Assembly: GCF_000179635.2 (NCBI RefSeq)
Contig: NC_014833.1
Coordinates: 1,320,001 to 1,352,000 of the forward strand
Direction of reading: 5' to 3'
From: Ruminococcus albus 7 = DSM 20455
GTDB lineage: Bacteria; Bacillota; Clostridia; Oscillospirales; Ruminococcaceae
Length of the DNA: 32,000 nt
The translations under genes were made by a program, and so were the position numbers. How positions within the stretch are numbered: position 1 is the first letter of the stretch; every line of letters starts with the position of its first letter. The notes beneath the pieces are model-generated. The model was not told the origin of the DNA and did not search any database. It saw nothing but the letters and a program-made list of their open reading frames with translations. Shown piece by piece: positions 1-32,000 of the stretch.

Positions 1-478
1 GCGTCCGCTGCCAGATCATTCAGCATAGCTCATGCACCAAAGCGGTCAGAGTGTCCGCAGATATATCTGCCGGAAGAGATATTTGAAGTCCGTTTTTCTC
101 AATGCGGATATTTTCGTTTGAGCAAGGAACTGATACAGGAACGATGGTCGGAGAATTTTCGATATACTTTTCACGAACTTTTCTTAGGCGGTTGTAATAC
201 GTGTTTGGCTTGATCCCTTTTTCTTTGCACCATTCCCGGATCGTCAGACCGCTTGCCTGCTGTGCTTTGATCTGCGCAGACCATTCCTGAAGCTGCATTT
301 CTTTTTTGATTGTTGTGATGGATGTTGTTTTGTCCATACCTGTTACCTCCTTGTCTAATCGTCTCCAATGAACTCCATGGATCAATTTGGATTATTCAAT
401 TTACTTCATGGTGTTCCTTGGAGTTTATTATACTTTATTAGACTTCGGTGGGGTAGGTGCTGGGGGTTATACGCTTAC
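1..478 (-). mobile_element. IS66-family insertion sequence, copy A (only the IRL-proximal 478 bp lie inside the window)
   Basis: The reverse complement of 1-478 equals 5981-6459 of copy B base for base, except for one extra A in copy B (T5 at 93-97 here, A6 at 6362-6367 there). It ends at 478 with the terminal repeat GTAAGCGTATAACCCCC (rc of 462-478). GTAAGCG termini are characteristic of IS66-family elements. Confidence 0.9.
20..337 (-). CDS. tnpA: IS66 accessory protein TnpA (Orf1), intact copy
   Basis: ATG at 337 is preceded by AAGGAGG. The product is 105 aa, MDKTTSITTIKKEMQLQEW...LVHELC. The TGA stop overlaps the ATG (26-24) of the next IS66 gene, tnpB, which runs off the window edge. 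The 121-aa version in the ORF track starts inside the IS terminus without an RBS. Confidence 0.8.
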   Translation of the reverse strand: MDKTTSITTIKKEMQLQEWSAQIKAQQASGLTIREWCKEKGIKPNTYYNRLRKVREKYIENSPTIVPVSVPCSNENIRIEKNGLQISLPADISADTLTALVHELC

Positions 479-491
479 ACACTAACAATCC

Positions 492-526
492 AAAAGCACC
501 GATGTCGTGAAGATATCGGTGCTTTT
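492..526. terminator. Bidirectional intrinsic terminator hairpin downstream of the 590-1453 gene
   Basis: AAAAGCACCGAT (492-503) pairs with ATCGGTGCTTTT (515-526). A/T runs on both sides give a U-tract on either strand. Confidence 0.7.
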
Positions 527-589
527 ACTATAATTATTTCTATTTCACTGTCGTTCACTTAACTCTAAACCTTTTGAAATTGTCCTGCA

Positions 590-1453
590 TCAAAAACCGT
601 TTCGATTTATCAGCAGGTAGTATATAAATAAATACAGATCATCCGTCACATAGAACATTTCTCTGGTGAACTCATACTGTGCGTAAAATTTACCGCTCTC
701 GCTTATGAAGAAGTTTGCCTCTCTTTTTGCAGCAATAGTCAGCAGATCCTCGCCTATTTCATTTTGGAATTCTTTCGGATCTTTCATTCTTTTATTAGGG
801 TAAAATCCTACATAGCAATCATCATCTGATTTAGGGATCCAGATCCTATATTTACCGATAGGGATCACCTCAAAGAATTTATTTGCTGCAGGGAAAAATG
901 AAAATCCAAGCTCCCTGTATTTTTCTTCAATAGGCGCAGTATCAATGATCTTATCAGGATCCCAACCGTGTCTTTCAAGACTGGTATATATCCTGTCGTT
1001 CAGTATCGGAACGATCTCTTTTTCACCATTAAGAATACTCTCAACTATCTTTTCATAGTCTGTACCGAGGTATGTTCCGTCATCAAGATAAAACTCACCG
1101 TTCTCATTGATGAGTATGAATCTAAAAAAAGCTTTCTTTAGGTAAACTACAGCAGCAGGCAAATATTTTATACCGTTGTCTTTTACAAGTTTACGAACTG
1201 CTTCTTCAAGACGAATTCCGTTAAGATGAAGATTTGTATCATCATACTCAAAAGAACCACATGTTACGCCATTGTGATCGCTTAAATACCTTATAAAATG
1301 ATACTCCTTATAAAACTGCATTGCCGCATCAAAAACAGGGATATCATTAAAATGCTTCTCTAATCCTTCACAAAAAACATTGAAATGTTTTTCATAACGT
1401 GGACTGTGTCTATACTGATCATCTATTATAATACTCATTTCTGAACCTTTCAT
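590..1453 (-). CDS. Hypothetical protein; C-terminal half resembles a SUKH-3-type immunity domain (tentative)
   Basis: A 287-aa ORF followed by the terminator at 492-526. The pattern HGWDPDK...FPAANKFF...LLTIAAKREANFFISESGKFY matches my recollection of SUKH-3 family conservation. No strong SD; the start could be M1 or M6. Confidence 0.55.
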   Translation of the reverse strand: MKGSEMSIIIDDQYRHSPRYEKHFNVFCEGLEKHFNDIPVFDAAMQFYKEYHFIRYLSDHNGVTCGSFEYDDTNLHLNGIRLEEAVRKLVKDNGIKYLPAAVVYLKKAFFRFILINENGEFYLDDGTYLGTDYEKIVESILNGEKEIVPILNDRIYTSLERHGWDPDKIIDTAPIEEKYRELGFSFFPAANKFFEVIPIGKYRIWIPKSDDDCYVGFYPNKRMKDPKEFQNEIGEDLLTIAAKREANFFISESGKFYAQYEFTREMFYVTDDLYLFIYYLLINRNGF

Positions 1454-1504
1454 ATTATGTTTGTGCTCTGCGAATGTACGTGTCTCTTTAGATCCAGCGT
1501 ATTG

Positions 1505-1804
1505 TTATATTTGCATAAACGAAGGAAGTGGTTCAGGATAGTCCTTTGCCTTTTCCATAATCATCTTTGTCAAAGCCTTTTTCATAATACTATTCGGATC
1601 ACCGTTTGGACGAATCCAGTCTCTCAAACTATCTTTACCAAGTATCAAAGGCATCCGATCATGAATACTGCTTACAGGATCGACTGCTTCTCTTGTAAGC
1701 ACAGTGAACATCGGTATCTGAATACCTCTATGCTCTTCAAAGCGGTACAATCCTGCCAGGTATGTTATTTCCGTTCCTTCTGGTTGTATCGCATACTTTG
1801 AAGC
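1505..1804 (-). pseudogene. 3' fragment of an SOS-response-associated peptidase (SRAP/YedK, DUF159) gene
   Basis: The open frame reads ...YLAGLYRFEEHRGIQIPMFTVLTREAVDPVSSIHDRMPLILGKDSLRDWI..., containing the SRAP IHDRMP(V/L)IL motif. Only about 99 codons are open (upstream in-frame TAG at 1805-1807). The N-terminal half with the catalytic Cys2 is absent. Confidence 0.65.
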
Positions 1805-1807
1805 CTA

Positions 1808-1948
1808 TCACTTTATAGTAACAATCCCGGCATGTTTGATAGCATTTTCAGTATCCCATACGCCACCGACCCTTGCAGCGATAGCTACCTTGTAAGTCTT
1901 GCCGGGGGTGAGATTTTTGGGAGATGTGTAAACTGTATCTGTGATATT
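1808..1948 (-). pseudogene. 3' fragment of a gene ending in the same FN3-like module found at 16401-16950 and 23566-23838
   Basis: The minus-strand frame reads EYHRYSLHISKNLTPGKTYKVAIAARVGGVWDTENAIKHAGIVTIK*. Compare KLKPGENYKVAVVAKIGGKWSRDVSKAIVVTPK and IKSGTYTLAVCAKVNGKWDKSDLNSRAVTVTIK* in the 1308-aa protein. An in-frame stop lies just upstream and there is no start codon. Confidence 0.6.
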
Positions 1949-2089
1949 CCTAGCTGTATTCGACTTTTATGTTTGTTGGGATGTAAGTGCATCATCTTCT
2001 TTATCAACGTTATGGTGATTGTAGATGTTTTAGCCACTGTTTTCGATAACTGCAAATACACCGTTTCAGCTGAAAAACTATATGTATTT

Positions 2090-3163
2090 CTATTCTTTAA
2101 TTTCAGTCAGAGAATTAATAATATCATCTGTAAGCTGTATCTGTTCTTCGTTTGATAATTTATAAGATGTACGAATGACCATCGTTCCAACTATCGTATA
2201 TGACCCGGAATACAAAAGAGTTCCATCAAATTGAGATAGATAATCACATCTCTTTAAAGCATCATCAAGTGTTGCATATACTTCGACCGAGCCTCCTCCG
2301 TCAACACCTTTGTGTGCAGCATCTATTCCATTGACATCAGATACGGCAATATTATCAACGGTAAAATATACACAGCTTGTATATCCTCCTTCTTCTCCCA
2401 GTAGCTTATTGGGATCATAATATGTTGTTACAGCCTTTGTCGAAGTGATTGATTCTACATCTTTCAATCTTTCATAAATAAAATCTTTTGAAGGGGCTGT
2501 TATTTGTTCCGAGACTATATAAAGCTGTGAAATGTCATTTATATTATCAGAGATCTTTGATATTTCATCTATCAGCTTTTCTTCCGTGAACGATGTTTCA
2601 TCAAGTACATATAATTCACTATCGTTTATAGTTTTATATTCAGGTATATCTTTAATAAAATCAAGAGAAGTCTTTTCTTTCAAGGAATTATAATCATTAA
2701 CAAGGTCGTTATAATTGTTTACTATCGTGTCATAAGCTGTTTCACATATCGGTAAATAGCTTTCTTCCAATTTTTTAGTCTCAGTATTGATTTTTTTCAC
2801 ATCATTGGATATTACAGAAATATCATCATTTGATTTTCTGTACTCATCAAAATTTCTGTTGATTTCGGATCTGTGTTCAATATTATGCACTTCGCTAAAC
2901 ACATTAAATCTATCTACATCAGCAATAAAATTATTGATCTTATCTGCATTTGTATTATACTTTTTTACTGCATTATCATATATATCACAATAAGACAAAT
3001 AGTCTTTTTCAAAAGTAGCAAGTTCTTTATTCAAAGCGTCATTTTTCCTTTTTGATGATAATAGTATGACTATTAAAGTAATGATAATAAACACACAAAT
3101 GATGACAAAAAATAATGTACGTTTGTTATCCAATATAATCTTTAAGCGATTTTTCAAGTTCAT
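2090..3163 (-). CDS. Membrane-anchored coiled-coil protein, unknown function (third gene of an AT-rich operon)
   Basis: ATG at 3163 is preceded by GAAGGTG at 6-nt spacing. N-terminal TM segment LFFVIICVFIIITLIVILLSS, then a long K/E/N/D-rich helical region and a globular C-terminus (...GGGSVEVYATLDDALKRCDYL...). It overlaps the upstream gene by 38 nt. Confidence 0.75.
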   Translation of the reverse strand: MNLKNRLKIILDNKRTLFFVIICVFIIITLIVILLSSKRKNDALNKELATFEKDYLSYCDIYDNAVKKYNTNADKINNFIADVDRFNVFSEVHNIEHRSEINRNFDEYRKSNDDISVISNDVKKINTETKKLEESYLPICETAYDTIVNNYNDLVNDYNSLKEKTSLDFIKDIPEYKTINDSELYVLDETSFTEEKLIDEISKISDNINDISQLYIVSEQITAPSKDFIYERLKDVESITSTKAVTTYYDPNKLLGEEGGYTSCVYFTVDNIAVSDVNGIDAAHKGVDGGGSVEVYATLDDALKRCDYLSQFDGTLLYSGSYTIVGTMVIRTSYKLSNEEQIQLTDDIINSLTEIKE

Positions 3164-3467
3164 TGATAGCACCTTCACAAATTCTCTGATTTACAATACC
3201 TTCTTTGGCATAAATTGATATCAATAGTTGTTCGTTGTATAAATGGATCGCAGCTTTTGCATCGCTTTTTTTCATAAAACCGGATCTTATAAAAGCAACA
3301 TATACTTTGTTCTCCAAATCCTCAAATATAATGTTACCTTTTACTATAAGGATATCTCTGATTTTTAGAAAAGAAAGACCTGTTACTGCAAAGGTATAAT
3401 TCATGATTTTATCTTTTTCAACGAGAGTATGTGCCGACAAAATATCATCAAGATCTTGAAGATTCAT
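3126..3467 (-). CDS. Small cytoplasmic protein (113 aa), unknown function (second gene of the operon)
   Basis: ATG at 3467 is preceded by AAGGAGA at 6-nt spacing. The product begins MNLQDLDDILSAHTLVEK... and has no TM or signal peptide. The longer track ORF begins at a TTG without an RBS. Confidence 0.75.
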   Translation of the reverse strand: MNLQDLDDILSAHTLVEKDKIMNYTFAVTGLSFLKIRDILIVKGNIIFEDLENKVYVAFIRSGFMKKSDAKAAIHLYNEQLLISIYAKEGIVNQRICEGAINELEKSLKDYIG

Positions 3468-3580
3468 AGTGTTTCTCCTTTGGTTTAACATAGCAGTCAC
3501 ATAATCAATTATGCTGTGATACAAGTAGGGTTATGGACATATGGTAAATAACCAACATATGAAGATGTAAATGAATACGA

Positions 3581-5143
3581 CTAATGGAGAAAGACAACAC
3601 CATTTAATTCTTCTAAAAGAGATGCTCTCATTTCGTCCTCTGTTGGTACCTTAACTTTAGGTCTTTTCTTTACTTCTTTTTCAAATAATGGCTCAAGTAA
3701 ATCATCTGCAAATTTAGAACGATCATTGCTTTGATACATTTTTTCAAAAACGTCTTCATCAAGTTTATTGCTTAATTCTTTGGCTATATTGGTAGCTTCG
3801 GATTCAGTAACAATATATTCTTCACATTTATCTGCAAATTTATTTTGAATGATTTCATACATTTCGTCGGCATCGTCATCGGTAATATAATCCGCAATTG
3901 CATCGGCAGCTATAGATGCTCCACCGCCTATAAGAACAGATCCGATAATAGCACCTGGTAGCGTTCCGACGCCGGGAACGACTAAACTCCCTATAATACC
4001 ACCAGCATAACCACCGGCTGCTCCAGCTACGGTGGAAACACCTGCAACAGCAAAGTTCTTGATAAATTGTTTTTTAGAAATCTTACCATTGAATAGTTTC
4101 ACTCCATCAGGCACAGTAAAAACGATTAGAGAAACTGTATCAACAAGTGCATTAGAACTGATGAGTTCGACAGCAGCCTTTTTAGCGGCTGTTTTGCCAA
4201 GACTTTCCGCGCCTTCTTCGATTAATTCCTTCTCCATGGTTTTTGTTAAAGTCTTTGCGAAATCATCACCTAAAGCATCAACCAGAGCCGTTGCAGAGGG
4301 TCTAAAAACATTTTTGACATTTGTTTTCGCTAATTGTCCTGCAATAACAGCCGTAGCAAATTGCATTCCGCCTGCTTTAAGACCGTCAATTGCAGAATCC
4401 TTTATTGCATCACTATATTCTTCTCCGCTATTTACCCTTACAGCAAAATTAAGGAGTGTATCAATACCAAATGCAGCAGAAGAAGATACAATGCCATTAG
4501 TAGCATCGTATTTAAGCGAATCTATATTTCCTGCTTTTGCAATATTTACTGCCTGTTTATAAGTCAGATTACCTTTTCTGACGATACGTTCAGCTTCCTC
4601 TGGATCGGTAATACCCGGGACAGAACCATTCTTGATTTTTTCTTTCATGAGATCAACAGCATTGTCATATTGATCTTTAGGAACCTCGATTTGCATAGGT
4701 TTTCCATCAGAATCAAAATATCTAAATATCTCTTCCTCATCAAAACATGCATTGATACTGGCGGGAGCAGATTGATAATACTTATCCTGAATAAAAATAT
4801 TCTCACCTGTTTTTTGTATTATTATACGATCAGCACCATTTTTAACATTATTATCACCAATTACAATAGCATTGGATCCTTTAATTTTATCAATAAGGTT
4901 ATTGCCTCTTTCAGCAGCAAAACCATGACCTTGAGCAGCCGTAAATTTTCTTTGAGCTCTTACATCTGCTCCTGTCATACGGTTAGCTATTACAATGCTC
5001 GTTATATCAACATTGTCGCTAATATCAACCGTATAATTATCGTTAGGAAGTGAAGATGATTCTTCTTGAGCAAAAACTGCTAACTGTGAATTTTGTAAAA
5101 GAATAGAACAAGAGAGAATAATACTAATTATACGTTTATTCAT
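3581..5143 (-). CDS. Secreted or membrane protein with a glycine-zipper hydrophobic region, unknown function (first gene of the operon)
   Basis: ATG at 5143 is preceded by GGGAGGAGGA. Sec-type signal MNKRIISIILSCSILLQNSQLAVFA/QEE. Conserved-looking block AAQGHGFAAERGNNLID...NNVKNGADRIII...IQDKYY. Gly-rich hydrophobic stretch AVAGVSTVAGAAGGYAGGIIGSLVVPGVGTLPGAIIGSVLIGGGASIAADAIA, then an acidic C-terminal tail. Confidence 0.8.
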   Translation of the reverse strand: MNKRIISIILSCSILLQNSQLAVFAQEESSSLPNDNYTVDISDNVDITSIVIANRMTGADVRAQRKFTAAQGHGFAAERGNNLIDKIKGSNAIVIGDNNVKNGADRIIIQKTGENIFIQDKYYQSAPASINACFDEEEIFRYFDSDGKPMQIEVPKDQYDNAVDLMKEKIKNGSVPGITDPEEAERIVRKGNLTYKQAVNIAKAGNIDSLKYDATNGIVSSSAAFGIDTLLNFAVRVNSGEEYSDAIKDSAIDGLKAGGMQFATAVIAGQLAKTNVKNVFRPSATALVDALGDDFAKTLTKTMEKELIEEGAESLGKTAAKKAAVELISSNALVDTVSLIVFTVPDGVKLFNGKISKKQFIKNFAVAGVSTVAGAAGGYAGGIIGSLVVPGVGTLPGAIIGSVLIGGGASIAADAIADYITDDDADEMYEIIQNKFADKCEEYIVTESEATNIAKELSNKLDEDVFEKMYQSNDRSKFADDLLEPLFEKEVKKRPKVKVPTEDEMRASLLEELNGVVFLH

Positions 5144-5212
5144 AGGTTTATCCTCCTCCCATATGTTTTTAATTACAATTCACCGTCACAATCATCAATA
5201 TCCTTGTTTATG

Positions 5213-5241
5213 ATTATAGCACAATTTGTGCAATATGTCAA
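5213..5241 (-). promoter_or_regulatory. Consensus sigma-A promoter of the 5143-2090 operon, with a palindrome in the spacer
   Basis: The minus strand reads TTGACA (5241-5236), a 17-nt spacer, then TATAAT (5218-5213) with an extended-10 TGC. The spacer contains the inverted repeat GCACAA-A-TTGTGC (5219-5231). Confidence 0.65.
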
Positions 5242-5368
5242 GTGAGGCTATACAAAATTGAGCAATCCATATTATATTTAAAGAATGATCAATGAACGAA
5301 GATCAAGCCATGAATACCGTATCCTCAACGTATTTGACGATGTTGTCATTACGATTAGACATTCAGAT

Positions 5369-5980
5369 ATTTCAATCCACTCTCCCCGTGTGGGGAGAGA
5401 CATTTTGGCGAAAGTCAGACAACAAGGCGAGTAAAATTTCAATCCACTCTCCCCGTGTGGGGAGAGACCCTTGACAGATATCAACTCACGTTCGGTCTTG
5501 TTGCATTTCAATCCACTCTCCCCGTGTGGGGAGAGACTTGTATACCCTCGCAACGTGCGAGGGATACGGCATTTCAATCCACTCTCCCCGTGTGGGGAGA
5601 GACAGCATGGGGTTACGATATGTTAATTGCATTACTGATTTCAATCCACTCTCCCCGTGTGGGGAGAGACAAAAGGTTATAGCCCACAAAGATGAGATAA
5701 TCGAATTTCAATCCACTCTCCCCGTGTGGGGAGAGACGAAGGATGATCCCGATTGCAAGTACTGCATTTGGATTTCAATCCACTCTCCCCGTGTGGGGAG
5801 AGACCAATGGGACTGAACAAATGTATTTTTCTTGGGAATTTCAATCCACTCTCCCCGTGTGGGGAGAGACAGAGTCGCAGTTTGGCAACAAAGACCATAG
5901 TGGCATTTCAATCCACTCTCCCCGTGTGGGGAGAGACAAGAGATCGGCGGCAATTCGGAAACTGTATGCGTATTTCAATC
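5369..5980 (-). CRISPR. CRISPR array fragment: 9 complete 33-bp repeats, 9 spacers (33-36 bp) and a 9-nt repeat stub cut by IS66
   Basis: The repeat ATTTCAATCCACTCTCCCCGTGTGGGGAGAGAC starts at 5369, 5436, 5505, 5571, 5638, 5705, 5772, 5838 and 5905, and all nine copies are identical. ATTTCAATC at 5972-5980 abuts the IS end. The rc, GTCTCTCCCCACACGGGGAGAGTGGATTGAAAT, has an 8-bp stem and an ATTGAAAT tail like type I-C repeats, so the transcribed strand is inferred to be minus. Confidence 0.95.
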
Positions 5981-6121
5981 GTAAGCGTATAACCCCCAGC
6001 ACCTACCCCACCGAAGTCTAATAAAGTATAATAAACTCCAAGGAACACCATGAAGTAAATTGAATAATCCAAATTGATCCATGGAGTTCATTGGAGACGA
6101 TTAGACAAGGAGGTAACAGGT

Positions 6122-6440
6122 ATGGACAAAACAACATCCATCACAACAATCAAAAAAGAAATGCAGCTTCAGGAATGGTCTGCGCAGATCAAAGCACAGC
6201 AGGCAAGCGGTCTGACGATCCGGGAATGGTGCAAAGAAAAAGGGATCAAGCCAAACACGTATTACAACCGCCTAAGAAAAGTTCGTGAAAAGTATATCGA
6301 AAATTCTCCGACCATCGTTCCTGTATCAGTTCCTTGCTCAAACGAAAATATCCGCATTGAGAAAAAACGGACTTCAAATATCTCTTCCGGCAGATATATC
6401 TGCGGACACTCTGACCGCTTTGGTGCATGAGCTATGCTGA
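6122..6440 (+). pseudogene. tnpA: IS66 tnpA (Orf1) with a +1 frameshift in an A-run
   Basis: Identical to copy A except A6 (6362-6367) in place of A5. The reading frame changes after ...NIRIEK and stops at 6428-6430, so it does not reach the TGA at 6438-6440 that overlaps the tnpB ATG. Confidence 0.75.
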
Positions 6441-6790
6441 ATGATCTGGCAGCGGACGCACAGGTCTATCTTGTTACGGGATACACCGACCTTCGACGCG
6501 GGATAGACGGACTTGCGACTATCGTTCAGGCTCAGCTTCGACTTGACCCGTTCTCGAAAGCATTGTTTTTGTTCTGCGGCAGACGTTGTGACCGCATCAA
6601 AGGTCTGCTGTGGGAGGGCGATGGTTTTCTGCTGTTGTACAAGCGCCTTGACAACGGAAGATTCCAGTGGCCGCGCAGTGAGACCGAAGCAGTAATGCTC
6701 ACATCTCAGCAAATTCGCTGGCTTCTGGAAGGCTTGAAAATAGAGCAGCCGAAGGCTATCCGTGAGGGAAAGCCGGGGGCGCTGTATTAA
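6434..6790 (+). CDS. tnpB: IS66 Orf2 (TnpB)
   Basis: 118 aa, MLNDLAADAQVYLVTGYTDLRRGIDGLATIVQ...FLFCGRRCDRIKGLLWEGDGF...RL, which is the typical IS66 Orf2 conservation pattern. Its position between tnpA and the DDE transposase also fits. Confidence 0.9.
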   Translation: MLNDLAADAQVYLVTGYTDLRRGIDGLATIVQAQLRLDPFSKALFLFCGRRCDRIKGLLWEGDGFLLLYKRLDNGRFQWPRSETEAVMLTSQQIRWLLEGLKIEQPKAIREGKPGALY

Positions 6791-6882
6791 GGCAATACTT
6801 ACCGAATATTCAGAATATGTGCTTGAAAAGCCCCTCTTTTCGTGGTATCATTAAAGTATCATCACGAACGGAGGGGTGCTTT

Positions 6883-8712
6883 ATGTCCGAACCAAATATG
6901 ACATCGGAAATTGTATCGCTCCGTAATGAAAACGCTGTTCTCAAGGAAGAACTAGCACTTGCCAATCAGCAGTTAGCGTGGTTCAGAAAGCAGATATTCG
7001 GAAGAAAAACAGAGCAGACATCTGTTGTTATGGAAAAGGAGTTCGGTGTTCAGCTTTCCATGTTCGGAAACAATGAAGAAAAATCCGCAGCTAAATCTGC
7101 CGAAACAATTACTGTTCCCGAACACAAGCGCAAGAAAAAACGCACTCACGATGAATGGATGAACAATCTGCCTGTAAAAGAAGAACATCACAAAATTGAC
7201 AACCCGGTATGCGAAATATGCGGCGCCGAAATGGAAGAACTGACTCCCGAAAAGGCTTACGATGAACTTATATTTACGCCGCCAAAATATCATATCCGCA
7301 GGCATATAGTACATAAGTACAAGTGTCCCGAGTGCGGAGAAAAGCCCGAAGAAAGGGACGAACCTTGTCATATCATCCGTGCGCCATATCCTCACGCTAT
7401 GATCCCGGGAAGCTATTGCTCTCCCGAACTTCTGGCTCATATCATCTACGAAAAATATGCAAAGTCAGTACCTCTGCACCGTCAGGAAAAGGACTTTAAT
7501 TCCAAAAACATACCTCTGCTCAAAGCGACTATGTCTAATTGGGTAGGCACTGCTGCCGAAAAATGGTGTTTGCCGATTGTGGAGAAAATGCATGAGATGC
7601 TTATCGCAGGGCAGATGATCCATGCCGATGAAACGACCGTTCAGGTGCTTCACGAGGAAGGCCGAAAGCCTACCACGACATCAAGAATGTGGGTCTACTG
7701 CAACGGCAAAATGAATGACAGGAGCATCATCATTTTCGATTATCAGCCGACACGAAAGGGTGAGCACGCCTCGAATTTCCTGAAAGGATTTATCGGCTAT
7801 CTTATCTGTGACGGATACGATGCCTACAATGCAGTCGAGGGTGCTAAGCGATGCGGCTGTATGACTCATGCAAGGCGTGGTTTTATTCAGGCTCTTCCGA
7901 ACGACCAAAAGCTGCACAGCACTTCTGTTGCGGCAAAGGCAGTAGAATATTTCAACAAGATATATCACGAAGAAAATCTGCTTGCCGACAGCTCCACAGA
8001 ATACAGATATAAACAGCGCCTTGTGAAGGTAAAGCCTTTGCTTGACGAGTTTTTTGCGTGGCTTGAAAATGTTCAGGTCAGTGGTAAGGGCAAGCTGACA
8101 GATGCAGTAAGATATGCGTTGAATGAACGGAAATATCTTTACACGTTTCTTGAAAACGGAGACGTGCCTATCGACAACAACAGAGCCGAAAACGCAATAA
8201 GACCGTTTGCGTTAGGCCGAAAAAATTGGCTGTTTTCAAATACAGCAAACGGAGCCAGATCAAGTGCAACGCTGTATTCGATCATTTCAACTGCACAGGC
8301 GAACGGTGTTGATGCTGAGAAATACCTGACCGAGCTGTTTTCACAGCCTGCGGGGACGATATTATTACCATGGAGGAAGAAAATGAAACTTAGTAATGAA
8401 GATGCAAAGCTGTTTTATGAACTGTTTTTTCCACTGCTTGACTATGTGAACAGAGAATATCATATACTTCCTGAGGAAGATTATTTCGGGCAAGGAATGA
8501 TCGACCCACAGGACGCTGCGGAGGTTGCCCACTTTTATGGGAACGGACATGGATCATTGATGATTATCTTGAGCGATCGGATCTGCCCGAAGAACACATG
8601 GAGATACTTAAAAGCTGGAAAGGGTGCATCACCGGCAGATTTATCATTGAGCGACATTGGAAAAAGGGATCGGTATTTATATCGATCGATGACAATTCTG
8701 TTTTTCTTGTAA
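6883..8712 (+). CDS. tnpC: IS66-family DDE transposase TnpC, open frame running on into a downstream ORF
   Basis: ATG at 6883 follows GGAGGGG. N-terminal leucine zipper plus WFRKQIFGRKTE, a zinc-finger pair (CEICGAEM...YKCPECGE), and the motifs HADETTVQVL, CDGYDAYN, CMTHARRGF and DNNRAENAIRPFALGRKNWLFS. The usual C-terminal LLPW motif is at about 8365-8376, but no stop follows, so the frame continues to 8712. Confidence 0.85.
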   Translation: MSEPNMTSEIVSLRNENAVLKEELALANQQLAWFRKQIFGRKTEQTSVVMEKEFGVQLSMFGNNEEKSAAKSAETITVPEHKRKKKRTHDEWMNNLPVKEEHHKIDNPVCEICGAEMEELTPEKAYDELIFTPPKYHIRRHIVHKYKCPECGEKPEERDEPCHIIRAPYPHAMIPGSYCSPELLAHIIYEKYAKSVPLHRQEKDFNSKNIPLLKATMSNWVGTAAEKWCLPIVEKMHEMLIAGQMIHADETTVQVLHEEGRKPTTTSRMWVYCNGKMNDRSIIIFDYQPTRKGEHASNFLKGFIGYLICDGYDAYNAVEGAKRCGCMTHARRGFIQALPNDQKLHSTSVAAKAVEYFNKIYHEENLLADSSTEYRYKQRLVKVKPLLDEFFAWLENVQVSGKGKLTDAVRYALNERKYLYTFLENGDVPIDNNRAENAIRPFALGRKNWLFSNTANGARSSATLYSIISTAQANGVDAEKYLTELFSQPAGTILLPWRKKMKLSNEDAKLFYELFFPLLDYVNREYHILPEEDYFGQGMIDPQDAAEVAHFYGNGHGSLMIILSDRICPKNTWRYLKAGKGASPADLSLSDIGKRDRYLYRSMTILFFL

Positions 8713-8921
8713 ACGGCATTGTCAGCAGTTGGGAGGAAATGCTGAGAAATGCACCGATGCCAACTTTGCTTGATGCAGCGCTTCTGCCATTTAAAAATGC
8801 GATCATTTCCGATGGCCTGGTATCTGTTATGCCGATCATATTCGGTCCGAACAGCAAAGCTGATTTCAAAGAAATATACATGGACGCAAAGAGAAATGGA
8901 GAAATCAAAGCCAGAATATGA
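8383..8921 (+). pseudogene. Fourth ORF inside the IS (unknown function); own RBS, apparently frameshifted
   Basis: GGAGGA (8372-8377) lies 5 nt before the ATG at 8383. The frame reads MKLSNEDAKLFYELFFPLLDYVNREYHILPEEDYFGQGMIDPQDAAEVAHF. A second frame then continues more plausibly: LWERTWIIDDYLERSDLPEEHMEILKSWKGCITGRFIIERHWKKGSVFISIDD...EIKARI*, with stop at 8919-8921. The junction is near the T4 run at 8533-8536. Hairpin GCCGGG/CCCGGC at 8929-8949 follows. Confidence 0.45.
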
Positions 8922-9069
8922 TGTTACGGCCGGGTGTTATCTGCCCGGCTGTTTGCTTTTATGATGCGGGGGGTTATACGCTTACGTTAGTGTTTTGATC
9001 CTTCTATGGCAATAACCATACAATTCGGGTGGGCGGTATTTTCTTGCGGAAAAATGAAGTACATACCTA

Positions 9070-9098
9070 TTGATTTTCACACTCGACTGTGCTATAAT
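9070..9098 (+). promoter_or_regulatory. Sigma-A-type promoter for the 9131 gene
   Basis: TTGATT (9070-9075), a 17-nt spacer, then TATAAT (9093-9098) with an extended-10 TGC. Confidence 0.55.
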
Positions 9099-9130
9099 AA
9101 ATCAAAGACCGATGAAAGGAGCCTTGACGA

Positions 9131-10702
9131 ATGGGTATGCTGCTGAATCCGAGTGCGGAAAGTTACCGAATGGCGGTTAATTCAAAGATATACATTGATA
9201 AATCAATGCTGATCTCTGTAATGAATGAGTGCATAAATACATCTCAGCGGTTTGTATGTGTGAGCCGTCCCCGCAGGTTCGGAAAATCTATCACTGCTGA
9301 TATGCTTTGTGCGTATTACGGTCAGGAGGATACCGACAGTCTGTTCAGGACTCTGAAGATATCGGGTTCTCCCGACTACAAAAAATATCTCAATAAGTTT
9401 CAGGTCATACATCTGAATATGATCAATTTTATGGATAAACATGACTCTCTTGAAGGCTCACTGGATTATCTTCAGAAGAGACTTCTCCATGAATTGAAGT
9501 CACAGTTCAGCGGCGTTGACTGCTTTGACTGGAACGACTTACCCTCTGTTCTGGAGGATATCTACAATGCTGTTCATGTGAAGTTTGTATTTGTTATCGA
9601 TGAGTGGGACTGTATTTTCCGCAGGAACAAGAATGATACCGAAAATCAGACTCTTTATCTTGATTTTTTGCGCAGTCTTCTGAAAGACAAGGTGTATGTT
9701 GCACTTGCATATATGACAGGTATCCTGCCAATAAAGAAGTATGGCGAGCATTCAGCACTCAATATGTTCAAGGAGATATCTGTAGCCGATGCAGGTGTTT
9801 ATGCCGAATATACAGGCTTTACCGAAGAGGAAGTCAGGGAGCTTTGCGGCAAGTATGAAATGGACTTCGATGAGGTCAAGCGCTGGTATGATGGATACAA
9901 TGTCAATGATGTATCGATATACAATCCGAAGTCCGTTGTCGAGGCAATGCTGAGCAAGGAGTTAGGCAACTATTGGACGCAGACAGAGACTTACGAGGCG
10001 TTGAAAGAATATATCCAAGCGAATTTTGACGGTTTGCGTGACAAGGTGGTACAGCTTATTGCAGATGAGCCAGTGAAGGTAAATATTCTTAAATTCCAGA
10101 ACGATATGACAAATTTCAGTTCTGCTGATGATGTGCTGACACTTTTGATACATCTGGGATATCTGACCTACAATAAGGCAGACAGAAGTTGCTATATCCC
10201 AAATGAGGAAGTACGGCAGGAATTCATCAACTGCATTGAGGATGGCGGTTGGGAGAATGTCATGTCAGCAATTAGAAGTTCGGAAAGACTGTTGGAAGAT
10301 ACGCTGAAAGGCAATGAAAAGGCAGTCAGTGATGCACTTCGTGAGCTGCATTATCAGAACACTTCGCTGCTGACATACAACAATGAAAATTCTCTGAGCT
10401 GTCTTCTGAGCCTTGCATTTTATTCTGCTAAGAAGTATTATACTATTTTCAGAGAGCTGGAAACAGGCGAGGGTTTTGCAGATCTGGTGTTTATCCCATT
10501 GAAGCATTCTGACAAACCTGCGATGCTGGTTGAGTTGAAATATGATAGATCCGCCGACACAGCGATCCGTCAGATAAAAGAAAAACGCTACCATGGCGCG
10601 TTGACAGAATATCTTGATAAGCTGATCATCGTGGGCATAAACTATGATAAAAATACCAAGGAGCATACTTGCAGGATAGAACGCTTTAATGCCGAAAAAT
10701 AG
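9131..10702 (+). CDS. AAA-ATPase-like domain protein with C-terminal PD-(D/E)XK nuclease domain (DUF1703-type)
   Basis: AAGGAG lies 9 nt upstream of the ATG. P-loop-like SRPRRFGKS, DEWD Walker-B-like motif (FVFVIDEWD), and a C-terminal GFADLVFIP...AMLVELKYD block matching the D...E-x-K nuclease signature. Confidence 0.85.
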   Translation: MGMLLNPSAESYRMAVNSKIYIDKSMLISVMNECINTSQRFVCVSRPRRFGKSITADMLCAYYGQEDTDSLFRTLKISGSPDYKKYLNKFQVIHLNMINFMDKHDSLEGSLDYLQKRLLHELKSQFSGVDCFDWNDLPSVLEDIYNAVHVKFVFVIDEWDCIFRRNKNDTENQTLYLDFLRSLLKDKVYVALAYMTGILPIKKYGEHSALNMFKEISVADAGVYAEYTGFTEEEVRELCGKYEMDFDEVKRWYDGYNVNDVSIYNPKSVVEAMLSKELGNYWTQTETYEALKEYIQANFDGLRDKVVQLIADEPVKVNILKFQNDMTNFSSADDVLTLLIHLGYLTYNKADRSCYIPNEEVRQEFINCIEDGGWENVMSAIRSSERLLEDTLKGNEKAVSDALRELHYQNTSLLTYNNENSLSCLLSLAFYSAKKYYTIFRELETGEGFADLVFIPLKHSDKPAMLVELKYDRSADTAIRQIKEKRYHGALTEYLDKLIIVGINYDKNTKEHTCRIERFNAEK

Positions 10703-10724
10703 GGATTATAAGCCTATAACATCT

Positions 10725-10755
10725 CGCATCAAACGCACATCAAATTCGCATCAAA
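10725..10755. repeat. Three direct CRCATCAAA repeats at 11-bp spacing
   Basis: CGCATCAAA at 10725-10733, CACATCAAA at 10736-10744 and CGCATCAAA at 10747-10755, just downstream of the 9131-10702 stop. Confidence 0.5.
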
Positions 10756-10997
10756 TGGTTTCATCCTATGTGAAATAATAAAAGCCTATGATTATGTTCG
10801 ATATCACTTATTTTCCCGAAAAACAGGGACATAGAAAAAAATAAAGAGACATGGAAATCGGGCGGATTATTCCCGACGATGAAGTCCATCGACTGAAAAA
10901 CGTTGTAATAGCGTAAGGCTTGAGGTCGCTGAGGCGGTTTTTACGACCATCTTACGACCGGTTTAAAGAGAACGCATTTGATATTGTAAATAAAGAT

Positions 10998-11033
10998 ACC
11001 GAAGCTGACTGTAATAGTTGGCTTCGGTTTTTG
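10998..11033 (+). terminator. Intrinsic terminator hairpin
   Basis: ACCGAAGC (10998-11005) pairs with GCTTCGGT (11021-11028) and is followed by TTTTT. It lies about 300 nt after the nearest plus-strand stop codon. Confidence 0.5.
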
Positions 11034-11370
11034 CTTTAGTATCAGATCGTAAGCACAAATAGCTGAGATTTTTGAAGAATCATAATTATTTCTTCGGCAA
11101 TAATATAATTTGACCGTTTTAGGCTAGTGGCTTGATAATAACATAATACCGTACTGCTGACGTTTCTCCATATAGAGAATCTCGAAGGCAAAATAACGCT
11201 CATATAGCTGACCCCAAAATTTGCCCCGATCTGGCCCCAAATTTTATTTTTTATAACGAGTTATGTAGAAATTGCGTGAAAAAGGCAGGTGCCGAAAACG
11301 CTGTAATACAGAGGCTTTGAAGGGTTATGGAGATTTGCGTTTATTTGCCCGGAGATTTCCCGACAAAGAA

Positions 11371-11436
11371 GAGCCCGGCACTACCTTTTCAGGTCTGTGC
11401 CAGGCTCGTTTTCTTGTTGGGGCTTGCAACAGCCCC
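11371..11436 (-). terminator. Two hairpins downstream of the pectate lyase gene
   Basis: GGGGCT/AGCCCC at 11419-11436, and GAGCC(C)GGCAC...GTGCC(A)GGCTC at 11371-11407. The second is followed on the minus strand by TTCTTTGTC. Confidence 0.55.
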
Positions 11437-11463
11437 GATGTCATTTGGTGTAGTTATAATAAC

Positions 11464-13041
11464 TTAAAAACCAGAGCAATTGCCGGACAGCTTAGCGCCG
11501 CCGATGTTGTTCTTGCCGTTCTTGGAAGTGCAGCTGATTATCTTAGCCACACCGAAAGTTACCTTGTAACCCAGTGCGGAAGGAGTGCCGCTTGCAGGCC
11601 AGTTGAAGTTGTACTTCTTGTTGCTGTCGCCTGTGCAGTTCTCCATAGTTACAACACCGTTCTGGTTGTTTCTGTCAAAGCCCGAAGCGTAGTTGCCCTT
11701 AGCAGTGCAGCCTTTGAGAACGTGGTTGAGGGGATCGAGGTGAGCCTTTTCACCGCTGGTCTTGTTGTCAACGCCGCCCATCTTGAAGCCGTTGCCGTCA
11801 CCGTAGATGCCGTCGCAGTAGCCGTTGTAGTTAGCCTGGCAGTTAACGAGGGTAACTGCGCCGTGAGCAGCATAGCAGTCCCAGCCGTCGTCGCTGTTGT
11901 AGTCAGCGATGCAGTTCTCGTAATAGTTGCCTGTGCCCGAATGCAGCTTGTTTGCGAATCCGTCAGCATTCTCGCCCTTAGCATCTGCATTGTGGTGAGA
12001 ATGGCAGCTGTAGAACTTGTTGTTTGAACCGCCGTTGCATACCTGGAAGCCTGCATCCTTGTTATAGCAAGCCTCAACGTTCTTGAAGGTGTTGTTGGAG
12101 CCTGTGATGTACAGACCGTTATCGGAAGCGTTCTTTATGCAAACGTTCTGTACGGTACTGCCGTTGCCCTCGAAAGTAAGACCTCTGCCGTTGCCGCCCG
12201 AAGTAGACGAGAAGTCGATGACAGCGGAGTTCTTGCCTGAGATGTTAACGCCTGCGGGTACCTTTACAGCGCCCGACTTTACTGTGCCGTTGATGACAAC
12301 GGTATCGCCCTTTTTAGCCTTGCTGAGTGCAGACGAAAGGGAGGTGCCGCCGTTCTTTACTTCAAGGGAAGAACCCGAAGAAGATGAACTGCCTGAAGAT
12401 GAAGAACTGCTGCCTGAAGATGATGAGCTGCTGCTTGAAGAAGATGAACTGCTCGACGAAGAGCTGCCCGAAGATTTGCTTGCACCTGCAGAAGTAGACT
12501 CAAACTTGAACTGCTGGCAGGCGAGTCCGTTATAAGTCCACTGATTGATGTTGCCGTTATCGGAGGTTGACCAGCCGTAAACATCTACCGCTTTGGATTC
12601 GCCGCTGTTTTCGGTCTTAAGGCAGTAAACGCCGGAAGAACTCTTGACTACCTTGAATTTCTGAGCGTTAGCGCCGTTGGCAGACCACAGGCGGATATTG
12701 GCTCCATCGGTGTTAGCGCCATTCTCAACATCGAGCATACGTCCGCCTTTCAGACCGCTTCTGATAGTGATAACGTTATTGCCGAGATTGGTGACATACC
12801 ACTTCTGGTTATTGCCGCCGTTGCCCTTATACTGGATAACGTTGGAACCATCGGCATCTTTTTTGCCCGATACATCGAGGTATTTCTGGCTGTTGACGTT
12901 TTTGATATAATACCAGCCATCGGAGATGTAATTGGATGCTGCGAACGCATTCAGCGGTACAGCGGTGGTCAGTGCGGATACAGCAATACCAACAGCTGCA
13001 ACCGCAGAAGTTAATTTTTTTGCAATACTAAATCTTGACAT
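11464..13041 (-). CDS. Secreted ricin-type lectin (CBM13)-polySer-pectate lyase-like beta-helix protein
   Basis: ATG at 13041 follows AGGAGA at 7-nt spacing. Signal peptide ...AVPLNAFA/AS. Three beta-trefoil repeats carry Q-x-W/F motifs (QKW, QKF, QQF). After a 36-residue Ser/Gly linker comes a beta-helix region with NADGFANK, NSDDGWDCY and GNGFKMGG motifs that I recall from PL9-type pectate lyases. Confidence 0.8.
   Translation of the reverse strand: MSRFSIAKKLTSAVAAVGIAVSALTTAVPLNAFAASNYISDGWYYIKNVNSQKYLDVSGKKDADGSNVIQYKGNGGNNQKWYVTNLGNNVITIRSGLKGGRMLDVENGANTDGANIRLWSANGANAQKFKVVKSSSGVYCLKTENSGESKAVDVYGWSTSDNGNINQWTYNGLACQQFKFESTSAGASKSSGSSSSSSSSSSSSSSSSSGSSSSSSGSSSSSGSSLEVKNGGTSLSSALSKAKKGDTVVINGTVKSGAVKVPAGVNISGKNSAVIDFSSTSGGNGRGLTFEGNGSTVQNVCIKNASDNGLYITGSNNTFKNVEACYNKDAGFQVCNGGSNNKFYSCHSHHNADAKGENADGFANKLHSGTGNYYENCIADYNSDDGWDCYAAHGAVTLVNCQANYNGYCDGIYGDGNGFKMGGVDNKTSGEKAHLDPLNHVLKGCTAKGNYASGFDRNNQNGVVTMENCTGDSNKKYNFNWPASGTPSALGYKVTFGVAKIISCTSKNGKNNIGGAKLSGNCSGF
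12367..12474 (-). repeat. Low-complexity Ser/Gly linker coding repeat (36 codons)
   Basis: An imperfect trinucleotide repeat (TCn/AGC codons) encodes SSGS(17)GS(6)GS(5)GSS between the lectin and lyase domains. Confidence 0.9.
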
Positions 13042-13126
13042 TTTAAATTCTCCTATAAAGTCTTGGGGACATTTCATTTCGCGAAAAGAAACTTTCATGT
13101 TGCGCAGATTTGTAATTACAAGAAAA

Positions 13127-13155
13127 ATTATATATCTTAACCAATTATTTTTCAA
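13127..13155 (-). promoter_or_regulatory. Sigma-A-type promoter for the pectate lyase gene
   Basis: The minus strand reads TTGAAA (13155-13150), a 17-nt spacer, then TATAAT (13132-13127). Confidence 0.55.
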
Positions 13156-13368
13156 TGGACAAAACGTGAATGAATATTTCAAAATCGGATAAATACTCGT
13201 TATTGTGTTATATTCTGTTCAAATTTGATTGAAAGATTTTATAAGTTAAGAATAATTTAAAATGAGTTTATATTATATGTTCAATTAATGATAACGAAAG
13301 TATCAGAAAATTTGCGTACAAATGCAGCGGCTGTTACACCTTTTTTTGAAAGAATATTTGATAACCGC

Positions 13369-13398
13369 TTGACGGCGGGTAGTAATTTGTATTATATT
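13369..13398 (+). promoter_or_regulatory. Candidate promoter with no ORF downstream
   Basis: TTGACG (13369-13374), an 18-nt spacer, then TATATT (13393-13398). Confidence 0.4.
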
Positions 13399-13402
13399 AT
13401 CC

Positions 13403-13488
13403 ATAGCGGATCACATGACCTTCTGTTGCCTTTTGTGTAGCAACTTAACTGTAACACAGGTTCATGCTGGTTCGCTATCTTTTTTCTT
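13403..13488 (+). ncRNA. Candidate small RNA or orphan terminator: long imperfect hairpin plus U-tract
   Basis: ATAGCGGATCACATGACC (13403-13420) pairs with GGTTCATGCTGGTTCGCTAT (13459-13478), with G-U pairs and two bulges. The inner arms are GTTGC/GCAAC. TTTTTT at 13480-13485 follows. No ORF or RBS is present. Confidence 0.3.
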
Positions 13489-13549
13489 AATTTGTCTCAC
13501 ATCTATTGTGATCCTACAATTCTTGTCGTGCTTATTCTTGAATTACATA

Positions 13550-13578
13550 TTGACAAGAAGCGTTTAATATGTTAAAAT
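13550..13578 (+). promoter_or_regulatory. Consensus promoter of the small-peptide/ABC operon
   Basis: TTGACA (13550-13555), a 17-nt spacer, then TAAAAT (13573-13578) with an extended-10 TGT. Confidence 0.6.
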
Positions 13579-13693
13579 TAATTTTGCATTTATATAATAA
13601 TGATTGAAAAAAACTTTAGGCTGACTGCTGTTGTTACTACAAGTGTATGTAAAAAGGCTGATCATAAAAGATTCAAAAAAAGGAGATATTATC

Positions 13694-13852
13694 ATGAACA
13701 GACATATCATTATCAGGGCTGTATTAGCGGCAATATGGGTTATAGTGGGTATTGTTGTACTTATAAAAGGACAGATGACATCAGGACTGATATCATTGGC
13801 GATGGGTGCTGCTTTCGGATTCAGTGCTTTCTCTATGTCAAGAAAAAAGTAA
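13694..13852 (+). CDS. 52-aa two-TM membrane peptide
   Basis: AAGGAGA lies 7 nt before the ATG at 13694. The product is MNRHIIIRAVLAAIWVIVGIVVLIKGQMTSGLISLAMGAAFGFSAFSMSRKK, two hydrophobic helices and a basic tail. It ends 9 nt before the ABC ATPase gene. Confidence 0.65.
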   Translation: MNRHIIIRAVLAAIWVIVGIVVLIKGQMTSGLISLAMGAAFGFSAFSMSRKK

Positions 13853-13861
13853 GGAGATACC

Positions 13862-14581
13862 ATGGCTGATCTTCTTCAACTGGCTGAACTTAAAGCCTGG
13901 TATGACCCTGAAAAACAAGTCCTTAAAGGACTTGATCTTATCCTGGAAGAACACAGTGTCATCGGACTTATAGGTCTTAATGGTGCAGGAAAAACTACCC
14001 TTATGAACGTTCTATGCGGACTTCACACGGGTTTTTCAAGTAATGAGCTAAAATTTTCAGGTAAAAATTTCAGTTTCAAGGACAAGGAATTCAAAGAGCA
14101 GAGATATATAGTATTCTCGGAAGACGAGTCCTTTGGATATTTCTCATTTGATGAGTATATCGCTTATGTATTCGGCTGTTATAACAAAAAGCCCGATAAA
14201 ACATATATTGATGAACTGGTGGAAAAGTTCGGTTTTGGTGATTACCGAAGTACTTTTATAAAAGACCTCTCCCTAGGCAACCGCAGAAAGGTGTATCTCA
14301 TCACGGGTTTTGCCCTGAAGCTGCCATTGCTGCTGCTTGATGAACCTGTCAATGGTCTGGATTTCAACAGTACTGAAGCCCTTTATGATCTTATTGCAGG
14401 GTACAAGAAGTTCGGTACAGTGCTGTTTTCTTCCCACATACTGGAAAGTGTTACCCTGACCTCAGATAAGGTATTGGTGCTGGAAAACGGAATAATTGCC
14501 AGAACTTACTCAGGCAGTGATATTACTACTGAAAATATCAGGGATTCGCTGGAGAAAGCGAGCGTGGTGAAAGATGTTTAA
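13862..14581 (+). CDS. ABC transporter ATP-binding protein
   Basis: AAGGAGA RBS. Walker A GLNGAGKTT, signature LSLGNRRKV, Walker B LLLLDEP and H-loop SSH. Confidence 0.9.
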   Translation: MADLLQLAELKAWYDPEKQVLKGLDLILEEHSVIGLIGLNGAGKTTLMNVLCGLHTGFSSNELKFSGKNFSFKDKEFKEQRYIVFSEDESFGYFSFDEYIAYVFGCYNKKPDKTYIDELVEKFGFGDYRSTFIKDLSLGNRRKVYLITGFALKLPLLLLDEPVNGLDFNSTEALYDLIAGYKKFGTVLFSSHILESVTLTSDKVLVLENGIIARTYSGSDITTENIRDSLEKASVVKDV

Positions 14582-15713
14582 AATGTTGTCACGCAAGTTG
14601 CTGGGTGAAAAATACCGCAGTTCACTGCAAAATGTTCTTATCTCAGTTTTTGTCGCGTACGGGCTTTATTCGCTGGACAAACAGATACCGCTTTCAAAAA
14701 AAGTACTTGTGCTGACAATAATTGTTTATTCAGGGACACTGATAATTCAGGCACTTGGTTCAGCTGACAATGCAAAAGTACTGCATGGGCTTTTTGCCAT
14801 GCCCTGTAATGAACGACGGACCCTCGGAGAATACACTTTGGTGATAGGTCTTTATGTCCTAACCTCAAAGGTATCACTGCTGGCGGCACTTTTATTCGCA
14901 TTCACAAAAATGACGGTTTACAGCTGTGCACTTTTACTGCTTGCTTTTCTGCTTGCACTTTTCGGAGGAATGGCTACGTTCGGACACTTTAAGAAAAGAC
15001 CGTATATCTCGGTATTGTACGTAGCTGCAGGTATAGCTATGGCTTTTTTTCTGCCTGACGGGAAAGCTGCGGTCATAGCTTTGACGGCTGCAGATGTTAT
15101 CTTTGGAGGGACACTGTTTTTCCTCAGAATGGAAGACTTTCGCGTTTGTCCAACGGCAGGCAGGAGAAGGAAAACGGTTGCCGCAAAAAAGCCGACATTT
15201 CTTATATTGCGCTATCTGTGGAGATATATGCTTGAGAAAAAGGCCTATATTTTCTCGACCTTGTTCATTATTGGATTTGCGGTGTTTTTCTCACGGAATG
15301 CAGAAAATATGGGATTAAAGATCGCCTGTGGCATGGGTATGGCAGCTATCTCAATAAACTCACCTGTTTCCACTATGGTAAGTGCGAACAGAGGTCTTGA
15401 CCGTAAGCTGGATGCTCTTCCGTCCAAGACTGAAAGATTTTTTATTCCTTTCGGCGGAGTGCTGTTCTGTTTTTATCTGCTGTGCTTCGGGCTGTTTCTG
15501 ACAGCTTTCCACGTTGCAGGAGGCAACGTTGGAATAAGGTATCTTGTACTTGCACCGGTATTTGCAGCTGAGGGTGCTTTATTTACATCATTTCTTGAAA
15601 ACAGATACCCGATAAAAAACTGGAAGACTGAAGCAGACCTGACACATAATCCCAGAAAATATATATTGCCTATAGCACTGATGGCAGAGGCGGCTATAGT
15701 TGGGTTTATCTGA
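14574..15713 (+). CDS. Polytopic ABC-associated permease (family not recognised)
   Basis: It overlaps the ATPase stop by 8 nt. The 379-aa product has about 10 hydrophobic segments and a basic loop RRRKTVAAKK in the middle. The strong terminator at 15755 follows. Confidence 0.75.
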   Translation: MFKMLSRKLLGEKYRSSLQNVLISVFVAYGLYSLDKQIPLSKKVLVLTIIVYSGTLIIQALGSADNAKVLHGLFAMPCNERRTLGEYTLVIGLYVLTSKVSLLAALLFAFTKMTVYSCALLLLAFLLALFGGMATFGHFKKRPYISVLYVAAGIAMAFFLPDGKAAVIALTAADVIFGGTLFFLRMEDFRVCPTAGRRRKTVAAKKPTFLILRYLWRYMLEKKAYIFSTLFIIGFAVFFSRNAENMGLKIACGMGMAAISINSPVSTMVSANRGLDRKLDALPSKTERFFIPFGGVLFCFYLLCFGLFLTAFHVAGGNVGIRYLVLAPVFAAEGALFTSFLENRYPIKNWKTEADLTHNPRKYILPIALMAEAAIVGFI

Positions 15714-15754
15714 ATAATGACCGAACGGTATTATTAATACAACATATACATTTA

Positions 15755-15787
15755 GGGGCTGTTGCAACAGCCCCATTTTTTCTTTTA
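15755..15787 (+). terminator. Intrinsic terminator of the ABC operon
   Basis: Perfect palindrome GGGGCTGTTGCAACAGCCCC (15755-15774), followed by ATTTTTTCTTTT. Confidence 0.85.
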
Positions 15788-15960
15788 TCACTGCCACCGT
15801 TAAGATAGCGATAAAATTCTTTGTATTACCTCTTCTTCAAATTCTTGGTGGATTCAGTGCAGTTAAAAAAATATCCTGTTTCTCACGGATCAGAACACGT
15901 TTCTTTTCATTATCTGAGTTTCTCGCCTGCTTTAAATGTTTTCGGGTAAGCATAGTTTTC

Positions 15961-15989
15961 TTGACTGAGATTTGATCTCATGATATACT
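15961..15989 (+). promoter_or_regulatory. Near-consensus promoter with no recognisable gene downstream
   Basis: TTGACT (15961-15966), a 17-nt spacer, then TATACT (15984-15989) with an extended-10 TGA. Confidence 0.45.
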
Positions 15990-16324
15990 TTATTTCGGAA
16001 AATTTCTATTCTATTGTGACCGATCCGTTCTGTTTACTGTCTATATAAGGGTTGAAGAAGGCGGATCTTTCGAGTTCGACAATATCGAAAGCGTCACTAT
16101 AGACAGCGTTGAATACAGATATGCAGGATGATCTTATCGGCGTACCTTCGGGTGCGCCGAATTTATGTATATATCGATTTTTACGTCTGTGCGTCTTTGG
16201 CGTTTATTTACAAAGCTTGCTTTCTTGTTATTTGCAGACTGGCTGTCATCATTATCATGTGTTTTAGAAAAAAACACCCCATTACCATTCAAATGATGAT
16301 GAGGATATTGTTAAGAAGATTAGT

Positions 16325-16372
16325 AAATAAACAAGACCGACAGCTTTCAAAGGCTGTCGGTCTTGTTTATTT
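16325..16372. terminator. Bidirectional terminator downstream of the 1308-aa gene
   Basis: AAATAAACAAGACCGACAGC (16325-16344) pairs with GCTGTCGGTCTTGTTTATTT (16353-16372). A/T-rich ends give U-tracts on both strands. Confidence 0.85.
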
Positions 16373-16400
16373 TAACTTTATTCGGACGAGCAATGTATCG

Positions 16401-19400
16401 TTATTTTATGGTAACGGTAACTGCTCTGCTGTTGAGGTCGCTCTTATCCCACTTGCCATTTACCTTTGCGCAAACGGCGAGCGTATATGTACCACTTTTG
16501 ATTTTTGGGGAAGTATAAGTTGTTGTATTACTGTCAAGCTTAGCCTTTACTACCCATTTTCCGGACTGGAAAACAGCGATAGCATATTCTTCTGCGGCAT
16601 CGACAGGTGTCCAGTTCAGACGGAACTGCTTGCCGGATACCTCGGCAGTTACAACAGGATACTTGTTAACATTCTTTGGTGTTACTACAATTGCCTTTGA
16701 AACATCACGACTCCATTTGCCGCCGATCTTAGCAACTACTGCTACCTTGTAGTTTTCGCCGGGTTTAAGTTTACTAAGCACATAAGTAGTATTGTAGCCA
16801 TAATCGAGAACTGTCCATTTTTTGTTTACATATCCAACTACGGCATACTTTTCAGCACCGGGAACAGCATCCCATTTAAGTCGTACAGCTCTGTCGCCCT
16901 TTTCCCATTTCTTGATTACAACAGCGGGATAATAAGCAGGATAATCAGTAACAAGTTTATTCCAGCATTCCTTCTGGTTGAACTCATAGCAAGACAAAAG
17001 CTTGTTGATGACCAGAATGTTGATCTTTGTTCCTGTAGGAAGATTGATATTCTGCTTGGACATTCCGTTGAGATTTAATACTGTGTTGTTGTCGGTGTTA
17101 ACTATGAAACCGCTGTCAGCACTGATGTTGCCGCTTACGGTAACAATGCCTGCATCCTGCAGAATTCCGTGGCTTTCTTTGATAAGGTAAGTCACAAGAT
17201 CACCATTGATGTTAACCTCGTCGCTATCATATGAAAGGATCAGGTCAGGAGAAGTATAGTTCATAGTATTTCCGATGGAATAGGTGCCATTAACATTCAG
17301 TGAGCCACTATTACAGATGATCGCACCTTCGGAATGATCAAGATTACCATAGATAGTGAGGGACCCGCCATTAATGTCAACAAAATTAGACTTGGCAATG
17401 CTGCAGTCACCGTTAACGACCATGCTATAGTTTGCAAGATTAATGTCTCCAAGGTTCAGATCATTACTTTGAACGTGAATGTCACTATCGAGATTTCTGA
17501 CATTCATATCACCATGCCATATGATCTCACGCATTTCGGGATCAATAACTTTAAGAACATTCAGAGTGGGGCAGTTTCCGAAATATACATTCTGGTCAGA
17601 TGTTCCGTTGAGCACCAAAGTAGTGTAAGTGTCTGTGTTCATTATGAAACCGCTGTCAGCACTGATGTTGCCGCTTACGGTAACAATGCCTGCATCCTGC
17701 AGAATTCCGTGGTTTTCTTTAATAAGGTAAGTCACAAGATCGCCATTGATGTTAACCTCGTCGCAATCATTTGAAAGGATCAGGTCAGGAGAAGTATAGT
17801 TCATAATATTTCCGATGGAATAGGTGCCATTAACATTCAGTGAGCCACTATTACAGATGATCGCACCTTCGGAATGATCAAGATTACCATAGATAGTGAG
17901 GGAACCGCCATTAATGTCAACAAAATTAGACTTGGCAATGCTGCAGTCACCGTTAACGACCATGCTATAGTATGCAAGATTAATGTCTCCAAGGTTCAGA
18001 CCATTACTTTGAACGTGAATGTCACTATCGAGATTTCTGACATTCATATCACCATGCCATATGATCTCACGCATTTCGGGATCAATAACTTTAAGAACAT
18101 TCAGAGTGGGGCAGTTTCCGAAATATACATTCTGGTCAGATGTTCCGTTGAGCACCAAAGTAGTGTAAGTGTCTGTGTTCATTATGAAACCGCTGTCAGC
18201 ACTGATGTTGCCGCTTACGGTAACAATACCTGCATCCTGCAGAATTCCGTGGTTTTCATTGATAAGGTAAGTCACAAGATCACCATTGATGTTAACCTCG
18301 TCGCAATCATATGAAAGGATCAGGTCAGGAGAAGTATAGTTCATAGTATTTCCGATGGAATAGGTGCCATTAACATTCAGTGAGCCACTATTACAGATGA
18401 TCGCACCTTCGGAATGATCAAGATTACCATAGATAGTGAGGGACCCGCCATTAATGTCAACAAAATTAGACTTGGCAATGCTGCAGTCACCGTTAACGAC
18501 CATGCTATAGTTTGCAAGATTAATGTCTCCAAGGTTCAGATCATTACTTTGAACGTGAATGTCACTATCGAGATTTCTGACATTCATATCACCATGCCAT
18601 ATGATCTCACGCATTTCGGGATCAATAACTTTAAGAACATTCAGAGTGGGGCAGTTTCCGAAATATACATTCTGGTCAGATGTTCCGTTGAGCACCAAAG
18701 TAGTGTAAGTGTCTGTGTTCATTATGAAACCGCTGTCAGCACTGATGTTGCCGCTTACGGTAACAATGCCTGCATCCTGCAGAATTCCGTGGTTTTCTTT
18801 AATAAGGTAAGTCACAAGATCGCCATTGATGTTAACCTCGTCGCGATCATTTGAAAGGATCAGGTCAGGAGAAGTATAGTTCATAATATTACCGATGGAA
18901 TAGGTGCCATTAACATTCAGTGAGCCACTATTACAGATGATCGCACCTTCGGAATGATCAAGATTACCATAGATAGTGAGGGAACCGCCATTAATGTCAA
19001 CAAAATTAGACTTGGCAATGCTGCAGTCACCATTAACGACCATGCTATAGTATGCAAGATTAATGTCTCCAAGGTTCAGACTATTACTTTGAACGTGAAT
19101 GTCACTATCGAGATTTCTGACATTCATATCACCATGCCATATGATCTCACGCATTTCGGGATCAATAACTTTAAGAACATTCAGAGTGGGGCAGTTTCCG
19201 AAATATACATTCTGGTCAGATGTTCCGTTGAGCACCAAAGTAGTGTAAGTGTCTGTGTTCATTATGAAACCGCTGTCAGCACTGATGTTGCCGCTTACGG
19301 TAACAATGCCTGCATCCTGCAGAATTCCGTGGTTTTCATTGATAAGGTAAGTCACAAGATCACCATTGATGTTAACCTCGTCGCAATCATATGAAAGGAT

Positions 19401-20327
19401 CAGGTCAGGAGAAGTATAGTTCATAGTATTTCCGATGGAATAGGTGCCATTAACATTCAGTGAGCCACTATTACAGATGATCGCACCTTCGGAATGATCA
19501 AGATTACCATAGATAGTGAGGGACCCGCCATTAATGTCAACAAAATTAGACTTGGCAATGCTGCAGTCACCGTTAACGACCATGCTATAGTTTGCAAGAT
19601 TAATGTCTCCAAGGTTCAGATCATTACTTTGAACGTGAATGTCACTATCGAGATTTCTGACATTCATATCACCATGCCATATGATCTCACGCATTTCGGG
19701 ATCAATAACTTTAAGAACATTCAGAGTGGGGCAGTTTCCGAAATATACATTCTGGTCAGATGTTCCGTTGAGCACCAAAGTAGTGTAAGTGTCTGTGTTC
19801 ATTATGAAACCGCTGTCAGCACTGATGTTGCCGCTTACGGTAACAATGCCTGCATCCTGCAGAATTCCGTGGTTTTCTTTAATAAGGTAAGTCACAAGAT
19901 CGCCATTGATGTTAACCTCGTCGCGATCATTTGAAAGGATCAGGTCAGGAGAAGTATAGTTCATAATATTACCGATGGAATAGGTGCCATTAACATTCAG
20001 TGAGCCACTATTACAGATGATCGCACCTTCGGAATGATCAAGATTACCATTAACGGTCAGACTAAATCCATTCAGGTCTACATCTGCTGAAACAATAAGA
20101 TTTCCGTCAACTACGGTATCTTCGGTAAGTGATACAGGCTTATTCCATGTCGTGGTCTCGCTTGCGACCGCCAGACGGGTTACGGCAGCTGCTTCACCGA
20201 CGTTCTCAGAGATCGCTGCCTGAGCATCATCAACTGAAGCCGCATAGGTCGTTGCTGCAGGTACTGCTGCAACTGTCAACGCCACAGCACTTGCTGTAGT
20301 GATTATGTTTCTAATTCTGCATTTCAT
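16401..20327 (-). CDS. Large secreted repeat protein (1308 aa): six ~180-aa units plus two C-terminal FN3-like modules
   Basis: AGGAGG lies 7 nt before the ATG at 20327. Signal peptide MKCRIRNIITTASAVALTVAAVPAATTYA. The block NLDHSEGAIICNSGSLNVNGTYSIGN occurs six times. The C-terminus carries two modules of the type RL(K/N)W..V.GAE.Y...GKW....Y....K.G..Y......K..GKW. Confidence 0.9.
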   Translation of the reverse strand: MKCRIRNIITTASAVALTVAAVPAATTYAASVDDAQAAISENVGEAAAVTRLAVASETTTWNKPVSLTEDTVVDGNLIVSADVDLNGFSLTVNGNLDHSEGAIICNSGSLNVNGTYSIGNIMNYTSPDLILSNDRDEVNINGDLVTYLIKENHGILQDAGIVTVSGNISADSGFIMNTDTYTTLVLNGTSDQNVYFGNCPTLNVLKVIDPEMREIIWHGDMNVRNLDSDIHVQSNDLNLGDINLANYSMVVNGDCSIAKSNFVDINGGSLTIYGNLDHSEGAIICNSGSLNVNGTYSIGNTMNYTSPDLILSYDCDEVNINGDLVTYLINENHGILQDAGIVTVSGNISADSGFIMNTDTYTTLVLNGTSDQNVYFGNCPTLNVLKVIDPEMREIIWHGDMNVRNLDSDIHVQSNSLNLGDINLAYYSMVVNGDCSIAKSNFVDINGGSLTIYGNLDHSEGAIICNSGSLNVNGTYSIGNIMNYTSPDLILSNDRDEVNINGDLVTYLIKENHGILQDAGIVTVSGNISADSGFIMNTDTYTTLVLNGTSDQNVYFGNCPTLNVLKVIDPEMREIIWHGDMNVRNLDSDIHVQSNDLNLGDINLANYSMVVNGDCSIAKSNFVDINGGSLTIYGNLDHSEGAIICNSGSLNVNGTYSIGNTMNYTSPDLILSYDCDEVNINGDLVTYLINENHGILQDAGIVTVSGNISADSGFIMNTDTYTTLVLNGTSDQNVYFGNCPTLNVLKVIDPEMREIIWHGDMNVRNLDSDIHVQSNGLNLGDINLAYYSMVVNGDCSIAKSNFVDINGGSLTIYGNLDHSEGAIICNSGSLNVNGTYSIGNIMNYTSPDLILSNDCDEVNINGDLVTYLIKENHGILQDAGIVTVSGNISADSGFIMNTDTYTTLVLNGTSDQNVYFGNCPTLNVLKVIDPEMREIIWHGDMNVRNLDSDIHVQSNDLNLGDINLANYSMVVNGDCSIAKSNFVDINGGSLTIYGNLDHSEGAIICNSGSLNVNGTYSIGNTMNYTSPDLILSYDSDEVNINGDLVTYLIKESHGILQDAGIVTVSGNISADSGFIVNTDNNTVLNLNGMSKQNINLPTGTKINILVINKLLSCYEFNQKECWNKLVTDYPAYYPAVVIKKWEKGDRAVRLKWDAVPGAEKYAVVGYVNKKWTVLDYGYNTTYVLSKLKPGENYKVAVVAKIGGKWSRDVSKAIVVTPKNVNKYPVVTAEVSGKQFRLNWTPVDAAEEYAIAVFQSGKWVVKAKLDSNTTTYTSPKIKSGTYTLAVCAKVNGKWDKSDLNSRAVTVTIK
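17101..20050. repeat. Tandem 540-bp repeat array (about 5.5 units) with a 1080-bp higher-order A/B alternation
   Basis: The sequence lines at 17281, 17821, 18361, 18901, 19441 and 19981 are identical. Variant positions alternate between units: GGACCCGCC at 17361, 18441 and 19521, against GGAACCGCC at 17901 and 18981. Units 1080 bp apart are nearly or fully identical. Confidence 0.95.
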
Positions 20328-20413
20328 TGTATTTCCTCCTTATGCATATCACATAGATCGAATTACGTCCTTTCTACAAAAAGACGTGAAATATTAAAAA
20401 ATATTACAAATAC

Positions 20414-20442
20414 ATTATAGCATAGCAGTTACTGCAAGTCAA
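20414..20442 (-). promoter_or_regulatory. Consensus promoter of the 1308-aa gene
   Basis: The minus strand reads TTGACT (20442-20437), a 17-nt spacer, then TATAAT (20419-20414) with an extended-10 TGC. Confidence 0.6.
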
Positions 20443-20701
20443 TCGTTAAAGAATCACATTTAGAGTGTTGACAGAAAACTAACGAAAATCATCTATGTCA
20501 ATTGTATATACTGCATTTATTGTCTTAAAAAATGTGGCGCTGCAAAAAAACGCACTGCACACCGTTTTTTTGTTCAAAAGACATTGTTATTTTAAACTAT
20601 AGTAACAAATTATTATGCCGTGTATGCTATAATCATGATGACTAATTGTCGAACAGATGTTAAGTCTGTTCAATGTGTATAGATATGAAAGGGATAATTT
20701 T

Positions 20702-22483
20702 ATGAAAAACACAAACATCAGGAGCAGTCTTATAAAAAGACTTGCTGCAAGCGGCATTTCGCTTTGTCTGGCAGTTTCGGTACTTCAGACAGAAGCAGAT
20801 GCGGCGGGTATGAAAACGGTAGATGAGATAAGCTACAAGGAGACCCTTGAAGATACTCATAATCCTTACAGAGGGTTTTATCAGGCTTTTGTTGTAAGTT
20901 ACAAACGCAATAAGTCCAATTGTAAAGCGCAGGCTTCGACACTTGAGGAACTTGATGAACTTGCGTCAGAATATCATCTTATCCATTTACTGATAGATCT
21001 TTCTGATTTTTCAGCACAGAACAGAAAGGGGCAGAATGCTGTAAAACATTCTGCCGACGCAAATATCGATCCTTCAAATGACGATGTTGAAGAAGCGCTG
21101 GGGCAGCTTCTGGAAAGGCTGAGAAATAACGGTCAGAGCGCTGTTATACGCTTTGCTTATGACTACAAATACAGCGGGATCACATCTGACGGCACAGATG
21201 AAAATGGTGACCCCTCTTACAGAACTGTATGGGAACCCACTGATGACAGCATCATAGAACAGCATCAGGAAAAAGTAGGTGCGGTGATCAGTAAGTATAC
21301 CGATGTGATAGCTTCCGTTGAATGCGGTATCATAGGACCATGGGGAGAGATGCATACTTCTGAACGAACAGATTCAGAAAGCGAGAAAAAGATAATCGGC
21401 AAATGGCTTGAGGTATTGCCGGATGATATGACAGTAAATGTTCGCAAGCCATCCGATTTCTGTGCATGGAGCGGAATTGAACTTGAAAATATTGATAAGT
21501 ATACTGCCGGGAAAGGTACAGATGCTTACAGGATAGGTATGTACAATGACGGTTATCTCGGTTCGGTCAGCGATCTTGGCACTTATGACGACAGAAAAAA
21601 AGAGATAGCATGGCTAAAGACACAGACCGACCACACGCTTTTTGGCGGTGAACTCGTCCAATGGGACAATGAGGAGGGTGGTACTCCGCTGAATAATATC
21701 GCCTTTTTTGAGAAAGAAGGTTTCAAGACTCACACATCATATCTTAATAAGGACTGGCACGATGATGTCATGGACGGTTTCAGAAGTACTACATATAACG
21801 GCGGCGATCCATTCTATAAGGGCAAGACCACAGAGTTTGAATATCTCCGCAACCGTATGGGATATAGGTTCGTGGTACGTAATGTACGCATGACCACCGG
21901 GATTTCTCCCTATGAGAATTTTGAACTTGAAACTGCAATCGAGAATGTAGGTTTCGGCAATCTCATCAAAAACGAACAGACCTCCGTCATCATCAAGGGT
22001 AATGGTCTTGAAAAAGAGTTCAAGCTGTGGGAACTTGATGAAGGTAAGGGTGAGAAAGCTTCAAATTACGCACCGCAGAAGTGGCTGAGCGGTTCTTCGC
22101 TTACTGAAAGAAAAACCAACATCATGTCAGCCGAACTTGATTTGCCGAATGATATGCCTGTCGGAAATTATAAAGTGTATATCAAGATAGCCAACAGAAA
22201 AAACGGCGAGGGCGAATACCCCATACGTTTTTCAAATGCGGGCAGCAACGTATATGACAGCAAGCTTAAAGCAAACTTTGTAGGAAGTTTAAAGATAAGT
22301 AAACCATATAAAGGTGATGTTAACAATGACGGCAAGTTAAACGGTTATGACTTGCTCCTTCTGAAACAGCGTATCCTAAATTTAGTCAGTGATAAAGAAC
22401 TGGATATGAAAAACGCAGATGTCAACCGTGACGGCAGAGTTAACATCATGGATTATGTTGAATTATACAAGATCTGCAGATAA
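20702..22483 (+). CDS. Secreted DUF4874/DUF4832-like (glycoside-hydrolase-like) protein with C-terminal type I dockerin
   Basis: ATG at 20702, signal peptide ...SVLQTEADA. The NPYRGFY and GIIGPWGEMH motifs are recalled from the DUF4874/DUF4832 family. The last ~57 aa carry two Ca-binding dockerin repeats, DVNNDGKLNGYD and DVNRDGRVNIMD (about 22310-22480). Confidence 0.8.
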   Translation: MKNTNIRSSLIKRLAASGISLCLAVSVLQTEADAAGMKTVDEISYKETLEDTHNPYRGFYQAFVVSYKRNKSNCKAQASTLEELDELASEYHLIHLLIDLSDFSAQNRKGQNAVKHSADANIDPSNDDVEEALGQLLERLRNNGQSAVIRFAYDYKYSGITSDGTDENGDPSYRTVWEPTDDSIIEQHQEKVGAVISKYTDVIASVECGIIGPWGEMHTSERTDSESEKKIIGKWLEVLPDDMTVNVRKPSDFCAWSGIELENIDKYTAGKGTDAYRIGMYNDGYLGSVSDLGTYDDRKKEIAWLKTQTDHTLFGGELVQWDNEEGGTPLNNIAFFEKEGFKTHTSYLNKDWHDDVMDGFRSTTYNGGDPFYKGKTTEFEYLRNRMGYRFVVRNVRMTTGISPYENFELETAIENVGFGNLIKNEQTSVIIKGNGLEKEFKLWELDEGKGEKASNYAPQKWLSGSSLTERKTNIMSAELDLPNDMPVGNYKVYIKIANRKNGEGEYPIRFSNAGSNVYDSKLKANFVGSLKISKPYKGDVNNDGKLNGYDLLLLKQRILNLVSDKELDMKNADVNRDGRVNIMDYVELYKICR

Positions 22484-22495
22484 GAACCTCTTATA

Positions 22496-22564
22496 CCGCT
22501 TATCCCTATAATGCAGCTGCAAAGAAAGATCGCGTAGCTGTATAAGGAATAGGCGGATTTTTTA
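22496..22564 (+). terminator. Terminator after the dockerin protein gene
   Basis: CCGCTTATCCC (22496-22506) pairs imperfectly with GGAATAGGCGG (22546-22556) and is followed by ATTTTTTATT. Confidence 0.5.
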
Positions 22565-22680
22565 TTAGATATATAATGATTTTTAAAACGTTGAGATGCC
22601 TATGGAGTTAAATGATTAACAAGAATCGGATTAATGTTATCGATTAATTTGTGGTTATTTAAAATAATTTAAAGAACCCA

Positions 22681-22709
22681 TTGACAAATTATTACGTACA
22701 TGATAAACT
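22681..22709 (+). promoter_or_regulatory. Promoter of the LRR protein gene
   Basis: TTGACA (22681-22686), a 17-nt spacer, then TAAACT (22704-22709) with an extended-10 TGA. Confidence 0.55.
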
Positions 22710-22743
22710 GATAGCATAATTTTTTTATTAGGAGGAACAAAAA

Positions 22744-23838
22744 ATGAAAAGTAAAAAGATCATTTCGGGTCTGCTGGCGCTGAGCTTTGTATTCGGCGGC
22801 ACAGCACTGCCCAACACAGTAGTAAACAACAGCGTGTCAGCTTCGGCAAGTGTTGAAGAAATTGCAGAAGAGGCAGAAGTGCTTACATACGGTGACTATA
22901 AGTACAAATTGCTTGATGATGGAACTGCTGAGATAGTAGAGTACACTGGTGATTGTACAGAAATCGAAGAGAATGGTACAGAAGAGATCGAGATACCCAG
23001 TGAGCTCAATGGCGCGATTGTTACAAGTATTGGTTATCATGCATTTTTTTGTCACATGGAACTTGGAAGTATCACATTACCAAAAGACCTGAAGAATATT
23101 GGTGATGGTGCTTTTAAAGATTGTAATGGTTTGAGTAGCATTGTAATTCCTGATGGTGTTGAGTGCATAGGTGATGATGCATTTAGATCTTGCCGTGTAC
23201 TTAGTAGCGTCACTTTTTCTAAAAATCTGAAGTATATAGGTAAAGAAGCTTTTAGATATTGCTCATGTCTTCATGATATTGTTATACCTGATGGTGTGGA
23301 GTATATAGGAGAACGTGCTTTTGCAAAATTTGACAGTTCCTCTGATAATGATATTGGTTACTATTTACACTATAGTGTTACGATTCCTAAAAGTGTAACC
23401 TTTATAGGTGATAATGCGTTTAATAATTTCTCTATTGCTTCGTATGCTTTTAAGCCAGCAAAGGATTATATAATAAATTGCTACAAAGATTCAGCTGCAC
23501 ATAATTATGCTTTAGTTAACGGCAACAACTTCAATGTAATTGATGCTGGTGATAGCAAAACAAAATATCCCGAGCTGATCAAGGAAGAATACAGTCCGAA
23601 ATTCCATAAGTTCCGCCTGAATTGGACAGCAGTAGAGGGTGCGGAACAGTACGGCATTGCAGTTAGACTGGCAGGAAAGTGGAAAGTTCAGGCTTACGTT
23701 GATGCTGATACCACTAAATACGTTACACCTAAGCTGACATCAGGTCAGAATTATCAAACTGTTATCTGTGCAAAGGTCAACGGCAAGTGGGATACTTCCG
23801 TACTAAACAACAGGGCATTCCCCCTTGTTGTAAGGTAA
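22744..23838 (+). CDS. Secreted BspA-type leucine-rich-repeat protein with C-terminal FN3-like module
   Basis: GGAGG RBS and signal peptide. Repeated IP..V..IG..AF..C..L..I units (LRR_5/BspA pattern). The C-terminal ~90 aa, FRLNWTAVEGAEQYGIAVRLAGKWKV...VICAKVNGKWDTSVLNNRAF, are homologous to the C-terminus of the 1308-aa protein. Confidence 0.85.
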   Translation: MKSKKIISGLLALSFVFGGTALPNTVVNNSVSASASVEEIAEEAEVLTYGDYKYKLLDDGTAEIVEYTGDCTEIEENGTEEIEIPSELNGAIVTSIGYHAFFCHMELGSITLPKDLKNIGDGAFKDCNGLSSIVIPDGVECIGDDAFRSCRVLSSVTFSKNLKYIGKEAFRYCSCLHDIVIPDGVEYIGERAFAKFDSSSDNDIGYYLHYSVTIPKSVTFIGDNAFNNFSIASYAFKPAKDYIINCYKDSAAHNYALVNGNNFNVIDAGDSKTKYPELIKEEYSPKFHKFRLNWTAVEGAEQYGIAVRLAGKWKVQAYVDADTTKYVTPKLTSGQNYQTVICAKVNGKWDTSVLNNRAFPLVVR

Positions 23839-23864
23839 TATTGATAAAAATTTAATATAGCACA

Positions 23865-23903
23865 AAAGACACTTCCGCTTGAAAAAGAAGGAGTGTCTTT
23901 TTG
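23865..23903 (+). terminator. Terminator after the LRR gene
   Basis: AAAGACAC(T)TCC pairs with GGAGTGTCTTT and is followed by TTG. The stem has one bulge and the U-run is partly inside the stem. Confidence 0.65.
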
Positions 23904-23942
23904 TTGGTTTGGTGAATATTGGCGGGAAGTTTGGGTTTTCTA

Positions 23943-23971
23943 TTGACATCGGGCGGGAATCATACTATAAT
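23943..23971 (+). promoter_or_regulatory. Perfect-consensus promoter of the five-gene lipid-type operon
   Basis: TTGACA (23943-23948), a 17-nt spacer, then TATAAT (23966-23971). Confidence 0.65.
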
Positions 23972-24010
23972 GTTTATGAATTAATTATTACGTTTCGGAG
24001 GTCTTTTACG

Positions 24011-24661
24011 GTGGATAAGAGAGTCGTGGTATATAAAGTGATGCGGACGGTGCTTGCGCCGCTGTTTTATGTGCTGTTTCAGCCGAAGATAATTGGCGCG
24101 GGGAATATCCCGAAGAACGGGGCGGCGGTCATTGCGGGCAATCACAAGCACGCCCTCGACCCTATCCTCGTGGATATCAGCACTCGCAGGACTGTTCGCA
24201 CACTTGCCAAAAAAGACCTGCATGACAGTGCTTTCGGCTGGTTCTTCAGGAGTTCGGGCACTATCCCCGTAGACCTCCATGCAAAGCATAATCCCGAAGC
24301 CCTGCGTGCCGCTAAGGAAGCCCTCCGCGATGGTGAACTTGTGAATGTTTCCCCCGAGGCGAAGCGAAATTATACCGATGAACTGCTTCTGCCTTTCAAG
24401 TACGGTGCGGCTGTTATGGCAGAGGATACAGGGGCGGTCATCGTTCCTTATGCGATAGCAGGGAAGTACAAGCCTTTCGGCGGACTGACTATAATATTCG
24501 GCAAGCCTTTCAAAGCCACGGGCGATGCGGAAAAGACCAACAGAAAACTCTACAACAGCATTGCCGCCCTGTTAAAAAGGGTCATGCCGAATGAAGAGTT
24601 AGAGTCCAAAAAAATAACCTCTTTTGAAGAATGGAGCAGCAGAAATGAAAAGACATCTTGA
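24011..24661 (+). CDS. Lysophospholipid/glycerol-3-phosphate acyltransferase family protein (PlsC-like LPLAT)
   Basis: GTG at 24011 lies 9 nt after GGAGG; an alternative ATG is at 24041. It has the acyltransferase H-x4-D motif NHKHALD, then GTIPVD, SPEAKRN and AVIVPYAI blocks in the usual order. Confidence 0.8.
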   Translation: MDKRVVVYKVMRTVLAPLFYVLFQPKIIGAGNIPKNGAAVIAGNHKHALDPILVDISTRRTVRTLAKKDLHDSAFGWFFRSSGTIPVDLHAKHNPEALRAAKEALRDGELVNVSPEAKRNYTDELLLPFKYGAAVMAEDTGAVIVPYAIAGKYKPFGGLTIIFGKPFKATGDAEKTNRKLYNSIAALLKRVMPNEELESKKITSFEEWSSRNEKTS

Positions 24662-26279
24662 ATACCCCGATTGTTCGCTGTATCGATATCTTGTCATGAC
24701 AGCGAAGAAATATCCCGATCATACCGCACTGAACTATTTCGGAAACAAGCTGACTTTCCGCCGGCTTATCGGTGAGATAGGCAGAACAGCCCGCGCACTT
24801 ACAGCGGCAGGTGTAAAAAAAGGCGACAGCGTTTCCGTCTGCCTGCCGAATATCCCCCAGGCGGTATTCCTGTTTTACGCCATAAACAAAGTGGGTGCAG
24901 TGGCGAACATGATACATCCGATGTCTGCGGAAAACGAGATAATCCGATATATGGAACTCACCGAGAGCAAATATGTTTTCTTCCTTGATTCCGTTTCGGA
25001 TAAAATGAGAAAGGTTTGCATGAGGGTCTGCCCCGAAAAGGCCGTGGCTGTCAGTGTCATCAACTATATGCCGCCTGTTATACAGGCGGGATATTTTGCA
25101 AAGCTTAAAGGCAAACTACCGGATCATGCAGGGCTTGACAGCTGGTCAGATTTTAATGCGGAGGCAAAGAATATCACAAGCAATATCAATGTGAACTCCG
25201 CTCCCGATGATACTGCGGCGATACTTTACAGCGGAGGAACTACGGGTGTGCCCAAGGGCATAATGCTGACTAACCGCAACTTCAACGCCCTTGCCGACCA
25301 GAGTATCGACGGCTGCGGCAATCTGTACGCAGGAGAGAAGATGCTTTCGGTAATGCCTGTATTCCACGGCTTCGGGCTGGGGGTATGCATACATACTATT
25401 TTAATACTGGGGGGGACGGCGATAATTCTGCCGAAATTCTCTGCGGCTGAATTCCATAAGCTTCTTTTCAAATACAAGCCTAATATAATCGCGGGAGTAC
25501 CTGCCATATATGAAGCTATGCTTATGAACAAGGATTTCGACGACAAGGATATGAGTTTCATCAAGACAGTTATATCGGGCGGAGATTCACTTTCTCCGAG
25601 TTCAAAGAAAAAGCTGAACGAACTTCTTGCTTCCCACGGCAGCAAAGCGCGTGTTAGAGAGGGCTACGGTCTGACAGAGTGCGTAACAGGCTGCTGTCTG
25701 CTGCCCGAGGATTCCGACAAGCTTGAAAGCGTAGGTCTGCCCTATGCCGATACCTATTTCAAGATAGTTGATACCGAGGGCAACGAACTTCCTGTGGGTG
25801 AAACAGGCGAGATAATACTCCGCGGCACAACTGTAATGAAAGGCTATTACAAGGCAGAGGAAGAAACTGCCGATACTCTGCGTATGCACGAAGACGGAAA
25901 TATCTGGCTGCACACAGGCGACTTGGGCTATATGGATAAAGAGGGATATGTGTATTTCAGACAAAGGCTGAAACGTATGATTGTTTCGGGGGGATACAAC
26001 ATCTACCCTCAGAATATCGAGGAAGTAATAAATTCTCACCGCGATGTGGTAATGTGTGCCGTTGTGGGTGTGGAAGATAAGATACTGGGCGAAAAGGTAA
26101 GGGCGTATGTAGTTCCCAAAGAGGGCGTTAATGAGGATATGCTACGCGATGAACTCAAAGAAATGCTGAAAAAGGATATAGCGGTATACGCCCTGCCCAG
26201 AGATATAAGATTCAGGGAAAGTCTGCCGAAAACCCTTGTGGGCAAGGTGGATTATCTTGCGCTGAAAGCTGAGGAGTGA
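24645..26279 (+). CDS. AMP-dependent synthetase/ligase (fatty acyl-CoA or acyl-AMP ligase type)
   Basis: ATG at 24645 follows GGAG and overlaps the upstream stop by 17 nt. AMP-binding motifs YSGGTTGVPKG, GYGLTE, TGDLGYMD and PKTLVGKVD. Confidence 0.9.
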   Translation: MKRHLEYPDCSLYRYLVMTAKKYPDHTALNYFGNKLTFRRLIGEIGRTARALTAAGVKKGDSVSVCLPNIPQAVFLFYAINKVGAVANMIHPMSAENEIIRYMELTESKYVFFLDSVSDKMRKVCMRVCPEKAVAVSVINYMPPVIQAGYFAKLKGKLPDHAGLDSWSDFNAEAKNITSNINVNSAPDDTAAILYSGGTTGVPKGIMLTNRNFNALADQSIDGCGNLYAGEKMLSVMPVFHGFGLGVCIHTILILGGTAIILPKFSAAEFHKLLFKYKPNIIAGVPAIYEAMLMNKDFDDKDMSFIKTVISGGDSLSPSSKKKLNELLASHGSKARVREGYGLTECVTGCCLLPEDSDKLESVGLPYADTYFKIVDTEGNELPVGETGEIILRGTTVMKGYYKAEEETADTLRMHEDGNIWLHTGDLGYMDKEGYVYFRQRLKRMIVSGGYNIYPQNIEEVINSHRDVVMCAVVGVEDKILGEKVRAYVVPKEGVNEDMLRDELKEMLKKDIAVYALPRDIRFRESLPKTLVGKVDYLALKAEE

Positions 26280-26284
26280 TATCT

Positions 26285-27616
26285 ATGGATAACAGAAAAA
26301 TATTGCTTGTCCACCCCGAGATATCCAGGACAAAATATAATTTTGCGGGGATAATCGACAACGAACCCCTTGAACTAGAATACATCTGCACCGTTCTGAA
26401 AGATGCAGGATATGAACCTTTTATATGGGACGGTCAGGTCGAAGAACAGCCATTTGTAAAGCGCCTTGCGGAGATATCTCCCTTTGCGGTGTACGTATGC
26501 GGAAGAACAAGGCAGGAAAATTTCATGAAAGAGTACTGCCGTGCTGCTAAGGATATTGGCTGTATCACCATGATAGGCGGACTTCACGCACAGCACAACA
26601 ACAAGAGGTTCTATGAAAGCTATATCGATTTTGTGTTCAGGAGTTTTGATATATTCGGTATTGTGAATGTGCTTGAAAACAAAGCCCTCGACACGGTGAA
26701 CGGACTCTGCATAAACCACGGAAACCGCTGGGTGGAGAATGAGGCAACTCCCTTTGATATCAAACGTCTGCCCCGCCCCGACAGAAGCTATTTTTATGCC
26801 CACCCCCGCTACCGCTATCTTGAATTACAGCCCTGCGCCCATGTGAGGACTGCATACTGCTGTCCCTACAAGTGTAAATTCTGCTACCGCAACAGGCTGA
26901 ACTGCGGAACTTACTCCGCAAGAGATATCGCAGATGTGGTGGACGAGATAGCTTCAATAGAATGTGATAATATATATTTCATCGATGACGATTTTCTCTT
27001 TGGTGAAAAGCGCCTTGAAGAATTTATCCGCCTTGTAAAGGAAAGGGGCATACACAAAAAGTATGTCTGCTACGGCAGAGCGGATTTCATATCAAAGCAC
27101 CGCGACCTTATGAAGCGCCTGAAAGAGATAGGTTTCTACTATGTGCTGGTAGGACTTGAAGCGGCGGACGACAAGCATCTGTACCGCTATAATAAAAAGT
27201 CCGACCTTTACGCCAATTCTGCGGCGGTGGAGATACTCAACGATCTGGGTATAAACGCTATGGGTATGTTCATAGTTGATCTGGATTTCAAGGCACGGGA
27301 TTTCAGGGATATCTCAAAATGGGTGAGAAAGCACAAACTCAAACACGCGGCTGTATCCATATTCACCCCCGAGATGAACAGCGAACTGTTTGAAGAATAC
27401 CGAAGCCGCCTTATCACCCGTGACCCCTCCCACTGGGACTATCTCCATGTTGTGGCAAAGCCTGCCCACATGAGTGTAAAGCGGTATTATATGCATTATC
27501 ATATCCTCATCGGCAGACTGTTCCTGCGGGCATGGCGGCAGGGGATATATGATTTTATCGACTATAAATTCTTTATAGGTTCGATAGTTAAAAATATGTT
27601 CAGGTTCGGAGGATAG
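26285..27616 (+). CDS. B12-binding-domain radical SAM protein
   Basis: GAGGAG lies 8 nt before the ATG at 26285. An N-terminal Rossmann-like region (KILLVHPE...ITMIGGLHA) is followed by the radical SAM cluster motif CPYKCKFC (C-x3-C-x2-C) and DDDF/GLE blocks. Confidence 0.85.
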   Translation: MDNRKILLVHPEISRTKYNFAGIIDNEPLELEYICTVLKDAGYEPFIWDGQVEEQPFVKRLAEISPFAVYVCGRTRQENFMKEYCRAAKDIGCITMIGGLHAQHNNKRFYESYIDFVFRSFDIFGIVNVLENKALDTVNGLCINHGNRWVENEATPFDIKRLPRPDRSYFYAHPRYRYLELQPCAHVRTAYCCPYKCKFCYRNRLNCGTYSARDIADVVDEIASIECDNIYFIDDDFLFGEKRLEEFIRLVKERGIHKKYVCYGRADFISKHRDLMKRLKEIGFYYVLVGLEAADDKHLYRYNKKSDLYANSAAVEILNDLGINAMGMFIVDLDFKARDFRDISKWVRKHKLKHAAVSIFTPEMNSELFEEYRSRLITRDPSHWDYLHVVAKPAHMSVKRYYMHYHILIGRLFLRAWRQGIYDFIDYKFFIGSIVKNMFRFGG

Positions 27617-27617
27617 C

Positions 27618-28289
27618 ATGGGAGAAGTATATAAGAATCCAGTTAAAAAAATGATACCAAGCAAGCTGGAAACAGGATTTCAGCAGTTTTTATACAAGCA
27701 CGTGGGTCCCCATATACCAAAGGGCATGACACCTAATCAGATGACCACGGTCAGTGCGCTGGGGGGAGTTTTCGCCATAGTTATGACACTTCTTACCAAC
27801 CTGTCGTCATGGTTCTGGCTTGGTACAATAGCAGGTCTGGCGGTGCATCTTGTGGCAGATGACCTTGACGGCTATATAGCAAGGTCGAGGGGGCTGTCCT
27901 CAAAAGCGGGTGCGTATTACGACCTTATGGTGGATATACTTTTCTCAACATTTCTGATAATATCTATAGGTATGACTCCTGCGGCACATCTTCTGCCAAT
28001 GGCGCTGGCGGCACCCCTTTACGGCATCATGAATGTAACCATGATGAACTATATCATCTATTTCAACGAATTCCAGTTTCCGCGCTTAGGCCCTATCGAA
28101 GCCCATATCAGCTATACCGTGATAGCGATATGCGCCATGATATTCAAGGAAAATGAGGTATTCACTGTTTTTGGTCACGGTGTGACAGTAGTGGATATCA
28201 TAGCAGTCATCGCCATGATACCCATGTACTATGAAATGATACGCATGATAATAGCCCTGTTCAAACGGCTGGAGGCCAGTCAGAGATGA
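27618..28289 (+). CDS. CDP-alcohol phosphatidyltransferase family membrane protein
   Basis: It starts 1 nt after the upstream stop, with a GGAGGA RBS. It has an exact D-G-x2-A-R-x8-G-x3-D-x3-D signature (DGYIARSRGLSSKAGAYYDLMVD) and multiple TM helices. Confidence 0.9.
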   Translation: MGEVYKNPVKKMIPSKLETGFQQFLYKHVGPHIPKGMTPNQMTTVSALGGVFAIVMTLLTNLSSWFWLGTIAGLAVHLVADDLDGYIARSRGLSSKAGAYYDLMVDILFSTFLIISIGMTPAAHLLPMALAAPLYGIMNVTMMNYIIYFNEFQFPRLGPIEAHISYTVIAICAMIFKENEVFTVFGHGVTVVDIIAVIAMIPMYYEMIRMIIALFKRLEASQR

Positions 28290-28912
28290 GATATATCTAC
28301 ATCGTGCTGATAAAGGCGCATACAGGTCTTGGGAGCGTTGCGCGAAAATTTACACGCTATCCCTACACTCATATAGCAGTCTGCCTTGATAAGTCACTGA
28401 CGGACTATATCAGCTTTTCCAGAAGATACCATTACTATCCCTTTGAAGCGGGCTTCACCCACGAATACCGCGATTATTACGCATTCGGTGAACACAGGGA
28501 TTACGGCGTGAAAGTCTTTCGCCTGCCTGTGGAAGAAGATGCCTATGCTGATATCCTTACCTTTATAAAAGACCGTGAAAACGGAGGATATCTCTTCAAT
28601 GTGTACTCAATGGCGACTATGCCGCTGATAGGTGGTTTCAGGATAGCAGGTGCTGAAAACTGCATGAGTTTTACGTCGCAGATGATAGAGAAAAGCAGGG
28701 CTGTAAAACTCGCCAAGCCATACTGGAGGTATTCTATCAGGGATATAGATGAACTGCTAATTAAATTTCAATATTTTACAGGCAGGATAAGAAAACGTCC
28801 ATGCGATTTTCACCCTGAATATATGCAGAAGTTCTGCATAAAGCGATATCTGAAGGGTATGGTCAGGCTTATGATCCCGCTGACGAAACGGCTTATAACC
28901 GGGCAAAAATGA
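28286..28912 (+). CDS. LRAT/NlpC-P60-superfamily-like His/Cys protein (tentative), last gene of the operon
   Basis: ATGA start/stop overlap with the upstream gene. It has an early His in YPYTHIAV (His29) and a later Asn-Cys in AENCMSFTSQ (Cys126). This resembles the H...NCEHF arrangement of LRAT/PLAAT acyltransferases and permuted papain-fold enzymes. Confidence 0.7.
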   Translation: MRYIYIVLIKAHTGLGSVARKFTRYPYTHIAVCLDKSLTDYISFSRRYHYYPFEAGFTHEYRDYYAFGEHRDYGVKVFRLPVEEDAYADILTFIKDRENGGYLFNVYSMATMPLIGGFRIAGAENCMSFTSQMIEKSRAVKLAKPYWRYSIRDIDELLIKFQYFTGRIRKRPCDFHPEYMQKFCIKRYLKGMVRLMIPLTKRLITGQK

Positions 28913-28963
28913 ACGTTGGTCATATTGTAAGGGCGAATAAGAGAAAAAATAATATACATGATC

Positions 28964-28994
28964 AAGCGCATATTTTTTGATAATATGCGCTTTT
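28964..28994 (+). terminator. Terminator of the lipid-type operon
   Basis: AAGCGCATATT (28964-28974) pairs with AATATGCGCTT (28982-28992), followed by TT. Confidence 0.6.
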
Positions 28995-29049
28995 ACTGTA
29001 TAAGAAATATGAATATTATACTAAAACAAGTTGAAATCTTATATTTTTA

Positions 29050-29078
29050 TTGACATCACTGCTGAAATATGCTAAAAT
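29050..29078 (+). promoter_or_regulatory. Consensus promoter of the salvage operon
   Basis: TTGACA (29050-29055), a 17-nt spacer, then TAAAAT (29073-29078) with an extended-10 TGC. Confidence 0.6.
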
Positions 29079-29123
29079 AAAACTAAGAATGTGATAAATA
29101 GATGAAAGGCGTTGTGAAGTATA

Positions 29124-30491
29124 ATGAAGCTGATCTATGACGTAGATGCTAAGCCGAAAACAGGGCAGATAATCGTTTTTGCCCTTCAGCAGATGCTGGC
29201 GATACTGGCAGCAACGATCGCTGTACCAGTTATAATCGGCAACGGACTTACCCCTGCCGCCGCGATGTTTGGTGCAGGTGTGGGAACACTGGTGTATGTG
29301 GCGTTCACCAAGAAGAAAAGCCCTGTATTTCTGGGATCTTCCTTTGCTTTTATAGGTTCGATGTCCGCCGCATTTGCAGGTGCCGCGACGATGCAGCTGG
29401 GTATGCTGGGCATAATCATAGGTGCGATAGCTGCAGGACTTGTATATGTGGTTATAGCCGCGCTTATAGGCATTGTCGGTGTTGACTGGCTTGGCAAGCT
29501 GATGCCGCCTGTGGTCATAGGTCCTACTGTAGCGATAATCGGTCTTTCTCTTGCTGGGAATGCCATAGGCGATCTGCAGAAAAGTGATGTTACCGATGTG
29601 GCAGGTGCTAAGTATGTTTCTATGATATGCGGTCTTATCACTCTTGCGGTGACTATGCTGTGCTCCACCTACGGCAAAAAGATGCTTCGTCTTGTGCCAT
29701 TTGTTATGGGCATACTTGCCGGCTATGGGGCGGCGGTGATATTCACAGTGATAGGTGATGCCGCAGATATCGAAGCACTTAAAATAATTGATCTTTCGGT
29801 ATTTTCAAAGGTCATGTTTCCTGATGGTAACGTTTCCGCGGAAAGCTTTTTCAAGCTCCCCGACCTTGTTTTCCTTGAGGGCTTCAAGGGCTTCGGTGAA
29901 CTTACAGGCAGCTATCTGGTAACAGTTCTTGTGGCTTATGTCCCTGTGGCACTGGTAGTATTTGCTGAACACGTTGCCGACCATAAAAACCTGTCTTCCG
30001 TTATCGGCAGAGATCTTCTTAAAGAACCCGGACTTTCAAGGACACTTCTTGGTGACGGTATAGGATCCATGGCAGGCGCATTTTTCGGCGGCTGTCCCAA
30101 TACCACCTACGGCGAAAGCGTGGGCTGTGTTGCCATAACGGGCAACGCTTCGACAGTGACTATAATAGCGGCTGCAATTGGCTGTATACTGTTTTCGTTT
30201 GTAACGCCCTTTGTGGCTTTTGTAGATTCAATACCCTCATGCGTAATGGGTGGTGTTTGCGTGGCACTTTACGGTTTTATCGCTGTTTCGGGTCTTAAAA
30301 TGCTCAAAGAAGTCGATCTTGATGAGAATCGCAATCTGTTTACAGCTTCAGTTATATTTATTGCAGGCATCGGCGGACTAAGCATAAGCTTCGGCAAGGT
30401 AACGCTGACAGAGATAGCTGCCGCACTGATACTCGGCATACTGACTAATGTGATGTTGTCCAAAAAAACAGACAACAACAAAGACGAATGA
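29124..30491 (+). CDS. uraA: Uracil permease (NCS2 family)
   Basis: 455 aa and polytopic. The N-terminus ...KPKTGQIIVFALQQMLAILAATIAVPVIIG is typical of UraA/PyrP. It sits immediately upstream of upp. Confidence 0.85.
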   Translation: MKLIYDVDAKPKTGQIIVFALQQMLAILAATIAVPVIIGNGLTPAAAMFGAGVGTLVYVAFTKKKSPVFLGSSFAFIGSMSAAFAGAATMQLGMLGIIIGAIAAGLVYVVIAALIGIVGVDWLGKLMPPVVIGPTVAIIGLSLAGNAIGDLQKSDVTDVAGAKYVSMICGLITLAVTMLCSTYGKKMLRLVPFVMGILAGYGAAVIFTVIGDAADIEALKIIDLSVFSKVMFPDGNVSAESFFKLPDLVFLEGFKGFGELTGSYLVTVLVAYVPVALVVFAEHVADHKNLSSVIGRDLLKEPGLSRTLLGDGIGSMAGAFFGGCPNTTYGESVGCVAITGNASTVTIIAAAIGCILFSFVTPFVAFVDSIPSCVMGGVCVALYGFIAVSGLKMLKEVDLDENRNLFTASVIFIAGIGGLSISFGKVTLTEIAAALILGILTNVMLSKKTDNNKDE

Positions 30492-30548
30492 CGAAAAACC
30501 GAGAGTAATTTAAAACAATGATACTATAAATAAAGCGAGGTTTTCAAA

Positions 30549-31178
30549 ATGGGAAAAGTAACAGTTATCGACCATCCGCTTATCAAGCACAAGATATCTT
30601 TGCTGCGTGATGAAAACACGGGTACAAGGGATTTCAGAATACTCGTCGAGGAGATAGCCATGCTTATGGGCTATGAGGCTCTCCGCGACCTGCCCACCGA
30701 GCTGGTGAGCGTAAAAACGCCTATAACTACGGCTGATGTGCCTATGCTTTCAGGCAAGAAGCTGGCAGTTGTGCCGATACTCCGTGCAGGTCTCGGCATG
30801 GTGAATGGCATACTTGCACTGGTGCCATCCGCAAAGGTAGGCCATATAGGTCTTTACAGGGACGAAGTTACCCATGAGCCCCATGAGTACTTCTGCAAGC
30901 TCCCTGAAAATATTGACGAGAGACTTGTTATACTTCCCGACCCAATGCTGGCTACGGGTGGTTCGGCTATTACTGCTGTTGATTTCATCAAGCAGCGCGG
31001 CTGCACCAATATAAAGTTCATGTGCATAATAGCAGCTCCCGAGGGTCTGGAGGCGCTGAAAAAGGCTCACCCCGATATCGACATTTATGTTGGAAGCCTT
31101 GATGAAAAACTCAATGAGAACGCATATATCGTACCGGGTCTTGGTGATGCGGGTGACAGGATCTTCGGAACGAAGTAA
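30549..31178 (+). CDS. upp: Uracil phosphoribosyltransferase
   Basis: 209 aa, [30 protein letters not shown]...ILRAGLGM...DPMLATGGS...[17 protein letters not shown]. These are canonical Upp motifs. Confidence 0.95.
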
Positions 31179-31200
31179 ACACTGAAAGGAGAGAACGCTG

Positions 31201-31755
31201 ATGCAGATAACCAATATGCCTGAATTCCATAAGCATATAAAAAGAGTTATAATCTCCGAGGAGGAGCTGAGGGATGCTGTTCAGAAGACAGGCGAGATAA
31301 TCAGTATGGAGTATAAAGACAAGCCTCTGCTGCTTGTAAGTATACTCAAAGGTGCCTATGTGTTCCTTGCAGACCTAAGCCGCGCCATAACCATACCGCA
31401 TGAGATAGGTTTTATGGCGGCGAAAAGCTATTTTGAAAGCACTGAAAGCTCGGGCACTGTGGATATAACCCTAGATCTCAAGCAGGATATCAGCAAGTAT
31501 CACGTTGTGATAGTTGAAGATATAATCGACACCGGAAGGACTCTCAGCAAGGTAAAGGAGTACCTTGAAAGCAAGGGACCTTTATCCCTTAAAATAATCA
31601 CTATGCTTGATAAGCCCGAAAGAAGACTGGTAAAACTGCAGTCGGATTATTCACTGTTTACTATACCCGATTATTTCGTTATAGGTTATGGTCTTGATTA
31701 CGGCGAGTATTACCGCAATCTGCCGTGTATAGCTGAATTTGAGGAGGGCGAATGA
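31201..31755 (+). CDS. hpt: Hypoxanthine phosphoribosyltransferase
   Basis: 184 aa with the PRPP-binding motif [14 protein letters not shown] and [17 protein letters not shown], typical of Hpt. Confidence 0.9.
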
Positions 31756-31756
31756 T

Positions 31757-32000
31757 ATGGGGAGCAAAACAAAGAAGAAGAGGAACCATATCACGCACCC
31801 ATCTGAACGAATGGGCAGCAAGGAAGTACAGACCGTGACCGAAACAGGTGCGCTTGGAAAATTCTTCAAGCTGAATGCACGCGGCACAGATGTCCGCACA
31901 GAGGTAATGGCAGGTCTAACCACATTTATGACTATGGCATATATCCTTGCGGTGAACCCCAGTGTGCTTTCAGCGGCGGGCATGGACAGCACTGCTGTAT
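31757..32000 (+). CDS. Purine (guanine/hypoxanthine or adenine) permease, AzgA-type NCS2 family, 5' part only
   Basis: ATG at 31757 lies 9 nt after GAGGAGGG. The conserved opening of PbuG/PbuO-like permeases is present: [42 protein letters not shown]. The ORF runs off the window. Confidence 0.8.

Follow-up and report, generated by a model that had tools for sequence, protein, structure and literature searches.

The question raised by this locus of Ruminococcus albus 7 (= DSM 20455), which is a model rumen cellulolytic strain, is whether the DNA lying between two inverted insertion sequence (IS) copies has been flipped and, if so, by what route. The window, meaning the whole stretch of 32,000 nucleotides that was analysed, begins inside the first of these copies (copy A) and holds the second (copy B) in full, as listed in Table 1.

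Results

Copies A and B were found to be inverted copies of a single 3,005-bp element of the IS66 family. Two pairs of arms, 93-478/5981-6366 and 1-97/6363-6459, show 100% complementarity in each pair, and the sole difference over 478 bp is a 1-nt indel (A5 in copy A, A6 in copy B), in agreement with the original description of inverted repeats identical except for one homopolymer A. The ends of copy B, IRL GTAAGCGTATAACCCCCAGCACC (5981-6003) and IRR GATGCGGGGGGTTATACGCTTAC (8963-8985), are 23-nt terminal inverted repeats that agree at 20 of 23 positions and both start with GTAAGCG. Family membership was assigned from the Pfam matches of TnpC (window 6883-8712) to DDE_Tnp_IS66 (PF03050, 1.1e-88), zf-IS66 (PF13005, 1.1e-07) and LZ_Tnp_IS66 (PF13007, 2.5e-06); the upstream 105-aa ORF gave a sub-threshold match to HTH_Tnp_1 (20 bits, cut-off 24.1) and is named by NCBI as an IS66 accessory TnpA. 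By accession, copy A tnpA is adjoined by TnpB (ADU21662) and by a TnpC of 503 aa that is intact (ADU21661), and since there is no slot for an ORF4 between ADU21660 and ADU21661, the IRR-side end of copy A would be frameshifted or, less likely, truncated. The R. albus 7 genome carries at least three copies of the element (more than five by one count), and probably about ten.

Table 1. Features of the locus, in window coordinates.
Feature	Position	Strand	Basis or remark
IS copy A, IRL-proximal 478 bp; remainder left of window	1-478	-	Identity to copy B except for one A
Copy A tnpA, intact, 105 aa	20-337		Exact 105-aa TnpA, ADU21663
ACACTAAC, reverse complement of the 8-bp target duplication GTTAGTGT; abuts copy A IRL	479-486		Direct read; same junction in draft contig L012
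Inverted segment, 5,502 bp: four genes, SRAP pseudogene, distal CRISPR fragment	479-5980		Swapped 8-mers; L033 orientation; accession gene order
Terminator hairpin downstream of SUKH-3 gene	492-526	-	-20.7 kcal/mol, z = -5.3; conserved in L031
SUKH-3 immunity-type protein, 282 aa, Rumal_1140, ADU21664	590-1438	-	PF14433, 4e-11
SRAP peptidase gene fragment (pseudogene)	1505-1750	-	PF02586, profile positions 140-197 of 214 only
Hypothetical protein, 357 aa; ADU21665 is a 314-aa version	2090-3163	-	
Hypothetical protein, 113 aa, ADU21666	3126-3467	-	
Secreted protein, 520 aa, ADU21667; adjoins CRISPR array trailer end	3581-5143	-	YeeR_C match on record
Distal (trailer-side) fragment of type I-C CRISPR array: nine full 33-nt repeats, nine spacers, 9-nt stub	5369-5980	-	crRNA sense is minus
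TTTCAATC, abuts copy B IRL, within CRISPR repeat; partner predicted at copy A far end	5973-5980		Direct read
IS copy B, complete IS66-family element, 3,005 bp	5981-8985	+	Pfam; indels against a 96%-identical intact relative
Copy B tnpA	6122-6430		Frameshift from extra A in run 6362-6367; ADU21668, unique
Copy B tnpB	6434-6790		TnpB_IS66 (PF05717), 1.4e-40
Copy B tnpC	from 6883		G missing near 8374-8375, fusion to ORF4
Copy B ORF4	from 8383		T missing in run 8533-8536
GTTAGTGT, 8-bp target duplication abutting copy B IRR	8986-8993		Direct read
Right flank: intergenic and AAA-ATPase/PDDEXK_9 gene (9131-10702, ADU21670)	8994-10702	+	

The three 8-mers that border the copies inside the window were all read as had been described, the probability of one pre-specified 8-mer match by chance being 1/65,536. 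Three of the four junctions are thus read in the window, and all fit a reciprocal exchange of flanks; the fourth, at the far end of copy A, lies outside it and has gene order as its sole support. This far junction is predicted to read GATTGAAA directly followed by GTAAGCG..., with copy A IRR joined to ...GGGGAGAGTGGATTGAAA. Scans for the exact pattern gave no match, but they were made in collections that lack the source genome and so carry no weight. Two draft contigs of the same strain have 100% identity at the junctions, GTTAGTGT preceding IRL in L012 and following IRR in L001. The length of the duplication at this locus is 8 bp, with GTTAGTGT occurring at two places in the window and as a single copy in the empty site of a relative (L031, below), and 8-bp duplications are produced by experimentally captured IS66-family elements (PMC3281130, table 2; PMC12898284). 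Five distinct related IS copies checked on metagenome contigs lacked flanking target duplications, for which chimeric assembly is a possible cause, so the 8-bp length rests on L031 and the published family data. Among the copies examined, no intact one had the same 8-mer at both of its own sides.

The IRL side of copy B was claimed to abut its 8-mer inside a CRISPR repeat, and it does so: nine perfect 33-nt repeats at 5369-5937, separated by spacers of 33-36 nt, are followed by a truncated repeat, ATTTCAATC (5972-5980), which holds TTTCAATC. The orientation of the repeat and the cas type were taken from contig L011, whose gene table and sequence give the type I-C order cas3-cas5(c)-cas8c-cas7-cas4-cas1-cas2, then the leader and an array with repeats ending ...ATTGAAAT. 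L011 and the window share an identical repeat, and the NCBI protein names are those of type I-C. The cas operon and leader of the R. albus 7 array lie outside the window. GenBank accessions run consecutively from Cas3 to Cas2 (ADU21654-60) through TnpC, TnpB and TnpA of copy A (61, 62 and 63) to SUKH-3 (64), and continue with the 520-aa protein (ADU21667), copy B TnpA (ADU21668) and the AAA-ATPase (ADU21670). This accession order supports a type I-C cas operon that directly borders copy A on its left side, cas2 and tnpB being separated by tnpC alone, which is the gene order required by the predicted far junction. As Cas3 has the lowest number, the operon would read toward copy A, and the cas2-proximal array would thus have an orientation opposite to that of the fragment at 5369-5980.

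Two relatives bear on the arrangement before the rearrangement. On the metagenome contig L031 the site is uninterrupted and empty, consisting of the terminator, a single GTTAGTGT and then TTTGATCC; the flank on the terminator side shows 90% identity along 92 nt, and of the 18 unforced bases that come next, 14 agree with 9002-9019. The pre-insertion site proposed by joining the reverse complement of 479-500 to 8994 onward does exist in a relative. In L033 (98% nucleotide identity) the SRAP-SUKH-3 block points the same way as the AAA-ATPase gene, contrary to the arrangement in the window: the reverse complement of window 1799 to 572 is followed downstream, on one and the same strand, by the sequence from window 9031 on, and the homology stops at about 1799, by the SRAP remnant. 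The orientation of the segment is therefore opposite to that expected from relatives on two counts, the SUKH-3 block against L033 and the CRISPR fragment against the cas operon, to which it is antiparallel. From these alignments the AAA-ATPase flank is the presumed ancestral downstream neighbour of the SUKH-3 terminator, the IS target lying 5 nt past the U-tract of the latter. The sole strong promoter-like site (5241-5213, minus) is predicted to drive the 520-aa gene from inside the segment in either orientation.

Discussion

Three independent lines of evidence, namely the empty site in L031, the orientation in L033 and the accession gene order, support the claim that the GTTAGTGT-bearing ends once belonged to one insertion, and it is very probable that the segment 479-5980 was inverted between the two IS copies. 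The ancestral order would have been, on one strand, the cas operon from cas3 through cas5, cas8c, cas7, cas4 and cas1 to cas2, the leader, the CRISPR array, the genes for the 520-aa, 113-aa and 357-aa proteins, the SRAP remnant, SUKH-3, the terminator and the AAA-ATPase gene. The 3,005-bp four-ORF element would have inserted twice in opposite orientations, once 5 nt downstream of the SUKH-3 terminator with duplication of GTTAGTGT, and once inside a CRISPR repeat with duplication of TTTCAATC. RecA-type homologous recombination between the inverted copies would then have flipped the 5,502 bp between them, so that the two insertions would each have contributed one 8-mer to each copy. What we infer here is the exact reading of the far junction, the order in which the events took place, and recombination rather than transposition chemistry as the flipper; homologous recombination between two independent insertions is in our judgement about an even call, and the whole statement, mechanism included, deserves the same confidence.

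A single event might also have sufficed. In one-step intramolecular replicative transposition, a lone IS copy with a normal duplication, situated either at the GTTAGTGT site or in the CRISPR repeat, would attack a site 5.5 kb away in the 'trans' geometry, creating the second, inverted copy and flipping the segment, with no need for a second insertion or for homologous recombination. The strand transfers, worked out for this geometry, leave the order d-T-[IS inverted]-rc(X)-rc(segment)-rc(T)-[IS]-X-a. Setting X to GTTAGTGT and rc(T) to TTTCAATC reproduces the window exactly, and the predicted far junction with it. Thus, of the original proposal that homologous recombination is the simplest explanation, the inversion is supported, but recombination as the only simple route does not, because the two routes yield an identical structure and sequence alone cannot tell them apart. 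The same signature, opposite copies with matching 8-mers inverted, marks the one-step inversions of IS26 and Tn4401, for which one step was argued to be likelier than insertion followed by recombination (PMC4471558). The short 5.5-kb spacing of the copies is natural for an intramolecular event, and two independent insertions so close together in a 3.7-Mb chromosome are somewhat improbable a priori, which favours the one-step route. The presence of more than five IS copies in the genome, which makes multi-step histories possible, likewise counts against the two-insertion account. The IS66-family element ISDge4 was shown to retain its donor copies on transposition (PMC12898284), and the related metagenome copies without direct duplications resemble the IS26 situation. 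Against one-step transposition, no report of IS66-family cointegrates or Shapiro intermediates was found, in a family whose mechanism has been called insufficiently characterised (PMC12898284). Furthermore, the differences between copies A and B, with at least two frameshifts (A-run, G-run), would all have to postdate the event. Most 'copy' IS families are of the copy-out-paste-in kind and unable to give one-step inversions, which also counts against it. Taken together, the one-step route is possible but less likely than not. That the locus gives a first indication of a Shapiro-type (cointegrate) pathway, as in IS26 and Tn3, for the IS66 family is a tentative and rather doubtful reading, which would also fit the related copies that commonly lack direct target duplications. 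The distinction between recombination and one-step transposition matters for the IS66 family, as its mechanism is still unsettled.

It is improbable that the inversion is an assembly orientation artefact, in which two ordinary insertions with direct duplications had the 5.5 kb between them placed backwards at finishing. Because all four flank-IS junctions read alike whichever way the segment lies, short reads are unable to settle the matter; a break is present at every IS end in an independent draft assembly of this strain, and the homopolymer frameshifts in the finished sequence are typical of its sequencing era. However, the record is a finished chromosome of 3,685,408 bp, and the data give no sign of error. 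Finishing of that period made use of paired ends and fosmids (>3 kb), which were able to resolve such orientations. Although the genome has many copies and two inverted IS copies are able to behave as a composite transposon, it is highly improbable that an IS-segment-IS composite moved as a unit, or that the 8-mers match by coincidence after unrelated rearrangements via other IS copies, since the outer flanks (CRISPR side and GTTAGTGT) form no duplication, a chance match is as rare as calculated above, and L031 shows that the sequence on the inner side of copy A runs directly into that on the outer side of copy B, with the same neighbourhood in L033. A programmed invertible switch (site-specific invertase or shufflon) was rejected as well, as a recombinase is absent in or beside 479-5980 and the repeats are whole 3-kb IS copies.

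With 479-5980 inverted between the two copies, the leader-proximal part of the array would remain beside cas2. The nine oldest spacers, inverted, beyond copy A and facing copy B, would not be transcribed in sense by the leader promoter and, judging from this layout, are probably not expressed from the leader in R. albus 7. Putative continued flipping by the 3-kb inverted repeats could give mixed cultures in which the nine distal spacers switch between the sense and the antisense direction relative to the leader, and the locus may thus be heterogeneous in culture. For annotators, one array that is called as two opposite arrays, one of them an 'orphan' without leader or cas genes, is explained by an IS-bounded inversion, and swapped target duplications allow the history of such a rearrangement to be rebuilt.

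The element itself resembles IS66, IS679, ISPpa5 and ISPpa7 in its tnpA-like HTH ORF, TnpB_IS66, DDE TnpC with zinc finger and leucine zipper, GTAAGCG-starting termini and probable 8-bp duplication, but it has a conserved fourth ORF (179 aa, without a Pfam match) overlapping the end of tnpC, whereas canonical members have three ORFs. With IS26 and Tn4401 intramolecular replicative transposition 'in trans' (He et al. 2015, PMC4471558) the locus shares inverted copies, an inverted segment and matching inverted 8-mers; for IS26, a member of the IS6 family, replicative transposition with cointegrates is established, which is not the case for the IS66 family. Like IS6110 in the CRISPR (DR) locus of Mycobacterium tuberculosis, the R. 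albus element has gone into a CRISPR repeat, here with a predicted duplication of the target, and recombination between IS copies would then have remodelled the array and the cas surroundings; in a survey of the DR locus, deletions and duplications were documented and inversions were not found (PMC7708916), while in R. albus an inversion has resulted, in which no DNA is lost but nine spacers are orphaned. The rearrangement is of an ordinary and well-known kind, a textbook example whose mechanism is not new and which leaves the current view of IS biology and CRISPR unchanged. It shares with the classic IS-mediated inversion (homologous recombination with exchanged target-site duplications) the near-identical opposite copies, the mismatched flanks (in part predicted for copy A) that pair across copies as reverse complements, and the reconstructable empty site, here found in a relative. 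Nothing essential sets it apart from that classic case, its particulars being a breakpoint in a CRISPR repeat, a four-ORF IS66-family IS and a rumen Firmicute as host.

Probable inversion between two IS66-family copies

Two copies of an insertion sequence (IS) lie in opposite orientations at the left of the window, copy A (1-478, minus strand, running past the left edge) and copy B (5981-8985, plus strand), and it had been suggested in the original prediction that the 5,502 bp between them (479-5980) are inverted. All three flanking 8-mers that it gave were re-read as stated (see table), the chance of a single pre-specified 8-mer match being 1/65,536. Same-strain draft contigs (GCA_000621285.1) were 100% identical to the window across 8,923 and 4,908 bases and showed the same junctions, with GTTAGTGT against the left terminal inverted repeat (IRL) in L012 and the right one (IRR) against GTTAGTGT in L001. 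When metagenome contigs were scanned for a 20-mer spanning the predicted pre-insertion joint, one contig (L031) was found to carry the site uninterrupted: the terminator flank (92 nt aligned at 90% identity) leads into a single GTTAGTGT, followed by TTTGATCCATCCACGGCAGTAACCAT as against TTTGATCCTTCTATGGCAATAACCAT in the window. Outside the bases forced by the search pattern 14/18 positions match (chance ~4e-6). Thus, in a relative, the flank on the inner side of copy A adjoins the one on the outer side of copy B without a break, and by this comparison the insertion is read as having duplicated exactly the 8 bp GTTAGTGT.

Orientation was also compared with a close relative, a Ruminococcus MAG (L033, ~98% DNA identity), which aligns to window 1799 to 572 reversed and to 9031 to 17603 forward, the two blocks sharing a strand, with 1.66 kb between them. 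The direction from the SRAP gene to the SUKH-3 gene is toward the AAA-ATPase gene in the MAG, whereas in the window it is away from it.

The third line of evidence came from the GenBank record (chromosome of 3,685,408 bp; locus tags here Rumal_1140 to Rumal_1154), along which protein accessions are consecutive and were read as gene order. This order places the cas operon directly left of copy A and transcribed toward it, cas2 and tnpC being successive protein genes. The part of the array next to cas2 must therefore run antiparallel to the CRISPR fragment at 5369-5980, which is the arrangement required by the predicted far junction of copy A, where GTCTCTCCCCACACGGGGAGAGTGGATTGAAA would be followed directly by GTAAGCGTATAACCCCCCGCATC. 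A search for this junction (GAGTGGATTGAAAGTAAGCGTATAACCCC) gave 0 exact matches in genome_contigs and metagenome_contigs, which is uninformative, as the R. albus 7 genome is outside both. In a same-strain Logan contig (L011), cas3-cas5-cas8c-cas7-cas4-cas1-cas2 are followed by a 160-nt leader (L011 8590-8748) and by the same repeat oriented GTCTCTCC...ATTGAAAT; these cas genes and the leader are absent from the window. The direct link from cas2 through a repeat to the 520-aa gene in that contig was rejected as proof of adjacency, the array having collapsed to one repeat in de Bruijn assembly. The empty site, the orientation in the MAG and the gene order all back the inversion of 479-5980.

Features of the two IS copies, their flanks and the neighbouring genes
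Feature	Position in the window	Accession	Remark
Cas3, Cas5c, Cas8c, Cas7, Cas4, Cas1, Cas2		ADU21654-21660	
TnpC, intact, 503 aa		ADU21661	exact match to copy B sequence once missing G restored
TnpB		ADU21662	
TnpA, intact		ADU21663	
8-mer ACACTAAC (reverse complement GTTAGTGT)	479-486		outside copy A
SUKH-3	590-1438 (minus)	ADU21664	
314-aa form of 357-aa ORF		ADU21665	
113-aa protein		ADU21666	
520-aa protein		ADU21667	
8-mer TTTCAATC	5973-5980		left of copy B
Copy B TnpA, frameshifted		ADU21668	
Extra A in copy B	6362-6367		truncates TnpA, against ~96%-identical intact relatives
Missing G in copy B	~8374-8375		fuses TnpC to ORF4, against the same relatives
Missing T in copy B	8533-8536		breaks ORF4, against the same relatives
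8-mer GTTAGTGT	8986-8993		right of copy B
AAA-ATPase		ADU21670	
ABC ATPase		ADU21673	

Structure of the copies and their targets

Copy B is 3,005 bp long, from GTAAGCGTATAACCCCCAGCACC to ...GATGCGGGGGGTTATACGCTTAC, with imperfect terminal inverted repeats. Its ORFs comprise a small HTH ORF, a TnpB_IS66 match (1.4e-40) and a DDE_Tnp_IS66 match (1.1e-88) with zinc finger and leucine zipper; by these matches, and as originally proposed, it is classed as an IS66-family element. In pairwise alignment the copies share one 478-bp match whose sole interruption is one additional A in copy B (GAGAAAAAAC, versus GAGAAAAAC in copy A), in agreement with the earlier description of the pair, and the repeat finder returned inverted-repeat arms in the window at 93-478/5981-6366 and 1-97/6363-6459, with 100% complementarity in both. 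In copy A tnpA is intact and so, going by ADU21661, is tnpC. Copy B could be decayed and non-autonomous, or its homopolymer frameshifts may have arisen as sequencing errors in the original finished assembly. Between ADU21660 and ADU21661 no accession is left for ORF4 of copy A, so the IRR-side end of this copy is either frameshifted or, less probably, truncated.

IS66 elements in their canonical form have three ORFs. All ten related copies recovered from metagenome contigs (~96% identical) have four, of 105/118/503/179 aa. The fourth (window 8383-8921) overlaps the end of tnpC, is found in every related copy (L034-L043), belongs to a cluster of ~100 members and has no Pfam match.

The hairpin at ~492-526, downstream of the minus-strand gene 590-1438, is strong and terminator-like (-20.7 kcal/mol, z = -5.3), and copy B is preceded on its left by nine perfect CRISPR repeats of 33 nt (ATTTCAATCCACTCTCCCCGTGTGGGGAGAGAC) with 33- to 36-nt spacers, a tenth being a 9-nt stub interrupted by the IS. 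Both targets adjoin strong hairpins, GTTAGTGT lying 5 nt beyond the terminator stem (479-526) and TTTCAATC beside the palindromic core of the CRISPR repeat (5972-5980); on these two sites alone, the IS may have a structural target preference. A search of the window against Rfam gave no family above threshold.

Origin of the inversion

It was proposed originally that the segment was inverted by homologous recombination. Two IS copies would have inserted independently in opposite orientations, and reciprocal recombination between them would yield the observed structure; we give this route about an even chance. It fits the structure, but a single intramolecular replicative transposition in inversion geometry gives an identical one in one step: d-T-segment-X-[IS]-X-a would become d-T-[IS inverted]-rc(X)-rc(segment)-rc(T)-[IS]-X-a, and with X = GTTAGTGT and rc(T) = TTTCAATC the product is the window plus the predicted far junction. 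The same signature diagnoses one-step IS26 and Tn4401 inversions, and it has been argued (PMC4471558) that a one-step event accounts for it more parsimoniously than an insertion and later recombination; the 5.5-kb spacing of the copies favours a local event of this kind. The choice of route depends on whether IS66-family elements transpose via a Shapiro intermediate. Members of the family make 8-bp duplications (PMC3281130), and one is known to retain donor copies on transposition, the mechanism of the family being insufficiently characterised (PMC12898284). Recombination is favoured by the absence, in the literature consulted, of any sign of cointegrates in the IS66 family and by several frameshift differences between the copies; one-step transposition is judged somewhat less likely.

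Finishing error, in which the unique segment was oriented wrongly in the assembly, is improbable in our judgement, although the four junctions would read the same whichever way the segment lay and the accessible data are therefore compatible with it. A composite transposon, with IS-segment-IS moved as a unit, was rejected since the outer flanks form no duplication, and nothing in the segment suggests a programmed switch, a reading rejected for want of an associated invertase, promoter logic or alternative coding register.

The segment and its neighbourhood

The segment encodes a SUKH-3 immunity-type protein, an SRAP fragment, two hypotheticals and the 520-aa protein. Homologues of the SUKH-3 protein with 79-91% identity occur in rumen taxa that include Eubacterium ruminantium, some with an N-terminal acetyltransferase fusion, suggesting horizontal movement of this gene; synteny via these homologues gave unrelated contexts, and the genes that follow a related cas operon (P0002) differ. 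Look-ups with window proteins returned only draft or Logan contigs, which break off where an IS ends or retain a single collapsed repeat of the array.

The intergenic spot past the SUKH-3 terminator (window 572/9031) varies among relatives. In the MAG it holds a 1.66-kb cassette (L033 8239-9900; ORFs of 351 aa and 74 aa), and L031 diverges 26 nt past the target, into a convergent 618-aa gene. Homology with the MAG stops at ~1799-1801 inside the SRAP gene, which in the window is a truncated pseudogene; judged by this alignment, the cas operon, the array and three genes (2090-5143) look like an inserted or replaced island relative to the MAG. Farther right, 16401-20327 (minus strand) encodes a 1,308-aa fibronectin-type-III protein (ADU21675), whose gene holds six tandem 540-bp repeats, 91-93% identical, at 17049-20048, where the draft assembly breaks.

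Other copies of the element

Roughly ten copies are indicated in R. albus 7 by TnpA/TnpB/TnpC/ORF4 accessions, many with one ORF unannotated. A third lies beside a gene for a 747-aa secreted protein (L026 353-360, JHYT01000018.1; IRR flank GTTTGTAA); a search of the draft contigs with the 95-aa partial ORF4 product recovered this contig and not the CRISPR junction. No copies were found in PLSDB plasmids. Target duplications of any length were absent around five distinct complete related copies in metagenome contigs (L035, L036, L038/L042, L041, L043), L038 and L042 coming from different assemblies and having the same mismatched flanks. Chimeric assembly, the repeat being multicopy, may account for this, or else frequent IS-mediated rearrangement.

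Scanning genome_contigs for IS ends returned only R. albus AR67 draft contigs, in which copies are partial or interrupted and unusable for target duplications. Two AR67 contigs (L016 107, L017 305) span IS 1-639 and 634-3005 with a 6-nt overlap. In R. albus SY3 (L044 3232) homology begins at IS position 634, where the copy is truncated, and the break adjoins three tandem tyrosine-recombinase genes in the style of a recombinase-in-trio element. Position 634 is a recurrent break (compare also L015 7147-7257), in AR67 as if another element had inserted there. AR67 also carries a 92-bp element (L014 1986-2077) consisting of two IRR-type ends facing each other and nothing else, perhaps a MITE or what a deletion has left of the IS.

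Consequences and known parallels

As the nine trailer-side spacers lie on the opposite strand to the leader, with copy A in between, leader-driven crRNAs would not be expected from them in the present orientation. In principle, recombination between the 3-kb inverted repeats could continue. Among the papers listed by a full-text literature search, none joined R. albus 7 with CRISPR or insertion sequences. One reading has some novelty: a one-step inversion, if true, would record that an IS66-family element can transpose replicatively. Among CRISPR loci the closest parallel is the DR locus of M. tuberculosis with its IS6110, where recombination between IS copies yields deletions and duplications, with no inversions among 198 isolates surveyed (PMC7708916). 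The R. albus case itself belongs to a long-known class, the IS-bounded inversion recognised through its exchanged target duplications.

Follow-up and report, generated by a model that had tools for sequence, protein, structure and literature searches.

Among the closest described counterparts to the chemistry considered here is the early fosfomycin pathway of Streptomyces, which comprises Fom1 (a cytidylyltransferase-PEP mutase), Fom2 (a decarboxylase), FomC (an Fe-dependent alcohol dehydrogenase, Fe-ADH), and Fom3 (a B12-radical SAM C-methyltransferase), and in which 2-hydroxyethylphosphonate (HEP) is converted into CMP-HEP and then methylated (PMC8158854, PMC6697681). Fom1 makes CMP-HEP (PMC6697681) and Fom3 methylates it, the triad being HEP formation, cytidylylation, and B12-radical SAM chemistry (PMC8158854). 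The predicted "Burkholderiales_CDP-OH" (Group 1) phosphonolipid clusters (Yu et al. 2013; Li & Horsman 2022, PMC8942020) hold PEP mutase, decarboxylase, PntC-type cytidylyltransferase(s), CDP-alcohol transferase, and phospholipid genes together, as well as an AEP transaminase and an alpha-ketoglutarate oxygenase for a 1-hydroxy-AEP head group; their product is predicted and was never isolated (PMC8942020). In phosphonyl and phosphocholine tailoring of glycans by PntC/LicC and LicD, an NTP_transf_3 enzyme activates the head group as a CMP/CDP conjugate, which is followed by transfer (PMC6697681).

The locus compared with these systems is a five-gene operon of Ruminococcus albus, located in a 32-kb window (the whole stretch of DNA that was analysed). 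Literature searches turned up no paper on this gene cluster, in line with the original prediction, which knew of no characterised operon of such composition, and no report of lipid or phosphonate chemistry for any of the organisms discussed below.

Operon layout and the five encoded proteins

The features of the operon are as follows.

23943..23971, + strand: sigma-70-type promoter, TTGACA-17 nt-TATAAT (12/12 consensus match)
24011..24661, + strand: g1, PlsC/LPLAT-type acyltransferase, 216 aa (Pfam PF01553, 77.8 bits)
24645..26279, + strand: g2, ANL-family acyl-AMP/acyl-CoA ligase, 544 aa (PF00501, 280.9 bits; PF13193, AMP-binding_C, 73.3 bits)
26285..27616, + strand: g3, class B (cobalamin-binding domain) radical SAM enzyme, 443 aa (PF04055, 56.4 bits; PF02310, 35.6 bits)
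27618..28289, + strand: g4, integral-membrane CDP-alcohol phosphotransferase, 223 aa (PF01066, CDP-OH_P_transf, 48.8 bits)
28286..28912, + strand: g5, 208 aa, predicted permuted papain/NlpC-P60-like fold (AF2 model with pLDDT 91.3, Foldseek)
28964..28992, + strand: terminator-like hairpin with 11-bp stem and 7-nt loop, then UUUACUGU (folding energy)

One promoter and one terminator had been proposed around five tightly spaced genes, and all of these elements are present, with small corrections only. The promoter is the top-scoring site of the 5.8 kb scanned, and because it spans 23943-23971, the coordinate originally given as the start (23943) is the −35 box rather than a gene. Upstream, the operon is insulated by the preceding gene (22744-23838), which according to sequence reading has its own hairpin and T-run (~23864-23905). 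The junctions g1/g2, g2/g3, g3/g4, and g4/g5 are exactly the expected −17, +5, +1, and −4 nt, respectively, and a GGAG-type ribosome-binding site lies ahead of all five starts; g1 begins in frame with GTG at 24011, with GGAGG 9 nt upstream. The hairpin has a folding energy of −17.7 kcal/mol (z = −5.3), and 0 of 200 shuffles are equally stable. Its T-tail is weak, and since it is short, the consensus scan passed over the hairpin. The next promoter-like site downstream (29050-29078) precedes a uracil/xanthine permease gene. All five gene calls and every motif originally quoted for them are correct according to Pfam and a motif check.

The acyltransferase g1 carries the HX4D motif NHKHALD (aa 44-50) and a hydrophobic segment at its N-terminus, and its top PDB match is the T. 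maritima PlsC (5kym, E = 1e-9). It reaches 79 bits against TIGR00530, under the cut-off of 103, and 68.7 bits against Aas acyltransferase domain models. The motif YSGGTTGVPKG is found in g2 (aa 195-205), whose top NCBIfam match is a long-chain-fatty-acid-CoA ligase (375.7 bits, under the cut-off of 476) and whose top PDB matches are 4-coumarate-CoA ligase and A. fulgidus FadD-1 (211 and 208 bits, respectively). The ligase class assigned by the original prediction stands; given the last 2 values, its fatty-acid substrate is unproven. E. coli Aas (2-acylglycerophosphoethanolamine acyltransferase / acyl-ACP synthetase) likewise pairs a PlsC-type acyltransferase with an ANL-family ligase; g1 and g2, however, are two separate proteins and score far under the equivalog cut-offs (1221).

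As for g3, it is probably a C-methyltransferase, with the cluster motif CPYKCKFC at aa 193-200 (C193, C197, and C200 invariant). Among named HMMs the hopanoid C-3 methylase HpnR ranks first (135 bits), followed by BchE (118) and PhpK (81), all far under the cut-offs (650 for HpnR and 481 for BchE). The 100 nearest cluster representatives likewise have HpnR most often as their top match, and none of them reaches the curated cut-off of any named family; the best E-values are 8.5e-91 for HpnR and 7.8e-61 for BchE, from representatives with estimated bit scores below 650 and 481, respectively. The domain order (B12-binding, then radical SAM) is shared with HpnR and BchE, whereas hopanoid and chlorophyll genes are absent. 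In Foldseek searches with the AF2 model (pLDDT 91), MgmA, OxsB, TsrM, AprD4, and CysS are matched at TM 0.69-0.76, and the tetraether synthase GDGT-MAS aligns over the radical SAM core only (TM 0.32). Neither the HpnR scores of g3 and its representatives nor this core-only match supports the initial view that the target of g3 is an unactivated carbon of a lipid (hopanoid, diabolic-acid, or tetraether type). One distant g3 relative carries a fused serine-palmitoyltransferase-like domain.

The membrane protein g4 has several hydrophobic segments, and its aa 81-106, DDLDGYIARSRGLSSKAGAYYDLMVD, form a perfect Dx2DGx2ARx8Gx3Dx3D signature. No cut-off of the PgsA, PssA, or PIP-synthase NCBIfam models is met; the top NCBIfam matches are phosphatidyl- and archaetidyl-transferases for phosphorylated alcohols. 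Among solved structures, g4 is closest to IPCT-DIPPS 4mnd (E = 3e-4), whose DIPPS domain is a named user of CDP-inositol, a soluble donor, and to the uncharacterised AF2299 (E = 2e-3). Archaeal IPCT/DIPPS pairs a cytidylyltransferase with a transferase, and its halves are weakly matched by the NTP_transf_3 protein of related loci and by g4. The resemblance is very weak, however, and the archaeal enzyme is fused and yields a soluble osmolyte, while g4 is stand-alone and has a lipid context.

No Pfam or NCBIfam model, including LRAT, NlpC/P60, and Peptidase_C92, matches g5, and its ~150 homologues, all in the cassette-bearing Clostridia lineages, are all named "hypothetical". The invariant set is H29, H49, and C126, with the cysteine within NCMSF (aa 125-129). 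Foldseek reports 3kw0 as the best match of the g5 model (probability 0.98, TM 0.44-0.50), followed by TseH and YiiX, which fits the LRAT-like His/Cys assignment proposed before. Similarly to LRAT/PLAAT and YiiX-type permuted NlpC/P60 enzymes, g5 has its His before the Cys and an NCxxF-type motif; in contrast to them, it lacks a Pfam match, and TM-scores are just 0.36-0.50. Its putative activity is acyl hydrolysis or acyl transfer.

Conservation of the cassette and linkage to phosphonate genes

The order g1-g5 is identical in 63 of 80 species-level genomes of rumen and gut Clostridia (Ruminococcus/Oscillospiraceae and Lachnospiraceae), and contig ends interrupt most of the others. Comparison of R. 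albus strains gives all five genes a dN/dS of 0.04-0.17, i.e., purifying selection. Together, the recurring order and these ratios confirm that the operon is real, beyond chance, and the anticipated conservation of the neighbourhood as a unit is what was found. In every cassette g3 lies between the acyl-activating and transferase genes; two genomes (L071 and L082) have g3 and g5 alone, and two more (L070 and L076) have g3 solo.

At least one supply gene (phosphonate or cytidylyltransferase) directly adjoins the cassette in 50 of the 80 loci, with PEP mutase in 34 and NTP_transf_3 in 48. Anaerosporobacter mobilis DSM 15930 and Butyrivibrio sp. LB2008 are isolates in which cassette and supply module are neighbours. 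For the 46 loci with ample flanks these numbers are 21 and 31, and the 14 with neither, i.e., solitary cassettes, include all R. albus loci. By curated thresholds, PEP mutase in related loci is genuine (384.6 and 359.9 bits; cut-off 319.55), as is phosphonopyruvate decarboxylase (449.6 bits; cut-off 312.5). The branch gene is an Fe-ADH in the six clusters scanned with Pfam, frequently fused to a cytidylyltransferase, and tblastn places ADH beside most PEP-mutase-linked cassettes. Among named families, phosphonate-associated Fe-ADH comes first for the dehydrogenase of L020, but not for the fusion of L069. PEP mutase is fused to a CTP_transf domain that has its match in the cytidylyltransferase domain of Fom1 (PDB 5x3d, E = 1.1e-37). 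Some cassettes have an organophosphate:phosphate antiporter-type MFS transporter and NTP_transf_3 in place of PEP mutase; supply is modular. In Ruminococcus locus L085, the same HEP genes are coupled to LicD and glycosyltransferases, without g3 or g4, which suggests that the activated phosphonate is a transferable unit and that g4 stands in for LicD.

Phosphonate-linked cassettes are closely related to unlinked ones: sequence identity is 87-90% between L021 (unlinked) and L045 (linked), and 81-86% between R. flavefaciens ND2009 (L013, unlinked) and L028 (linked). None of the supply genes (PEP mutase, decarboxylase, Fe-ADH, and cytidylyltransferase) occurs in the 32-kb window, which includes ~24 kb upstream of the operon, and three other R. 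albus genomes likewise lack all four up to 10 kb from it. Across loci, g3 constantly accompanies the lipid genes and not the phosphonate genes, and no conserved glycosyltransferase, flippase, or exporter goes with the cassette.

The linkage in 50 of 80 loci points to fosfomycin-type (Fom1/Fom2/FomC/Fom3) head-group chemistry rather than tail chemistry. The related loci carry PEP mutase, decarboxylase, Fe-ADH, and cytidylyltransferase genes and, by analogy, would with g3 reproduce the early fosfomycin steps up to CMP-2-hydroxypropylphosphonate; HEP formation, cytidylylation, and a B12-radical SAM enzyme would be exactly the substrate logic of Fom3, to which g3 is likened by enzyme class and gene context. 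Unlike the Streptomyces pathway, these loci belong to anaerobic Clostridia and have no FomD hydrolase or Fom4 epoxidase, and their radical SAM gene has its fixed place between those for the acyl ligase and the membrane CDP-alcohol transferase; in the R. albus window, just the half with the radical SAM and lipid genes is present. The Burkholderiales_CDP-OH clusters differ in phylum and habitat; in the Clostridia the branch enzyme is the HEP-forming Fe-ADH (six clusters scanned), tailoring would be performed by the B12-radical SAM enzyme, and the cassette adds the acyl ligase and the permuted Cys/His protein. PntC/LicC-LicD tailoring has its own Ruminococcus example in L085; in the cassette, however, the transferase is a membrane CDP-alcohol phosphotransferase instead of LicD, and glycosyltransferases are absent.

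Proposed pathway and its alternatives

A lipid of some kind is the most likely product. With a probability of roughly 0.5, this is a membrane lipid whose head group is a phosphonate (C-P), made by a pathway of two modules, of which the operon is the one for lipid assembly; we infer the following substrates and order of steps. The supply module of related genomes would begin with PEP mutase and phosphonopyruvate decarboxylase, giving phosphonoacetaldehyde, Fe-ADH would reduce it to HEP, and the cytidylyltransferase (LicC/PntC-like NTP_transf_3 and/or the Fom1-like CTP_transf domain) would form CMP-HEP. Cobalamin-dependent g3 would then methylate the activated head group in a Fom3-like manner, giving CMP-2-hydroxypropylphosphonate, and g4 would move the phosphonyl group from CMP onto a lipid alcohol, e.g., diacylglycerol, with release of CMP. 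A carboxylic acid activated by g2 may be used by g1 to acylate the lipid backbone or a free hydroxyl of the head group, as in Aas, and g5 may remove or relocate an acyl chain. In R. albus, the activated head group would come from genes elsewhere or from uptake. Against the phosphonolipid reading stand the best named HMM of g3, which is a lipid methylase and not a phosphonate enzyme, the R. albus operon without adjoining supply genes, the tie of g3 to lipid genes, and the four genomes in which g3 occurs with g5 alone or solo.

In the reading of the original prediction, the product would be an ordinary phosphate-headed glycerolipid with a hydrocarbon part tailored by g3 (methylation or C-C bond formation at an unactivated acyl carbon). 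A special acyl chain would be installed by g2 and g1, g5 would remodel, the head group attached by g4 would be conventional, and the phosphonate linkage would be secondary. The HpnR ranking of g3 and its nearest representatives, the constant position of g3, the solitary cassettes, the g3-g5 pairs without any head-group genes, and the serine-palmitoyltransferase-like fusion all agree with this. It is nevertheless unlikely: 135 bits is far under 650, no neighbour meets a named family's cut-off, GDGT-MAS/Tes-type lipid cross-linkers align on the radical SAM core only, and neither the 50 adjoining cassettes nor the HEP-forming dehydrogenase as branch enzyme wherever checked, which supplies a known B12-radical SAM methylase substrate, is explained.

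A less probable reading gives every gene a role parallel to canonical PlsC, CdsA, and PgsA logic: 2-hydroxypropylphosphonate (CH3-CHOH-CH2-PO3) made by g3 would replace glycerol-3-phosphate, g2 and g1 would acylate its 2-OH while it is CMP-bound to give a CDP-diacylglycerol analogue, g4 would be a true "phosphatidyl"-transferase moving acyloxypropylphosphonyl to a polar alcohol, and g5 would edit the acyl group. PlsC enzymes acylate a secondary hydroxyl beta to the phosphoryl-bearing carbon, and g1 is PlsC-like (HX4D motif, T. maritima match); the NCBIfam matches of g4 and the fused or adjacent genes for HEP formation and cytidylylation also fit. This scheme is, however, pure inference, and we know of no glycerol-free acyloxypropylphosphonate lipid. 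Moreover, the best solved relatives of g4 are a named user of soluble CDP-inositol (the DIPPS domain of 4mnd) and an uncharacterised protein, g2 is dispensable (absent in five related cassettes), and the R. albus supply problem is shared with the phosphonate-headed membrane lipid. The least probable outcome is no membrane lipid at all, with a cytidylyl-activated phosphonate or phospho-alcohol placed onto a wall polymer or glycolipid anchor (teichoic-acid-like), or a small acylated phosphonate natural product being exported. Surface tailoring is the presumed role of about half of the phosphonate clusters of bacteria (PMC8942020), HEP genes serve the LicD glycan-decoration locus L085, 4mnd transfers between two soluble alcohols, and g2 is as similar to aromatic-acid CoA ligases as to FadD. 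The integral-membrane nature of g4, PlsC-type g1 with its hydrophobic N-terminus, the missing conserved glycosyltransferase, flippase, and exporter, and the absence of a natural-product-type carrier protein or condensation enzyme argue against it.

The phosphonate linkage is a new point, which was invisible to the original prediction from the window alone. Because approximately half of the cassettes adjoin genes for C-P compounds, the operon probably builds an undescribed phosphonate-headed lipid.

Layout and conservation of the operon

The stretch 23943-28994 carries the promoter, five genes, junctions and terminal hairpin that the original prediction described, and all five motifs quoted there are found in the proteins g1-g5.

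Features of the operon (window coordinates, strand, description)
23943-23971, + strand, sigma-70-type promoter, perfect (TTGACA, 17 nt, TATAAT)
24011-24661, + strand, g1, acyltransferase; GTG start, GGAGG 9 nt upstream
24645-26279, + strand, g2, acyl ligase
26285-27616, + strand, g3, B12-radical SAM protein
27618-28289, + strand, g4, CDP-alcohol phosphotransferase
28286-28912, + strand, g5, His/Cys protein
28964-28992, terminator-like hairpin (-17.7 kcal/mol, z = -5.3)

According to a scan of the surrounding 5.8 kb, the promoter ranks best among 17 promoter-like sites, and it lies directly 3' of the hairpin and T-run terminating the preceding gene. A longer TTG-initiated ORF for g1, taken from a mechanical listing, would begin upstream of this promoter. 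Junctions between consecutive genes measure -17, +5, +1, and -4 nt, and a GGAG-type ribosome-binding site precedes each of the five starts. The hairpin at 28964-28992 is left unflagged by the consensus scan because its T-tail is weak. The gene after the operon codes for a xanthine/uracil permease, and ahead of it stands a separate promoter-like site (29050). Rfam reports no RNA element in the window, neither a riboswitch (cobalamin type included) nor any other class, and the operon is absent from the plasmids of PLSDB.

The g1-g5 orthologues in related genomes are called the cassette below. A homologue search returned 426 protein clusters, and a scan of a collection with one genome per species gave 158 confirmed loci, the best 80 of which were used for locus analysis. 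These 80 belong to Ruminococcus/Oscillospiraceae and Lachnospiraceae (Butyrivibrio, Agathobacter, Anaerosporobacter). Cultured cellulolytic rumen hosts are R. albus, R. flavefaciens, and Butyrivibrio, and Anaerosporobacter mobilis is also a host. The order of g1-g5 is identical in 63 of the 80 loci, with truncated contigs making up most of the exceptions; conservation of the five genes as a unit, on which the original prediction depended, is thus clear. Five cassettes have no g2, two genomes contain g3 and g5 only, and two contain g3 alone. Since g3 and g5 occur together without the remaining cassette genes, there is a hint that they form the tightest functional pair. The g3-g5 pairs are found at L071 10004-12039, where MoxR and DUF58 genes adjoin, and L082 10001-11969, and the solitary g3 genes at L070 and L076; all four loci are devoid of g1, g2, g4, and phosphonate genes.

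Within the species, g3 is 97%, 95%, and 82% identical to its counterparts in R. albus KH2T6, AR67, and 8, respectively, and dN/dS between R. albus strains ranges from 0.04 to 0.17 across all five genes. The operon flanks code for dockerin and other surface proteins typical of R. albus. As for the rest of the window, a CRISPR-like array of ~8 copies occupies 5435-5980 (~33-nt repeat ATTTCAATCCACTCTCCCCGTGTGGGGAGAGAC, ~34-nt spacers, period 67), and an intact IS66-family transposase lies at 6817-8712 on the + strand (DDE_Tnp_IS66 297.7 bits; zinc-finger and leucine-zipper domains also present), upstream of which a small ORF (20-385, - strand) has a transposon-related look. A 1308-aa secreted protein at 16401-20327 (- strand) consists of near-identical ~180-aa (540-nt) repeats followed by fn3-like modules; because of the repeats, the opposite strand shows five identical ORFs, all spurious. 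Its C-terminal fn3-like module also closes the BspA-type LRR protein at 22744-23838.

Assignment of the five proteins

According to its HX4D motif (NHKHALD) and its PF01553 score (77.8 bits), g1 is a PlsC/LPLAT-type acyltransferase, scoring 79.2 bits against the 1-acyl-G3P acyltransferase subfamily, under the cut-off of 102.95. Its closest solved relative is T. maritima PlsC, and the Aas acyltransferase domain is also matched. g2 is an ANL-family ligase with AMP-binding and C-terminal domains and the P-loop-like motif YSGGTTGxPKG. It stays below all FadD equivalog cut-offs (best 375.7 vs 476 bits), and in the PDB it matches 4-coumarate-CoA ligases (211 bits) and archaeal FadD (208 bits) equally well, so its "fatty acid" label is an assumption. 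Coded at 24645-26279, g2 is equally near to fatty-acid ligases and to the 4-coumarate/feruloyl-CoA ligases of plants and bacteria. R. albus needs phenylacetate or phenylpropionate for full cellulolytic activity; any connection of g2 to this need is pure speculation.

The motif Dx2DGx2ARx8Gx3Dx3D is exact in g4 at aa 81-106, PF01066 is matched with 48.8 bits (cut-off 22), and hydrophobic segments are present, which makes g4 a small CDP-alcohol phosphotransferase of the integral-membrane kind, its signature being perfect. As a PgsA, PssA, PIP synthase, or cardiolipin synthase equivalog it reaches no curated cut-off: the top equivalog score is 40.3 bits vs 180 (archaetidylinositol-P synthase), and that for PgsA is 20.6 vs 109. 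Its closest solved relatives, both weak matches, are IPCT-DIPPS (4mnd) and AF2299, and the name of the DIPPS domain in 4mnd gives CDP-inositol, which is soluble, as its substrate.

Regarding g5, no Pfam or NCBIfam match was obtained, and its ~150 homologues, all annotated "hypothetical", come from the same bacteria as the cassette. Residues H29, H49, and C126, the last within NCMSF, show no variation across 32-35 sequences. The predicted model (pLDDT 91.3) finds its best Foldseek matches among permuted papain/NlpC-P60 proteins (3kw0, TseH, and YiiX); the probability for 3kw0 is 0.98, but the E-value is 0.027 and TM only 0.44-0.50. The label "LRAT-like His/Cys" is reasonable but tentative.

In g3 the CxxxCxxC motif CPYKCKFC (aa 193-200) is invariant across all alignments. 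PF02310 (35.6 bits, cut-off 32.1) and PF04055 (56.4 bits, cut-off 29.5) mark a predicted N-terminal Rossmann-type cobalamin-binding domain and, after it, a radical SAM domain, and the AF2 model (pLDDT 91) can be aligned along its whole length with MgmA, OxsB, TsrM, AprD4, and CysS at TM 0.69-0.76. Motif, domains, and modelled fold thus all agree with a class B (cobalamin-dependent) radical SAM enzyme. Its top named HMMs are HpnR, BchE, and PhpK, all far from their cut-offs: 135.4 bits vs 650 for the hopanoid C-3 methylase HpnR (TIGR04367), 117.8 vs 481 for the anaerobic cyclase BchE (TIGR02026), and 81 vs 600 for PhpK; assignment to HpnR or BchE is accordingly rejected. The same holds for a tetraether/diabolic-acid synthase of the GDGT-MAS/Tes type, since 7tol (GDGT-MAS) aligns over 188 columns only, covering the radical SAM core alone (TMq 0.32). 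The PDB sequence search with g3 gave no match, and Fom3 (UniProt Q56184) has neither an NCBIfam model nor a PDB entry.

Searched exhaustively, 1.84 billion cluster representatives yield 235 relatives of g3 at E <= 1e-30, and none of the 100 nearest representatives reaches a named-family cut-off. Given this, and given that distant relatives are fused to methyltransferase domains, g3 falls in a class B radical SAM clade that is uncharacterised, and is most probably a methylase. Many of these distant relatives (P0134-P0229, 31-36% identity) carry the class I SAM-dependent methyltransferase domain, at either end; in one, P0198 (920 aa), the fusion partner is a BioF/serine-palmitoyltransferase-like PLP domain.

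Phosphonate genes next to the cassette

Of the 80 loci, 50 have phosphonate-type genes directly next to the cassette, some of them lying downstream in the same orientation and others upstream and divergent; PEP mutase is present in 34 and an NTP_transf_3 nucleotidyltransferase in 48 of these 50. Among the 46 loci with ample flanks, the corresponding numbers are 21 and 31, and 14 have neither. The neighbouring PEP mutases pass TIGR02320 (384.6 and 359.9 bits vs 319.55) and carry the EDKxxxxxNS motif (EDKTGLKKNS, EDKKGLKQNS), and the phosphonopyruvate decarboxylase passes TIGR03297 (449.6 vs 312.5 bits). An iron alcohol dehydrogenase (Fe-ADH) serves as third enzyme in the six clusters examined by Pfam (L020, L024, L036, L069, L073, and L085), with phosphonate-associated Fe-ADH being the best named family for that of L020. 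Because this enzyme comes third and is frequently fused to an NTP_transf_3 domain, the neighbouring genes imply a predicted route from phosphonoacetaldehyde via 2-hydroxyethylphosphonate (HEP) to nucleotidyl-HEP. In R. flavefaciens-type clusters the PEP mutase has two further domains fused to it (NTP_transf_3 - CTP_transf_like - PEP mutase), and the middle one of the three matches the solved Fom1 cytidylyltransferase domain 5x3d with E 1.1e-37.

As for R. albus itself, no PEP mutase with EDKxxxxxNS is found in the 32-kb window, and none of the supply genes occurs in the window (24 kb upstream and 3 kb downstream of the operon) or within 10 kb of the operon in three other R. albus genomes. A saturated homologue search with the PEP mutase domain returned, as the best 120 of 8000 candidates, sequences that are all ~70% identical, with no R. 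albus name among them. Taken alone, R. albus presents a conserved five-gene lipid-type operon whose activated head group would have to come from genes elsewhere or by uptake.

Linked and unlinked cassettes are close relatives: g3 and g4 of the unlinked L021 are 87-90% identical to those of the linked L045, and R. flavefaciens ND2009 (L013, unlinked) is 81-86% identical to L028 (linked). Linkage to supply genes is gained and lost over short time scales, the proteins remaining unchanged. In several Lachnospiraceae cassettes a PgtP/GlpT-like organophosphate antiporter and NTP_transf_3 replace PEP mutase and decarboxylase, which suggests that the head group may also be imported. In L052, behind the cassette, come the MFS antiporter and an NTP_transf_3 gene standing on its own (12674-14649); the same layout is inferred for L049, L058, and L074 from spacing, a 1.3-kb gap before NTP_transf_3 being all that is seen. 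The locus L073 1451-5894 (Butyrivibrio proteoclasticus P6B7) is rearranged: phosphonopyruvate decarboxylase fused to NTP_transf, a Na+:alanine-family symporter, and Fe-ADH are found upstream, g5 has come to precede g1, and PEP mutase is absent within 10 kb.

A phosphonate locus without g3 and g4 is found in L085 1-21302 (Ruminococcus sp. MAG JBJFHX010000180.1), where CT-PEP mutase, Fe-ADH, and phosphonopyruvate decarboxylase adjoin LicD, glycosyltransferases, and dTDP-sugar genes. By gene content it is probably a locus for a HEP-decorated glycan. Its combination of HEP genes with LicD points to the activated phosphonate as a transferable unit, passed to a glycan via LicD or, here, possibly to a lipid via g4. 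This locus, the antiporter loci, and the linked and unlinked relatives fit a modular design of head-group supply plus lipid assembly.

Candidate pathway, alternatives, and meaning

In fosfomycin biosynthesis, Fom1 yields CMP-HEP (PMC6697681), and Fom3, a radical SAM enzyme dependent on cobalamin, turns this compound by methylation into CMP-2-hydroxypropylphosphonate (PMC8158854). Since HEP/CMP-HEP genes flank a B12-radical SAM gene, the surroundings of the cassette appear to reproduce Fom1, Fom2, FomC, and Fom3-like activity; this context of PEP mutase, decarboxylase, Fe-ADH, and HEP cytidylyltransferase is seen in 34 of the 80 related loci, and neither in the window nor at the three other R. 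albus loci. In the fosfomycin pathway, however, the antibiotic is finished by a hydrolase and an epoxidase, whereas the cassette has a membrane CDP-alcohol transferase and acyl-handling enzymes instead.

We infer that the cassette makes a lipid with a phosphonate head group, with g3 working on the head group, g4 transferring it, and g1, g2, and g5 handling acyl chains, and give this overall picture a probability of about 0.5. In such a pathway g3 would methylate the CMP-activated head group in the manner of Fom3, and g4 would move the phosphonyl group from CMP onto a lipid alcohol, e.g., diacylglycerol. g2 and g1 could be an Aas-like pair that acylates either the head group, at its free hydroxyl, or the backbone, and g5 may be an acyl hydrolase or transferase. 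The action of g3 on the head group specifically, argued by analogy with Fom3, is a tentative assignment, at somewhat under even odds. The role proposed for g4 resembles that of choline/ethanolamine phosphotransferases, members of the same Pfam family, and that in the predicted Burkholderia CDP-OH phosphonolipid clusters (PMC8942020).

Of the original prediction, the unusual lipid stands as likely, and the set of five is a conserved unit; for g3, chemistry on a phosphonate head group is likelier than on lipid tails. An ordinary phospholipid with tail tailoring by g3 is unlikely, and is kept alive by the R. albus genomes, where supply genes are missing from the window and from within 10 kb in the three others, by the tie of g3 to lipid genes rather than phosphonate genes (it can pair with g5 alone), and by a lipid methylase as its top named HMM. 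A glycerol-free lipid would give every gene a role: 2-hydroxypropylphosphonate, formed by the B12-radical SAM enzyme on CMP-HEP, would replace glycerol-3-phosphate as the backbone acylated by g1, and the CMP-bound acyl-phosphonate would serve g4 as an analogue of CDP-diacylglycerol. This appears improbable, and a product that is not a lipid (e.g., a small acyl-phosphonate or a decoration of the wall) slightly more so.

Genome-based prediction of phosphonolipids is more than a decade old. Predicted clusters with a CDP-alcohol transferase are already known (the Burkholderia AEP type), the two largest groups of predicted clusters have yielded no characterised phosphonolipid, and among ten known families of HEP-forming clusters only two have isolated products (PMC8942020). 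In the literature searched, the combination of a HEP pathway, B12-radical SAM enzyme, CDP-alcohol transferase, acyl ligase/acyltransferase, and permuted Cys/His protein is undescribed, and no phosphonolipid is reported in Ruminococcus, Butyrivibrio, or Lachnospiraceae; the supplements of PMC8942020 and PMC6697681 contain no Ruminococcus or Lachnospiraceae entries.

The cassette is a compact and widely conserved phosphonolipid candidate. If the phosphonate-headed lipid is real, Fom3-type radical methylation would reach from antibiotic biosynthesis into membrane biogenesis, and the g5 family, which has no Pfam/NCBIfam model, would obtain its first function. The glycerol-free version, if true, would be an undescribed lipid class in rumen and gut Clostridia, made by fosfomycin-type chemistry. 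For the hosts, a phosphonate head group would mean a C-P lipid that withstands gut phosphatases and phospholipases, and it would affect rumen phosphorus cycling and cobalamin dependence.
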